Assembly: GCA_023920165.1 (NCBI GenBank)
Contig: CP089277.1
Location: 248,001 to 312,000 of the forward strand
DNA: 64,000 nt
DNA from: Curvularia clavata
Lineage: Eukaryota
Direction: 5' to 3'
The notes under the pieces are model-generated. The model was not told the DNA's origin. It was given only the letters and a program-made list of their open reading frames with translations, and ran no database searches. Made by a program: the position numbers and the translations under genes. Positions within the stretch are counted from its first letter, which is position 1, and each line of letters begins with the position of its first letter. This document shows positions 1 through 64,000 of this stretch, piece after piece.

Positions 1-922
1 ATATAGCCAAGAAAGTAGAAAAGTTTGCTCACGGAGCGAGTGAGTCGAGGTGAGAGTGAGTCGGTGACTTGCTATAGCCAAGGCCAAAACCGGGCTATGG
101 TTGCGAGCAAACGGACGCAGGCTGCCAATGATAGGCGACAGTGCCGTGAATACGAGGCCGGCCAATCAAAAGCGAGATGACAATAGCAAGACTGGACTGA
201 AACAAGTTTTGTAGAACAGCACTACATTCTGAAAAAGGTGTTCATTCACTGTGAGTGAGCGACAAAGCGTGGCCCAGCCACGGTTGGCTAGAGCTGGCTA
301 TGTGCTTGCGGGCGCAACTGGGAGATTAAGTCTTCACTCCTCACCATCACTACAAGTTAGAATAGGTGCGCTGGTCTACTGCATTCCATCTTGCTACTAG
401 GTGCGGTGCATATGTTCTTTAGAATTCAGGTACAGTATAGGGTCTGACACAACCAAACTAGAAAATCGAAGGCAAACTACCAACAATGAGGAACTGTGAT
501 ACATAACGCTATTCTTAAAAAGTAGGGACGTAAGTACTACGAACACAGTAAACAATGAATAACTGTGACAGCTACAGCTGCTTTCACAATCGTTCGCCAT
601 TTTTCGATTTCACCAGTTGTGGGAGAGGCGCATTAGTCTTTCTCCCTCCACAACATGACCTCGAATTCGAAATGTCATCACGAAATCTGCGAAGTGAACG
701 AAAGTATACACGAATATCAGACAGAAAAAGTTTCTTTTTTTTCTCAAAAGTTCATATTGACGATTACTAATAATCCTTCAATGTTCGTACACAAGGTCGG
801 AACATTATTATCTACAGCAGGACATTTTCTGGCTCATACAAATCAACAAAAGTGTCATCTACATGCACACAACTTTCACCAAAACAGATGAAAACAACAA
901 CAAAACTCGGAGAGCGACGCGA

Positions 923-3285
923 TTACAATGGAGGCGCATTGGGGTCCTCCATGCACTGGTCAACGCGCATAAGCTGCTTTCCAGTCTTCTTGGCAATCTG
1001 GATGAACTCCCTCAAGTAGCTGACAGTGCTGGGGTAGAGGTAGTGCAGCACAACCAAGTTACCACCCTTATTGACGTCCCTCTGGAAGGCAACCTTTTGC
1101 TGCTCGGGGGTGTCGGTCTCGGCCCACAGCCAGTCCTCGACGTCGACGCTCCAGTTCACAATGTAGGCATCGTTTCCGACGGCCTTTGTGAGACGCGAGC
1201 GCATACGGGCACCCTCGTTGCCAAAGGGAGGACGGAAGTACTTGGTTTGGTAACCGTTGAACTGCGACTTCATGGCCTTGACGTCCTCGTTGTACTCCCA
1301 GTCGATGGAATCGTAGTCGGGAAGGCCCTCCATCTTGGGGTGGGTGAAGGAGTGCAGAGCAAGCTGGTGACCGGCAGCCTGCATCTCCTTGTAGACGTTG
1401 GTCAGGTTGGTGGAGGCGTCAAGAAGGGGAGCGCCAACAGTGAAGAAAGTAACCTTGATGTTCTCCTCGCGGATGATCTTTAGAACTTCCTGGGCGAGGT
1501 CAGGCTGACCATCGTCAATGGCAAAGGCAAAGGAGTTGGGGCGCTTGCAGGCAAAGACAAGGTTGCCGGTCTGGTCCTTCTGGGGGATCTTGACATCTGA
1601 TGGGACAGAGGATACAATTTCAATGACGGAGAGAGTGACGGACTGGGTCGTGTGGAAACCCTTGAGCGCAAAACCCACGACTCGGCTGAGGTTGATGTTG
1701 AAATGGCTAATGGGAATGTAGATGTGGCCGTTCTTGGCGTAGCGCTTGGCCTCGGCAGAGTCCCAGGTCTCGGGGTAAGGGGCGATGGCAGTGTCGCACT
1801 TGCTGTTGTGTTGTTGGAAGGCGATGGTAAAATCAGTGGTACCCGAGTAGGCAATGTGAAGGTAAGATCCCTTGTACTTTGTGAAGTCAGAGCATCCGCC
1901 GGACACCTGGGTATAGAAGGAGTAGTCGGCGTCGGTGGAGGTGATGGTAAGCTGGTTGTTGGCATACTTGAGAGTCATTCCCTCGTCACCGCCGTGCCAG
2001 TTGCCCATCGCGTTGGTGTTAGCGTTGGCAAACTTGTCAATCACCAGGCCAGTAGCTGAAGGGTTGCTGGGTGCGGGTACCGTGGCTGTAGCACCAGGGT
2101 TAGAAGCAGGAGGTGGCGGAACGTACTCTCCAGAGTTGCCGCAGTAGAAAGCCATGGGTCCAAAGGAAGTAGTGCCGCTGAAGCCAGAGAACAGGATGGT
2201 GGTGAGCTTAGCCGTATTGAGACCCGAGAACTTGCTGAAGGGAATGGTGTACAGCTTCTCAGAACCATCAAAGGTCCATCCCAGGTCAGCAGAGGAGGCA
2301 TAAGTGGACTTGGCCTTGGTTGGGTCGCAGTTGTCAGAAGAGTCGAGCTGCAGGTTCAGCGAGGCGCCAGCAGGAGCCTGGATGCGGAGAGAGATTCCGT
2401 TGTATCCCTTGCTCTTTGCGTCAACACAAGGGAACTGGCTGTAAAAGTACGAGTTGGCCTTGGGGGCAAATTCAACTCGGTTCTTGCCAGGCTTTCCAAC
2501 AGTAATGGAGGTCATGGTACCATCGTCAGAGGTGGGTGATCCCATGGCGTTGTAGAACAAGAAAGTCAGACGAGATTGGGAGATCCAGTCATCAATCACC
2601 AAGGGAGAGCAGGTACCGGTGGCAGTGGGGACGGGAACTGTCTGCATAGTAGTCCTGGTGGACGACGCAGAGGTCCTGGTCGCTGGTGCAGAAGAAACCG
2701 AGGTGCCTCCAGAGGAGGAGCCGCATCCCAAGGCAATCTTGCTGAGTTGCCAAGTGGTGGTAGTGGACGAAAAGGTAGACCAGACAAATCCTGTGATGGC
2801 ATTTGCATTGGCGCCTGAGAACTGGGAAAGAGGGATGTTGATGGTCTGGGTGTTTCCAGTAAGCCCAGTCAGGGTGACCCACTTGGACGAGTATGTGGTA
2901 GCGGAACAGCTTGTCTTGGTCTGGATTTCCAGGGTTGCAGAGCCACCGGCAGGGCCCTTGATCTGGAAGTTGATGGAGTTGTATCCGTTTGTGGTGGCAG
3001 CCTGGCAATCAAATGTCTCGTAAAAGTAGGAGCTTGACTTGGGCTTGAAGGAAAGAACACCGTTGCTAGCTGAGATTGAGGTCATGGAAGCATCGTCTAC
3101 GTTGGTCAGTAAGCGCCGATGCCATGATTGCAGCCAGAACACGAACCGCTCGTCCAGAAACCCAGGCTGTTTTGGTTGGAAGAGAACTTTGAGAAATCGT
3201 CAACCTGGAGGGATGCGCTGCAAGCTGCGTTGACAGCCTGGGCGGCAAATCCGGCCGCGAGGCCTATTAAGGTATTGAGATACAT
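923..3285 (-). CDS. Secreted polysaccharide (chitin) deacetylase, CE4/NodB domain, preceded by three repeated beta-rich CBM-like modules; 2 exons, ~770 aa
   Basis: ATG at 3285 gives a signal peptide (MYLNTLIGLAAGFAAQAVNA). Intron 3097-3146 (GTTCGT..CTGAC..TAG) joins in frame to ...FWTSDDASM. C-terminal CE4 motifs: FAIDDGQP, HSFTHP, RPPFG, DVEDW, VLH. Stop TAA at 923. Confidence 0.92.
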
Positions 3286-5376
3286 GGTAAGTAAGCGAGT
3301 GTGGTGCAAAAGCGAATGTACAGAAGTCTAGGACTTCCAAAGACGGCGCGTCTCGACCCCTTCAGAGTTGACGGTGAGGGCGATGAGAAACAGACGATAA
3401 ATCGTGAGGAGCAGGTTTGGGAGCGAGGCTCCTATACATATATATTCGGCTCCGACCCGGCGGTATCAGAGAGTGGACTAGTGAGCTGGGCATGCAAGCC
3501 CTTCCCAGGCAGCCCTGTCGCAACAGGAACAGCACGAGCTATTTCAAGTAGCTTTTTTCCTAGGCGAGTGTAGATCTCGGGTGGGACGGGCATGGTAAGA
3601 GTGGCTGTTTGGTCCGATGGGCGCCCAGGGCACATGCGGTGTATCGTTTCTGGGCATTTGTGGGGCACAGCCTTTGCGAAGCAGGCATCCGGACCGCTAC
3701 CATTCCATAGTGGTGGACAGGTCCCTCGACAAAGCCTCAACGGTCGACCTGACGCAGGGTAGATGACAACATTGCTGGTCAAGCCCGAGCGGTCGACTTG
3801 TCGACAGGCTGCGAGTTGTCTTACATGTGACTACGCAGGGTATATGGTGTCCAGTCATGATGAAGATACGAGCAGGCATTCTTGGCTTCGCGCGGAGGCG
3901 AAGAGGAAGACTTGGCCAAATCCCCTAGCTGGGATGTCGTACGAGCAAGCACAGCGGGGGGGGGGGGGGTTGACAATGACGAGACACAGGCCGGCTGCAA
4001 GAAGCGAGGGGGCGCCTGGTGAACCACCAAAGCCATGGCCAGACGTCTGGAGACGATGGATACGGGCCGCCAAGGGGCGTTTCTCCCGATGTCTTCGACA
4101 GCGCAACATTGTGTATCGAAACGGCGTGTGGTCTCTGCATGGACAACGGTGCCTGTGCTGGCATAGTGGTGGGCGTTTGGCGCACACGTCCGGCCCGCTC
4201 GCAATACGATAGTCGCCTGACTTAAGGATTCCGATGGCGGGGATAGTGCATAAGGCATATAGTGGTTTTCCTCATGCGGCGCAGGCTACCGATGATGGTG
4301 TGTTGCTGGGAGTCGAGTCGAGTCGTGCGCATCGACAGCGCAGGAGGGAAGCCATAGTAGTACTAGCCGCACGTGGCTCTCTAAGCTCACGCCTCTCCCG
4401 TGCGAACACAGCGTCGGATCAGCCTCTACTCTGTTCTCTCGACGCCTTCTTGCTCAGCTCCATTCTCGCCACATGAAGACGGTCGCACAGGATTATCGAA
4501 GCTGCTGACGGAGCAATTTTGCCATGATGCCCCTGCCAAGCGCATCCTGCCTGGTTCTGCTGTTTCGTCTTCTGTCCCAAGACGGCTAGCGTATTGCCAA
4601 GCAATCCCTGTCGCAATCTCTCAGTGCCGGCTGTGCTCGCAGCTCCACGACCAGTGCTTCTTTTTCTCGATACGGCAAATCAGGACCACTCCCGGGCCAT
4701 TACATGTCCATGATATGGCTCTCGGGCCCTATCCGCCCAAACCAAAACAGCAGCAGCAGCCAGCAACGACAGGTCTTTGAGCCCTGCTATACCAGACAAG
4801 CACCCGGTTGAAATCCCAACCAATTCAGAGCATCCATCCTCAAAAGCAAGCAATTTCTAACATTTGCTGGCCACTACGTAGTCCTCTGTCCAGTCTCAAC
4901 AGCCAGCGTATCAAGCTACACGGATGCAGTGCCAAAGTCAATTGCAAACTATGGCCGTCCACAACCCCACGGCCCAGGCCCTCTAAAAGCGCCAAGTCGT
5001 TTTATGGATCCGCCGGTTCCTAGGCCTGACGATGGAAATAGTAACATGAGTGAAGGGACGGGGCCTACAGTCCCCAAAACACACTGGGTGGCTTGGCGCC
5101 CCTACGACTAATGAACTGCAAACATGAACTCTTATGACGACATACCCTCTGGGCATTGTCACGTGTTTGTTCGATCCAACTAGACGAGTACTGGGTTATT
5201 AACACGATAGTCCTTTAGTCCCAGAGATTGTTGACCACTTTTCACGATGAATGGTTTTCGTTTGCGAGTTAGATATGGCAGCATTCTTTGGCATGAGTCT
5301 CAACCAGGCCTCCCAACAGATTTATTCCTCTACATTCCAATACCCATCAATATGCAATCACATGGCCCATCCTTCC

Positions 5377-6243
5377 TTACCTCTCTTCTTTCACCCCGTC
5401 CACCCATGTATCCACAAATTCGTTGTAAAAGCACAAATGGCCTGCAATCGGCGCGCTTTCTGTCGTCGGATACCTATAGTACCACACCAGATTCTTATAC
5501 AGCTTTCCATTGACATTGACGTGGTAGTACTCAGCCTGTCCCTTGTATGGACACAGCGTCAACACATCGCTCGGGGTAAGATATTCCCACTTGATGCTTG
5601 TGGGGGGAATGTAGTACCGAGTTCTGAGCGTCGTTTCCAGGAGAAACAACGCGCTAGATGTCTCAGCTAGCGTGACACCATCGACGGCTACTCGGACGCT
5701 ACGAGATGACGGCAGAATGTCGATGCGTTTGTAGGGATCCTTGGGATGACAGTAAATCGGTGTGTCCTCTTCGAACCACTGGTCCATGGCGCGAAAGTCC
5801 ACTTTCACCAGGTCTTTGAGCACACCCGTATGGAAAAGAAGAATGCGATTAGTGCTGCGTGAGCCAATAGTTAGGGTGCCTAGGTGGGCGCCTCCGTCTG
5901 TACCGTCTACAGAAGATTGTTGAGACAGCTTTGCATCTTTGGTGAAACTCGAAATGGGTACAAAGTATCTTGACCAAGTCAGCAGCTGTAGCATTTAATA
6001 GCAACGGAAAAGGATTATTGCTATACTGTGGATATCGCAATTCCAGTTCCCAAACATGCTGTGCCTTTGTCGTATCGAAGGCATATTTTCCGTTGAAGAG
6101 ACCGCGTACCCGACGTGAAGTGGGTTCTATTCTGCGCGGTCCATCCCGGACAAGCCTCTGAGCCAGCTTTACAAGACTACAGTCGTTAGTTCCGACCAAA
6201 TGTACCATTGGTATGATTAAACTGACTCTGCTGTGGAAGCCAT
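5377..6243 (-). CDS. DUF427 domain protein (tandem DUF427); 3 exons, ~252 aa
   Basis: Introns 6177-6226 (GTCAGT..CTAAC..TAG) and 5969-6026 (GTATAG..CTGAC..AAG) join the two ORF-track frames. Motifs HPKDPYKRIDIL, ETTLRTRYYIP, CPYKG, LVWYY, LCFYNE. Confidence 0.88.
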
Positions 6244-7636
6244 TCCTGGTTGCTTCGCTGCACTATAATGTTTCTTGGAGAAGAACCACCTTTTGAAATT
6301 GCTCAGGGACGATATAGTCATGAGAATGCTGACGGATAGAAGGACCAAGTCGTGATGTCGTTCACTGGAGCGGGGGAGATGCATGGGTGGCAGGAATAGC
6401 CGAACTGCTTACACAACCTGAGAATTTCACCGAGATACCATAGTCATAGAAATGAGACTTTACGTGTAACTTGGGTATGCTTGCTGAAAGACGTCTGTGT
6501 TGCTGCAAAATGCTGCAGTGCTAATGGAAAGATAACTGTGAAGATCGCTGCGAACACGACAATGTATACCATTTCCCATAGTCTATCCACGCCATGGTAT
6601 AACGGTTTCGCGTCTCCATTGAGAATTTGCCCGCCTGCACTGTTTATTAATAAGTCAAAGAGTCATTCGGAGCATTATGATGCCTGTACATGTTCCGGGT
6701 CTATCCCCGCATGGTGGGGTACTGCCGTCATCTTGAACCTAATTATGCTTATGTTGGATATGCATCCGGGAAAGCCGCAATTGTAAACCCATCTTGAAAT
6801 ATTTCAGATGGTTCCCGCTTTGTTACAATTTCTTACACGATACGGTTTCCTCTAGATCGTGCCATCCATTTGTGGTCCTTTCGATTCCTCTACCTTCATC
6901 TTTTCACATATCTTGCTGCCTGCATCGGGGTCTGTAAAGTGATTGAATCAGGGGGTTTTGGAGTATGTTCGCAACCTTTGAGGTTCATAGGAAATATTTC
7001 AGAGAATGCCAATATATGAAGAATCGCAGATATTTCTACGGTTGTAAAGCCAGCTAGTGATGTCGACGCTTTTCAAATCATGTCAATCGATACGCTAGAT
7101 ACCCATGTAGAACACCTGTTCACCTCGTAAACTAACATGTCTTCGACCTGTTCCTAGTGAAAAGGCACTCGGATGCCCGCCATGATCCTTGCTTCAGCCG
7201 TCACTACCCAGCATTCTTATGTCAGCTCGAGTCTGGTCTCATGTCGGAGTTTCTGTCCAGGAACCGCAATCATAGAACAGGGATATTCCAAAGCCGACGT
7301 TCCCCCCGAGGCGATGGGCGGGTTGGGGGCAGATCTCTTACATGGCTGCTCGCGCTGATGTTGAGCGGCGGGCACGTGCCAGGTTCAGGGAGCCGGGCTA
7401 GACTGGCGCGCTCTCGACAACCGACGGGTGGACCAATGCGCCCTCATCGCCGCCTACACTACCGTACCACTACCACCACAGATCAGAGGGCTGTCCAATG
7501 TACTACGGCGACGTCGCCCGCCTATCCAGCGCCCACTCTACGTCATAACGCCGACCTCCCTCCCCTTCTCCATTGACCGCCGTCGACTCTTTTCTCCCCA
7601 CGACAATCGTGCCTTGGGGGGCCGAACAACACCAGT

Positions 7637-9105
7637 ATGCTGAGAGCAGTGGCTGGCCGTCTGACGCGACGGCCATGGAGATTCATCTTTCCGGGTCTCC
7701 TATTGTTCTTCTTCTTCTACTCCCTCTCACATCGCACCGGGTCGCGTACACAGGGGCCTGTACACAAGGCCAAGACCAAGTCGTTTTTTCCACCGTTAGA
7801 GACCAAGGCCGCCAATTCCATTGAGCTCGACTACTGCAAGAACTTCCCCACCAAGCTGCTCGAGGAGGTTCAAGTCGTACTCAAGGTCGCGTCCGACGGC
7901 GTACACGAAACCAAGGCTCACCTCAATACCGTGTCGAGCTGCATCACCAACCTGATCATAGTGGGCGACAGGGATGAGCGCTTGGGGGACCGACAGGTCA
8001 TTGATATCCTAGCGGAACTGCCCAAGAGCTACCAGAAGGATAACCTCGACTTTCAGGCATACGTTGCACAGAAAAAGGCACACGAGGGAGGCGAGACGGT
8101 CAAGGGACAGCAGAGGTCGTTCAAGCTCGACCGGTTCAAGTACCTGCCCATGGTGGACAAGGCTTACATCACCAACCCTACGGCCAAGTGGTTTGTCTTC
8201 CTCGAGTCAGATAATTACTTTTTCTGGGACACACTCTTCCGACTCCTCAGCCAGCTGGATCCCTCCGAGCCTCATTACATGGGTGAGCCGCACAAGGACT
8301 CTGAAGGCCGACAATTCGCCTACGGCGGGGCAGGCATCGTCTTGTCCCAGGGACTCGTCAGGAAACTCATTCCTGCAAAGGCAGTCGGATCGACCGAAAT
8401 CCCGCGAGAAAACCGCCTCAGTGTCCGATACGAGAACTGGGTAAAGGAAGAGCAACGTGGCGACGCCGTCCTTGCTTATGCCATTCAGAACGCGACAGGA
8501 CATAAGCTAGCGCCCATGCACCCTACCTTTGCGAGCGACGAGATCCACCGTGTGGTTACGACTAAAGAAAGGTGGTGTGTCCCGATGCTTTCGCTACATC
8601 AAGTCAGGCCGCAGCAGATGGAGGACCTGTGGAAATGGGAGAGGACCCGGCCATACAACACTGTGAGTTCTGCGTCATGAATGCGCCGACGCACACTTTA
8701 CTGACTTGACATTTGCAGAAACCATTCACCTACTCGTCCTTCCTCTCCTATACACACGCCTTCCTCTCCCAAGGTCCCAGCCGCGAATGGTGGGATAACC
8801 TCTCCCTTGCCCCCGTGCCCAATGATCGCCCCGCGCATCACAATGCCGGCTCGTGTGGTTCTGAATGCGCAGCCGATAACAATTGCCTCCAATGGTCATA
8901 TTCGCAGACTGTGTGTCGCCATGCCGACTACATCAAGCTCGGCAATGCCGTCGATAGAGAAAACGGTAACCAGGGCGAGTTTGTCAGCGGTTGGGATACT
9001 GCAAAGCTGCGGGCAATGGGATTTGGGGTCGAGGGAGAGAACGGGCAGCGCGAGTTCTACGAGGGTTGCGTCGAGGCCACCTGGCTAACTCCGCAGACGG
9101 GTTAG
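7637..9105 (+). CDS. Glycosyltransferase family 31 (Fringe-like) type II membrane protein; 2 exons, ~470 aa
   Basis: N-terminal TM anchor (FIFPGLLLFFFFYSL). Motifs LDRFKYLPM, KWFVFLESDNY, FAYGGAGIVLS, GDAVLA. Intron 8663-8718. C-terminal Cys-rich PAN-like segment (C..C...CLQWSY). Confidence 0.88.
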
Positions 9106-10503
9106 GCTCGGCGACGGGAGCGTTCCTGAGGCATGTAGATACACGTCGTTGAAGCCGTGTATAGGGAGGCGTTGCGGTTGCTTGTCAGCACGTTCATGCA
9201 TGGCGTTTTAGGTTGGCACATGATTTGGCTATGCGAAGCTTCGGGAGCAGCGTTGGCGGAACACGCCGCGGCGCGGGATGGAATTAAACACGGCAACTGG
9301 GAGATCTTGTTGTGGGTCTGGATATTGGAATCGCGTTGGTGAGCATCTATTGAACATAGCTTGAGCATTTTCTCCCTTGGCGCAATCTGGGACCCGCACT
9401 TGCTGGGAGTGTATCATGAAATACAAGACCAATCCACCCGTCACTCTCTCCTGGCAGATACTTGGCCTGGAAACTGCCGTTCGCGCCTTGGAGCCATGAG
9501 ATGTAGTGATACTGAGACAGAGCTGCGACAGGTTAGCGGCGGAGAGGTTATGTACATAGGGCTCGGAGCGCGGGCCTACTGTCCCATTTGGAGCAGCGCG
9601 AATCTGGAAACCTTACAATCCGGAAGCAATGGAACAACTCCCTTACCGAATTCACGGGCGACATCGACAGCTCTCGCAGAAATGGACTACTCCGGTGCCT
9701 CCGACCGCCTGTCACCACCACGACTGATGCGCTCGGTCGAGTTCGCGGCCCTTGCAAGCCTTGGCGGCGCTGGCGTGTTTGACGGCGCTTTTCGGTGGTT
9801 CCCTGATCAATTTTGGATCTTGCAGCATATCATGTCAACGGGCGGGCGATGAGATATGCAGTGTGTCAAGGGCGGCAAGAGAAGGAGGTGCTGTTACATG
9901 CAGGCCTAGCATCATGCAGAGCTGCAAAGGTAGACGGGATGCTGGTAGCAAACGCCTCCATTCCATCGTTTGCGCCATGGCTATGTACTTGTATGGAGAT
10001 GCAATTCCTGCCCCGTCGAAATTACCCGTTTCTCGAAGCCTTGGCTCCAAAGACGCGGGATGCCGGTCCGCTTGTCAGTGCACTAAACGCGCTGCATTTT
10101 ACCCCACAACCCAGTGACAAGCCGCCTCAAGGTGAGGATTGACCGTTTCGTATATTAATGCGGCCTTACTCTGACGTCGCCGGACCAAATGTGGGCAAAT
10201 GTGGAACACGCGAAGTGCCTGGCTCCCCTGTCATCGTAGACTAGCGGTCCCTTTCAGTCGACTCTGTCTAGATGAAAGGCACAATGAAACCACGAATTCG
10301 GCGATACAAAGTCGCCGCGCGGGAACACGTCGTGCTGACATGTAATATGGAACGTAAAAAGTCTATTCACTAGGATAATTACACAATAGCTCGATGTCCT
10401 GATCCTTTGTATAAAGGGAGGCTTAACGTAGTGTCTCAGAACAGTCTCCACAACACCAACTGCATTCACAGTCTCGACGACACTTCTCTTCACAATCATC
10501 AAC

Positions 10504-11420
10504 ATGTTCACTCAGACGCTCTTTTCCATGGCCCTAGCGGCCTCGGCTGCTTTCGCTGCACCCACCTCTGGCGCCACCCCCAAGTGCCCCATTGTTTTCG
10601 ACGGCCGTGTCCCTGTCAACGCCACTCCCGAGTCCTTCGACACCGCTGCCACCAACACCATCTTCAATGCTGGCTTCGTCAAGGGTAACAACTTGACCTG
10701 GTCGCAGATTCTCAAGTTCCCCAAGGTTGAGGCTTCCCGCTTCGACTGCGGCTTCAAGGCTGTTGAGGTCACCATCTCAGATGCATCCATCTTCCAGAAG
10801 CAGCTGGGATTCCGTCGCGCCGAACTCCAGTTCCTCAAGGACGCTGCCGATGGCGAGGGCGGCAAGGGTGTCAAGACTCTCCACTGGAGCGTCAAGCAGG
10901 ACCCCCAGAGGCCGTTGAACCTGACCCACGAGTACCTCAACGTCTGGCATGAGGCCGCTGATTTCAGCAGCAACCAGATCCAGTTCCAGACTGGATCTCT
11001 CATTGGCAAGAGTGATGCCGACAAGGCCAGCTTCAAGATCCTGGACCGCAACAACACTCAGCTGTTCGCTGTTCCCATGGACATGACCAACTGGCAGAAC
11101 TTTGCCGCCACCCTTGACTTCAACAAGAAGTGAGTCTCCCTAATTTCTGCCTCGAGTATTTTGACCAGTCATGATGCTAACGCCCAGCTAGCCAAGTCAC
11201 CATCTTCTACAGTGCAGGCAAGGCCGCGCTCAAGAAGGTCGCTGGCCCTCTCAACGTTAACCTTGCTGGTGGCGGCCAGTACCACATGGGCATGCTCAAG
11301 AAGCCCACCGGTACTTCTGACGTTGCCAACGCTGGTTTCCAGGAGTCTCCTCTTAATGAAGGCCAGATCTACGGTGGTCTCTTCCTCGAGGACTCGAGCA
11401 ACGGCTGCGTTTCTCTCTAG
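10504..11420 (+). CDS. Secreted glycoside hydrolase family 131 (beta-glucanase-like); 2 exons, ~284 aa
   Basis: Signal peptide, then CPIVFDGRVP, GFRRAELQ, LNLTHEY and QYHMG. Intron 11130-11191. Exon 2 reads QVTIFYS...GQIYGGLFLEDSSNGCVSL* (TAG 11418-11420). Confidence 0.88.
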
Positions 11421-12028
11421 ATGTGGCGTTGAAAAACATAGACGCCGGGACTTAGGGATTGGGAAAGAAATCGTTAGAGTGCAATGCTGATGCATGTTTT
11501 TTTGTCAATGCGCGCGTGGATCCGCGCTGTTTTGGAGGCTCTTAGTACGACAAATGCGAGAACTTTGTTGTCTGTAAATATATATTGCATGGTCTCGCGT
11601 TCAACCTCGATGTTGTTGTTCCAGCATATCTGCGTGTGCGTTGTGAAGACAAGCTAATGACCTACTAGGATCCCATTGGTAATGGTATGGTATAATCAAC
11701 CTCAGCATGTCTTATCCTATAAAAAAAACGAGTGGAATGCTGTGGAGCAGATTTTCAGGTACTATGATCTAGCATAGCTGTACCACATTTGAACCTGAAA
11801 GCAGCCAATCATACAAGCAGGAGTGCGGAGAGAAGATACATTTCCAAGTGCCGTTAAGCCCTCACACTCCGGCCTGCCTTTTTTGTACTAACGCAGGATG
11901 ATGGCATCACCCATTGCTCGAGTCCGGCCTACTAATGACTCCACCATTTCTCAGGATACAAAATGTAGTTTCTTTTCTCACCAGCAGCGCATTCAGCATT
12001 CTGCACACTCGCACCTCAGTCTTGAAAC

Positions 12029-12950
12029 ATGTCCAACTCCAACGATCTTGCTCCGTCCATCGACGTCAAGAACCTCAGCTATGCATTCCCGGACGGCTCC
12101 AGTGGGCTGAAGGACGTTTTTCTCAATCTGCCGCCGGGCAGCAGAACTCTGCTCATCGGAGGTGAGTCAGGCTTATGAATTTCAGCGCGCGCGGCGGGGT
12201 AACAGTTAGCTAACGCATACAACAGCCAATGGCGCGGGTAAGACCACACTGCTGCGGCTGCTCTCGGGCAAGCGCATGGCCCCCGCCGGCACTGTGAATA
12301 TTTCCGGCATTGATCCATTCAAGATGGGTTTGGAGGGCGTGACATATCTGGGTCTCGAATGGGTGCTGAACCCCATTGTGCGTACCGATATTGACGTTCC
12401 TACGCTCCTCTCCTCGGTCGGCGGCGACCACTACGCCGAGCGTCGCGACGAGCTGGTACGGATACTGGATATCGATCTGAGCTGGCGTATGCACGCCGTA
12501 TCGGACGGAGAGAGGCGGCGCGTGCAGCTTGCCATGGGTCTGCTGCGACCTTGGACGATACTGCTGCTGGACGAGATTACAGTAGACCTGGATCTGTTGT
12601 CACGCAGCAACTTTCTCAATTTCTTGAAAAAGGAAACCCAGGAACGGCCTTGTACTATCGTCTATGCGACGCATATTCTCGATAACCTTGCTACGTGGCC
12701 GACGCACCTGGTACACATGAGTCTGGGTAAGGTGAAGAAGTGGGGCAGCACAGAGGAAATGAATGTCAAGGTCGAGGCGGCTAGGGGCGAGCAATACACT
12801 GGCAACAGCCAGTTGGGTGAGCTGGTGCTCAAGTGGCTGCAAGAAGATTTGGATGAGAGAGGCCCAAGGAATGGCAAGGGAGAGGGTCTTACGTACCAAA
12901 ATCTAGAGGGAAAGGGTGGCTATGGCGCGGAGAAGAGGGCGGAGAGCTGA
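12029..12950 (+). CDS. CAF16: Soluble single-domain ABC ATPase, CCR4-associated factor 16-like; 2 exons, ~285 aa
   Basis: Intron 12162-12225 splits the Walker A motif GANGAGKT. Variant signature VSDGERRRVQ, Walker B LLLDE, H-loop YATH. No TM domain. Confidence 0.88.
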
Positions 12951-13630
12951 AAAAGTGGGGGTCCAATGAGATGAGAAACTATGGGCTTCAACAATGCACA
13001 TAGTAGGTTGAGGAGTAGGGATTTGGCACTTCAGGCGTTATTTTGGGGCGGAAACTCAACGATACCCTATTTTTCTTATATACTTCAACATGGGTTCAAT
13101 GGAGCACAAGGGTGCTTCTTTTTCGATTCTTATCCGTTTGAGACCTATATGTGCTGCTGCTGCCGCCATTTGCTGCTTGACGCCTTGTACACTTCGAGAT
13201 GCAGACATATTAAAGCAAAGGTAGAGGTTTCCTATTGAAATCGGTACAGAAGCTGTATCCCAACAAGATTTTCAAGATTCTAGAGCTGTACGTATAGTGC
13301 CAAGATTGTCTTGTCGCTCCTTGGTCGGATATGCTGAGCGCATCATTAGAAAGAATATCCAAAATCTCGGCGACTTTTGTAGCCTCACATAGGTACGCCC
13401 AACGGCGGATGCGTCGGAGCCTTGCCGAAACGAGCCGTCATCGGCTATGACGATCGTCATCGACTCAGTTTCGAAACGCCGTCTGACAATCTCTCTTCTC
13501 ATGTAAATGATATCTATGCCCCACGCACGGGTCTGTTCTGTTATTCCTTGCGCCCTGGAAAGGCTTTTGCGCATTGTTTTTCTGTGATCACGACGCACGG
13601 CCACGACTGTCCACCGCTGCCAATTCAAAC

Positions 13631-15424
13631 ATGGCGGAATACGAAAGTAAGAAGAGCGGGTTCCGGGCCATGTTTGGCATGCGATCAAGCAAAGAACCAA
13701 AACAGCAGGGTGCGCGGAAGAAGCTATCCAAGGAGGGCTCACGAAGCGACACGCTTCGAAAGCCTAATTCAACCACCGACGCGCGCAGGACCGCCCGTCA
13801 AGATTCTGGTAGTTTCACAGATGAAAGAAACGGATCGGTCGTAACTGAATTCGGCCTTCCGACCTACGATGGTGTTATTGGGGTTCCACCGCACGCGTTG
13901 CGCGACAACCCATATACTGCCATCAATGCCCTCACAGACACAGACAACGCCCGTCTCTTTGTTGACTTGCAAGCCGCCGATTATCGTCGCAACTCAGCGG
14001 GACAGCCCCAATATGCTGCGCCATTATATCAGTCACAGAGCGCAAGGTCGGCGTCGCTGCCACAGATACAGAAGGAGAATAGCCGTCCATACTCGCCACC
14101 CAAAGCTCAGCCGTCGAAACTCAGTAAAGCGCATCGAGCACCTTCGGCGCCTACAAGAGCAGATGATATTCTTGACAAGGACACAGGAGAAAGAAAAGAC
14201 TTGACTGAGATGATGCATGCTTTTACGTACATTGACGGAGTGGACACCATCGAGGAGAAGCACGACGACGAATCCCTCCTCTACGACCCTTCAAAACCTG
14301 ATGGAACCGCCATGCTCAGCAAAGTGTCGCCAGAGCTGTGGCTTCGCATTTCCGATTTCTTGTCGCCCTTGGATGTTGCCAACTTGTCGTCCACATGCCG
14401 GACCATGTATACTCGACTGGGCAAACATCCATACAAACTCCTGTTGGACCCGGTGCACCGCCGCCACCGGTTAGACTTTCTCCTAGCCATGGATCAGAAA
14501 ATGCCACGCCATCTGTTTTGCTTCCCATGTGCCCAATGGCATCTGCGGATCCAGCCTGGTCTGGAGTCGCTGAAGCCTCAAAACGTCCTCAACCCACTCT
14601 TTGAGTGTCCAAACATGACGAACATCCACATCCCACCTCCACGCATCCGCATCACCGACGGACGTACCCTACCATTTGCCTTTGTCCAGCTCGCTCGCCG
14701 CCATTGGATGTACGGCCCGGAATATGGCATTCCGCACCAAACTCTTTCGCGGCGCTGGAAAGACCCTTTTTCGGACTGGACCCACGAATCCACTTACCAC
14801 ATTACAGAAAAAGGCAATGTGCTGATGCGAGTTCGCTCTCAACACCACGTCGAAGGCGGTCTAACCGACGCCGCAAAGCGTCTTCTGCTCTTCAGCCGCG
14901 GTGACTACACACCTTACTTTAGCGTATGTGCGCATTGGAAACACGGGCTTTTGACCTCGATTCCCAAGTGCGCCTTGTCACACATACCTCACACCACTGA
15001 GTCGGATACGAATGCCCTGGAAAAGTTTCGGGATCGCAATCTTGGTAAGAAGATTACGGGCATGATTCCTTTATGTTCTGTGTGTCGGCCCATGCGTCGT
15101 TGTCCCAAGTGCCCTACCGAATACCTCTTTGAGCTCAAGCTGGTGGAGGATAGGTCGGTCCGCAGCAATGTGCCTGGGCGCTTTAAGCAGGCTCTCGTCG
15201 TCACGCGCTGGAGTGACTTGGGGCCTGGGCGCAGCCCACAGGATGCAGAGTGGAGTGCCATCACAGGTGAGAACGACGCGTATGACAGTTTCAAGGAGAT
15301 TGGCAGGAGAGCTGTCAGTGGTGTGTTTGAAAGTGCCTTTACGGATACGATTCCTGGACAGCGCATTTTGAGTATGAATCCGCAGAGCGTGACGGCCAAT
15401 GAAGAAAGTGGGAATTGGTATTGA
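13631..15424 (+). CDS. F-box domain protein; single exon, ~597 aa
   Basis: Long ORF with first ATG at 13631. F-box-like LSKVSPELWLRISDFLSPLDVANLSSTCRTMY, followed by a Cys-rich C-terminal region (CFPC, CSVC, CPKCPTEY, TRWSDLG) typical of fungal F-box proteins. Confidence 0.8.
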   Translation: MAEYESKKSGFRAMFGMRSSKEPKQQGARKKLSKEGSRSDTLRKPNSTTDARRTARQDSGSFTDERNGSVVTEFGLPTYDGVIGVPPHALRDNPYTAINALTDTDNARLFVDLQAADYRRNSAGQPQYAAPLYQSQSARSASLPQIQKENSRPYSPPKAQPSKLSKAHRAPSAPTRADDILDKDTGERKDLTEMMHAFTYIDGVDTIEEKHDDESLLYDPSKPDGTAMLSKVSPELWLRISDFLSPLDVANLSSTCRTMYTRLGKHPYKLLLDPVHRRHRLDFLLAMDQKMPRHLFCFPCAQWHLRIQPGLESLKPQNVLNPLFECPNMTNIHIPPPRIRITDGRTLPFAFVQLARRHWMYGPEYGIPHQTLSRRWKDPFSDWTHESTYHITEKGNVLMRVRSQHHVEGGLTDAAKRLLLFSRGDYTPYFSVCAHWKHGLLTSIPKCALSHIPHTTESDTNALEKFRDRNLGKKITGMIPLCSVCRPMRRCPKCPTEYLFELKLVEDRSVRSNVPGRFKQALVVTRWSDLGPGRSPQDAEWSAITGENDAYDSFKEIGRRAVSGVFESAFTDTIPGQRILSMNPQSVTANEESGNWY

Positions 15425-15681
15425 ATTGGGATCTAAGGAGAAATATTCCATCAATTTAGTGGAACAGTTCGTCATAACTGGCCGCCTTTTTTTAGGAAAT
15501 GTAATTTGAACAGTTTGCATTCGCATATGAGTGTCAGAGATGTAAAACAGCTCAAAGCTAATCTCCCTTCTACGCCGGACTGTCAGGTATTGATACAACA
15601 AACTCCGCCTCATGCACCACATCCAACTCCGCTATAATGCACACAACAACCGCCACCAATCAACTCGTACCATGAACAGTA

Positions 15682-16795
15682 CTATGGTGCTCGCACCACC
15701 TTCCTTCCAGTGACCTCGTACCGCTTCAACTCTTGCAGGATTTTAGGTGAGTCAGCAAAATCGTATACTTCGACCTTGGGCGTTATCTTGCCCTCGAGAG
15801 CCATCTGGAGCAATTCGTCCATCTGCTTTGCGTTACCGGTTGAAGAGCCGCGGATTGTGAGACCTTCGAGGATTAGCATCAAGATTCTATAAATGAGGAC
15901 CATGTTGCAGAAATGACATACCCCTGTTAGCAATATGGATGGGACTCATAGGGAACATAAAAGTATCTGGTGGCAGGCCTACACAGACAAATACGCCGCT
16001 GTTTCTGCACAATTCGGGAGCTTGGGTGTACGCCTTTTCGCTTCCCGCAACGCAGATGACTCCGTGTGCGCCTTCGCCGTCGGTAAGGTCCTTGACAGCC
16101 TGGACGACATCCTGCTTTGCGTAGTCTACGAAAGCCACGGCGCCCATTTCTTTTGTCAGTTTTTCTTTCTCAGCCCCGCTGTCAATAGCAATGACTTTGT
16201 AGCCCTTGTTACTGGCAATCTGTACTCCAATGTGTCCCAGTCCGCCTCCCGCACCGATGATAGCCACGAAATCGCCAGGCTTGAGTTCAGGTTCCAGCTT
16301 CGACACGCCGCCTGCGAGACTCAGGCCCGCGCAGAGCAGAGGCGCCGCAATCTCGCTCTTGACACCGTCTGGAATCATGGTCACGAACTGCGCATCCGCA
16401 ACGACGTACTGTTGCAACGTGCCCCAGGTATTCCTGCCCGTGTTCTTCTGCTTGCCACAGTGGTTCTCCTTGCCTTGCTTACAGCTACTGCACTTTTGGC
16501 ACGCGTTCCATAGCCACTTGATCCCGACGCGCTTACCCATCATTTCCGACGATACGTCTGGGCCGAGCGAGACTACGGTACCAACACCCTCGTGGCCTGG
16601 CACTTCAGTGTATTTTCCGGGCCAAGCCAGATTATGGCAGTCTGAGTGGCAGATGCCGCTGCATTCGAGCTTGACGAGGACTTCGCCTGCGGAGGGCTTT
16701 TGTACAGGTACGTCGTTGCGGATCTGGAGGACGCAGTCGGGTCCGGGGTTGTGGATCCAGCCGGCTGTTTGCGTGGTGGGTATCGCTTCAGTCAT
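15682..16795 (-). CDS. Zinc-dependent medium-chain alcohol dehydrogenase; 2 exons, ~351 aa
   Basis: Motifs GICHSD, GHEGVG, structural-Zn CQKCSSC..ENHC, APLLCAG and Rossmann GAGGGLG. Intron 15864-15921. Confidence 0.93.
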
Positions 16796-17400
16796 TTTGT
16801 CGAGGGACTTGGGGGGATTGAGGGTTATGCTGGTCTGAGAATTGGCTGCTCTTGTAGCCGGATACGAGCTTGAGAAGAAGAAGGAATATATGCTTCTTCT
16901 GGGCTGGGTCTTTGGAGAGATAGCGATGGTGGGGGGCCGGAATTGACCCCGCTGTTGCCCCGCTATGCGGTCTAGTCCGCGATATACACCAATCGGAGAG
17001 CGCCAAACTCCGCATCCGAGGCGTACATACAAAGCCGTGTCTGTTTGCCGTTTCTCTAACCTCCATTGGCGCACAGGAGTTTGCCGATGGATAACTCGGG
17101 AGAAGTGTCGTTCGCTAATTACATGGGTTGTATCTGAGTTATGATCTGATACTAATCCTGTAAAAGACAGTGTATGCTTTTGAAGTGTCCTGGTTGAAGA
17201 AGTTGAGTAAAATTGTTTAAGTACGTATTTACTGTGAGAGTAGCTGGTAGAGCTGCGTCATAGTTCGTGACTATATCAGGATTCATTGTTCTCATTCAGG
17301 GTCAACCTCCGCAGTTATCCGTGAGCTCCATACTTGCCATACACCTGTATCATCCAAAGACATCTGAAAGGTACTCTCGTCGCAGTTGCCTGTCGCTAAG

Positions 17401-18177
17401 ATGACGGAGAAGTCAACGCAAGCTCACAAAACGTAAGCCCAAGCTCTAGATACAAGCTTGCATCTCCAATTAACTCCTCAGTTAGGCTCTACCAGGACCC
17501 TACCTTTTCCGATATCACGATCCGTCAAACTTTCCAGGGCAAGCACAGAGAATATCTGGCTCACAAAGCTGTCCTTTGTAACCACTCCGGATGGTTCATG
17601 CGAGCTCTGACTGGAAATTTCAAGGTAGATTGTTACTTGTACAAAAGCCAATGTCCTAAGTTGACTATGATAGCAGGAGTCCGCTGAGAATACCATTGAA
17701 GTGCACGATGACAATCCAGAGGCATTCGAGGCAATGATGTACTTCTTCTACCATATGGATTTTGACAAACAGTCTGGCCTCTTTGACAAAACAAGGAACC
17801 CGAGATCTTTGATAGAAGAATTGACTGACATCGTGGACTGTTACTCACTGGCAGATAAATACGACGCCGGACCCTTCTTGGATGCTTTGCTGGAGCGATT
17901 CAAACAGGTAACCGCACCATTCTCTGGAAACCTGACAGAAAACAACATTAAGATGCTGGTTCATGCTCATTACCCATATTGTACAGCACCCATGTGCAGT
18001 ATGAGTGAACCTCTAGTTTCTTTCATGTTCAAAAACGATGGCGTCGAGATTTTTGGCTCAAAAATGGTACAAGAGTTGATTTTGCAATATGGGAACTTCG
18101 GCACAGACTTGTTGGTGTTGGGGATGCGTACTGGAAAGCTTACCGCTCCAAAACTATGGAATCCGATTCTGTGGTAA
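17401..18177 (+). CDS. BTB/POZ domain protein; 3 exons, ~223 aa
   Basis: Introns 17433-17485 and 17625-17676 (TAGCAG tandem acceptor). Spliced product reads FSDITIR..EYLAHKAVLCNHSGWFMRALTGNFKESAENTIEVHDDNPEAFEAMMYFFY..YSLADKY. Confidence 0.88.
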
Positions 18178-18595
18178 GGGAAAACCGAGAGTTATTTGAG
18201 GATCACGCTTGTATGTTTGATCTAGCTCAAAACTCAGGGGGAAGGACAGGCAACTCATTTCTTCTCTGTCAGACTCGGTATCCGACAGTTGGTCTTTTAG
18301 TCCGTGACTTATTCAATAGCACCACTCTTAATATATCTGCTGTGTTCTGTCAGTTTTCTTAGGCAGGAAAGAAGCCAGCATACTATACGCTCAAGATTGC
18401 AAGGACAAGCACGTGCTGTTTTCTTTGGATTCTCCATCACTTTATGTGGGAGCTAGGAAACCGTAAAAAAACAAGATCCTTTTTTTAGAACCAGATAACT
18501 ATCTCCAATAACTATGACAGCATCTATGTTGAATAGATGCATGTCATTTAATAGCAAAAATTTGTGGCTGATGGTATTGTCCCACATTCGGTTAC

Positions 18596-19025
18596 TTAAG
18601 TGCCGCACCTGTCGAGAAAGCTGACGCTGATTTCCACACCATTACAACCATTGCGACTCTGGACTGCCCAGCTACCACATCCGCCAGCATTGGCGCAAGT
18701 GCGATCAATATTAACGCTGCAACCGGAAGTAATACCAATGTTCGTTAGGCCCCCATTAGTTCCAAAAGGAACTAATTCTTGAATGTTGGTCTGGGCTCCA
18801 TTGACCCTGTAGAAGCTGTTGAAGAGTCAGACTGTGTTCAAATCGGATAGCAAGTGTTGAATGGGTTGTTCTCTAGACGTACCCTTTAACACAGCAAGAT
18901 TCCTGGCCGGTAGGCGCGCAGGCCCTCTTAACAATGTCTCTCTCGTCCAGTGATTGCATAGATGGTGCAGCCGACGTTAGAGAGAGACTAGCAAGTAGAA
19001 AAGCGAGTTGGTAAGAGAATTGCAT
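18596..19025 (-). CDS. Small secreted cysteine-rich protein (candidate effector) with Kex2-cleaved pro-peptide; 2 exons, 120 aa
   Basis: Exon 1 19025-18883, intron 18882-18816 (GTACGT..CTGAC..CAG), exon 2 18815-18596 (TAA). Product MQFSYQLAFLLASLSLTSAAPSMQSLDERDIVKR/ACAPTGQESCCVKGFYRVNGAQTNIQELVPFGTNGGLTNIGITSGCSVNIDRTCANAGGCGSWAVQSRNGCNGVEISVSFLDRCGT with 8 Cys. Absent from the ORF track. Confidence 0.9.
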
Positions 19026-19108
19026 GACGGCTGCTGGTGTTGCTTGTATTTAATTGAGATGTTGTTGGTGTGTTTGCTGTGACTTGATTATGGGGGTTCA
19101 GAGTTGTA

Positions 19109-19114
19109 TTTATA
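19109..19114 (-). promoter_or_regulatory. TATA box of the small secreted protein gene
   Basis: TATAAA on the minus strand ~85 bp upstream of ATG 19025, followed by a CA-rich leader. Confidence 0.6.
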
Positions 19115-22096
19115 CTCCTCCACGAGCATCCTTGACTATGATTTGTAACCATCTGCAATGGTTCTTCCTCTGAGGAAGCGATACTGGAGAATTCCGATCC
19201 GCAATTCTGCGGAATCTGACTTGGTTGAATAATGCCTGTAGATTGAACACTGTCAAATTTGATAGGCTGAAGAGCCTCTACGGCTCGAAATACGGTGGCT
19301 TTGGAAGTATAGAGCATGGTATCTAACCGGTACAATCAGGTCATGACGCATGTTAGTATTTTAGCTTTCACGCTCAGAAAGTCATTTTGCTTCACTTGCT
19401 TTAAACGAGCTTACTCCGTGGCTAGAAGCTGTGTCAGACACACCGTGTGGAGTATTGAATCCTGGACGTGCCGTGTCCGGCGCAAAACGTGCCGTGTCAA
19501 GTGCTAAACATCCCGCGTCAAGTGCTACGTGTTACATCTTTCAGAACTTTTGTGCCATTTCTTTTGCTTTGTTGAAATAATATCAACTATTTTAGGAGAA
19601 GATTCAGTCAAAAGCAGCCAATTCCACTAGGCCATGACAGAGGGATTAGCTCAGTGTTAGCTACTGCTTGACTGGGGACTTATAGCAAAACAAAGCTACT
19701 TAGGTAGTTAAGCATTTTCTAGGCCCCAGGGTTAAATTTAAAGAACGGCATTGTATTGTAATAAGGTACGAATGGAGATCGGATCGAGTTCTGTCCGGAC
19801 GAAAAACAAAGAAAGTGCTGACTGGATCTGCTAGATAGGGTTAGACCATCCTCAATGGACAAGATCTAGAATTCGATGTGCTAACGATACAGATGCTTAG
19901 CAGGGTTAGCGTCTGACATGCCGGAAACACCACCGCGCTCAATATATTAATAGAGAACAAGAGTCTTGAACAAGTAACTTTCTAGCTAGCCTGTCAAATG
20001 TGGTAAAAAGGACAATCGTGATGTTGAGGCTCCTGTAGGTAGACTACCGTGACTGGTGTTAGATTTCCTTTCCAAGCTCTTCATTGCCATTTGCAAAACA
20101 ATCATGTTGAGGCCGGAATCTTTGATTTCTGTCGTGCACGCAAAGCCGCTCATGAACATCAATGCGGATAGAGTTCGTTTGAAGAACTTGAGTGAGAATC
20201 TGACGTGATCTTCAAATGATGTCCTGGCTGACGGATCGGCAACGGGGCTTGTTTCAGCTTATCAAGGTATTCAGTGTGTTTCCGATGGACCATGTAGAAC
20301 ATTGCCTGCGGTCCGAAGCATCAAGGCTGGGTCTTTCAACTGAGGGTCCTCAGGCCCTCTCTCCAGCAAACGCAAGCGATACTGATCCACGAATATACAT
20401 TGTCACCACGAAGGACATATAGTACTTGTAAAATATTCTAGACGATCCTTATTATTACTAGGCATCTATTTATAAGCCCATACCCTGGAGCACAAGACCT
20501 CGCGTTCGAATCTCTACTTGGACAGTGTCCTCGATTTTGACTTTTTAATTTTTGGTAGGCTGAAGGGCGGCCTGCCATTCTTTGTGTGATGTATATTATG
20601 GGCCAATCGCTGCAGGCGAGCTGCCATGCAAAACAAAATGAAACACAACTACTCTACTAACATAGGTCTGATTAGAGCTATTAATTGGATCCAACTAGCT
20701 AACTAGATTGATCTTTTCTTCGAATCTTATCCTATCTTGCCTGATAAACAGCTTTGATCAGATTAGATCAGATCAGTAATCAACGTGTATTGGTTGTGAC
20801 ACTTTGGCTATTGGGATTCCAGCGAACATCGATGAGATAGCCATACGTAAAGCGCCATACACTACAGGCTTCTAATCTTCAAAGAGCAACCGAGGCTTCT
20901 TGGCAGACAAGTGACGATGGTCTTCCATTTGCTTACGCGTGGCGCCTTGACGCTGTTTTTCATCTTTGCATGCCTGTATCTCACCCCACGTCAAGAATCT
21001 TGTATGCCGTATCATCCGCCAACTTTCTTTTTCTAAGCCCTAGAGATACCACCGAACCAAATAAGCCCTGTTCTATCAATGCTTCGTTTTGCCCGGCTCC
21101 GTTTTGGTTCCGGTTTGGTTCCATAGACTATCAAAACCACAGATCTGACAAACTTCATTCGTTTCGAGTATACCCTGTTTTTTCAGGGGCTATTCTTTTG
21201 AGATTGTACGTGACGCCTTGAACTGGTTGCAGAAAATCTCATTAGGAAGCAAATCGTGGACCAAAGTGTAGGCAATTACTAGATGACCTAATATGCAACA
21301 AAAGCGAAGGAGAACAGAAGGACCAAGGCAACAGATGGTAGTGGGCTTTGTTCACAACGGTTATGACGTATCATTGAGAGCGGACGCTATCCGAGTGGCT
21401 ATCGAGTGGCAGGAGGTGGCTAGATGCATCGTCGTACCAGGGTCGGGACGGCGCGTGTGGGTGGTGGGAAGACTAAAATGGTAGCAGGTGCGGCTTGGCA
21501 TATTTTTGATTGAACAAGAACAGGATGTCTAGTACACAGAGAATGATGGAGTCTCACAGATTGAAGCAGCGTTTTCTTGAGGAGTTATCGGCGCCGAGTG
21601 TGGTATAATTACGGGGGCTGCCCGACGCGGTTGGCGGCAGGTGGGGACGATGCTCCTTCCAGAAGGCCTGCGGGCCGGGCTTGGCAGACAGGGGACAGGG
21701 CATGGGAAGCGTGGGAATCTGGGATTCTGGATTCTGACGTGCATTGCAGCACGACAACGGCCACGCACAACGGAGCCCCGCAAACACACAAGCCAGACAC
21801 GGCTTCTCTCGAGTCGTAGTTTCAAAATTATCTTGACCCGGCCTCGCCTCGACACTCCCGCCCTCTTCCTCTTCCAGGCACTCCCTGAGCTAGTCACCCG
21901 TTCCGAGTCCATCGCCGCCAACCATTACCACGCACATCCACGACGCCCTCGATGCCCTCGCCTTCGTAGCCCTGCGCTCCTCCTGATTATGTTCGCCCGG
22001 AAGAGGCTCCATATCTCTCAGCACATGGCGTGCACTCGCGACCAAATACCCCAATAACACTCGAGTCGGTCCATGGCCCCCGACTGAAGCACCATA

Positions 22097-25000
22097 ATGG
22101 CCCTACCAACCCTTCAGTTCCTCGCGGGGCTCCTCCTTTTGATCTACCTCCTCTCATTTGTTTTATTCGCATTCATCCGTATAGCTACAGGCGTCTCCAT
22201 CCAGCGACTAGGTCTCCGAGGCCTGCGCCGCATCGCATTCACCCCCAAGGACGGCCTCCGCATTGAAATTCGGGGGCTCGGCTTTACCCTCCACCGCCCT
22301 ACTTTTGCTCAGCCAACTATTGTCAGCATCGTTCTGCATGAGCTCAAAGTCATAGTGGACCTGAAAGCGCTCGGCGAGAAGCCTCGGAAGAAAGCGGGCT
22401 GGACACAGTGGTCAAATGGTGCCACTCAGAAGGGCAAGAGTGGTGAGGCCACGCCACCCGAAGCCACCAACGACGATACCAGCGACGACGAGACACCGAG
22501 AAGCTTGACGTGGAAGCGCCTGACTGAGGCGAAAGAGCGGATTAAGCGCCTGCATCGGAACATTCATTGGCTGTGCCAAGTCGACTTGGTTGCGCACGCG
22601 ACCTCGCTTGTCATTGTCGACGTGGGATCGGTGCACGTTGGAGGCTTGAACGTGGCTGTCGACACCAGGCGCAAGACGGTTGACCGCAGCAGACTCTTTA
22701 ACCACCACAAAGCGAAACCAGACCAGGAACAATGGCCTGCCGAGTGGCTCTTCTCTGCTCGCAGTATCCTCTTCACACCCGAGGGCAGGGAGTCAACCGA
22801 GATACTCGACAACTTCACTCTTAACATCCACGGCTTCCTCAAAAAGGAGCTCGAAGGCCTGCGTGATGCCTCCATCGCTCTCAAGCTCGGCCGCCTTAGT
22901 ATCCCGTACGATGACATCAAGCTGTGCATAGATAGGGCCCAGAAGTGCCGTGCCACTGCACCTCAGAAGCCATCCCGTGCTAGTACAATCGACAGTGCTC
23001 TCTCACACGTCGCTGAAGAGCTCGATGACTCTAGCAAGAGAGATGAAAAGCTTGTCCGCACCGTTTCCGATTCTCGTGAATTCGCCAGCTCCATCCTTCG
23101 TGGTATACACGAGTTCCAGTTCGCTGTAGGCTTCCTTGGCCTCACAAAACAAATCGAAACTGGCCACAGCTCAGAGCCTCCAGTTTATCTCAATGTCTCC
23201 ATGAAAGAAGTAGGCATGGACCTGCTCCGCTTGGACCCTCGCAGTCCCGCACATCTCATGTACTTCTCTCCCCACGATATTGCTCACCAGGCACTTTTAG
23301 CAGCTATATCCATTTCGGTCGGTATCGATAGCAGTGACGGTCATCCTGAACGCCTCCTTTACATTCCCATGGCCACAACTACTTTGAACACCACTCTACC
23401 TTCCAAGACCATCCACTTCTCTAATGATAAGGACACCGCAGAGCGCAACACCAACATCCTGTTTGCCAACTTAGTTGTTACATCTCCGTCTTTGGATCTT
23501 GATCCTAGACACCTTCCACTTCTTGTCGCCATTTTCCACAACTACGAATCTAATCGAAAGCCGCAAAAAGTGAGGAGCCGCAAGCGCTTTTTATTTCGTC
23601 GACTTCTCCCAAAAGCCAACATCAAAATTTCGATTCATGAGCCAGTCATTCGGGTTACTCTTCCCCCGATGGATGTGAGCAAGCGCGACTCTGACGAGTT
23701 CGACCTTTTAATCTCAGCTTCATCATCCATATCCCTGGACTTAGAATCCTCCCACGCCGCGGGCGGTGACTTGCATTACGCGCTCAGCTCAACATTCCGC
23801 ATGAACACACAGCAGCTATACTACCAGACAGCTGCAGTCGAGAAGCATGATCTGCTCTTGACGGACTATCTTGAGGTCAAGGTGCAAATGAGCGCGGCCC
23901 CCGACCCCGTCGTGGAAGTATGGGGTACAGCACAAACGTTTTCTCTCTATCTAGTCCGACCAGAAATTAGTGAGGGACTGCGTCAGATCGTTTCGCAGAT
24001 GCAGAAGAATATGAATCGTCGGCGTAGGGCGGCTAAACAAAAAGAACAGAACATCTTGCGAAAGCTGCCCAGCTGGATGGCTTATGTGCATCTACAAGGA
24101 TCAGACTTCAACGTGGAAGTTGCTGGGGTGGACCCTGCAGTCTCAAAACACAGTCGCGGAGTCGCTTTGCATCTGGAATCATGGACGGCAGAGTACAAGC
24201 AAAACCGAGGAGACGACCTGGATCTCAGACCGGTCAGAAGGCGCGCACCAAGCCGAACCATCAATCGAGATGAGCACCTGCTCCGGTCGCCTCCTGGCAC
24301 TCCAAAGTCACCAAAGAGATCCTCAGGCAATCCAACTGACGGTAGACGCCTTGCTATACATTTCAACGGGCTGGAAGGCGTTGTCATCGAAGAGGACGAC
24401 CAATCAGAACAAGAACCGACCTTATCCTTGCCCCGTATGGAAATCGCTCTTCACACCCTCTCTGATAAGCAAGGCCCGATTTTCCACGTCCATTCATACT
24501 GTCAAAGCTTGTTCCTTCACTATTCCCTATACCGCCACTTTGCTTTGTGCATGGCTATAAAGGTCCTGAAACAGTCTTTTGATCTGGGCTCATCGAAGAA
24601 GACCGCAGAGCCTACACCGTCCAGATCACCGCGACATTTGTCTGTTCCTACCCTTGGTGATGATATTATCGATCCCATGAGCAGGGTAAACCGCGAGATT
24701 GTAACAGTCGACATCAGAGCTCACTTCCTTCAGATCAAAGCGGACATGCCTGCTGACCCACCCCTCATGCTTCAGGTCTATGGATTGGAAGCTGGCAAAC
24801 ATCGTTGGTCAAGCCCGTTCCTCAGGTCGCGTCTGGTGCGACTCTTCGCCGAGAATCCGGCCATCAAACGGGTTTGGAGTCGAATTGTCAGCGTCAAGTC
24901 TTTGCGGGTGGACTACAGACAATCAAAGCTGAGATATGGTCATACTGTCACAGACGAAAAATCGTTCGACATTGCTACGGACGCAATCAGGATCGCTGTG

Positions 25001-28000
25001 CCTCATCAGTTGGTCATGCACAAAGTCTTCGACAACATCGCCAACGTGATGAAGACCTCCAAGCAAGTGCACCACCGCTTCAAGACTGGGACTGACGAAT
25101 ACGTTCTGGAAAAAGAAGCCGAGGGACCCAAGGTGGTGCCAAAGATCTCACTGCGAAGCCGTGCACTCTTGTTTGAGTTAGAAGACAATGCCTTCGAATG
25201 GAAGCTTGGTACTATATACCGGATCGGACTAATGGAGCAAAAGCAAAGACTTGCTCGTGAGCATGCTTTCGACTTGAAAGTGCGAAAGATGCAAGAAGAG
25301 CAGCGTGGCAACTCACGTTTCCGTGCACGATCTTCTCACGATCCTAGTTCGAGGAACAAAGGGAAAAAGAGGGAAAAGGACGTCAAGTTCCATCGCAGAA
25401 CCAAGAGCGCAGGCTCCAGTGGCAACAGTTCACCAGAGCGTGGTCGTTCAGACCATCCTATGCGATATAACAAAGATGGCTTTAGCGGTCTAAGCGGTTC
25501 ACACCGTACTTCCATTCAAGATGCTCGTGTGAAGCTTAACCGCCTGAATGCCCAGACATGGAAGAAGCGTATCGATTGTGCCATGTCGAGTGAGCACCGT
25601 GCAATGAATGACATTCGCTCAACGTTTTGGGGTTTGGATGAGCTGCCGGACGACGTTGAGCAGAAGGAAACTATCCTAGCTGTTCCTCAGCGCCCAGCTC
25701 TCATGGCGCTAGCTATCAGTGATCTGGAGATAATCATTGACAAGCCCTCTTTTCCCATCTCAGAGTATCCTCGCTTCTTGAATCGGGTTGGAAAAGGCAT
25801 GCCATTCGATACACAGTATGCGCTACTGATACCAATGCACGTCCAGTTGCAAATGGGAGAAGCCAAGATCCACCTCCGAGATTACCCTCTGCCATTATTA
25901 CACTTCCCAGCTATTGGCAACATCCAGTCTTCGCGTCTCCCGAGTGTTATGATGAAGACAGATTTCGTCATAGCTGAAGAGCTTCGGGATATCGAGTCTA
26001 CACGAGTCAGTCGGGTTGTTGTTGTACCACAAGAACGTAACTCAGCAGGAGAACTCACAGGTGGCCTTGCAGTGGACGTTCGTCGCACTGTAGCGCCTGT
26101 GAAGACCTACTCTGACATGGCCATCGACATCAACTCGGCATATCCCACAAGGATCACTTGGGGCACGTCCTATCAGCCTGCAATCCAGGACATGATGCAA
26201 ATCATTGAAAACTTCACTAAACCTCCTGTAGATCCCTCGGAGCGTGTTGGATTCTGGGACAAGATCAGGCTAACATTTCACTCTCGGATCAATGTCTCAT
26301 GGAAAGGTGATGGCGATGTCCACCTAATTCTCAAAGGTTCACGAGACCCGTATATGGTCACTGGCCATGGCGCGGGTTTTGTCATGTGTTGGCAGAACGA
26401 TGTTCAACTTAGTCTCGCTGAGGATGAGGATCCTAGGAACTTCATGACTGTGAAGAGTGGAAGTTACGTGCTTGCAATTCCAGATCTTACACATTATGCC
26501 CGTCACGAGACTGAGACTGAAACGATGGCGCGTCCGGACACAGCCTCGAGTGTCTCCAGCCAAAAGCAGCGGGCTGTGTTCAAGAAGACCATCATGAAAC
26601 TGAACGGCAATGTAAAGTGGGTTGCGGGGCTGGTCTTTGAGCGTAACCTGGATGATGGCGAACGCTCTTTCAAGTTCATACCTCATTACCAGGTCACCTT
26701 GAAGAACCCAGAGTATGCCAAGCCCTCAAATGGAAAGGTAAGGACTGCATTTTCTCTTTTCGATAACAATATTGATGAAAAACCAGGAGTACGACGCTTT
26801 CCGAGGCTTCCGCAGTCACCACATCCACATGTCTATCGCCATTGCTGCTCCTCACGACCGGGAATGGTCTGTTGCTAACTTGGAACCATCGAAAACTTAT
26901 AACAGTGTTCATCTTTCGCCTCGCTTCTTCACCCATTTCTTCAGCTGGTGGTCCATGTTCTCTGGGGCTATGTCATTGCCTGTACGTCAAGGCAAGCTGT
27001 GGCCTGGGGTAGAGAAGTCTAGCAAAAAGTTTGGGCGACATCTTGCGACCATCAAGTATAACCTGTTGTTGTCACCACTCTATATGAGCCACATATACAA
27101 ACACAAAGACATGGAGGATTACGGCGCAGGAGTTGTTTCTGCCACTGGACTCAAAGCACGCCTAGACAGCTTCATGTTCGACCTGCATCAGCGACGAGAA
27201 GAATTCCGGACCTTGGTACAAGCACCGGAAGGCCAACAGAATAGTCGACAAAACCAAACCACTGGTATGCGCATAAACCAAGTCCAACTCGACTTCATTC
27301 GAACAGACATCCGTGCGGTGTCTGCAAGTATCACTGGAACTGGATCAGAAGATGTCGACAACCTGACCGCAGACGAGTTCAACAGCTACAATCAAGAGTA
27401 CCTTACAGCCGACCTTTCCAAGTTCAATATACCCGATAATGATCTAGGATGGGTAGATATGGACGATTTCATTGAACTTGGGTGGATCTTACCTTCGCGT
27501 CGACATCCTGAAATACAGATCCTACCCCTTGCTTTTGCACCGCGATTTACATACTTCCGCCAGACTGATCACAATAACAACATTTCTGGCGACGAACACA
27601 GAACGAGTGCGTTTGGAAATGAGCCTACTCATCATTGCGTTATTTCAGCACGGAACGACCCACGACGGGTACAGTTTTACCTGATTGAGCAACGAATTGA
27701 GCGTGTGAAAGAACAGATCGCACACAATCAGCGCGCTGTCAACGATCAAGAGCTTCGACTTATACGCGTGACGTCAGATGAGCAGGAGGAGACTCAGCAA
27801 CGCCTCGACACGTTGAAAAACCACACGCAATTCCTCCAACGGAAACTTGAGTTTCTATCCACAATGCACGCCAGTCTATTGGAGCGGTTGGGTACCGCAT
27901 CTTCGGACAGTGAGGCTCCTAAGCAGGAGGCAGATGGGGAAGACGAATATTTTGATGCAGATGGGGATCAGGAGGCATCAGACGCAGACAGCAAACATCC

Positions 28001-31000
28001 GGCCGCTCCTCCTAATCCAATCAATGACTCAACGAATGAGTTCAACAATCGCTTCATCATTCACAACATTCACTTGAAATGGAGCAACTCGCTACGCAAC
28101 ATCATTCTTCGTTATATTCATCAGGTTAGCCAGCGTCGTGGTTTTGTCTACTACATGTCTCGAAAGGCTGTCAAATTCATTCTGGACGTTGTCGAAGAGC
28201 AAGAAAAGAAACGAGGGCCGTCACATAATTCGACTCATGAGACTCCTCTGACAGCCGATAGTGATGATGGGATGAACATTGATGAGGCTATTGAGCAGTT
28301 GCTGCACGATGGCAAGAAATTTGTCAATGCTGATGAGGAGGACGCCAAGAGCAACATTCCGTCTGGACCTGGGACAGGGCCTGATGGTGTGCAAGCAAAC
28401 GCCTCGAAAACAGACGAGGATGTTGCAGATGATTACGTATCCCAGAACTCGTATCTTGTCCGTCTTATCGCACCTCAAATACAGCTGCAAAGCGAAAAAG
28501 ACACCAAATCTGCTGTGCTCGTCACAGCGAAGGGCATTCAGCTCAAGGTGCTTTCAATCATGGACAAGAATCGGGTAATGGATGAGGTTTCAGGTCTAGT
28601 TCAGCGAAGATTCATCACGGCCATGGACAGTCTGCAGATCTTTGTCACAAACTCGAAGACCTTTAGCAGTGCGGACGACATTCACATGTACTCTGGAAGC
28701 AACTACGGGTCGCCTGCTGGCTCCGCATGGCCCCCTTGGGTGCCTTTTGAGGTCATGTTTGAATTCCACACAAATCCGTTTGGGTTCCAGCGAGTCGTCC
28801 AGCGTACATCAGCCAGCATGCGATATGACAAGTACAACGCTCTGCGTCTCAAGTACAACGATGATGTTTCGGCAGCTGACTCTGAGTCCTCCACCGATCA
28901 CACAGAAAGCAGGATTGACCACCTATGGGTAGACTTCCCACATGTACGAGCTATGTGCGATTCCAGGCAATACTACGCCATGTATGTCATCGTACTTGAT
29001 CTATTGCTGTACCATGAACCACTTGAGAAGACGCGCAACGAGCGACTTGAAAAGATCATGCTAGCATCAGATTTCACCGATCTTGCTGGGGCACCAAAAC
29101 TCGTCATGGGCCTCCAGGAGCGTATCCAACAACTCGAAGAGATCAAGACTGTATTCCAGATCAACGAGAAGTACTTGGACAAGCAAGGATGGGAAGATCG
29201 TATTGAAGTGGAGAAAGACCTGGCTGTGTACGAGGACGAGCTGTTTTTCGTCATGAAAGCTATCACTACTGCACAGCGCAAGCAAGATGATCGTTCACAG
29301 GCAAATGAGTCGACAGGTCTTCTGAGGATGTACGTCTCGGCATCGGACATTGTGTGGCATCTCCTGCGTGAGGGTGCGGAGTCTTTGGCGGAGTTCCAGC
29401 TCAAGAACGTGGTGTTTGATCGAACTGACAACAACGACGGATCCAATGCGAACTCAATGGAGATTGAACAAGTCCGCGGTCTGAACCTGCTGCCAAATGC
29501 ACTGTATCCGGAAATGATCTCACCTTTCCTCGAGAAAGACCAAACTCTTCCAGAAAACGCCAAATGTCTCAAATTGTACTTCGTCGCCCTGGAATCTATC
29601 GCAGGAATTCCTGTGGTGGAGCATTTTGAGGTCGAACTTTACCCTCTCAAAGTCCAACTGGAGTATCAAATAGGTAAGAAGCTGCTCCAGTACGTCTTCC
29701 CGACATACGGAGACAATAAAACGACTACGACGTCGCCGTTCTTGCTTAAACATACTTTGCCGTCGCAGGACCAAGGTGACGACGATGATCATCTTACTTC
29801 TAGCAAAGCCAGCAGCATGGGCGCATCGCTATCGACTGATGATGGCGCCGTGGAGGCTCTGAAGCAACGACTTACTCCAACACTGCAGCTCCCTGATCGA
29901 TCACAGAAGAATGATGCCAAGAAGAAAAGCCCGCCGAAGAGGCCAAGCGCACACTACTTCCGTTTCTTCCGCGACACCCCGTCTCGCAGTGGGACTGAAA
30001 TTCATCGATCACTTCATCCGAGCTCAGCTCTCAGTGTTCCCACGCTTGCCAGTAGTTCGTCTCTGCCATCCAGGCCAAGCTCTGTTCGATCGAGTACCAA
30101 CTCAAGCCTGACGTTGAACGATTCTGAACGCACTGGCAAACGTTTCGCACTCTATCGTACCGGTACTAGCATGACTGAGAGGCGTACGAACAAGAAAGAA
30201 GTAAGGAACGATGACCTCACGGAGATGATGAATCGCGCGAGTGAGTTTATGACCATCGCCTACTTCAAAGTGCCGTCCATGGTCCTTTGCCTCTCGTACA
30301 AGGGCAAGAGTTCACGCAATTTTGAAGACGTCCACGATCTCGTTTTCCGTATGCCCACTATCGAGTACCGCAACAAGACTTGGTCGAACCTAGACCTCGT
30401 TACACAACTCAAAAAAGACGTCCTCAGAGCACTCCTTTCGCATGCAGGTACCATTGTTGGCAACAAGATCTCGCACCACCGTCCTTCAGCCAAGGCGCAA
30501 TCGCGACTCCGGCAGATTGCAAACAGTAGCACATTGCTCAACACATCACCCGATTTGTCAGGCGCAGAGTCCAACTCCATGCGCGATCAGTCTCCGGGCG
30601 GGGGATCCGATGTCTCTGGGGAAAACCACACCGGCCGTCGATCGTTCGCTTCTGGTCGTCAAGGCAGCACGATCAGCGCCGTCTCAGAAGAAGGCTCGTC
30701 ATTCTACTCATCCAAGCCCCCATCGACATCCAATCAGGCGCGCTCCACACACGGCTCCATCATGGGTGGCCTCTCAAGCCATCATACTGCTGTCGACGTG
30801 GAAGACGGCAGAGCTTTTGCAGACGAACTATCCAGAGTAGATAATACGGAGCCCGTACATGCGAATCTCATTCACAGCCTAAGCAGACACATTGCGGGCG
30901 TGAGCGCACCTTTTGCAGGACACATGCGAGCACGAGCGAACAGCGGAGCGGCCAGTACCAAGGCGGCGAGCGTAGCAACTGCTCTGAGCAATTCCAAAGA

Positions 31001-31136
31001 CAAGGACAAAGAGGATGTGGGAATGGCACCTGATGACGAGGTGGGCGTCGCGGCTGGTCTTGGTATTGGAGGCGACGGACCGAAAACCAAAAAGGCAAAA
31101 GCGTTGGGTAAGAAGTTGCTGGGAAGGAGTGGCTAG
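22097..31136 (+). CDS. FMP27: Bridge-like lipid transfer protein BLTP2/Hobbit (Fmp27/Hob1 ortholog); 2 exons, ~2996 aa
   Basis: N-terminal TM anchor then RIATGVSIQRLG. Diagnostic GFWDK, FFSWW, WPPW and RNKTWSNLDL (Apt1-type C-terminus) motifs. Intron 26738-26786 joins the 1593-aa and 1454-aa ORFs. Confidence 0.95.
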
Positions 31137-31653
31137 ATTACCACGCCTAATATGTCGTCGGCGCATGAAGGACTTTGCCTCTGAGCACATACTCTTATTT
31201 CTTTATTTCACCACATGCCCCCCCACCACCCTTTTTTTTCTACACATAAACGTTTCAAATTCGGGTTTGGCGCAAGAGCGGCTGGAGGGAATTTTCTGAA
31301 AGAGAAAGACGTACTTAGATGGGGCGTGGTAGGTGTGGCGTACATGCAGTCTTTCGCTTTTTTTTTCCTTTATTATCTTTCTCCTCTGTCTCTATTCTCT
31401 TTGTATATAGTTTAATCTGAGCCTTTGGGCATTTGGGAGGACTAGATCACATGGATAAGCGTACGAGAGAGAGAATGTGTGGTTTCCTCTGTTCGATGGA
31501 AAAGTTCAAGTAACTTTATTTATAGAAAAGGAGGTTTATACATGAAAATTATAAAATCAATATTCGACAATTCCATCTACACGCTTCAATGGTTGAGAAT
31601 ATGGTATATCCTGTATTACTTGGATGCGGCTGGCTTCCCTATTACTACATACA

Positions 31654-33753
31654 CTAAGCCTTCTTCCCGTCGTGCTGATTCTCTTTCTCCTTCTTCTCCT
31701 TCTCCTTTTCCTTGTGCAATTCCGGGTTAAGCGGCTGTTTTGGGTCATAGCCTACTCTTTTCACAATGCCGAGGCCTTTTGTCCTGCCTTCGCGGAAGAG
31801 AATGCGATCACCTACGGTGAGATACTCTGGGCGCTGAACAAAGCGGAAAGCAACCTGGGCGCGGTCTCCAGTTCGAATGTACTGGCGATCGATATCGATG
31901 ATGGCGCAGGTTTGGGACACAGGACCCACGTGCAGCATAGCTTGGTACTTGGTCTTGATGGTGGTTGCGTGGGATAGGATCAAGACCTCGGCGACGAACT
32001 CGCGGTAGACCTTGGGATTCGGGATGATGCCGGTTGCTGGGTCTGGCTTGTCGGGTTTGTGTAGGACGACCATGCCTTTGCGTACGTCCTTTCGGCGGAC
32101 GTTTCGCAGCGCAAGACTGGCGGACTGACCGGCAGAACATCCAGGCACTTGTATTCGCTTGCGCTCGATAGATCGTACTTTAGTTGTTTGGAATTGGCCT
32201 AAGCTGTCGGGGCCAATCAAGACGGTGTCACCCGTGTGTATGACTCCTGACTTTACGACGCCTGACACGACGGTGCCGACGAAGGGCACTGAGAATGTGT
32301 CGTTAACATGAAACTCCAACGCCGCAGAGCTGTCGTAATTGCCGTGATGCGGGAGAGCGTTGAGGAACATGCGAACCAGGTCAAGGTTATGGCCAGTGAC
32401 GTTGGATACCTGGAAGATGGGACATATCCGGCTCGATACAAACTGCGTGGCAGTATTTATGCACTCCTCTCTATTTTTGATAAAGATTGGTATCTTGTGT
32501 GCGCCAGGCGACTTGAGAATCTTGGTCAGCTGCGTAATGGTCTGCTCGAGAATCTGAGGCGGGCAAATGTCGATTTTGGTAATGACTACCATGACCGGTA
32601 CTTTCATGGCGAGCGCGATACCCAAATGTTCCCTATGTGGATTAGTATAGGGAAAATAGCATAGAGAGCACAATTAAAACGTACTTGCTCATGCCAATCA
32701 GGCCATTATTTGCTGCAATCATCAGTAAACAGTAGTTGGGTTCGCTAGATAGCAGGCCGAACACGGTGGTGCGCAGGTACCGCTCGTGTCCCGCAAGATC
32801 AGAGAAGCTGATGACTTTCGCCTGTAGAAGTCAGAACTGATGTACAGACCGTGGCAGTTAGAGCTTACCGATCGCCGCCCAATCTCCTCCCATGTGAGTT
32901 TTCGACCCGGGACGTTGGACACTACTACCTCGCTCTTGCTATCGAAACCCATTATCTCCATACCAACGGAGCTAGTTCGCCCGCTTTCAATTTCGTGTTT
33001 GTGGCGGAATAGATTGACACGTGCTTTTCCACGGCCGTCGTCGAGGCCGCCCTTGACCAAGACACCTAGCATTGTGCTCTTGCCCGCGTCAACTGTATTC
33101 CGTCAGCTTTGTGCTTTTCCACTTATTCCAACACGACTCACCATTGCCCACGACTGCTATCCTCGTTTCGATTACATCGTCGACACTCTCCGGTCGTCTG
33201 CGCAATATCATCTTTCCGCTGCACCCTGTATCTTTTGCATCGCGGGGGCCGACCTCTATGTCACCACCAATATTTCTTGTCATGAGCATCTTGTAGTCGG
33301 CCTTGATCAGCTCGCACACGGCGTCTATTCTCTGCAAAGCAAACTCCCAAACGTCCTTGGTAAAGCCCATGGAGTCGCCGGTGTCTTCCAAACCAACATC
33401 AAACAAGACCTCGCCGTGCCCTTCAGCAAGGCGGTCCTTGATATGCTCGGCGAGAGCGGCGACATTCTCCTCTGCGGGGTCTGAAAGAAGTGTCTTGAGA
33501 CGAATATGTGATTTGTTGTCGTCGGAGAGGCCCAATTCGTCCAGAACGCTCAGCTCGTCGTGGTCTTCGAGGACGGCGGGGGATTGGCCTGGAGGTCGGC
33601 GCAACGCCTGTTGCTTCTCTACGTAGTCGGCGAATTCGCTCAAGGCCTAGGGTAGCAAGTCAGGAGAGGTATACAGGTCGCAGAGTGGCGACTTACAGAC
33701 TCGCCCTTGCGCCGCTCAGCTGGGCTCTGTTTGGGCTCGTGTCGTGATGCCAT
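31654..33753 (-). CDS. GTPBP1: GTP-binding protein 1 (GTPBP1/GP-1 family translational GTPase); 5 exons, ~633 aa
   Basis: Introns 33647-33696, 33093-33141, 32822-32868 and 32633-32684. Motifs [33 protein letters not shown] and C-terminal [10 protein letters not shown]. Confidence 0.93.
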
Positions 33754-34301
33754 GGTTTATGGGATGGAAGGGTGGAAGATGGGATGAAAGCAGTAGGTCA
33801 GCGCAAGGTCCGCCGTATTAACAAGACGATTGGTATTCGGGATATTCGAGCGGTATGTGAAAGTTCCATGAGTTGTCTTGCCGGGAGCATTGAAGGGTGG
33901 CGTGTGCTGGATGACGCTGAACAGTGGATGATGCTAGCTAAGGGAAATCCGGGGTCGGGCGGCCACTTAAGCTACTTCCCTATCGATAGACATGACGCTG
34001 ACACTCGACATGACACTGACTCACCCCTCCGACACAGCCGCCACTCGCAAGGCTACCACGCTCAGTTTCCTCATTTCACAGTCATCTGGAGTGGAGATGC
34101 GCCCCTAATTCGCGCATCCTCCTTGCGCATCCTACTCTGACCGGTGCCAAGAAGGGCGCAAACACGAACACGACACGACATTCACCGCTGGGAGCCAGCC
34201 GAGGCAGAAACACGACACTATTCCAGGAAATATGGAGAAGATTCATAAATTGTGTTGCGTCATGTGACTTATTCATACATCTAATCTTACACTTCGATTC
34301 C

Positions 34302-35855
34302 TCACGAAGCTGCGGCGGTGGTGGCGGCGACCCCACGTTCGCTGCAGTACTTGGCAACCTCCTTCTGCAATGTCTCTCGCTGGTTGTTGACAACCTCCAT
34401 AATGTCACTAACTCCATTGACCGTCTTGCAGTACTCAAATGTATCGGCCATTTGCATAAGGACCGCCGTGAGCTGGTTTGGCAGCCACTGTCACCAGTTA
34501 GCAGAGTGTTTAGACAGAAGCAAGGCTCAAAACTTACTGTTACAATCGGGCTTCCACCGGTCGCGGTAGGGTGCGCTGTGTGCTTGAGAATGTATTCGCG
34601 CGTGAAGCACCAGTGCCGCCAGCGGAAGTCACGAACTTGGTCAAGAGCTTGGAGGTAGAGAGCGGCTGAGATGGAATCGCCCTTTGCAAACTCGCGCACG
34701 CCAGCTTGTTCAGCTGAATCGCGCACCGCCTCAAGGAACTCGCGGTGGTTTCCAGGCCTGTACTGGCGGAAGTCTTTGAGAATGTCTGTGAGAGGTGTCT
34801 CGGGCATCTGCACTTGTAGCAGGTTGTCACACATAGGAATCATGCTGTCGTTGGCACCAGACTCGCCGCGGAATGACATTGGCTCTTCGCTCACACCCTC
34901 GTAGATGACGCCATTGGGGAACATAGACTGTGATGTGATGCCGAAGATGAATGTGCGGAAGTTTGTGTACCCTTGAGGCTTGCTACGATTCCACATAGCT
35001 GTCACCGTTAGGAGTTGATAGTCTGAGTAAAGCGGCTCACTTACTGTTCATGACTGCGTTGACTTTGCTCAATCCACTCACTAGTGTTCGCAGACCATCG
35101 TTGAAAGCCTCTCGATCACGCGCCATGCAGCTCTCAATCATGTCCGCTGCGCCCTTGACAAGGGCACCAGACTCCTTTACCATGGCAATGTGGACCAGCA
35201 CGAAGCCTGCCTCTGACGAAGTAGGATCTAGACCATGCTCAAAAGCACGAATCAGCCGAAGGTTGTCGTACTCGAGGCCACGAGAAGGGTCTTCAAGGCG
35301 GTAGTTGAAGAGAGCATAGGAGCCTGCGTATTCCATGAATGGCTTGAACCCGGCACTACGTGCACACTTGTGTCAGCCAGGGGCAAAGGATGATATAAGC
35401 AAGCAGAATACTCACATTTCAGCTACCTTAACAATAGGTAGTGCAATGCATCTTGGCAGTGATTGACGACCTAGGCCATACGCCTCACCCTTCACATGCC
35501 TTTCGTGGCAAGGTTCAAAGAGGTAAGCAGAAGCCAAGAAGGAGTAGTCTCGGTACAGTGCGTTCATGACGACAAGATCATGACTGTACTTCTCTACCTC
35601 AGGAGTGAGGTCAGGTAGCTCCTTGAGCAGGGTGTCGCCAAAGGTAAAGTTGGCAAGAAGACCTGGCTCCCCTGACAGTGTCTTGATGGGCATGCGCTGC
35701 AAGAGGGACTCAAGAGGGGCAAACTCCTTTGGAAGCTCAACAATGGGCTCTTGACGAGGGAGAAAGCCTCGTGTAGTAGACACCATGAAAGCAGGGAGAG
35801 AGTGGTCATCAGGACGAGTGTCCTTCAGGACAGGAAAGTCAAAGGTAGAAGACAT
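34302..35855 (-). CDS. Indoleamine 2,3-dioxygenase family heme protein, probably IDO-gamma/IdoC type; 4 exons, ~465 aa
   Basis: Motifs RGFLP, SEAGFVLVH, FRGESGANDS, FRQYRPGNH, FRWRHW and TGGSPIVTWLPNQ. Introns 35356-35415, 34999-35044 and 34488-34537. TGA at 34302. Confidence 0.92.
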
Positions 35856-36041
35856 GACTGAAGAGAGAAAGTAAGAATAAACACAAATGATGATTGGAAT
35901 TCAATCACAGAGGAATCTGGACTGGTTGCCAGTTGTTGGTGTTGGTGTGGAATAGAAACACCTCAAAAGGCGGGCTCAACGCACGCTTATATCTCGTGGC
36001 CGGAATCAAAACCGGCCACGGAAAGGTACCGGCCTCACCAA

Positions 36042-36398
36042 GATAAGATGTACGTAATGGCTGGATCACTTGTCTTTATCTGCAGAGTTTGACCCGGAGA
36101 CATCCTTTGATGCCCGGCTAAGATTCCCCACGTCCTCCAGCGTTCCCAGATCGAGTTGCGACGGTCGGCTCGTCGTCGCCAAGACTGGAGATGGTGGACA
36201 GTGAGGGTTGAGGCGGCGCAACGAGGGCGTCCAGTATAGATCTACCAGGCGATAAAAATTCCATTCTTCTTTGGAATCGATCTTTTGAGAGAAAATTACA
36301 TATTGAGTTGGGGGATGTGATTAATAGCGCAGTGTTGCATCTATTCACGCTGTACGATAAGACCACGAACAGCAGATGGATAATGGAGAACGCGATAA
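36042..36398. promoter_or_regulatory. Cluster of six GATAA elements upstream of the IDO gene (candidate GATA-factor sites)
   Basis: GATAA at 36042, 36251, 36356, 36379 and 36394, plus TTATC at 36076. Confidence 0.4.
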
Positions 36399-37401
36399 CT
36401 GCATCTCATCAGTGGATCGTTTCAACAACAATGCATATTTGGTTCTACGGATACTACACGTAGCTTTGGCTACCTTCCACATCCCAACTTGTCATTGTCA
36501 ATGGCAACGCAAAGACATGGTGACTTGTCTTTGTACCATGATTTCACCCTTCGGTCCGACTTTCAATATCCACACACCGCAAACACCCAACCTAGCAAAA
36601 TACAAATCAACCCTCTAATCAAGCAGAAATGACACGAGGCCCAAGTTTACTTTTTGCTGGTGCGTTGAAGAAAAGTCACCTGGCACCCTAGCTCAGCGCA
36701 AGAACAAAACATCGATGCACTTCCCATTCAGAGACCAACTATACGATAGGCGCCAGCGGCTCTCGGCTGTGGAGCCAGCCAAAATAGCGCCGAAGAGACC
36801 CCGCAAGGCGCGCCCAACTTCCGGCCTTTGGTACCATAAAATTCCGGCCTCGTATTTCTCTTGGTCACGACCAATGGGATTGGCGTTAGGCTAGTAAGCT
36901 TGACTGCGTTGGTCTGAACGGTGGAAAAGGTACTAGTGCATGGCTGCTTTGGGGATGCTTTCTTGCAAGTGGTGTTGTGGGGGATTATGGGGATTGTAGA
37001 TTGCTAGCAGATAATTCACGTATGTGCAAGTAAACTAGAGGCAGAAAGGCTATTTGTCCTGATATCCCCTGTAGAGTGTCGAGAAGAGAGTCGGATGGTG
37101 GTAATGACAGTCATGCCTCGATTGGGTAATCCACAACAGGTAATTGGCGAGAACAACACCTCCAAGCAATGCAGCGACAAGCAATTACACATCAAAACCT
37201 CACGTACGATTCATGACCACCACTCGTGGCATCCCACCTACCGATCATCTCTTCAACGTAAACTAGATTGCCGCTTGTAAGCGAACCCCGCGCCTTTGTT
37301 CCCACCGTCCCGTGATCACGAGACAACATCACCCGTGCATTCCATAGCTGTTGCCAACACATTCGGTCCAGCCAATCAGCAGCGCCGAATAAACCCAAGC
37401 T

Positions 37402-38493
37402 ATGACAACTACAAGCGATGCTCCATCGACTCTCTACCCCAAGATCACATCGCACATATCTGAAGTCGTCGACAGCCTGCTAGCTCTGAATCGCGACCCC
37501 GAAAGCCCAGAATCTGAAGTTTCCATCGCGCCCATTCCCATCATCGGGACCGTTAAGCTTCACGGCACCCATGGCGACATTCTCATCTATCATGACAATA
37601 CAATCGTGTTCCAATCTCGCAACACGGTGGGTCTTTCCGCCCTAAAAGATAACCAGGGCTTCGCAGCTGCCATGTCCGATAAGACCACCACTCTACTCCG
37701 ACTCCGCGACTCCTGTGTCTCCCGTTGGCGTGAATTACATCCGAACAGTCTGTTGTGTGAAACCTACCCCGTGATCCTCGCTGGCGAGTGGATCGGTACC
37801 AAGATCCAAAAAGATGTCGCTGTATCCCAGCTCTCACGGCGCTTCGTCATTGTGTCACTGAGCATCAACGCAGAGTGGCAAAAGGATCAGGACTACGCTG
37901 ACAATGAGGCGCCGGAGCACGACGTGTATAACATCTGTCAAGCAGGCGTCTTCCATGCTACGCTCTACCCGCACGATGTCGAACGCACAGCTGCTGACGT
38001 GGAGCAGCTGGCCGAGCAGGTCGCTGCAAAGTGTCCATTTGCACGGCTATTTGGAGTTGATAGCGCAGGAGAAGGAATTGTGTGGAAACTTTGTTCGGAG
38101 TCTGAGACGTACCATGCGTCTCCTGCACTGTGGTTCAAGACCAAAGGTGGAAAGTTTAAGCAGAGTTCCTACCAGGCGCCTAGGCGGCGAATAGAGAAGA
38201 ACATAGGTGATAGAGAAGATAAAGAAGCGAGGCGGAAAGAGGCGGAGAAAGCGGCCCAATCGTGGTGCGGGACACTGCGCTTGGAGCAGGGCTGGGATGT
38301 GCTGAGGGAAAAGGGGATTAAGAGGGATGCACAGGGGCTAGGAGCGTTCTTGACGTGGGTACAGCAGGATATCTTGATAGAAGAGAAGACTATTATACAG
38401 CATGTGGAGATGGATGAAGTAATGTTGAAGAAGGAGATTGCGAAGATTGCGAGACCGTGGTATAAAGCAAGGGTGAGGGATGGCATCGAGTAA
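37402..38493 (+). CDS. RNA ligase 2 (T4 Rnl2-like) ATP-dependent RNA ligase; intronless, 363 aa
   Basis: Nucleotidyltransferase motifs in order: I KLHGTH, Ia FQSRN, III LAGEWIG, IV GEGIVW, V FKTK. Rnl2-type C-domain (LRLEQG...QQDILIEE). Confidence 0.85.
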   Translation: MTTTSDAPSTLYPKITSHISEVVDSLLALNRDPESPESEVSIAPIPIIGTVKLHGTHGDILIYHDNTIVFQSRNTVGLSALKDNQGFAAAMSDKTTTLLRLRDSCVSRWRELHPNSLLCETYPVILAGEWIGTKIQKDVAVSQLSRRFVIVSLSINAEWQKDQDYADNEAPEHDVYNICQAGVFHATLYPHDVERTAADVEQLAEQVAAKCPFARLFGVDSAGEGIVWKLCSESETYHASPALWFKTKGGKFKQSSYQAPRRRIEKNIGDREDKEARRKEAEKAAQSWCGTLRLEQGWDVLREKGIKRDAQGLGAFLTWVQQDILIEEKTIIQHVEMDEVMLKKEIAKIARPWYKARVRDGIE

Positions 38494-38669
38494 AAGCAAG
38501 GAAAATCTTGGAACTATACGAATGCGTCTATAAGGATTAAAAATTACGATGTCAACGAAGAGCAGAAAAAGAGTCAGAAACTATGGAAACCCATTCCCCA
38601 CACACAACTACATCCATCCTCACTCACTCCTTCTCTCTATAACAACTCCATGCATCTTATACACACCCT

Positions 38670-40121
38670 TTAGATAAGCGCAGCAGCAAACCCGACAGCT
38701 CCAGCGACTACCACTCCAGCCGCAGGCATCACTGCAACCGCAGAACCCGTATATGTCGCCATGGGTCCGCTTCCAGACGCCGTCGCCGCAGCACCATCAG
38801 TAGCAGCACTCGTCGACATAGTCGTCGCGCTCGCGCTCGCACTCGGCGTAGGAACCGCTATCGGCGCCACTGTCTTCAGCAGCTCAGGCGTAGTCGAAAA
38901 GGTCATCAAGTCTCCGAAGAAAGCGAGCGATGCACTGGGAAAAGGAAGAGTAGATACGGGTGTGGCACTGGGGAAAGCGGTGCGTTGTGAGGCAGGGGCC
39001 TCAGGCTGTAGACTGTCGCGGGAGAAAGGGATGAGGGGGTTGAGGACGCTGAGAGGAGGGTTAAGTATGTCTTTTGACATGTTGGAAAGAGAGGAGGACA
39101 ACTTACCTATCAATCACATGCGCTACACCATTATACAAAATGGTATTGACAAACGTAATCTTCGCGCCGTTGACCCACACACTACCGTCTGGCAACACGG
39201 TAGAAACAAGATCAGCACCTGCCATACTCTTGACCGTGACGTTGCCAAGGCTAGGCGAGAAGATGACATTGTCGGGTATGATGTGGTGCTTGAGGACCGT
39301 CTGGAGGGTAGCCTTGTCAGCGGAGGCGAGCACAGATCCGATGTTTTCGAAGGCTTCGTTGGTGGGCACGAAGATAGTGAAGTCGGAGATGTTAAGGCCG
39401 GTTTGGTCGGGTCCATTGAGGCCAAAGTCGAAGTCGAGAGCTGCGGCTTGCAGTGCCCCGTTGAGAGCGGTGTAGCCGGCACGGTAGGTGAAGAGCTGCA
39501 GTGGAGCACCGAATGAGAGGACCGTGTCGACTTTGTGGATGGTGATGCCCTCGCCAAGCTTGATATCCTGGTTTTGGTGTTAGTGTTACAATTCTTCATT
39601 AAAGATATTAGACAGTAAACTCAAATAAGGGAAGAGCTTACAGCCTGAGTGACGGTAGAGATGGTCTGTTCACCAGAGAGCACGCAGACATCTTTTCCGT
39701 TCTTCACCAGTCCATTGTAGGCACCGCCAGTAAAGTCTGAAAAGGGTTGGATGGCATTGACATAGGAGCTGTTCAGCAGAGTCTGGGCAAACGTGGGGAT
39801 CTCGGTGATGACTTCGGCGGGATACACGCCCTTGAAGACATGGTTGGCGAGAAGGGCTCCAATAGCTGCAGTATCATTTTTGAATTCAATGGCCTGGCCT
39901 TCAGGGATATCGCGGGGGACAGCAGCAAAAGCTTCGTTGGTGGGCGCGAAGATGGTGATGTTGGAAGAGGCAGATAGGGTTTCTGCGAGACCATTCACCA
40001 GACCCACAAGCTCAAGGAGAGTGCTAAGGTCGGGCTGGGAAGAGAGTAGAGCACCAAGGTCGCCTTGAGCAAGGGTGCTACCAGCCATGAGGCCGAAAGT
40101 CCAGATATGAGATAGACGCAT
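38670..40121 (-). CDS. Fasciclin (two FAS1 domains) secreted, probably GPI-anchored cell-surface protein; 3 exons, ~439 aa
   Basis: Signal peptide, ITIFAPTNEAF / TIFVPTNEAF, IHKVD / GVAHVID, Ser/Thr stalk and hydrophobic C-terminal tail. Introns 39568-39641 and 39049-39106. Confidence 0.92.
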
Positions 40122-41593
40122 GATTAGAATGATACGGGGACAATGGTAGTGGAAGGAAATGGAAAGAAGAGAGAACTGATTGTTGTTTATGAGAGGATAG
40201 AAGGCCTGTTGTCTGATGCTGTTGATGTTTCCTGTCCCCATCGACGATGAGCCTCTCCTTTATACACAGCTCTCATTCACCAACTACTCTAGAAAACTCG
40301 CAAGTGAAATCCTACTACCACACATTAACTCAGGCATTCTTTCCTGCTGACACAATGACATCTTCGACTCTGTAGCCAAGAAGCAGTTGTTTACACAGAA
40401 ACGTCCATCATCAAGGCGCAGCAGCCTGATCAGAGCAGGGTTTATGGCGGCTGTTGAAGCTCCCGAGGTCTAGTTGCATCTTTTTTGAGGCTTCCCACTC
40501 TACCACCACGCAGGGTGAGGTAGGACGCACATGGACACAGCATTCCTATTGTACAACGGAGCGAGTAATTGGACAAAACGTATTTGCCAAGTCATTTCGC
40601 TGGCGTGCAGTATGCACCGGCGAGAATCGCCTGTTCCCCTGCGCTGGAACACGGCGAAAAGTTGCCAGGGGCGTTGTTTATGCAGAGCCTAAAATGATCT
40701 ACATAATGCCTGTACGCTGTAAGGTGCTGTGGCGTCTTGTCTTGTGGATCTTTGGGGCAGTGTATATTGATTGCGATGCTAAGGACTGCGGCGATGGCGA
40801 TGAGGTTGAAGTAACAAGGCGATCAGTTTTTCTAACAGTATAGAAATCAAAGTCTGTAAAGCAGACTACATGTCGATATAGTGGTAGAGCTAAGAGCGAG
40901 GAGTGGCTGTTCCTCTATCTCGGAGCAGTACGTTGGAACAACAAAATCCAAGTTTCTACCTAATCCATCTCTTACAGTGTTCATATGTCCAAAAGAATCA
41001 TATGTGCTTCGAAAACGTCGAGCGTAGGCATTGTTGCGGGCTGCTGCTGAGAGTGACGTACAGGCATAGAAAGCGGGAAGAACCTGTTTGGTTCCCTGTT
41101 CCAGTTCCGTTCAGGTGGCGTTTTTAGTAGCTTTTACAGCTGCAGCAGGTTATACCTAACTGGATGAAAGGTAATCACGTGATGATGTGTAACAGCTTCC
41201 ATTTGTCAACCTCAGTTGCACCGTGCAGATGGAGTGAGCGCTAAACTGGGTTTAGCTTCTCAGCGGTAGCGCTAACGAATTACAGCTGCACGTTCTCCGT
41301 AGTTGCGCTCCAGTTATGCCAACTGAACTGCACTGAATCGTGACAAACACAACATCTGGCAGTTGAAGAGCACTCAATTACTTCTTTGACTTGATTGAAA
41401 TGAGCTGGATTGAACTGGCAACGAAACAGGCCTTGAGAAGTTCAATGCGTCCGTGTTTGAGCCGCGTCCTGATCGGTATCCATACTTCGTACTACCGAGC
41501 CGCACCAATTAGATCATGGCCCACCCGGTCAAAATTTACCGACATGCCCAACAAGTAATATGCACAAAAAGCGATATAAGGTGCCGTAGTCGA

Positions 41594-43222
41594 TTAGGAG
41601 GTGGCAATGCTTGCCTCATATCTACGCAGGATAGCTTTGTAGTCATTGTACCATTCCTCCAGCCATCCAGTTGCGTCAAACATGCGGGTGGTGTAGCAGC
41701 TCAGTGTTGGATCCAGAACCTTCATGCACGCCACCAGATTCCGCAGTTTCAGCCCATACTCTTCGACTCGAAAGCAGTCCTTTGGCAAACACTGACCATA
41801 GGTGTTCTCTGGGCCGTTAGTCGCCACCAGAGCCGTAACAAGAACAAAAAGAGCATGCAGAATGGCTGGCGCAAAGCAGAACGAAGGCAGACCGACAACC
41901 ACGGCAGGATCCATCTCCACAGCGGCCTCTATGGCACCATGGCAGTTCTCCACAAGCTTTTGCAGCGCCTCCTTGAGTGGTGAGATGATCATGGCTGGTT
42001 TCGGAAAGTCCTTAACTGGAATGCGCCCAGGGATGTATGGTGATGCGAATAATGACTTATTGGTGGGAGTGTGTAGTACAAGCTCATACAGGTGTACCAG
42101 GGATACGTGCCACCATACTCTGAGTGTCTTGGACAGAGCAAGGGCCGGCGGAATCTGAGCTGCCCATGCGTCGAGCTTCAGCTTGAGCGACTCAATCACA
42201 GCATAGACGTTATAGTCGTTGCCGTCCACAAAGGTAGCTATCTGACAGAGATACAGGTTGTTGGAAATGTCCTGATCCAACCGGACAACACGGGCAATTT
42301 GACAAAACAGCAGATCCGAAGCGTCGCCATTGCTCTCCAGATACCCAACGCACTCATCCAGGTAAGTATCCCATGGCACGGGACTAGGTCGACGGGTACT
42401 CATGGATGAAGTGGACGTTGCAATGTAACAAGCTAGCCAAGTGCGACGCGCCTCGAGTGACCCCGTGTTCTGGAGTCTGCAAAAGTAGGCTGGGGGAGTG
42501 GGCTGTAGCGATACTCCCCCAATCCCAAGATCAATGGCCATGTCGGAGGCTATTTGGAGAATCTGATAACAGCTTCCTTGCTGTCCGTTACGCGTACCCT
42601 TGGTATAGAAAGAAGCCAGAAGCAAAGCTTGCACAAGTTCGAGGGATCGCTGGCCTCGCCCAATGACATCGTCGCCCAGTATGCGCATCGTCTCTCGAAC
42701 AAGCTCATCATGCAAGTCTGCATCAACACCTTGAGCCTGTTGGGTAATGGTGAAGACCAGTGCAGCTAACAGCAGAATGGGGGATTTTACTCGATGATAT
42801 TCGAGATTCGGAGTCAGACGAACGGCCGGCCAGGCCGTTTCCACCTGAAGCACATAGTGATGGAGCAGTTGTTGCTGCTTGAAGAGCGGAATACGTGCGT
42901 CCAAAAACGACAAGATGGCGTCGGGATGGCTGTCTGCTAGACTGGCGGGCGGCCGACTTAGCGTCGACTGACTATCGCCTGGAGAGTCGCTCGGGGGAGT
43001 GTAAACATTTTGATTGGATTGGCTTTGGAGTGCGTTCTGAAGCTCCTGGACCTGGGCCTCGAGCTCACTAATGCGATCGCGTTGTAAGCGTGGTGCAGCC
43101 GGTACACAGTCGAGATTGTTGCGATGACAGCGCTCACAAACGCCCGGCTGAGGGGAGGTGGTTATATCGCATTTAATCTTGAGACGATGGCATTCTTCGC
43201 AAGCGCGATAGCGTTTCCTCAT
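41594..43222 (-). CDS. Zn(II)2Cys6 fungal transcription factor, 542 aa
   Basis: Binuclear cluster ACEECHRLKIKC...CERCHRNNLDC, coiled coil RISELEAQVQELQ and middle homology region (SLELVQALLL, AIDLG, RRTWLACY). Confidence 0.93.
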   Translation of the reverse strand: MRKRYRACEECHRLKIKCDITTSPQPGVCERCHRNNLDCVPAAPRLQRDRISELEAQVQELQNALQSQSNQNVYTPPSDSPGDSQSTLSRPPASLADSHPDAILSFLDARIPLFKQQQLLHHYVLQVETAWPAVRLTPNLEYHRVKSPILLLAALVFTITQQAQGVDADLHDELVRETMRILGDDVIGRGQRSLELVQALLLASFYTKGTRNGQQGSCYQILQIASDMAIDLGIGGVSLQPTPPAYFCRLQNTGSLEARRTWLACYIATSTSSMSTRRPSPVPWDTYLDECVGYLESNGDASDLLFCQIARVVRLDQDISNNLYLCQIATFVDGNDYNVYAVIESLKLKLDAWAAQIPPALALSKTLRVWWHVSLVHLYELVLHTPTNKSLFASPYIPGRIPVKDFPKPAMIISPLKEALQKLVENCHGAIEAAVEMDPAVVVGLPSFCFAPAILHALFVLVTALVATNGPENTYGQCLPKDCFRVEEYGLKLRNLVACMKVLDPTLSCYTTRMFDATGWLEEWYNDYKAILRRYEASIATS

Positions 43223-44139
43223 GGTGGTGCTAAAGGCCCGAACCAGGACGGCGTTTTGGCTTCACTTTAGAGCGGTTCAAAATCAATGACAACTTGATTT
43301 GAGCGGGAGCGCTAGGCAGACACGCTTCAACGGCTGTGGCGGCGCGTGTGGCTGTGTCGGCCCAATAAGTCACGTGGCTGCTTACTCTTCGACTTGGCAA
43401 CTCTGCTTTCATCCCACATCCCATAACACAAAAACCTGATCGATCCAGACGACTCTTTATCCACATCCGACCCTAGTCCGCGCGTACATACATTGATACC
43501 CAAACACTATCGTGCTGCCGTAAACTGGTCTCATCGGCGGCCATACAAAATCCATTGCTGACCCCGAACCCCATCATGCTTCCCTGCGTGTTCCCTCACG
43601 CGCATATTGCATGGCAAGGCGATCCAAAATGCGAGCTCTGAATGACGCGATACCTGATAGAGCGACGGAATGCGAGCCACAACCTCTATGACGGCCCGAG
43701 AACTCAACGTGGGGTGATCTCCACAAAACCCTCAATCACAACACTGTATAAAACCTGTTCAGATGGCAAGCCAGCTTCTATTTGCTCGCGGACCCTTTGC
43801 AACGCCTGTACGAAGTACTGGTGGAGAGTTGATACAAAGGCAAGGTAAGCAGCACCCCCCACCCCAACTCTCTTACCAAGCTCCACCCCCGCGATCCCCA
43901 GTCGGAGCTTGTTTCCAAACAAGCAACGCGGCAAATCAGCCCCGCCGCTCACCCGGCGAACCACTTCACGAGCTCGCCGTGGTCCCAGTCCACCCCAACA
44001 CCCTACGGGGCATGGGGTCGTCTTGTCAAGTCTAGGCTGACGCAAAGCAGTCTACCATGTCATACGACTCTAACCGCCTTGTCTTATTCCACTTGTACCT
44101 CTTTGTCTTCTGAACGCGACATCCGGCACACCCGCCGCA

Positions 44140-45157
44140 ATGAAGCTCAAGGCCTCGCTCCGTGTCCACTTACCAGGGATACGCTGGAGTCCTCACGACA
44201 TCGACTCGGAAGAGCCGTCGTCCTCGTCCAAACCAAAGACACGGCTTCCTTTTCTCCTAAAGTCATCTGCACCCGATCCAGCAGTACGTGTGCGCCCGCG
44301 CAAATCCACGATCAGCCTTACGTCGGAACCCAATGTCGAGATCGATGCGCGTACGCAGGCACAGGGCCAATCGCTGTTTTTTGCCCGCCTGCCAATTGAG
44401 CTGCGGCGTATGGTGTACGAGTATATGATAGGTGAGGAGGTGATACACCTGACGTTGAGTCAGAAGAAGAGGTTCCGGCATTCCATCTGCTCCAGCGAAG
44501 AGGAAGGCCACCCAAGAAGAGGCAAGCAATGTGCATGCAGAGTTCTGGTTGGAGGCAAAAAGGGTGCAAGACTAGATAACGGTATCGTAGCCATGGCTCG
44601 GACTTGTCGGCGCATGTATGTGTTTCTCATTCATCTATCGCTTGAAGTAAAAACACAAGGACTTACCGTAATCTAGGTACTCGGAAGCAATCCCGCATCT
44701 CTACCGCGCGCACACTTTCTCCCTTCTACACATCACACATCTGCTCTATCTCCCCTTGTCCGTTCCGCAAATGCGCCTAAACGCCATCCGCACGCTTCAC
44801 CTCCGCTGGGCCATCCGCGCACTCCCTTACCTACGACGTGGCCCTTCAAGTCGCATTGCATACCGCGAAGACACGGAAAACTGGGAGAAAGGATGGTCAA
44901 TTATAGCTGGAATGCAGGGTCTACGTGAACTCTTCGTTGTACTGATCGATCCAAGCCCTCAGCAATTGTGGGAGAGGAACTGGCTGCAGCTCGAGGATAT
45001 GCTGCTAGAGAGTGTAAGGGGCGTCACGAGACCAAGGGATGCTGTAGTCGTGATGCCGTATCAGAGTTGCGGTATCGATTGGGATATGGGGAGCGGGTGC
45101 GTGAAGTTGAAGAGACCGGAAGACGGGCATGTTTCTGCTGATGAGGAAGAGGAATGA
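44140..45157 (+). CDS. DUF7730-like fungal protein (F-box-like N-terminal segment); 2 exons, ~318 aa
   Basis: QGQSLFFARLPIELRRMVYEY...RTCRRM|YSEAIPHLYRAHTF...IRTLHLRW. Intron 44616-44676. Confidence 0.8.
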
Positions 45158-45356
45158 AGAAACAAATAGCAGCTTTGCAGGCGAAGCTGCGCTACGGAAC
45201 TAGAGGAATATTCTCTGGCCTACGATATGCATGCAGCCAATGTTGGAAGGAGCAGTAGTCTGGCATAGCAAACTCAACTGATCATCAATATTATCATTCA
45301 ACTACATTATCTCTATCATCACATCATTTTACTATTTGGTTTTTCTCTATGCTCGC

Positions 45357-46607
45357 TCACAATCCAAAGCAATTAGCATAGTACGTAACCGTCGCCGGCC
45401 AGTCCGAAAACATGCCCAAGATACCCACGTCCTGAGCAAGCACATGCAGCACCTCGTACATGTCTCCATCCTTCTTCGTTACATTGGCAACATATTGGTA
45501 GTAGTAGCCCCCACCGCCAATCTGCAGCCATCCGGAGCGCTCAAACGACCACGCAACCATATCGAGGCCATGTTCCTGGCAAGCAAGAGCATACTCGGAT
45601 GGTACAATCTTGCCTGCGTCGTCGAGCTTGGTGAGGGCAAACATGGCGGGCGCCATGATCTTGACGCCGCGAGCAGCCAGGTCGGGGATGCTGGCTGTGG
45701 CGTTTGCGTAGCCTGCAGGCGTGTCGACGCGCTCGTCGAGGTAGACGGCTTGCACGCCGAACTCGGGCTCGTTGTCAATCCAGTAGAAGATGTCGTCGGG
45801 CAGGAAAGACTGGAGCCACACGCGGCTGGGGTCGATCTTGTACTCGCGGAACTTGTCGACGAGATCCTGTGCGTACTGCTCCTGGGTGTAGCCGTCAAAG
45901 GGCATCTTGACCTCGGGCGTCTTGAGTTCGGGCGTGAACTTGAGACCCCAGCTGTCGACTAGAGGAATATACTCGTCGACGGTCATGAGCTTGGGGCAGT
46001 TCTGGGCGTACAGGTCGGTACGGAAGTAGGGTGTTCCATCCATGTACTGCTCAACGGTTGTAGCGTTGGGATTGAAGCTGTCCATCTTTCCACAGAGGGA
46101 GCTGAACTCCTCGAGTGTAATGTCCGAGGTGCAGCATTTAGCCGATGCAGCAGTGCCATTGGCAGCTGGAGAAAAGGGCTTGGTGCACTTCGCAGCGAGT
46201 GGGGTGCTGAGGATGTTGGTCGTTGTGTGCAAATCGCATTGGGCGTGGCGGCAGACAAGTTGCTTGTCCTTGGTGAAGGCGACGTCGCATTCGATAACAC
46301 CAGCACCCATACGATGCGCAGCTTTGTAGCCCTGGAGCGTGTGCTCGGGGAACTGCAGAGGAGCTCCACGATGGGCAAAGACAAAGTCCGAGGTCTCAAA
46401 CTCTTGCTCTGAGCAGCTTTCCAGCTTCTCCTTCAATGGCCCATCGTTCATGTCATCGACCAGGTAGTACGGCCGAGGTCCAACCTGGACATTGAAGTTT
46501 TTTCCATGTCCATGGCCGTGGTGTTGTCCAGTGCGAGATACAACGGCAGGCACAGCAGCAGCGGACGCGAGTCCGAGAAGGACGGAGGTAGTAACGAAAG
46601 AGCGCAT
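45357..46607 (-). CDS. Secreted glycerophosphodiester phosphodiesterase (GDPD), 416 aa
   Basis: Signal peptide and motifs [47 protein letters not shown]. Confidence 0.93.
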
Positions 46608-47382
46608 CGTGAGCGATGGTCAACCCAGAAAGATATGGGAACCTGGGGAAAGAATCAACGGTTCCTGCAGGACAGGCATGCGAACGGCTGTACTGCTTCT
46701 TATCTACATTGGCAAAGACAGGCCTATACAATGCCTCGGACGGCTCTAAGACGCCAATGAGTTATGTGGCTGGAGCTGCTCAACCTGAGCTCCATAGCTA
46801 CTGCACGTGGGTGAGCTTCCCCCGGCTCGAAGCTCTTGGTGCTGCTGGGTCATCGGCGGAGAAGAGCACGATTGAGGGAAACTATGCAAGAGTGGCTAGC
46901 TTGCCAAGCTGCCAAGGACATGCAGGCTTTCACGTTTCTCAATGGCGCGATAAGATACGTGAACAGACATTGGCGAAGCGGTAGGAACAGCAATTCTGAC
47001 AGGTAGACGCACGCCTCTTGTGCGTCATCTTTCCCGCCTTGGCCGCGTCCTGCTTCTTTGGCCTTGGGCTCCGGTGTAGTGCCAATCCTTCGGTCTTTCA
47101 ACGGGCCGTCAGCAGTTTGTGGCTGGGCCAGGGATGCCAGCCTCAACTTCGCATTGAGGAAAAACGGACGAACCATATGATGGTGATTAATTTCGTGAGA
47201 TGAACCTGTCTCTTCAGAGATGCCTTTTACGTTGCCAAAGGTAGTTTTGAGCTTAATACACGTAAGATCGAAGGCTCCGGATCCCCGCACGATCGACTTG
47301 CTCGAGATCACCAGACTTTCTTTTCATATGATGAACGGTGTGTGGGTAGTAGCATCTGAGGCTTCATCTCGAGACCAATGGC

Positions 47383-48492
47383 TCAACTAGAACTGACGTC
47401 GTTCCGCTCGGGCAATCTGAAGATGCATTTGGATTCTCCAACATCAAGGTCAGGAGAGCACCGCCAGTCGGGAAGGGTGACCACAAAGTCTTTTGGTGCC
47501 GTGAGCTTCTTGACCGGTTCAAGCAGCTCTTTGCCGTTCTGTTTCCAGAAATCGCCATAGCACTGTTGCCAGAGATCCAAAAAGAAGAAGAGCCGGACAT
47601 GCAGCGTTCGAAGACCAGTCATACTGCGTAGCACATCCCACGTCCTATACCATTCGTCCAGATGTGGCCCAGGCATAAGGTCCACTTGGAAGGACCCGTG
47701 TCGATCAAAGTCCCAGTCGATGCGGAAATTGGTGATCTGAGTGATTCTCTCGGGCAGAATGAAATATGATAAGTACCCCGTAGTTGGGTAGTCTTCGACG
47801 TCCGTGCAAACAAAGAATCTGTTGGCTCTGTAGAGATATTCGATGGCTTCCGAGTAGCTAATCGTTCATAAGTTAGCCGTGGCACTGTAGCATTGCCTTG
47901 TCATGCTCATCCTTGACATTGCGTACTCCATCTCTTTCTTTGGCGATCAAAGATCATGTAGAGCGTCTATAGTTAGATAGAGCCATGGAACAGATATGAC
48001 TTACATGCGGCGACACGTCCTTAATAAGGGAAGTGCAATTCCCATTCTGTGTTTGGTTGCAAGGGGCTGGAGATAACAGGCGCAACTCCTACTAGAGCAT
48101 CGTCGAGCATTCAACTTGCCATCGGCAAGCGCAAGATGTATAGGTACGTCACCCAATGCTTTTTCGTAAATCATCCGCCTTATTTCCAAAGGCAGTTTCG
48201 TCATGAAAGAAGATCGATCTTGAGGCAGTGTCTTCTGGTATTGCTCTAAGCTCATGGATTGAATAGTTAGAGCACGCCTGCGTGGGCAAGGTAGCATGGG
48301 CTTTGGAGCCTCGATGTGCACTCTTGGCGTTCGTCTGTTTCGGTTAGGTAGTATCAGTACGATACAACAAAGGCAAGGCGAGCAGACTGTCCAAAAGAGA
48401 CATTTGCACGTCTGCCAAGCTGCTGTCTGCAAAAACCTTCCAGTTTTGTTTCCGATTCTCTTGGCCTGGTTGCGGAACCGGTGTCCAGTCAT
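47383..48492 (-). CDS. DUF7730-like fungal protein, paralog of 44140-45157; 2 exons, ~320 aa
   Basis: SSFMTKLPLEIRRMIYEKALG...LLRTCRRI|YSEAIEYLYRANRF...WDVLRSMTGLRTLHVRL. Intron 47858-48004. Start codon is uncertain. Confidence 0.78.
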
Positions 48493-49264
48493 TTTGTGCA
48501 GGGGCGGGCATGGAGGTTCGATGGCTCAGCTGAAGGCGGAGCAAACAGGTTACTCGCTGTCTGAGAACGCCCGGAGTGTGGCCGCTAATGTTGTGTGGCT
48601 TGAACACAAATCGGTCAGTGGTGTTGGGTGACTTTTTAACTCGCAGCTGCAGAAACTGGAGCCTACTGCTTGTACATGCAGAGAGATGGGAGAAAGAACA
48701 ATTGTGGTGGTGGTTGGAAACAGACGTCGTGGCGTAACTCCGGCCCCACTTGGTGAGACCCTAATGACGGAGGCATCCATATCGTCAGCCAGCCCTCACA
48801 ATGCAGCGCCAAACCTAAACCTTTGTTTTGTTTCCATGGTCTTAGCCTCAACATATTTTTTTTTTTGTTTGCTTTCTGGTTTACTTCTGCATCCCGCCTA
48901 GCAATCGTGCCTTAACATTGCAACCTGAAAGACAATCCGGTAAACCGTCTACCAATGAGTAGAGGCACAGAAGTTAAAATAGTGAACCATTTTGGCTCTT
49001 AGCACAGCAGCTTTTTGCTTTCCAATATTAACATGCTTCGCAACACACCTAGCGTTGCACAGGGAAGGTTACAAAATATTAATAAATACTTTCCAACCTT
49101 GGGGTAAAGCCGTTATCTGTACGCAGCCACTTCTACCGAACCATATTGACAAATGTACACCTACTTTGAATGACACCCCCAATTGAAGTAATATTCAGCC
49201 ACAGCTTTTGGTTGTCTATTCAGATGGCAGAGCAAGTTCTTTACTCCTAATCTACCCAGCCAAC

Positions 49265-49714
49265 TCAACTCAAATCCGCTACAGCTTCAATCTCAATTCG
49301 CATATTTCTATACAAACCCGCCACCTGCACAGCCGTCATAATCGGCCCGTGGTTCTTACACCTCTCCTTTAGATTACGAACAATAGGCTCGGCTATTTCG
49401 TCGATTGGTACCGCGACATAAACCCGAAGCTTGTACACCTGGTCCCAGCCTTTGCCGCCCGCGTGCTGGATCGCATGTTCGACGTTGTCGAAGGCTTGGT
49501 CAACCTCTTTGGATAGGTCTTTTGGAAACTCTTCTGTATCGCGATCCCAGCCGCCTGTAGCTTGTTAGTGAGTTGCTTCATTCAGATGTGGTGTGGAAGT
49601 ACCTTGGCCGGAGAGTTCAATGAGGTTGCCGATGCGGACGGCCTGGCTGCTGTTGAGGTGCTGTTTGGTGCGTTCGCCGAAGCCAGGGTAGTCGAAGTAC
49701 TGGAGGTGAGACAT
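49265..49714 (-). CDS. Rid/YjgF/YER057c (L-PSP) family protein, YjgH-like; 2 exons, 133 aa
   Basis: Exon 1 49714-49603, intron 49602-49555, exon 2 49554-49265. Product MSHLQYFDYPGFGE..SQAVRIGNLIELSGQGGWD..QAFDNVE..GGKGWDQVYK..HGPIMTAVQVAGL..MRIEIEAVA. The correct frame is absent from the ORF track. Confidence 0.92.
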
Positions 49715-51448
49715 CTCGATTGAGAAGATTTTTTTGTGTATGCAATGGTTCTTGATGAAGAAATGGAGGGTTCAGAAGAGAATGTCGTGACAACGTGACA
49801 GAGTCGCGTCGTCTTATACCTATACAACCAATCCGTGCCACAAGGTAACAGCGACAACCAATTACTAAAATACGCCCGGAATCCTAAGAAGGGCGGGAAA
49901 GAAGGGCGCTGAAGAGGGGTACTTCTTGAACCCTAGTTGCTCTGGCTACTGGCGTCTGGCCACTTCAGCTGCTTCAGCCGCCCTGCATACTAACTACTAG
50001 CTGCCCTAGCTGCTGAGTCCAAGTATTCTCCCAGAGCTAATCAAATCGCTTGTTACTTCTTCCTGGAAGCCACACGGAGTAATTGTAATATGTAGCTCAA
50101 GATGCAATAAGCGTTTACGTCTCGAATGCTACCTACTGTGCAACTAACCGCCACGCCAAGACAATCTCTCTAGGCTCCACTAGGCCCCCCAATGGACCAA
50201 CTCTTGACATTCACCAGAAAGCGAATGTCTCCACACTCCAAGATCTTGGCTTGCGGAGTTAGATGCTATCTCCATTCACGACTCGGGATTTAGGTGCGCT
50301 ATTCCAGATTCCTCCCCAGCGAGATGGATACGCTTACAAATGGCTCTCGAGGTTATGAGCTAATTTTTAAGTATCAGAATAGAAATCGCCTTCTTATGTA
50401 GATCCCAGACTTCTTTGTGCAACACAGAATTTCCAAAAGGCTTGGACTTTGCAATCCATCAAACCCCTCAATTAACCGAGACTAGGCAGCAATGGAATAG
50501 AGTGCCCAGCTTTTGCTCCGGACTACATACTTAGAAGCGCAACTGTACTGCTATGCCGCAGAAGAGATCCGTTGCATCAGATAGTCATAGAGCGTTACGA
50601 ATGAGATGGCAAACGTATTCTTCTAACGAGAATTAACAATCACAACGAATACATCAAAAAGAGTGAGGAATCACAATCTGGCGGCGTGTCACGTCACTTC
50701 AGGTGAATATACCTCTGGAATAAGCGTGCAAATGAACATTAGAATATTGAATCATGGATACTTAGTATCCTAGGTCCAATTAATGCCAATTGCAGACAGA
50801 TTTCATGACGGAGCCGGTACTGAGTATCGGCGACTGGGCGTGGCTGTCAGATGTAGTGAGAGCTTTTAAGTACCGGAAGCGCCCATTAGGCATCAGAAAT
50901 GGTTAATTTTTCTCGGTGTAATTATCAAGCTGTCCAGCATGAGCTTGGTAGTATGTGCTGGAGATGACTTAGTCTCATCGAGCTGTCGGAATGTCAGCGT
51001 AGGGACTGTGAGGGTGTTGAATGTCGAAGTATCGATTATCGAGCTGTTGGAACGCCGGTGGGAGATGTGACTTCTTGTTGGACCGCCGGGCATGTAGCTA
51101 TTAGTCAAACTCGGCGGCATTAAGTGACGCAATGATAGGTTGTGACTGGCTAGTTGCTCATAAATCTTCAGAAAAACCATGTACGGATTCGCCCAGCGAG
51201 TAATGTCGTATTTGCTATTCTAACCTGCCTGCTTATCGCAAGTTTTGTCGAGTAAATGAACAGTTCATGTGGGAAGTTTTTATGTCAAAGCAGCCAGGAA
51301 ATGAATGCCAGTAATCCTCTGTGGAATAAATTTATGGTTCAGATTTCATAATTTCAAGATTTACAGTTACATGCTTTGCATATATGATACATGGAAACGA
51401 CTCTCACACCGTCCGCGTGCGTATATATGTGCCAAAAACACTCACCAT

Positions 51449-51664
51449 CTACTTCTTAGGCGTCTGACTACCAGGGACAAAGACCGAAGCCGTAGCATTC
51501 AGCCCATTGGACGGCTTACTGCCCTGAGAATCGGGCCTAGAGTCTGCAACATTCTGATGGCAACTCCTTTTTTCTGAAGATGTATGTGATGAAATTCCCC
51601 AATCGCTGCCACGGCCAATGCCAAGGATGTTGCGCCAGTTTTGGGAACGTCGATAATTTGACAT
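51449..51664 (-). CDS. Putative 71-aa micro-protein carrying a PAM2-like motif
   Basis: SNGLNATASVFVPG fits the PAM2 pattern LNxxAxxFVP. TATAAA on the minus strand at 51776-51781 with a CA-rich leader. GTGAGT donor-like site 3 nt after the stop. Confidence 0.45.
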   Translation of the reverse strand: MSNYRRSQNWRNILGIGRGSDWGISSHTSSEKRSCHQNVADSRPDSQGSKPSNGLNATASVFVPGSQTPKK

Positions 51665-52070
51665 ACTGGCAGATTCCGGAAGATAGTTTCAAAAACAGAT
51701 TAAGGATCACAGTAGTGGCTTTAGATGATGTTGTGTGTTGAGCTATATGCGCATTTGGTGCAGTGTCTAATCCTGTTTATATATCCGAGGAGCGGCGGTG
51801 AGTGAATGGATCAATTCATCGTATGCGTGAATCCAATCAGAGATACTTTCACAAATAGAAGCAGCAGGTGGCAAGTAAACACATATGACGTGATGCCTTC
51901 ACCAATTCACTGTTGACAGACGTCCGTGCTCTACAAACGCAATTTGTTTGTCTCTACACATCAGCCACATTGTTAGCTCTCACCCACATGATCTTGCTCT
52001 ACTACCATATTTCCTCTATCTACTACAATTCAATTAGGCGTACATAAATCCCAAAATCCCCTACCCTTCC

Positions 52071-52282
52071 ATCGAGCAATAGCTCCCGCCTCAATTGGGT
52101 GGGCCTTCTAGCACAAATAACTAACTTAGGTATTTGGGCTGCAAGCTAGGAGGGGCGCTTGTCGGCCGTAGAACTCATGAGTTCGAATCCGGTGTAAAAC
52201 CATAAATAACCACAAGTTAATCGTGAGTTCGATCCGGAAGGCAGGCGTCGGGGCAGCAGAGGCGTGGAGTCTATTACTTGAT
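52071..52282 (+). ncRNA. Putative structured non-coding RNA or tRNA-derived element (Y-shaped fold, two B-box-like motifs, downstream T-tracts); identity unknown
   Basis: Terminal stem 52071-52092/52259-52282, hairpin 52104-52153 and long hairpin 52156-52247. GTTCGAATCC at 52181 and GTTCGATCC at 52227. T-rich run from ~52284. Confidence 0.45.
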
Positions 52283-52540
52283 ATTTTGCTTCTCTATTCT
52301 TCTTTTCTTTTCTTTTTTGCTTACTTGTATACTATATAGTAAATAAATTAGCGTCTAGTATCTTATATAGTATATAGTTTGCTAAGTAGAAGAGCTTTGT
52401 ATCAAGTAGTCAGAATGCATCTCTGTAACGCTCGCGATATTGCTGAAAGCGGTTAGCCCCCGCGGAGACTTAGTCAACCTCGAATCTTCTCCAAACGGCC
52501 ATCACCAACCGTCAGTACGCTCAATTGCCCAACAACCGCC

Positions 52541-53595
52541 ATGCCGCCCCGGCTCCGCGCTGTCCGCTTCGCCTCGTCGCTGCTCTGCCGGCCATGTGCC
52601 ACCCCGGTGGGCACCAGCTTCCTGCTCCCCACACAGGCCCGCCACGCCTCTATTTTATCCTCGCTCTCTGACAACACCGGCGCATACAACAAAAAGATCC
52701 GACGAGGACGCGGTCCCGCCTCCGGCAAGGGAAAGACAGCAGGACGTGGTCAAAAGGGTCAACACGCACACGGCAAAGTACCTGCTGGATTTGAAGGTGG
52801 TCAGACACCGCAATGGATCACGAATCCCGAGCGAGGTCGTGGAAAGCACAATCCGTTCAAGGTGGAGATGTCGCCGGTGAATCTAGATAGGATACAGAGT
52901 TGGATTGATCAGGGGCGATTGGACCCCAAGAAGCCGATTACGATGAAGGAGTTGGCCAAGTCGCGGTGCTTGCATGGGGTTAAGAGACATGGAGTGAAGC
53001 TTTTGGCGAGGGTATGGGAAGACCTATCCTAACTACAAAGAAGATGTGCAACAGAAGAGCTAATTTTATGTGCTAGAATCCCGAACAACTCACCACGCCC
53101 ATCCACATTGTCGTCTCGCGGGCGTCTGCAGAAGCCATCGCACGTATCGAAGCGCTTGGCGGCAGCGTAACCACGCGCTTCTACTCTCCCACTGCCATCA
53201 AGCGTGTGCTACGCGGAGAAACGCACCCTACCATCTCTCTACAAGCCTCGCCGTCCCTCGTCGCGCTCACAACCCCCACCACGCCCGCCGTCAAAATCGC
53301 CTCCCCGATCTTATCTGCCTTGCAATCCGCCGCCGACGACAAGAAGCGCGAGGCCATGGCCGCCGTGATGAAGCAAGTCGGCGAAAAGTACAAGTACAGA
53401 TTACCGGATGCTACGTCCAGAAAGGATATAGAGTATTATCGTGATCCGGCGCATAGGGGGTACCTGACGTATACGGTTAAGCAAGGGGAGAGCCCGAGTT
53501 TGTTCTTTAAGCCGCCGGGTGAGGCGAAGGATAGGAAGAGGCAGAGTGCGAGAAAGGACGCGGCCAAGGCGAGTGCGGATAATAGGTTGTTCTAG
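52541..53595 (+). CDS. MRPL10: Mitochondrial large-subunit ribosomal protein uL15m (yeast MrpL10); 2 exons, ~329 aa
   Basis: Arg-rich presequence, RGRGPASGKGKTAGRGQKGQ, GFEGGQTP and EYYRDPAHRGYL. Intron 53012-53076. Confidence 0.95.
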
Positions 53596-56500
53596 TGTGT
53601 ATCATATAACGTGTATCTGTATGGAATTGTGCACATGGATTCTGCTCACGGTGGGGGAGGGTGGGGTTTGTGTGAGATCAGAATCCTATGGTATGTGTTT
53701 GGTTATTGACGAGTGGACCTATGGCGACATCTCTTCCCATCCCTCTCATCCAAGAAAGAAACGTTTGGAATGCGACAGAGCGATATCTTCGTACCTGCCC
53801 ATTGCGAAAACCCCGCCGTCACCAATGTCATCACAAAGTATCATTCCCTCCCCATCCACTCTACCTCTCCTCGATGCGAGGGAACCCAAACCCCACGCTT
53901 CCCCCCTCTCCCTTTAGCCCGATACACATCCCCCCAATTACCGACTGTATATTAGCCGTACGCATAAAATGAAACACAGGCCCGTCGCACTCTGAAACAA
54001 GCTCGCAAGTGGAGCTCTACATCCATGGGATGTCGGCACTATGAGGGGGATGAGGGGAGGCTTGTGCGGTGAGATGAGATTACATACGTCTGATGACGAT
54101 GACGATGATGGGGGCGTTTTGAGGGAGCTTGTGCTATTTTTATTTTAGTAGAGAGGGGGGGGATGTGATATGGGAAATTAGATTAGGGATGAGAATAGAT
54201 GGGGTTATGAAGGGTTGGGGGTACGTGCGGAGGGCAGGTGAGGCGAAGTGTGTGAAAGAAGGATGTTGGAGTGGTTATTGTTTTGGTAGGCAAGGGAGTG
54301 CGTATCCGTTTACGGTTGATGAAGAGTGCGTATGTACGAGTGTTGATTCGTATGCGTGCTTAGTGCTGGAGACTTTTGCGGATATATTGAACTACCTGTG
54401 TTAATTGCTTGGTCTCGTACAACAAAGCGTCAAGTCGAGTTGGGTAAAGTTTCATGAAACGAGGAGGGCCAACGTGGGAGTTCTGTGTGACAGAGACAGA
54501 TGCCTTTGGTTTTTCCTACACCAACATTGTCGATGCGCTTGTGGTAGATGGCGGATTCGGCGTGATGCGCAGCTCTTCAGAAATAGCCTCAGGGATGCCG
54601 TCAGATCCCACACATGTACAATCTGCACTTATTCAGTCTTGTACTATCCAGCTTCCTTTATCGTATCTATGCAGAAAAGTCGTCTGTGGGGGCGACCTGC
54701 AACGCCCGTTAACATCAGCAGGAGATTTGCTTATGACTTTCTGTGTTGCGGAGCGGCATGCTTTTCTCATTCCGGACTGCGGAACCCGTCTCTGGAGCAC
54801 ATGCTCGCGTGTCACATGCAACGGACTTTTGTATCGCAAGAAAAGGCAAATGAGCATTAGTCAACAAACAACGATATCCGCAAAGGATTGGAAGCGAGGA
54901 AAAAAACAAGGATACAACACCACATGAGACAGGACAGCAACGGCGCAGGCTGACCCGTGAGGCTTCGCCTGACAAGGCCAAAGTTGTCTTCTTTGACAGT
55001 GTTGGTGGCAAGGCCAAGCTAGGTGGGTATCATCGCCAGGTGACCAAAGGAACGTTTGTACAGGAACGGCGGTACACATGAAAGCGAGTGTGGGCCGATT
55101 GCGGCGGGTGTGTGGTCTGCATATTGTTCCTTGTCAACTTCCTTTGCCTACTTTACACGCACGTCTTGACAAGGCGGTGGGCCGGCGCTCCGCCTACACG
55201 AGCTGAGTGAGACAATCTGCGCGTCTCACATCTGATTTGGCTCGACGACCGTTGGTAGTAGCCTACTTGGATTTGTTTTCCCTGTCGCTGCACGAGGCTG
55301 AGCCGCCGTGAGCATCCATCTGTGGCGACAGATTGTTAGAGGACGATGCATGACCCGCATTATACGCTTAGACGGCAGGGTGCCAAGGTATCCCGGGACT
55401 GCGGTGGTGACATGCAAGGTGGCGCGGGGGTAGGCTTGGGTTGAGGTGAGAAACACTTTCATCATTTGAAATGTTTGGAAGAGATCAAGTGTAGGTGTAA
55501 AGTGAGGTGCTGCGGCCTGGCCAGGGGTCCTCCTGCAGCCACATTTCCGTGCCGGCGATGCGGCGGTACCAAATAGTCGTCAGCTGCGAACTTCCGAACC
55601 AACAAATATGCATGATGGAATGTGACGTGCAATATCTATTAGGCGCAATGTGCTCAGACGGTCGTTGCGGAGTTGGTGACATGGTGGCTGGACGCATAAT
55701 AACACCGCCTGATTTCGAGGTGCTGCTAGTAAGCTCATTGTTGGCTATGACCAGCGCTAGGCGGGCAGCGAAACGTGGATCATGTGCTGTGTAGCCGGCG
55801 AAAGCATATTGCCCATGACAAAGTAAGGAAAGGGCCCCAATCTAGCGAGTTAGCCCCGAGATACTCTAGGCCCGAGGGGGCAGTCATCGTGGTTGGCAAG
55901 GTCCTACCGATCTCGGGACCGTTTATCGTTGGCGCAAGTAGAAGGAACATGCTGCATGGAGGAGGGAAGCAGAAGCATGGGGGGGTTTATTATGAGGTAT
56001 AAACTTGGTCACACAGAGAAGGGGGGAACCGGGCGGGGAGAGGGGATCTCCTCGCTAAACGGGGCCATGTGGCGTAACACGATGGTGACCATCATGGCAG
56101 GACGGGCTGCGGAGATGGGTGGTTTGGGTCATGTGTGAGGGAGAAGGTGAGAAAGTATGTAGTATGTGCACCGGGGACACTAGGATGCGTCGGTAGATCG
56201 ATACACAGGCCCTTGTATACATTCATGATCAATTTCCGATGCAAAGCAAGCATTGGTAACCCCTTGATGAAAAGGCTATGGCACGCGCAGAGTGTGGGTG
56301 TGGCCTGACCAGTCAGCATGCTGTGACACTGTCGGACGAATGAGTTCTCTGAAGCCGGATGGTTGCATCTCACTATACACCTTGATACAAACGGCATACA
56401 AGGTCGAGCCAGGGACGTGTCGAGGCGGGACACGGATGCCTTTGGGTTGGAATGGGTTGTTGAACAAAGGCGTAATTGTGCTGAGCGTGGGGTTCGGCAG

Positions 56501-58341
56501 TGCTTATTCGTCAGGGGTCGTCTTACCTACTGGATTGAGCGAAGCAGCGAGCGGGGAATGGATGTGAGATGGGACGGGGAAGGACGCAGTGTGAAGAAAC
56601 TAACGTTGTCAAGGCAGAGAGAGTGGATTTGTTGTGTGGCAAAATGTGTATGTAGACACACGGTGCTGAGTCGGCATGAGGCTTTTGGCTTGCACAAGAC
56701 AGTGCGTCGGTCCATGGCGCTGTGCTTTTGCAAGCGGCTAGGACGCAAGCTTGCAGGCCGGATTCAGCGAGCCGCAGCGGCGTCGAGCTTTTGACAAGCC
56801 AAGGCGAAGGAGGGCAGCGGATTTGCGGGCGGACGTGACCAAGTCGTCTCTGACTGCATCTGGGGCCGATCCAGCGGCGGGCATGCCGTAAAGGCTTGGT
56901 AAGCAGCAGGCAGTTAGTACTTGGTATGTACTGGGTTTTTTCTTGTTCCTTTTCCTTGCATGGCGCAAACCCTGGCGTGGCATGGCAGGGCAGGGCAGGG
57001 CGGATGTAGTTATCGCCGGATTGCGGCACACGATGGCTTTGCACTAGACGAGCTCCCATGGTGCGGCTCGGCAGACAGGAGGGCTGCGAAACAGACGGCG
57101 GATTTTGTATTGACAATAGATGACTTGTTCCGCAAGTGTGTACGCGTCGTATAGAAGCACGGTACGTCTCAGCGCGCGCCTGATGGGCGAGCTAATAGAT
57201 ATGCCGGAAGGGGCCTAGCGATGTCGGGTCATCCACCAGACGGGCAGTGGGATTGAGATATCCATGACGGGGCAGGACATCGGGTAACGACTCGCGCTAC
57301 TGGAGGTCGTATGGGTTGATCGGGGCGAGGGCAACGAGGTGGAAATGGAGCAAGCAATGGAACCACGATGATGAAAGGAAAGCGGAGCCGAGCGCGGGCC
57401 CCGTAGGCTCCGCTGTGTGCTATGCCGAGCTAGGCAGCATTGAGACTCGATGGCGCCGCTGGGCAGGTGCGTCATGATGGCTGGCTGTCGAGTCTCTGAT
57501 GTGATAGCATGTATGTGTGTGTATGTATGTAGTCACGTAGTATACTACTCCGTTTCCTGTTTGTTAGTGTCGACAGTCGACGCATCACCATTGCAGCATA
57601 GCGAGGACACCGCCCACAGTTGGAGCGGCGGCTGGCAGTGATTCGCCGCCAGCACAGGCTACTCAATAGCCATCCCGAGCATCCCGTTTGCCTGCAGCAA
57701 AGGCCGGACATGTTTGAGATCTCGACCCCCTCTCTATTTCCCCCCAAGACCGACATGGAACCGATACCTGATGGCACGCCGTATTATTCCAAGCACCCAC
57801 TTGATCTTCGTCGCCGACAAGTCTTGGAGCTAAAATCATGCTCCGTCTTCCCTGCCGCAAAGCGTTCGCCAGAGCCCGTGTCATGGACGCACCGTTGATT
57901 ACGCGGGCAGCCTGGGGGGTGGGGTTTTTTTCTTCTCTGTCCTTTTTTTTTTCTCACCGGCACCCCTGCAATCTGCAATGGTTACGCATGGCGGCGGTTG
58001 TTGTGCTCCACCATTCTGAGCGGCAGCCTCGTAGTAGTATTGTAACGCAGCGCTCCTCTGAGTATGGATAGCGATTACGGGGCTGATGCGTATCTGCGTG
58101 TCCCTTGTTTGCCAAAGCAATATTCCGTCACGGTTCCACGGTTAGCGCAGCGGGCCTCTGGAGGCGCTGCTGGTACTGTAGGGGCCAAGCAGGCGGACTC
58201 GAGGAGAAAGCAAACATGGCTCGACAGGAGTTTGTGCTAGTAGCAGTGAGTGGGATGGGATGAGATGAGTGGATGGATGCACCAAGCCGTGTGTGCGCCA
58301 GGTTGGAAATAAGACCGGCATGCCAGAATGCAGTAACTGAG

Positions 58342-58369
58342 GCGCTCGCGCTCGCGCTCGCGCTCGCGC
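58342..58369. repeat. (GCGCTC)n microsatellite, ~4.7 copies
   Basis: gcgctcgcgctcgcgctcgcgctcgcgc. Confidence 0.85.
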
Positions 58370-59729
58370 ACATAGACACAGACAGGCTCTTGCTCACGCA
58401 CCACATGGGCAATATGGGCACACGGCCAATATGCGTTTTGTCAGGGGCGTTCTGCAGTGCAGATTGCCTCAACTTGTTCACTCGGACGGGCGTGAATAGT
58501 AGCAAACTTGTCTAGCGTCGGGGGCTGCGGGTGACGCGATTCGCCAGAGACAGCCTGAGCCTGGCATGGCATGCCATGGCCGAGGGGGATGCAGCGGTCT
58601 GGGGGGTCCACTTGATTGCAAGTCACACGAAGCACCAAGGGCAAAGAAAAAAAGAGGATGGACGATCATCAGCAGCCAAAACTCGAAGCCTGCAAAGCGT
58701 CGCGTTGGACAGGGTTTGGGCTCGGATTTAGGGCATGGTTAGGGTAAAGTAAGACCGCTGAGTCCGCTAGGCCGCGGCCTGGGCTGCTGGCTTCGTATCG
58801 CGTCTGAGCAGGAGGGTGGTGGTCGTGGTAATGGTGGTGGTGGCAGCACACGACGGCTTTTTGCGTGCCGGGCAACCAGCCTGCAGCACGGCCACTCACA
58901 GGCGGTGCTGCCAGACGACACGGCATGGGCGGAGATGAAGCCAGCCAGCTGCTGCTGCTGCGCCTGCCGTCGACGACGACATATGGATGAGTGAGACGAC
59001 GGCGACGACGACGAAGACGACGAGCAGCAGAGTCATGATGATGATGACGTTGACCATACAATGACAACGACGATGATGGCCGAGTTATTATTGTCGTGTT
59101 ATTATTGATTGCTCCATTGCCCATGGCATGGTATGGCATGCCATGGATGCGCTGCTGCACGGCCTCGCACGACGCCATCCGCAGGCTATCTAATCAGCAT
59201 CCATTCATATGCGCTTACTGGTGCTGGCAAAAAGTTACACTGTCGACTGGCCAGAGTCGGGCGGTGCAGCTGTGCCGTTGTCGCAGCACGGCTGAGACTG
59301 CAGGCAGGGCGCAGGCCTTCCATGTAAGTATTGTCTATAGCATGTATCTAGACACGTACATTTGTTGATGCTTCACCGAGTCTGGGCTGCCATCATGGCC
59401 TTGGACGCGTGCACCAATGCATTGCGTGCTGAGACGACCCAATCACGGCCCATGTTAGGCCCTGAGGCTGTCTGGCGCGGCGCAGCTGGCCCTCGGTCGA
59501 CGGCTGGCTTAGTGCGTCGTGGCCCAGGGATGCTTTCTTCACGCCATCTGACCCGCCAGGCCCGTCGTCGCCTCTGGCTTTACTTTAGATTTGGGTCAAG
59601 CGACGGCGTGCGTCGACACACGAGGCGCTGAGGTGAGTGCCGCAGTCATCCACTGACTCTGACTGACCACACTACACGGCGCACACACACGCCGCTAGCC
59701 GTGCAGCCTCGACGATCCGGTCGGCTGTT

Positions 59730-59838
59730 GTCGTGGTAGTGGTTGTGGGGGGGTGGTAGTGGTAGTAGCAGCAGTAGAAGTGGTGGTGATGGTGGTGATG
59801 GTGGTCGTGGTCGTGGTGGTGATGATAGCAATGGTGAT
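59730..59838. repeat. Degenerate (GTG/GTA/GAT)n trinucleotide low-complexity tract
   Basis: gtggtagtggt...gtggtggtgatggtggtgatggtggtcgtggtcgtggtggtgatgat. It produces the poly-His, poly-Thr, poly-Pro and poly-Val ORFs in the track. Confidence 0.8.
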
Positions 59839-60767
59839 AGGCCCAAGTGGTAGCCGTCGTGGTAAGGGGTACTGCTCTCTCGTCAAAGAACAAACGGCCA
59901 TGCACACCCACACGCACACTCACAATCATGGCCATGGGTCTCGTGTGGCCACTCGGCAGGGTCCTGGATAGAGAGTTACATACGAGGCCGCAGTCCTAAT
60001 CAGCCCGCGCGGCTTGGCTGCTGGTGCGTGGCTGCTTCCTCGCTCTCCACTGTCCCAGTCCGGTCGCGCCTGCCCTCGCGGCGAGCCCCCGGTCGCGGTT
60101 GCTTTGTGCTCGCGTCCGTGCGCCGCGCTAGCTCCAGAAGGCGCGGTTGATGTCAGAGCGCGAGCGCGAGCGCGGCTTCTCCTTCTGGGTCCTGGCACTC
60201 GCTCTCGCACTGGATCAGCCTCTTGGTCTTGGGGCGTTCCTTCTACCCTGCTCGCCAGTGCCTGCCACTGCCTGGAACCTTCCGAGCCTTCCCTTCACCA
60301 CTCTCCGTGTGTGAATTACCTATGTTTTATTCAAATCCAACCGCCCGGAGCCATGACTGCCAATCCAGTCCGCGCGCCCCCCGTCCACCGTCCTCACCTC
60401 CACTACACCACCACCACTACCTCCACTACTCCCCTACCACCTCCCTCCCCAACACCCGCCCGCCCTGACGTCTCTTTATTGTCCCATCCAGCCCTCCACC
60501 CCGTTTAGTCACAAGCGTCCCTCCTTCGCCCGCCTGCAAGGGTCGCCTCCATTGCCCGTCCACTACCTACTTCTGACCCCCGGTGGCTGTCGTCAACAAG
60601 CACTACTATCGTTGCTTGCTCCTGGCCTCGATCCATAGTTGATCTAGCCCTGGCCTCCTCTCACTTCACCCGTCCCGACTGACTCGACTTCGCTTCGCTC
60701 CACCTCTTCCACCTCCTTCTTCTTCTTCTCCTTCATCTCCTCCACCTTCCCGTCTTGCTTGCTGGAC

Positions 60768-60851
60768 ATGCACCCAAGCTCGCCATTGTGCAAACAATAG
60801 CTACCCACACCGACGACGTCAGCCGTTTCCATGACCGACCGCTCACGTTAA
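60768..60851 (+). promoter_or_regulatory. Two short uORFs (60768-60800, 60831-60851) in frame with the cyclin ORF
   Basis: MHPSSPLCKQ* and MTDRSR*, lying in a pyrimidine-rich leader. Both stops are followed by CTAC. Confidence 0.5.
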
Positions 60852-60905
60852 CTACTCCATCTTCCAACTACACCTCTATCCTCCCCTCCCTTCGCCGTCG
60901 TCCGC

Positions 60906-62815
60906 ATGCTCGAGCTACAGCTCCCTCGCCCAATGCCTCACGCTATCCCACGGGACCATCCCTTCACCTTCTACGCTCCTGGCCCCCACGCCTCCTCCAA
61001 GCTGGACGCCGCCATGCAGCTCCCATACCCGAGGATGGCCAACGGTTACGAACACGACCCGCTCCGAACAGCGTCGAGAGCCCCGCTCACTCCCCCAGAC
61101 CTACCCGGCTCAGCACTAAGGGTCGTTTCCCTTCCGCCCAACCAAGGCTCAGGCAATCAATATGGCTACCAATTGCCCGCCATCGGCAACTCGAGATCAG
61201 CAGCAGCTCCCAGAAGCCCGAGTCCCCAACGGCAGCAAACACAGCCCCAGGACATGTCACAAACACCCAAGAAGAAGTGGACAATTTCACCCAATCTTAG
61301 GATACCACCAACCATTAACACACCACAAGAGGGCCTTCCTCAATTAGCAGCAGAGGTGAGCAATAGGCCCTTTTTTTTTCCGGCAGAGCGTTTCATCTGA
61401 CTTTGCAGGTTACATGTCTATTCTGGTTCGAGAGCTCGGCAACGCTGAAACAGGTCGTTGACACCACCTCTCCACGCCAGCCTTTGCAACCACTTGTTCC
61501 CGATGCACACCCAACAACGGGATTCAGGAAATGGGTTGCCACCATCCTGACAACAACCCAGGTAGCACAAAACGTCATCCTGCTTGCCCTCCTTTTTATC
61601 TATAGGCTGAAACAGACCAACCCAACTGTCAAGGGAAAGCCCGGCAGCGAATACCGTCTCCTGACTGTGGCGTTGATGCTCGGCAATAAGTTTCTCGACG
61701 ACAACACTTACACAAACAAGACGTGGGCAGAGGTATCGGGCATCTCGGTCCAAGAGGTGCACATTATGGAAGTTGAATTCCTCAGCAACATGCGCTACAG
61801 CCTTTTCACATCAAAGGAGAAGTGGGCCGAGTGGCACGGCATCCTGGGCAAGTTCGGCACCTTTTTCGACCAGGCCTCCAAGATTCCAGCATCTGGTGCG
61901 GTAAGCCCCGTTGGACCCCAGAACATGCTCGGTGTTCCTCCCAACGTTGTTCCGTCGCCTCCTACTCAGCAACAAACGTCTCCGCCAACCTCGATGATGT
62001 ATTCGCCGAGCCACATGGCACTTTCAAAGACCCCACTGTTGCAACCACAGGCTACATCCGCTACCGTTTCTCCCATTGGTCCTCTTCCTGAACTGGGCCC
62101 GATCCAACGCAAACGCAGCGCTGATTACACCACGGAACCACCGGCGAAGCGACAGGCTCACGGATTCGCACCTGGCCCTTATAGCAACGCACCCCCAATC
62201 CCGACCTTGCAGACCCCCGTCAATAGGTCGTTCGAGCCGCCGCCATCCGTGAACCGCTTACCGCCTCTGCCTAGCCTTTCGATACCTCCACCTCAGCAGG
62301 CCCCACCCGTTCAGGTGAAGACTTGGTCTGAGCTTCCATTGCCCGTCCCTGCAGGTCGGTCTATGGCTATGGTATACCCACCACCTGTCCAATGGCAGCA
62401 ACCCAGTAGCACTCCAACCTCATCGGGTCCACCTTCGTTCCCTCATAGTTACACATCTGCTACCGAGCAGTCTCGTCAGATCAGCCCTTACCCACCTTCC
62501 GCTGGATCCTCGCCTGTTAGTGCGTCCTACGCTGCAACAAACTCTCGCCAGTTGTCACCCTCCCATTTCCTGAACCAGCGCCAATCTCCTTATCGACCAG
62601 TCCGTGGTGTCCACACCCTGCTTGTCCCGCCACCACAAACATCCATTCACAACCCAGCTCGCAACATTGCATACGAGCAAATGCAGTACCAGCCTCTGGG
62701 ACGTCCCATGACTGATCGTCGCTCAGGCCTGCTGCCCTACATGGACCGTAGTGCCTGGCCCGAGACGAATCAGTTCAACCAACTTCCTGTTCCCCAACAA
62801 CCCATCTTTCGGTAG
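60906..62815 (+). CDS. Pho85-type cyclin (Clg1/Pcl/Mug80-like) with long Pro/Ser-rich tail; 2 exons, ~618 aa
   Basis: Cyclin box FRKWVATILTTTQV..LLALLFIYRLK..GSEYRLLTVALMLGNKFLDDNTYTNKTWAEVSG..MEVEFL. Intron 61356-61408. Confidence 0.92.
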
Positions 62816-64000
62816 TTGGGCCCTTACATCATCTTCATGTAACAAATCTTTTGGTAGTTTTTTCGACTACATGCTTTGCTTTTAGTCCATTGGACATGAT
62901 ATTTGTTGCGTTCGAGCGTGCATTCTATGGGACGGTACTCTGCTGGCCAATCGCTTTGGCTAACGGGAGGATTTCTTTTTGTCGCATCATAGCATCCTTC
63001 GGCGTTATTGGTTGCATCTTATCGAGCCTGTCTAAACAGGCCAAGTATTACATGAAGAGTCTTTATGAATGGCGTTCCAGGCTGAGCAACACTCCTGGGC
63101 GCAAATTATGAGCATCACAGTGGGTTAGCCACTATAAAAACAATTAGTGTATCTTGATGAACATGTAATTGAAAAGATCGCTTGCCTTTGGTTTCTTGTG
63201 GTTGCTGAGTGATGAAGACATTTCGTTGATGTAGCACTGGGCTAGGATTGGTCAATCCTCAGCTGTGTATCCGTGACTGTTGGCTAATAGTGATCTCGTC
63301 TCAAGATTTATGGAAATGTTTCGATTGCCTCTTTCACTTGGTCAATACTTGCTTAGTCGAATATTTTGCTAGAAAGTGGAAGACGTAGTCAAGAATTGGT
63401 AACAAAAGTATACAGTGAATTCACGGAATTTAAGGTACATTGGTCAACTAGAGAAAAATAGAATGCGATGTAGATATTATCAAGGATGAGACTGCAAAAG
63501 ACACACCCTATAGGTCGTTAATAATCTGGTACGGAAGACAGCAAGATCAGATGGCTATAGAGATGATAAGAACGTTTGCCTCTACTATTGAATTCAGTAG
63601 TGGAAAAATAATGGAGTTGAACGTGTGAATAAATCATGATAATTCTATGCCCATTTTTAAGCCGCCACCATGTCTGTACGAAACCATGTAATCCTTTTCA
63701 CTCTAGGCCAACATCTCCAATTATTTTTTCAATACAAGTAATAAAAAGTTGTCTGAACGATTTAACTATGTAGTGATGCGCTCAACCAAAGTGGGTCAGC
63801 CCTACGCACGCCAAGCCACTCGCTGCAGCCGCGGTATCGCGTTCGCGGTCAACTTCTCTCGCTCCATCTACACTGCTTTGCGCGCCACGCCAACAATTCT
63901 CCGCCATGCCTCCGCCAAACAAGAAACTCACGGCACAGCCAGTGCGCACGCGCATATTCGCCGGAAAGCCACAGGCCACCGTACCCGAAGAGCAATCGAG

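Follow-up and report, generated by a model that had tools for sequence, protein, structure and literature searches.

Among the ATP-dependent RNA ligases described to date, T4 Rnl2 (gp24.1, RnlB; PDB 1S68, 2HVQ and 2HVR) is a phage enzyme in which a nucleotidyltransferase (NTase) domain is followed by a helical C-terminal domain. Phages of the Vequintavirinae (Salmonella phage PVP-SE1, gp239; Escherichia phage Av-05) encode an RNA ligase 2/RnlB of about 345 aa with bacterial relatives, for example in the Nannocystaceae, and we know of no biochemically characterised member of this set. In fungi the familiar RNA ligase is Trl1, in which a Rnl1-like ligase is combined with kinase and CPD domains. 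This enzyme is presented in PMC6379707 as tripartite, with healing domains. The Rnl5 ligases (Deinococcus DraRnl, Naegleria NgrRnl) include nick-sealing ATP-dependent RNA ligases of microbial eukaryotes; PMC4408790 reports homologues in 13 fungal genera and gives as the hallmark of the group an N-terminal domain ahead of the NTase domain, without a C-terminal domain. Our literature searches, including papers on PF09414 (none of them fungal), returned no described fungal Rnl2-type ligase, in agreement with the initial annotation, which had suggested that the gene reported here might belong to an uncharacterised RNA repair system.

This gene lies in a window of 64,000 nucleotides, the whole stretch of Curvularia clavata contig CP089277.1 that was analysed (Table). 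It is a single, uninterrupted and intact ORF, whose ATG stands 3 codons past an in-frame stop. PF09414 (RNA_ligase) is the sole significant Pfam family in the encoded protein, which contains a ligase module only, and fungal homologues of about 350-360 aa align with it end to end. The earlier proposal of a stand-alone Rnl2-type ligase is supported: the protein has an NTase domain and a helical C-domain with the catalytic residues intact, and it is distinct from Trl1.

Table. Features of the ligase locus in C. clavata (positions are those of the window, residues those of the encoded protein)
Feature	Position	Strand	Basis or remark
RNA-contig cover of the ligase and the 3' portion of the convergent gene downstream	37251..39567	.	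contig X1
Rnl2-type ATP-dependent RNA ligase CDS, intronless, complete (363 aa + stop)	37402..38493	+	ORF, PF09414, PHROG 548
NTase (adenylyltransferase) domain, residues ~7-254	37420..38163	+	VIA-align of model; PF09414 at residues 46-246
All-helical C-terminal domain, residues ~265-360	38194..38481	+	hhalign/hmmsearch alignments, PHROG 548, separate C-domain model
Motif I KLHGTH, residues 52-57	37555..37572	+	Lys52 = predicted AMP-accepting Lys (T4 Rnl2 K35); His57 for T4 N40
Motif Ia QSRN, residues 71-74	37612..37623	+	Arg73 opposite T4 Rnl2 R55
Motif III GEWIG, residues 128-132	37783..37797	+	Glu129 opposite T4 E99; invariant
Degenerate motif IIIa FVIVSL, residues 148-153	37843..37860	+	Val151-Ser152 at T4 Phe119-Asp120
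Motif IV EGIVW, residues 224-228	38071..38085	+	Glu224 opposite T4 E204; invariant
Motif V FKTKG	38134..38148	+	Lys246/Lys248 opposite T4 K225/K227; invariant

In profile searches PF09414 matched just past its threshold (29.4 bits, cutoff 27), whereas TIGR02307, the curated Rnl2 equivalog model of NCBIfam, reached 17.2 bits against a cutoff of 197.15; of the two HMM searches that the initial annotation had proposed, the Pfam one thus passed its cutoff and the TIGRFAM one did not. PHROG 548 aligned with residues 34-358 (E 2.8e-34, the profile being matched to position 339 of 341) and also takes both T4 Rnl2 (463 bits) and the phage PVP-SE1 RnlB (260 bits), so that the low TIGR02307 score, seen beside the PF09414 and PHROG 548 matches, points to a divergent subfamily rather than to an equivalog of T4 Rnl2. 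A profile of the family (A1) recovered T4 Rnl2 (2hvq) from the PDB with E 6.2e-11, and hhalign, run with the family alignment on T4 Rnl2, gave 97.8% and an E of 7.4e-13; 254 columns were aligned, query 47-331 with T4 30-300. A single-protein phmmer search of the PDB retrieved no ligase, its matches being chance ones to Rieske proteins at E above 1; Pfam T4_Rnl2_C (PF18043) had no match in the protein up to an E of 1, and T4 Rnl2 was missing from the PDB matches (E limit 10) of a profile built from the C-domain only (A3).

The predicted full-length model (pLDDT 94.6, pTM 0.91) has T4 Rnl2 (2hvr and 2hvq, E 1e-8) as its top Foldseek matches. In VIA-align, residues 7-254 matched REL1 (1xdn, Z 15.6, rmsd 3.3, 207 aligned), T4 Rnl2 (1s68, Z 15.2; 2hvr, Z 15.1) and NgrRnl (Z ~15), and the structural overlay suggested at the outset thus returned T4 Rnl2, REL1 and NgrRnl as the best folds. 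Modelled separately (pLDDT 93.5), the C-domain placed T4 Rnl2 residues 244-328 at rank 2 of 48,161 chains with a Z of 7.5, a value of the order that helical domains can attain by chance (rmsd 2.9, 80 aligned); Foldseek with the C-domain alone ranked T4 Rnl2 first at a non-significant E of 1.8 and returned nothing at E up to 0.001.

Two other identities and a mitochondrial role were considered. Trl1 is likewise an ATP-dependent fungal RNA ligase of the same superfamily, but a Trl1/Rnl1-type tRNA ligase was ruled out by the length of 363 aa, the presence of PF09414 only and the lower VIA-align score of T4 Rnl1 (Z 12.3, under the Rnl2, REL1 and Rnl5 rows); the Trl1 ligase domains are far lower fold matches to the query (Foldseek ranks 14 and 43). 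An Rnl5 identity was excluded by the missing N-terminal domain, the NTase fold starting at about residue 7, and by the presence of a helical C-domain of about 100 aa. As for mitochondrial targeting of the kind seen in the kinetoplastid RELs, the acidic N-terminus and the start of the fold at about residue 7 make a presequence unlikely.

All the motifs first read from the DNA, i.e. KLHGTH, QSRN, GEWIG, FVIVSL, EGIVW, FKTKGGKF (residues 245-252), LRLEQ (residues 292-296) and GAFLTWVQQDILIEE (residues 314-328), are present in the ORF, and the parallels drawn to KIHGTN, GEFAG, EGYV, KCKNSKF and NRV..VQDILEE of T4 Rnl2 were confirmed by profile-guided alignment, in which Arg293, Asp323 and Glu327 of the C-domain stand opposite T4 R266, D292 and E296. 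The phage enzyme and its counterpart in a eukaryotic host hence have in common motifs I, Ia, III, IV and V and the Arg/Asp/Glu positions of the C-domain, at a structural-alignment identity of about 14-19%, and at the level of sequence this motif match is far beyond chance. T4 Rnl2 residues beyond K35, R55, K225 and K227 are essential too. The roles of R55 and of K225 and K227 are described in PMC12440814. The fungal ligase departs from T4 Rnl2 at E34 (Val), N40 (His) and F119-D120 (Val-Ser).

These positions were followed through an alignment of 255 sequences, made up of 201 from the ascomycete clade, 24 from the chytrid clade and 30 from prokaryotes and phages (28 prokaryote loci and 2 phage genes). 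K52, H54, E129, E224, K246, K248, D323 and E327 are invariant in 255/255, position 293 is Arg in 254/255, and position 73 is either Arg or Lys. The Asn-to-His change in motif I and the degenerate motif IIIa, both singled out in the initial annotation, proved to be real and lineage-wide. His57 is common to both fungal clades (224/225 sequences) and missing from 79/80 IMG/VR loci, the prokaryote/phage sequences having Asn (30/30). At the aromatic position of motif IIIa, F or Y is found in 23/24 chytrid-clade and 30/30 prokaryote/phage sequences, and I, V, L or C in 196/201 from the ascomycete clade; as read from this alignment, the ascomycetes have lost the aromatic residue. The motif I His thus marks the ascomycete and chytrid lineages, and an aliphatic motif IIIa the ascomycetes. 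The Vequintavirinae RnlB-type proteins and their bacterial relatives share the motif I context GTVK(L/I)HGT with the fungal ligase and match it at 30-32% identity across 88-97% of the protein; unlike it they retain the motif I Asn and the motif IIIa Phe (30/30), and most of them likewise lack the motif IIIa Asp. With neither the aromatic residue nor the Asp in motif IIIa, and with His in place of N40, the activity or cofactor use of the C. clavata enzyme could differ from that of T4 Rnl2.

A homologue search returned 226 matches; the best 120 of 226, the query itself aside, are 49-84% identical to it, and the organism-named rows among these 120 are all Dothideomycetes, almost all of them Pleosporales. 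A profile of the ascomycete clade obtained 977 matches (33-42% identity to the profile's lead sequence among the matches listed), with named relatives in the Leotiomycetes, Lecanoromycetes, Dothideomycetes and Xylobotryomycetes, and a sister clade holds named Chytridiomycota and one member of the Blastocladiomycota. No Sordariomycete, Eurotiomycete, yeast or basidiomycete occurs among the organism-named rows, and the distribution is therefore either patchy or only partly seen. A careful maximum-likelihood tree of 50 rows recovered the Ascomycota (100/100) and the chytrid clade (92/83), and a split supported at 95/84 sets both fungal clades apart from all others, with every sampled prokaryote and phage, the Vequintavirinae-type proteins included, on the far side. 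Within the Ascomycota the Pleosporales and Dothideomycetes are recovered and the internal branching is largely taxonomic, the positions of the Lecanoromycetes and of Elasticomyces being unsettled. The occurrence in several Pezizomycotina classes and in the chytrid/Blastocladiomycota sister clade argues for an old resident fungal gene with mostly vertical descent, a reading that rests on few named taxa.

The initial annotation had instead envisaged horizontal acquisition. A recent transfer from a phage or large DNA virus would make this a foreign intronless gene newly placed in a fungal chromosome. Such an event would fit the abundance of the family in phages (149 matching phage records, with the match spanning 80% or more of the protein in 143; 401/413 IMG/VR pattern matches encoding relatives), the lack of an intron in the ligase gene between two neighbours with introns, and the nesting of the fungal group among prokaryote and phage rows in trees rooted on T4 Rnl2. 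Against this, identity peaks at 24-32% for phages, prokaryotes and IMG/VR, as opposed to the 49-84% among the best 120 of 226 homologues; the gene is spread over at least 4 named Pezizomycotina classes; the fungal sequences form a group of their own with a monophyletic Ascomycota; and the local GC (0.51-0.52) is that of the remainder of the window, where the ligase has ordinary genes of a fungus as neighbours (IDO, fasciclin, Zn2Cys6 factor, Hobbit and GDPD) with no mobile-element genes seen nearby. Distribution and tree already contradict a recent transfer, the absence of introns is not evidence of transfer here, and we regard such an origin as extremely improbable. For the deeper history of the gene we give roughly even chances to a single ancient transfer from a phage or bacterium into an early fungal ancestor, the alternative being descent from the eukaryotic ancestor. 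The family is much richer and more varied in prokaryotes and phages than in fungi, the derived position of the fungal clades under the T4 Rnl2 root makes an ancient transfer possible, and an intermediate His-type sequence (P0206) is present on a 127-kb IMG/VR contig of 70-73% GC. On the other hand, with 6.5 changes per column the branch that carries the T4 Rnl2 root is so long that the root is unreliable, and the sampled eukaryotes are the fungi plus the rotifer Adineta, the sole named animal homologue, which groups with bacteria in the maximum-likelihood tree.

RNA-derived contigs from 3 runs of 3 studies on related strains cover the ligase gene (Table), with further covering contigs at 37290-39108 (X2) and 37469-38800 (X15), so that the region of the ligase ORF is transcribed; these contigs are unstranded, and some of the cover could come from antisense read-through out of the convergent gene downstream. 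The ends of two contigs, at 37251 and 37290, point to a 5' UTR of some 110-150 nt. There is no splice joint within the ORF in any of them, whereas in the upstream IDO gene they skip 34488-34537, 34999-35044 and 35356-35415 (CT..AC, i.e. GT..AG on the minus strand) and in the convergent fasciclin gene downstream 39567-39640, confirming the earlier remark that an intronless ligase gene stands between intron-bearing neighbours. The interval 36040-37160 is almost without cover in the same runs. In contig X15, 2 nt are deleted at 37771. Contamination or misassembly was ruled out by the intron-bearing fungal neighbours, the 4.4-Mb length of the contig and the RNA contigs of related strains.

Taken together, we consider it probable that the protein is a functional ligase of the Rnl2 family in the broad sense, with catalysis deduced from homology, and that it is the product of an old fungal gene of mostly vertical descent in which any transfer was ancient. 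Most likely the enzyme is active and seals nicks in an ATP-dependent manner; by homology, Lys52 would attack ATP to form ligase-AMP, the AMP would be handed to a 5'-phosphate, and the (ribo) 3'-OH end would then attack, thereby sealing the nick in duplex RNA or in an RNA:DNA hybrid, presumably in the cytosol or nucleus. No end-healing kinase or phosphatase was seen next to the gene, and the likely substrates are thus breaks that already have 3'-OH and 5'-phosphate ends. The same absence of an RNA end-healing partner would also suit an enzyme whose real task is DNA rather than RNA repair, namely the sealing of nicks with a ribonucleotide-ended 3'-OH strand, as at RNA patches or unremoved primers, and published work on Rnl5 and Rnl2 enzymes includes proposals of such a role; but no DNA-repair gene neighbourhood was seen around the ligase in the window or in the 15/28 prokaryote loci with flanks scanned, and we hold this to be unlikely. 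The Pfam scan of those loci (70 proteins) revealed no recurring neighbour either. At one prokaryote locus (L006) genes for an AAA_33 kinase-like protein and an Rv2179c-like exoribonuclease lie upstream, and several loci look prophage-like (T4 gp59-like, RusA, integrase).

The substitutions in motifs I and IIIa, the missing aromatic residue in nearly all ascomycete-clade sequences and the TIGR02307 score far under cutoff could alternatively be taken as marks of a ligase-fold protein that no longer ligates, such as an RNA-binding or AMPylating factor. This is very improbable in our estimate: the nucleophilic Lys, the Glu residues of motifs III and IV, the Lys pair of motif V and the C-domain Arg/Asp are kept across the 255 sequences, including all 201 of the ascomycete clade, which is the pattern expected of an active enzyme, and the motif IIIa Asp is missing in 27/30 prokaryote/phage members as well, implying that it is not required in this subfamily. 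Returning to an active ligase, it is a speculative and rather doubtful further step to suppose that filamentous ascomycetes and chytrids maintain a dedicated second RNA ligase lineage, diverged from phage Rnl2 in cofactor or substrate handling and serving a pathway peculiar to fungi and not known from yeast models, such as the resealing of duplex-RNA cuts with 5'-phosphate and 3'-OH ends in RNA silencing, in the control of dsRNA mycoviruses or in RNA warfare between organisms. The roles offered in the initial annotation, in countering ribotoxins or in acting on mycoviral or small RNAs, are likewise speculative.

Fungal RNA repair and ligation have been studied almost solely via Trl1. Many filamentous ascomycetes, among them plant-associated and lichen-forming lineages, carry a second ATP-dependent ligase, one of phage Rnl2 type, which is transcribed here and of which chytrids have a sister form; its absence from the named yeast rows seen may explain why it has escaped study. 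The gene is no example of recent virus-to-fungus transfer. For enzymology, the fungal ligases supply naturally occurring variants of motifs I and IIIa, and the C. clavata protein offers an easily expressed candidate for asking which RNA breaks with 3'-OH and 5'-phosphate ends, or which RNA-tipped DNA breaks, fungi reseal.

The predicted ligase is encoded by one open frame of 363 codons on the forward strand (37402-38493), which starts at the first ATG with an in-frame stop three codons before, and whose translation contains every motif quoted in the initial annotation, within residues 52-328. The Pfam RNA_ligase profile PF09414 recognizes residues 46-246 barely over its gathering score (29.4 bits versus 27), the curated Rnl2 equivalog TIGR02307 aligns with residues 49-351 at 17.2 bits, far short of its 197-bit cutoff, and a PDB search with the query as a single sequence matched no ligase. 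PHROG 548 ('RNA ligase') matches query residues 34-358 across profile positions 26-339 of 341 (E 2.8e-34), and also takes T4 Rnl2 (463 bits) and RnlB of Salmonella phage PVP-SE1 (260 bits). A profile built from a family alignment of 71 sequences retrieved T4 Rnl2 from the PDB (2hvq, E 6.2e-11) before NgrRnl (0.02) and REL1 (0.029), and its hhalign comparison with T4 Rnl2 (97.8% probability, E 7.4e-13) extended over 254 columns covering both the NTase and the C-terminal domain. All four of PF09414, PHROG 548, the family profile and hhalign thus point to the T4 Rnl2 family, as had been proposed in calling the product a stand-alone Rnl2-type ligase; we assign it to a divergent fungal Rnl2 subfamily whose motifs I and IIIa carry changes specific to the lineage.

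Features of the ligase region (nucleotides of the window, or residues of the ligase where so marked)
Feature	Position	Strand
Hobbit/FMP27	26742-31136	+
EF-Tu-domain GTPase	about 31654-33646	-
IDO	34082-35900	-
fasciclin	38670-40259	-
Zn2Cys6 factor	41594-43261	-
DUF7730	44672-45157	+
GDPD	45357-46619	-
Contig cover, run X1	37251-39567	unstranded
Contig cover, run X2	37290-39108	unstranded
Contig cover, run X15	37469-38800	unstranded
KLHGTH	residues 52-57	+
QSRN	residues 71-74	+
GEWIG	residues 128-132	+
FVIVSL	residues 148-153	+
EGIVW	residues 224-228	+
FKTKGGKF	residues 245-252	+
LRLEQ	residues 292-296	+
GAFLTWVQQDILIEE	residues 314-328	+

In the alignment, T4 Rnl2 K35, H37, R55, E99, E204, K225, K227, R266, D292 and E296 correspond to query K52, H54, R73, E129, E224, K246, K248, R293, D323 and E327, and substitutions are seen at E34 (V51), N40 (H57) and F119-D120 (V151-S152). 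Beyond K35, R55, K225 and K227, the T4 residues of this map are ones that we take to be important; functional roles of those four are stated in PMC12440814. The full-length AlphaFold model computed with the family alignment (pLDDT 94.6, pTM 0.91) has full-length T4 Rnl2 (2hvr, E 1.4e-8; 2hvq, 1.5e-7) and REL1 as its best Foldseek matches in the PDB, with low TM scores because the two domains are placed differently relative to each other. VIA-align, run over Foldseek's list, fitted the model to REL1 (Z 15.6, rmsd 3.3, 207 aligned), T4 Rnl2 (Z 15.1-15.2) and NgrRnl (Z about 15), all over model residues 7-254, with DNA ligases and Rnl1 lower (Z about 11-12). Folded separately from an alignment of 29 sequences, the C-domain forms five helices (pLDDT 93.5); T4 Rnl2 is its first-ranking Foldseek match, yet with E 1.8, and a C-domain-only profile had no match in the PDB. 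An unbiased VIA search of 48,161 chains placed T4 Rnl2 residues 244-328 in second position (Z 7.5, rmsd 2.9, 80 aligned), tied with a phiKZ capsid protein (Z 7.8), which taken alone is grey-zone evidence. Adding to this the unbroken profile alignments and the conservation of Arg, Asp and Glu, we accept the domain as an Rnl2 C-domain. The layout differs from that of Rnl5, which according to PMC4408790 has an extra N-terminal domain and lacks the C-domain, and from that of Trl1, to which kinase and CPD domains belong; both identities were rejected.

A word-indexed search gave 226 matches, the best 120 of which (the query itself, 100%, set aside) are 49-84% identical, about 345-440 residues long and labelled 'RNA ligase domain-containing protein' or hypothetical; those with organism names are all Dothideomycetes and nearly all Pleosporales, including Alternaria, Pyrenophora, Parastagonospora and Plenodomus. 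An exhaustive search of 50%-identity representatives recovered 2135, 1305 and 99 clusters at E<=1e-3, <=1e-10 and <=1e-30. A profile of the ascomycete clade minus Pleosporales found 977 proteins, named among them Leotiomycetes (Cudoniella, Phialocephala, Hyaloscypha, Oculimacula, Cadophora, Ciborinia and others), Lecanoromycetes (Stictis, Icmadophila, Physcia), Dothideomycetes (Tothia, Elasticomyces, Zopfia) and Xylobotryomycetes (Cirrosporium). A search begun with P0169, a member of the neighbouring clade, named Chytridiomycota (Nowakowskiella, Geranomyces, Powellomyces, Thoreauomyces), Blastocladiomycota (Paraphysoderma) and, more distantly, the rotifer Adineta. Among the matches listed, homologues thus occur in four named Pezizomycotina classes and in Chytridiomycota and Blastocladiomycota; none of the names in the best 120 per search (three lists) belongs to the Sordariomycetes, Eurotiomycetes, yeasts, basidiomycetes or mucoromycetes. 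One Atlas cluster carries an automatic Perigord truffle name, a lead only. Four homologues of 615-701 residues (P0132, P0135, P0138 and P0146, one from the Leotiomycete Ciborinia camelliae) show two matching stretches, with the ligase NTase region at about 6-255, and could represent gene fusions or gene models that were joined together. A mostly cyanobacterial by-structure Atlas cluster (about 420 residues) joins PF09414 to a tRNA_bind domain (PF01588).

The initial annotation regarded the gene as horizontally acquired; a recent transfer from phage to fungus is contradicted by the comparisons. Matching phage records number 149, all below 60% identity and 29-32% in the 25 listed; pattern searching gave 29 matches in GTDB genomes, of which 28 encode relatives (24-32%; Nannocystaceae, Bacteroidota, CPR bacteria, archaea and others), and 413 in IMG/VR, of which 401 do (<=32%). 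FastTree (153 rows) and a quick IQ-TREE (68 rows) separated an ascomycete clade (99) from a clade with chytrid sequences. A careful IQ-TREE (LG+C20+F+G4 PMSF, 50 rows, T4 Rnl2 and 17 unnamed rows of the 68 left out; UFBoot/SH-aLRT supports) recovered Ascomycota and Pleosporales (each 100/100), Tothia with Pleosporales (88/95), four Leotiomycetes (89/60), a chytrid and Blastocladiomycota clade (92/83), the split of Ascomycota plus the chytrid clade from all 26 remaining rows (95/84), and a group of all 16 named prokaryote rows with two phages and the rotifer (94/97); the positions of seven unnamed rows are intermediate between the fungal group and the prokaryote group. The motif I Asn-to-His change and the degenerate motif IIIa noted at the outset are real. 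Motif I is KLHGTH in 224 of the 225 sequences of the fungal clades (119, 82 and 23 of 24) and KLHGTN in 30/30 prokaryote or phage and 79/80 IMG/VR loci, retrieved with patterns accepting either residue; His also occurs in five intermediate unnamed rows, and as a sequence character it agrees with the careful tree. In 196 of the 201 ascomycete-clade sequences the aromatic residue of motif IIIa has given way to I, V, L or C; it is kept in chytrids (F/Y, 23/24) and prokaryotes and phages (F, 30/30). The gene has therefore long resided in fungal genomes. Its inheritance was mainly vertical within Pezizomycotina and probably reaches back beyond the divergence from chytrids, with losses on the way. 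That it came in the end from a phage or a bacterium, through ancient transfer, is plausible because fungi are nested when trees are rooted on T4 Rnl2; this root, however, sits on a very long branch, and we therefore consider such an origin evenly balanced.

The sole His-type ligase among the 80 IMG/VR loci (9980-10966 of a 126,972-bp contig, 70-73% GC) is an intermediate row of the tree (P0206); none of 11 other ORFs tested on this odd 'viral' contig had a PHROG match. At three prokaryote MAG loci the homologue is close to a gene of phage type, namely a T4 gp59-like loader (L010), a RusA gene (L007) and a phage integrase (L015), so several 'prokaryote' copies are probably prophage or viral DNA. 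In an uncultured Cellvibrionaceae MAG (L006, 433-3978), AAA_33 P-loop kinase-like and Rv2179c-like 3'-5' exoribonuclease genes precede the homologue on the same strand, an arrangement that may be a heal-and-seal cluster.

The neighbours of the Curvularia gene are ordinary fungal genes, with no kinase, phosphatase, other RNA-repair partner or mobile-element gene among them (26742-46619). GC near it is 0.51-0.52, similar to the window elsewhere (0.44-0.58), and the query's own database record places it on a 4.4-Mb contig. Nine sequencing runs (X1-X8 of two studies, X15 of a third) contain most of the stretch, and four were mapped onto 33800-40500. Contigs of X1, X2 and X15 skip 34488-34537, 34999-35044 and 35356-35415 (to 35418 in X15), segments bounded by CT..AC, which on the minus strand read as GT..AG introns of the IDO gene; X1 contigs additionally skip 39567-39640 inside the fasciclin gene, and the intergenic 36040-37160 has almost no cover. 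The contigs are therefore RNA-derived, and since none from these three runs has a splice joint within the ligase ORF, the region is transcribed and unspliced, in keeping with its description as intronless between intron-containing neighbours. These contigs are unstranded and extend into the convergent downstream gene, and their depth gives no basis for ranking genes by expression. In the region 38494-38700, only about 175 nt separate the stop codons of the ligase and fasciclin genes, and the 3' UTRs probably overlap, because single contigs cross both genes (37251-39567). The X15 contig, from a different organism and about 99% identical, has 2 nt deleted at 37771 (codon 124, just before motif III), which would shift the frame; either a mistake in assembly or a defective allele of that strain may be the cause.

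By homology the enzyme is predicted to work in the three classic steps of a ligase, by way of Lys52-AMP and then an adenylylated 5'-phosphate, and its C-domain would support action on nicked duplexes. Rnl2 enzymes, as described in PMC4408790, seal 3'-OH/5'-PO4 nicks in RNA duplexes or RNA:DNA hybrids and require RNA on the 3'-OH side only. Every catalytic position is invariant in 255 aligned sequences, which argues for an active enzyme. As no healing enzyme is adjacent, the likeliest substrates would be breaks already bearing 3'-OH and 5'-phosphate ends, which may lie either in RNA or in RNA-tipped DNA. A lead from other genes comes from bdelloid rotifers, in which, according to a preprint (10.1101/2021.09.04.458992), horizontally acquired PF09414 ligases are induced by fungal attack and ribotoxin repair is speculated upon. 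Our literature search found no published description or test of a fungal Rnl2-type ligase. The database label 'RNA-ligase-domain' was already attached to these fungal proteins; the gene is that of an expressed, uncharacterised fungal enzyme rather than a case of surprising recent transfer from virus to fungus.

What the first reader, a model, noticed from the sequence alone, without database searches (positions are those of the whole stretch)
52071..52320. Unidentified ~210-nt Y-shaped structured element with two Pol III B-box-like motifs and T-tracts
Seen: (a) terminal stem ATCGAGCAATAG-CTCC-CGCCTC / GAGGCG-T-GGAG-T-CTATTACTTGAT; (b) hairpin CCTTCTAGC..CAAATA.CTA/TAG.TATTTG..GCTAGGAGG; (c) long hairpin CGCTTGTC/GGCAGGCG, GG/AA internal loop, CCG/CGG, GAACTCATGA/TCGTGAGTTC. 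Non-canonical pairs within the inner helices are all G-U on the + strand (A-C on the minus), as expected for a selected RNA fold. GAACTCATGAGTTC (52171-52184) is also a perfect palindrome, so one segment has two alternative partners, as in a switch. GAGTTCGAATCCGG and GAGTTCGATCCGG match the B-box, TAGCACAAATAA (52109) is a weak A-box, and T-runs follow. It does not fold as a tRNA, and I find no diagnostic motifs of 5S, U1-U6, RNase P/MRP, SRP or the TPP riboswitch. Inference: a novel Pol III ncRNA, or a SINE/MITE-like element, ~260 bp upstream of MRPL10.
Basis: partly seen in the sequence, partly recalled or inferred. Interest (0 to 1): 0.7.

Follow-up and report, generated by a model that had tools for sequence, protein, structure and literature searches.

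The report
Lineage-specific foldback DNA between divergent genes

Summary
The listed helices exist. Window 52071-52285 folds to -82.2 kcal/mol on the + strand (z -4.89 against shuffles). It is the best-folding 215-nt window of 1594 on that strand, but only by a narrow margin (GC-corrected z -2.57).

The Y shape depends on where the RNA is cut. With 30-45 nt more on each side, the closing stem falls from pair probability 0.96-1.00 to 0.00. Its 3' arm then pairs with 52387-52412 in a second foldback.

The Pol III reading has no support. There is no tRNA and no Rfam match, and no A box. B-box look-alikes are no more common than chance, 7 seen against 13.4 expected.

The "switch" is a 46-nt-period duplication, and a divergent copy in a public run lacks it. 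The element is absent from 70 related loci.

It lies between two start codons that face apart (51664 on the - strand, 52541 on the + strand).

Best reading: lineage-restricted foldback DNA. About 15% remains for a + strand RNA hairpin. Copy number and transcription could not be tested.

The parts
52071..52092 (+). 5' arm of closing stem a
   Evidence: Pairs with 52259-52282 in the fold of 52071-52285. Pair probability is 0.96-1.00 only for that exact cut and 0.00 in longer contexts.
52259..52282 (+). 3' arm of stem a; it has a second, competing partner downstream
   Evidence: In the 391-nt fold it pairs with 52387-52412 instead. Inverted repeat I7, 52275-52296 with 52387-52408, is 73% complementary.
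52104..52153 (+). Hairpin b (9-bp lower stem, 6-bp upper stem, 3-bp tip)
   Evidence: -14.3 kcal/mol, z -2.01 on the + strand and -1.13 on the - strand. The upper stem is robust (0.88-0.92); the lower stem is not (0.04-0.33 in longer contexts). A divergent copy in run X7 has 7 and 6 extra letters at the tip.
52154..52249 (+). Hairpin c (10 + 3 + 10 bp, 40-nt apical loop), the only robust long-range structure
   Evidence: -36.5 kcal/mol, z -4.81 on the + strand; -21.1 kcal/mol, z -0.40 on the - strand. Four of its 23 pairs are G-U. Pair probability 0.58-0.99 in all contexts. Rank 11 of 5326 windows of 96 nt.
52171..52184 (.). Perfect 14-nt palindrome GAACTCATGAGTTC
   Evidence: The self reverse-complement match is 100% over 14 nt.
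52175..52238 (+). Direct duplication with a 46-nt period: TCATGAGTTCGAATCCGG at 52175-52192 and TCGTGAGTTCGATCCGG at 52221-52237. It carries both B-box-like words and creates the 'two alternative partners'.
   Evidence: Repeat family D3, extended by eye to 17 of 18 positions with one gap. In the divergent copy in X7, 52167-52224 is replaced by 15 letters, so only one copy is present there (tables 5 and 5c).
52257..52427 (+). Second foldback, overlapping the 3' arm of stem a and enclosing a pyrimidine tract and AT-rich palindromes
   Evidence: the 391-nt fold gives -123.7 kcal/mol, z -6.19. Inverted repeats I2-I6. The weak Rfam chance matches at 52312-52397 fall here.
52284..52318 (+). Pyrimidine tract with T4 (52284-52287) and T6 (52313-52318)
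   Evidence: Read. Low-complexity: many unrelated contigs pile up here in runs X7, X14 and X16 (table 2).
51452..51664 (-). Conserved 71-codon ORF pointing away from the element (left neighbour)
   Evidence: tblastx matches to related loci fall in one frame. In alignment A1 of 7 sequences the start codon and the KK-stop are invariant. No Pfam family.
52541..53008 (+). Exon 1 of the uL15m (MRPL10) gene (right neighbour)
   Evidence: Translation. 100% identical over 156 aa to a protein that NCBI names 54S ribosomal protein L10, mitochondrial, with PF00828.

Best explanation
The region from 52071 to about 52427 is a lineage-restricted cluster of inverted and direct DNA repeats (foldback DNA). It lies in the 876-nt spacer between two genes that point apart: a conserved 71-codon ORF with its ATG at 51664 on the - strand, and the uL15m gene with its ATG at 52541 on the + strand.

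It was probably built by DNA-level events: an inverted duplication or an old foldback or MITE-like insertion, followed by a 46-nt-period direct duplication and by indels at the hairpin tips.

It is not a Pol III gene. The B-box-like words are a duplicated chance match. The 'switch' is a by-product of that duplication. The Y shape is one of several competing ways to pair three related arms.

Shown here: the repeats, the competing pairings, the duplication, the lack of promoter and family matches, and the absence from related loci. Inferred: the DNA-level origin and the lack of a dedicated RNA function.
For: 1. Stem a has pair probability 0.96-1.00 only for the exact cut 52071-52285. It is 0.00 in four longer contexts.
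2. The 3' arm of stem a pairs with 52387-52412 in the 391-nt fold, giving a second foldback.
3. The alternative partners come from a direct duplication of 17 of 18 nt with a 46-nt period.
  - A divergent copy in run X7 has 15 letters in place of 52167-52224 and keeps only one copy.
  - That copy also has 7 + 6 extra letters at the tip of hairpin b.
  - Run X16 shows a 10-nt and a 1-nt deletion in the loops.
4. Known families and promoter motifs do not match.
  - 0 tRNA genes.
  - 0 Rfam matches at gathering score, and none inside the element at E up to 10.
  - The best A-box match has 3 of 9 specified positions wrong.
  - B-box look-alikes: 7 seen against 13.4 expected.
5. The element was not found in 70 related loci.
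  - blastn found 0 matches. blastn-short found only words of 12-20 nt.
  - A covariance model of hairpin c matched only the window itself in 422,421 bases.
  - In 12 of the 13 of those loci that I scanned, no 215-nt window upstream of the gene reached GC-corrected z -2.
6. Against real sequence the structure is top-ranked but not an outlier.
  - z -2.57 at 215 nt, against -2.32 for the next window.
  - Hairpin c ranks 11 of 5326.
  - Its strand asymmetry of 15.4 kcal/mol ranks 160 of 5326 by size.
7. In run X16, a contig over 52160-52257 differs at 5 of 98 letters. One over the flank 51907-52057 differs at 9 of 151. So the element changes about as fast as its flank, if both contigs come from one genome (table 8).
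Against: 1. Non-Watson-Crick oppositions of the transition type favour the + strand 7 to 1: seven G-U against one C.A.
  - Hairpin c folds at z -4.81 on the + strand but -0.40 on the - strand.
  - A neutral DNA palindrome should decay evenly on both strands. The two-sided binomial p is about 0.07 (my arithmetic).
2. In the divergent X7 copy, the base of hairpin c and the second B-box-like word are kept, and the listed indels lie at hairpin tips or junctions. That is also what a constrained RNA hairpin would show.
3. No target-site duplication and no second copy were seen, so a mobile origin is not shown either.
4. The 70 related loci are distant: at most 87% amino-acid and about 77% nucleotide identity in the gene. 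No intergenic sequence aligns at that distance, so absence there cannot tell a young insertion from a fast-evolving RNA.
5. Genome-wide copy number and transcription were not testable.
Confidence: 0.58

Rival explanations
1. Hairpin c, with or without b, is a functional + strand RNA structure in a lineage-specific transcript made by any polymerase. Examples would be an unannotated small ncRNA or an upstream or promoter-associated transcript of the uL15m gene.
For: - Hairpin c folds at z -4.81 on the + strand and -0.40 on the - strand.
- There are 7 G-U pairs against 1 C.A mismatch.
- Hairpin c keeps pair probability 0.58-0.99 in every context tested.
- In the divergent X7 copy the base of c is kept while the tip is replaced. 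The CCG of the middle helix reads as TTG-like letters that could still pair through G-U (tables 5 and 5c; my reading).
Against: - The strand asymmetry is about 2 SD of what 96-nt windows of this same DNA show (rank 160 of 5326 by size), and hairpin c ranks 11th, not 1st.
- No Rfam family matches.
- By eye I find no H/ACA or C/D box layout.
- The covariance model finds no homologue in 70 related loci.
- Large indels and a duplication separate close relatives.
- The X7 copy may be from another organism or be a paralogue. The tool warns about joints with a side under 30 letters, and here the side is 28.
Confidence: 0.15
2. It is an RNA polymerase III gene with an internal A box and B box, ending at the T run after the closing stem.
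For: - B-box-like words lie at 52180 (1 mismatch) and 52226 (2 mismatches). The second is kept in the X7 copy.
- A T4 run starts 2 nt after stem a, and a T6 run lies 31 nt after it.
Against: - B-box look-alikes with up to 1 mismatch: 7 in the window against 13.4 expected; 98 of 100 shuffles have at least 7.
- The A box is missing.
- The words are not flanked by a T-stem, and there is no tRNA-like fold.
- A start site placed by any A-box-like site would lie inside the element and would leave out the 5' arm of stem a (inference from the usual spacing, recalled).
- T4 is a weak terminator in yeasts (recalled).
Confidence: 0.04
3. It is a B-box-only TFIIIC binding site, like the ETC sites of yeast, acting on DNA as a boundary between the two genes that point apart.
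For: - The element lies in a divergent intergene.
- It carries two B-box-like words.
- Yeast ETC sites share a B-box-like consensus, and six of the eight lie between divergently transcribed genes (PMC3395662; passages read).
Against: - The B-box resemblance is at chance frequency.
- Yeast ETC sites have a conserved 10-base 3' extension. No such consensus is known to me for this fungal order.
- One of the two words is a recent duplicate that the X7 copy lacks.
Confidence: 0.05
4. It is a member of a dispersed MITE or SINE family, a true mobile element present in many copies elsewhere in the genome.
For: - Terminal inverted repeat of about 22 bp: stem a has 21 pairs plus one mismatch and two bulges.
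- Size of about 212 bp.
- The divergent X7 copy begins with the same 15 letters at 13 of 15 positions (table 7).
Against: - No direct repeat flanks the ends (by eye).
- No second copy was found in the 64-kb window or in about 358 kb of related loci.
- Contigs of three runs cross the borders into unique flank without a break: X14 record 1 at the 5' border, and X7 record 17 and X16 record 11 at the 3' border (table 8).
Confidence: 0.1
5. It is a chance accumulation of complementary words in an AT/GC-mixed promoter spacer, with no common origin of the arms.
For: The GC-corrected rank is only narrowly first (z -2.57 against -2.32). Ten 96-nt windows on the + strand fold better than hairpin c.
Against: - 0 of 200 shuffles reach the fold, and 0 of 100 for the 391-nt stretch.
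- There is a 14-nt perfect palindrome, a 17-of-18 direct duplication and two 10-bp helices within 100 nt.
Confidence: 0.08

Closest known systems
Foldback elements and MITEs of fungi, for example the mimp elements of Fusarium (recalled, not checked in a paper here)
   Same: About 200 bp, non-coding, closed by an inverted repeat of about 22 bp, sits in a promoter spacer, restricted to a narrow lineage.
   Different: No target-site duplication and no second copy were found in anything I could search. The inside is two further hairpins plus a direct duplication, not a simple spacer. The 3' arm has a second partner downstream.
RNA polymerase III type-2 genes and tRNA-derived SINEs
   Same: Two words resemble the B box (GGTTCGANNCC, recalled consensus), and T runs follow.
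   Different: No A box. No cloverleaf or tRNA score. The B-box resemblance is at chance frequency. No flanking T-stem.
ETC (extra TFIIIC) sites of Saccharomyces cerevisiae and COC sites of Schizosaccharomyces pombe (PMC3395662; passages read)
   Same: A B-box-like word in a spacer between genes that point apart.
   Different: The extended ETC consensus was not tested, because none is known to me for this order. There are no binding data. One of the two words is a lineage-specific duplicate.
Nested palindromic intergenic inserts of bacteria reported earlier in this scan (e1-710721, e1-866683)
   Same: 200-300-nt nested hairpin DNA that close relatives lack. It was first read as a structured RNA and then judged to be DNA-level palindromic inserts.
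   Different: Those are bacterial. This one is in a fungal nuclear genome. There is no sequence relation.

Membership tests
Pol III type-2 gene (internal promoter) | A box (TRGCNNAGTGG, recalled) near the 5' end | tested here: not met
The best + strand match in 52030-52300 has 3 of 9 specified positions wrong. Three or fewer mismatches occur at 1115 of 63990 window positions.
Pol III type-2 gene (internal promoter) | B box (GGTTCGANNCC, recalled) downstream of the A box | tested here: inconclusive
   52180 has 1 mismatch and 52226 has 2. But matches with up to 1 mismatch number 7 in the window against 13.4 expected by chance.
Pol III type-2 gene (internal promoter) | Run of T as terminator just after the RNA | tested here: met
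   T4 at 52284-52287 and T6 at 52313-52318. This is weak evidence, because the runs are part of a 35-nt pyrimidine tract.
Pol III type-2 gene (internal promoter) | A discrete transcript, with Pol III or TFIIIC occupancy | not testable with these tools
   No listed run is on record as RNA. There are no ChIP data.
tRNA or tRNA-derived SINE | Cloverleaf or tRNA-model score | tested here: not met
   ARAGORN finds 0 genes in the window. No tRNA match at E up to 10 in 51900-52450.
tRNA or tRNA-derived SINE | Many dispersed copies | tested here: inconclusive
   No second copy in the window or in 70 related loci. Contigs cross both borders. No whole genome is held.
MITE | Terminal inverted repeats | tested here: met
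   Stem a, 52071-52092 with 52259-52282: 21 pairs, one C.A mismatch and two bulged T.
MITE | Target-site duplication flanking the repeats | tested here: not met
   The left flank ends in CCTTCC and the right flank begins with ATTTTG. No direct repeat appears at any nearby register (by eye).
MITE | A family of copies elsewhere in the genome | tested here: inconclusive
   The terminal 15-mer pattern with up to 3 mismatches gives 8 matches against 6.3 expected, and only the element itself at 0 mismatches. There is no genome to search.
Any Rfam 15 family | Covariance-model score at or above the gathering score | tested here: not met
   0 matches in the whole window. At E up to 10 there are four matches, all at 52312-52397 and all far below gathering score; the best is 18.5 bits against 80.
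H/ACA or C/D box snoRNA | Hinge with an ANANNA box and an ACA 3 nt from the end, or C (RUGAUGA) and D (CUGA) boxes beside a terminal stem (recalled) | tested here: not met
   By eye: hairpins b and c abut with no hinge (52153/52154), no ACA follows c, and there are no RUGAUGA or CUGA words in 52071-52285. No tool was run for this.
ETC / TFIIIC-only site | B-box-like word in a divergent intergene | tested here: met
   The two start codons face apart at 51664 (-) and 52541 (+). The words are at 52180 and 52226. The resemblance is at chance frequency.
ETC / TFIIIC-only site | Extended conserved consensus, and TFIIIC binding without Pol III (PMC3395662) | not testable with these tools
   No consensus for this fungal order and no binding data are at hand.

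The most novel reading that the evidence does not exclude
Hairpin c (52154-52249), perhaps together with b, is a selected + strand RNA structure of a genus-specific, unannotated small RNA or promoter-upstream transcript next to a mitochondrial ribosomal protein gene. On this reading:
- its base is kept in relatives while its tip expands by duplication;
- G-U pairs are tolerated and A.C mismatches are purged;
- the kept B-box-like word may recruit TFIIIC.
Probability: 0.15. Interest if true: 0.5.

Novelty: new member of a known kind. Interest (0 to 1): 0.18.

Why it matters
If the best reading holds, this matters little for biology. It is one more example of promoter spacers in filamentous fungi gaining short foldback DNA that looks like a structured RNA when cut at the right ends.

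It does carry three cautions for this kind of scan:
- z-scores against shuffles (-4.9) overstate how unusual a fold is compared with real neighbouring sequence (-2.6);
- a closing stem should be tested in longer contexts;
- short promoter-box look-alikes should be counted against chance.

If the minority reading holds, it would be a genus-specific small RNA, or a TFIIIC site, beside a mitochondrial ribosomal protein gene in a plant-associated fungus that occasionally infects people. That would be of moderate interest.

Tried and rejected
- Whole-genome copy count: no genome is held for this window, so it was not done.
- RNA evidence:
  - No listed holder is on record as RNA.
  - The one run laid that is guessed to be RNA (X19) has a long contig that begins at 52536. 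It also has a single read-length contig of depth 2 over 52042-52192.
  - Four other runs guessed to be RNA under the same species label hold next to none of the words.
  - I draw nothing from any of this about expression.
- Orthologue comparison: the one metagenome scan gave 70 loci, but the nearest are only 87% amino-acid and about 77% nucleotide identical in the gene. No intergenic sequence aligns apart from the small ORF and the RidA-like gene. No covariation test was possible.
- Structural analogue in relatives: of 13 of those loci scanned, only L011 has a strongly folding window upstream of the gene (GC-corrected z -3.05). Against shuffles it is z -3.15 with 1 of 100 shuffles as good, and it shares no sequence with the element. 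I set it aside.
- A 21-nt word of hairpin c:
  - It has 5 exact matches in prokaryote genomes. They share nothing beyond the word, hold no tRNA gene, and look like codon-driven chance.
  - It has 0 matches in viral contigs.
- Short direct repeats D4-D9 (9-11 nt with a mismatch): by my estimate these are at chance level, so I did not use them as target-site duplications.
- A 5' UTR intron or introner reading (GTGAGT at 52224, ACTAAC at 52120): rejected. The X19 contig over the gene ends at 52536 with no loose end or joint listed, and the motifs are in the wrong order or spacing. This was checked by eye only.
- Literature:
  - 1,748 papers hold at least 2 of the 4 terms. None of the 15 listed contains the MITE phrase.
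  - the search brought up repeat surveys of other Dothideomycetes. I saw the listings only and read none.
  - I therefore make no claim about what is in print on repeats of this genus.
- Earlier findings of this scan: nothing on this genome or on look-alike sequence.
- First sliding-fold script: it timed out. I repeated it with a coarser step.

Full report
WHAT IS THERE

The window is fungal nuclear DNA. Exon 1 of the gene to the right (52541-53008, + strand) is 100% identical over 156 residues to a protein that NCBI names 54S ribosomal protein L10, mitochondrial, of Curvularia clavata. The next best match is 89%, from Bipolaris oryzae.

The element begins at 52071 and its closing stem ends at 52282, 259 nt before that gene's ATG.

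On the left, tblastx and a 7-sequence alignment show a conserved 71-codon ORF on the minus strand. Its start codon is at 51664, and both the start codon and the stop are invariant. It has no Pfam family.

So the element lies in an 876-nt spacer between two genes that point apart. Further left is a RidA-like gene (PF01042), which is also upstream of the uL15m gene in two related loci.

CHECKING THE OBSERVATION

The minus strand gives -68.6 kcal/mol and z -3.92.

The fold has 68 pairs, 7 of them G-U. There is one C.A mismatch in the closing stem and one A.G mismatch in hairpin b.

These details are also as described:
- the 14-nt palindrome at 52171-52184;
- the two B-box-like words at 52180 and 52226;
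- the T runs, T4 at 52284 and T6 at 52313.

HOW UNUSUAL IT IS

Against shuffles the fold is very unusual. Against real sequence from the same 64 kb it is much less so.
- Among 1594 windows of 215 nt, the element ranks first on the + strand. Its GC-corrected z is -2.57, the runner-up has -2.32, and the best minus-strand window has -2.47.
- Hairpin c alone ranks 11th of 5326 windows of 96 nt.

THE Y SHAPE DEPENDS ON THE CUT

Pair probabilities were computed in five contexts.
- Stem a has 0.96-1.00 only for the exact cut 52071-52285. It has 0.00 in 52040-52330 and in the three longer stretches.
- The lower stem of b drops to 0.04-0.33.
- Hairpin c (0.58-0.99) and the upper stem of b (0.88-0.92) are robust.

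In the 391-nt fold (z -6.19) the 3' arm of stem a pairs with 52387-52412 instead. That makes a second foldback, which encloses the pyrimidine tract and the AT-rich palindromes (inverted repeats I2-I7).

The structured region therefore runs from 52071 to about 52427. It has three related arms that compete with one another, not one closed RNA domain.

THE "SWITCH"

The segment GAACTC... has two partners because about 17 nt are present twice, 46 nt apart: TCATGAGTTCGAATCCGG and TCGTGAGTTCGATCCGG (family D3, extended by eye). Both B-box-like words are these two copies.

Public contigs laid on the region show a divergent copy in run X7 (tables 4, 5, 5c and 7).
- 52167-52224 is replaced by 15 letters, so only one copy remains there.
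- 7 and 6 extra letters sit at the tip of hairpin b.
- The copy starts with the same 15 letters as ours at 13 of 15 positions.

Run X16 shows a 10-nt deletion and an A>G change in the apical loop of c, and a 1-nt deletion in the loop of b.

The tool warns that joints with a side under 30 letters in metagenomes may come from other organisms or repeats. Here the side is 28. So this copy may be an orthologue in a related species or a paralogue.

Either way, the duplication, and with it the "switch", is not a conserved feature.

THE POL III READING

- ARAGORN finds no tRNA gene in the window.
- Rfam 15 gives nothing at gathering score. At E up to 10 it gives only four chance-level matches, all in the AT-rich palindromes at 52312-52397.
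- B-box look-alikes with up to one mismatch occur 7 times in the window, against 13.4 expected. Of 100 shuffles, 98 have at least 7.
- No + strand site in 52030-52300 is closer than 3 mismatches in 9 to the A box.
- By eye there is no H/ACA or C/D box layout.

Both consensus motifs are recalled, not taken from a call.

THE MOBILE-ELEMENT READING

- The ends form a 21-pair inverted repeat, but I see no flanking direct repeat.
- No second copy is in the window or in 70 related loci.
- Contigs cross the 5' border (X14 record 1) and the 3' border (X7 record 17, X16 record 11) into unique flank without a break. A young multi-copy repeat would make that unlikely. This step is an inference from how such assemblies behave.
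- Genome-wide copy number could not be tested.

RELATIVES

The one metagenome scan returned 70 loci that encode the same protein, at best 87% amino-acid and about 77% nucleotide identity.
- None holds the element by blastn. blastn-short gives only words of 12-20 nt.
- A covariance model of hairpin c finds only the window itself in 422,421 bases.
- I scanned 13 of the 70 loci by sliding fold. In 12 of them no upstream window reaches GC-corrected z -2. The exception, L011, is unrelated in sequence.

At this distance nothing else in the spacer aligns either, so the absence says "not ancient" rather than "not functional".

In X16, a contig over 52160-52257 differs at 5 of 98 letters and one over the flank 51907-52057 at 9 of 151. 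If both come from one genome, the element changes about as fast as its flank.

WHAT SPEAKS FOR AN RNA

- Hairpin c is strongly strand-asymmetric: z -4.81 on the + strand against -0.40 on the - strand.
- Transition-type oppositions favour the + strand 7 to 1. The two-sided binomial p is about 0.07 by my arithmetic.
- The divergent copy keeps the base of c and changes its tip.

Against this, a + minus - energy difference of 15.4 kcal/mol is about 2 SD of what 96-nt windows of this DNA show (rank 160 of 5326 by size). A reader who scans one strand with G-U allowed will also tend to find exactly such cases.

I keep about 15% for a selected + strand RNA hairpin. I keep about 5% for a TFIIIC-only (ETC-like) site, which in yeast also tends to lie between genes that point apart (PMC3395662, passages read).

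VERDICT

The hairpins are real, but the interpretation as a Pol III ncRNA is not supported.

The most likely explanation (0.58) is lineage-restricted foldback DNA in a shared promoter. It would have been built by inverted and direct duplication and reshaped by indels at the hairpin tips. Whether it began as a mobile insertion is open.

Novelty is low: a new member of a known kind. Interest is 0.18.

The decisive tests are a genome-wide copy count, an alignment of close relatives with a covariation test, and total-RNA sequencing. None could be run here.

Noticed in passing
window 51452-51664 (-): A 71-codon ORF (it begins MSNYRRSQNW and ends KK-stop) is conserved in six related metagenome loci, with invariant start and stop. 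It has no Pfam family and may be an unannotated small protein gene.
   Followed up: partly
window 52452-52489 (+): A motif of the form TTAG-N-CCCCGCGG, followed by TCGAATCTTC-like letters, lies 50-90 nt before the uL15m ATG. It recurs at the same place in L001 and L008. It is probably the conserved core promoter or a factor site of this gene (by eye).
   Followed up: no
window 52319-52400: AT-rich nested palindromes (TATACTATATAGTA... / ...TATATAGTATA). They draw the only weak Rfam matches, which are miRNA and CRISPR-repeat models far below gathering score.
   Followed up: partly
window 59054-59160 (+), 45890-46010 (+), 43922-44017 (-), 50162-50280 (-): These 96-nt windows fold better than hairpin c after GC correction (z -3.0 to -3.8). 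The one at 50162 overlaps the 50216-50271 palindrome. None was examined further.
   Followed up: no
L011 460-800 (+): A G-rich, strongly folding stretch lies 200-500 nt upstream of the uL15m gene in one related locus (-141.9 kcal/mol, z -3.15). It is unrelated in sequence to the element.
   Followed up: partly
window 49265-49564 (-): An exon of a RidA/L-PSP family gene (PF01042, E 3.6e-11). The same gene lies upstream of uL15m in L004 and L032, so the gene order is kept.
   Followed up: partly
L071-L075: The 21-nt word GAGTTCGATCCGGAAGGCAGG occurs exactly in five unrelated prokaryote genome records, against well under one expected by my estimate. Nothing beyond the word is shared. It reads as codons for EFDPEGR, so this is probably codon-driven chance.
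   Followed up: partly
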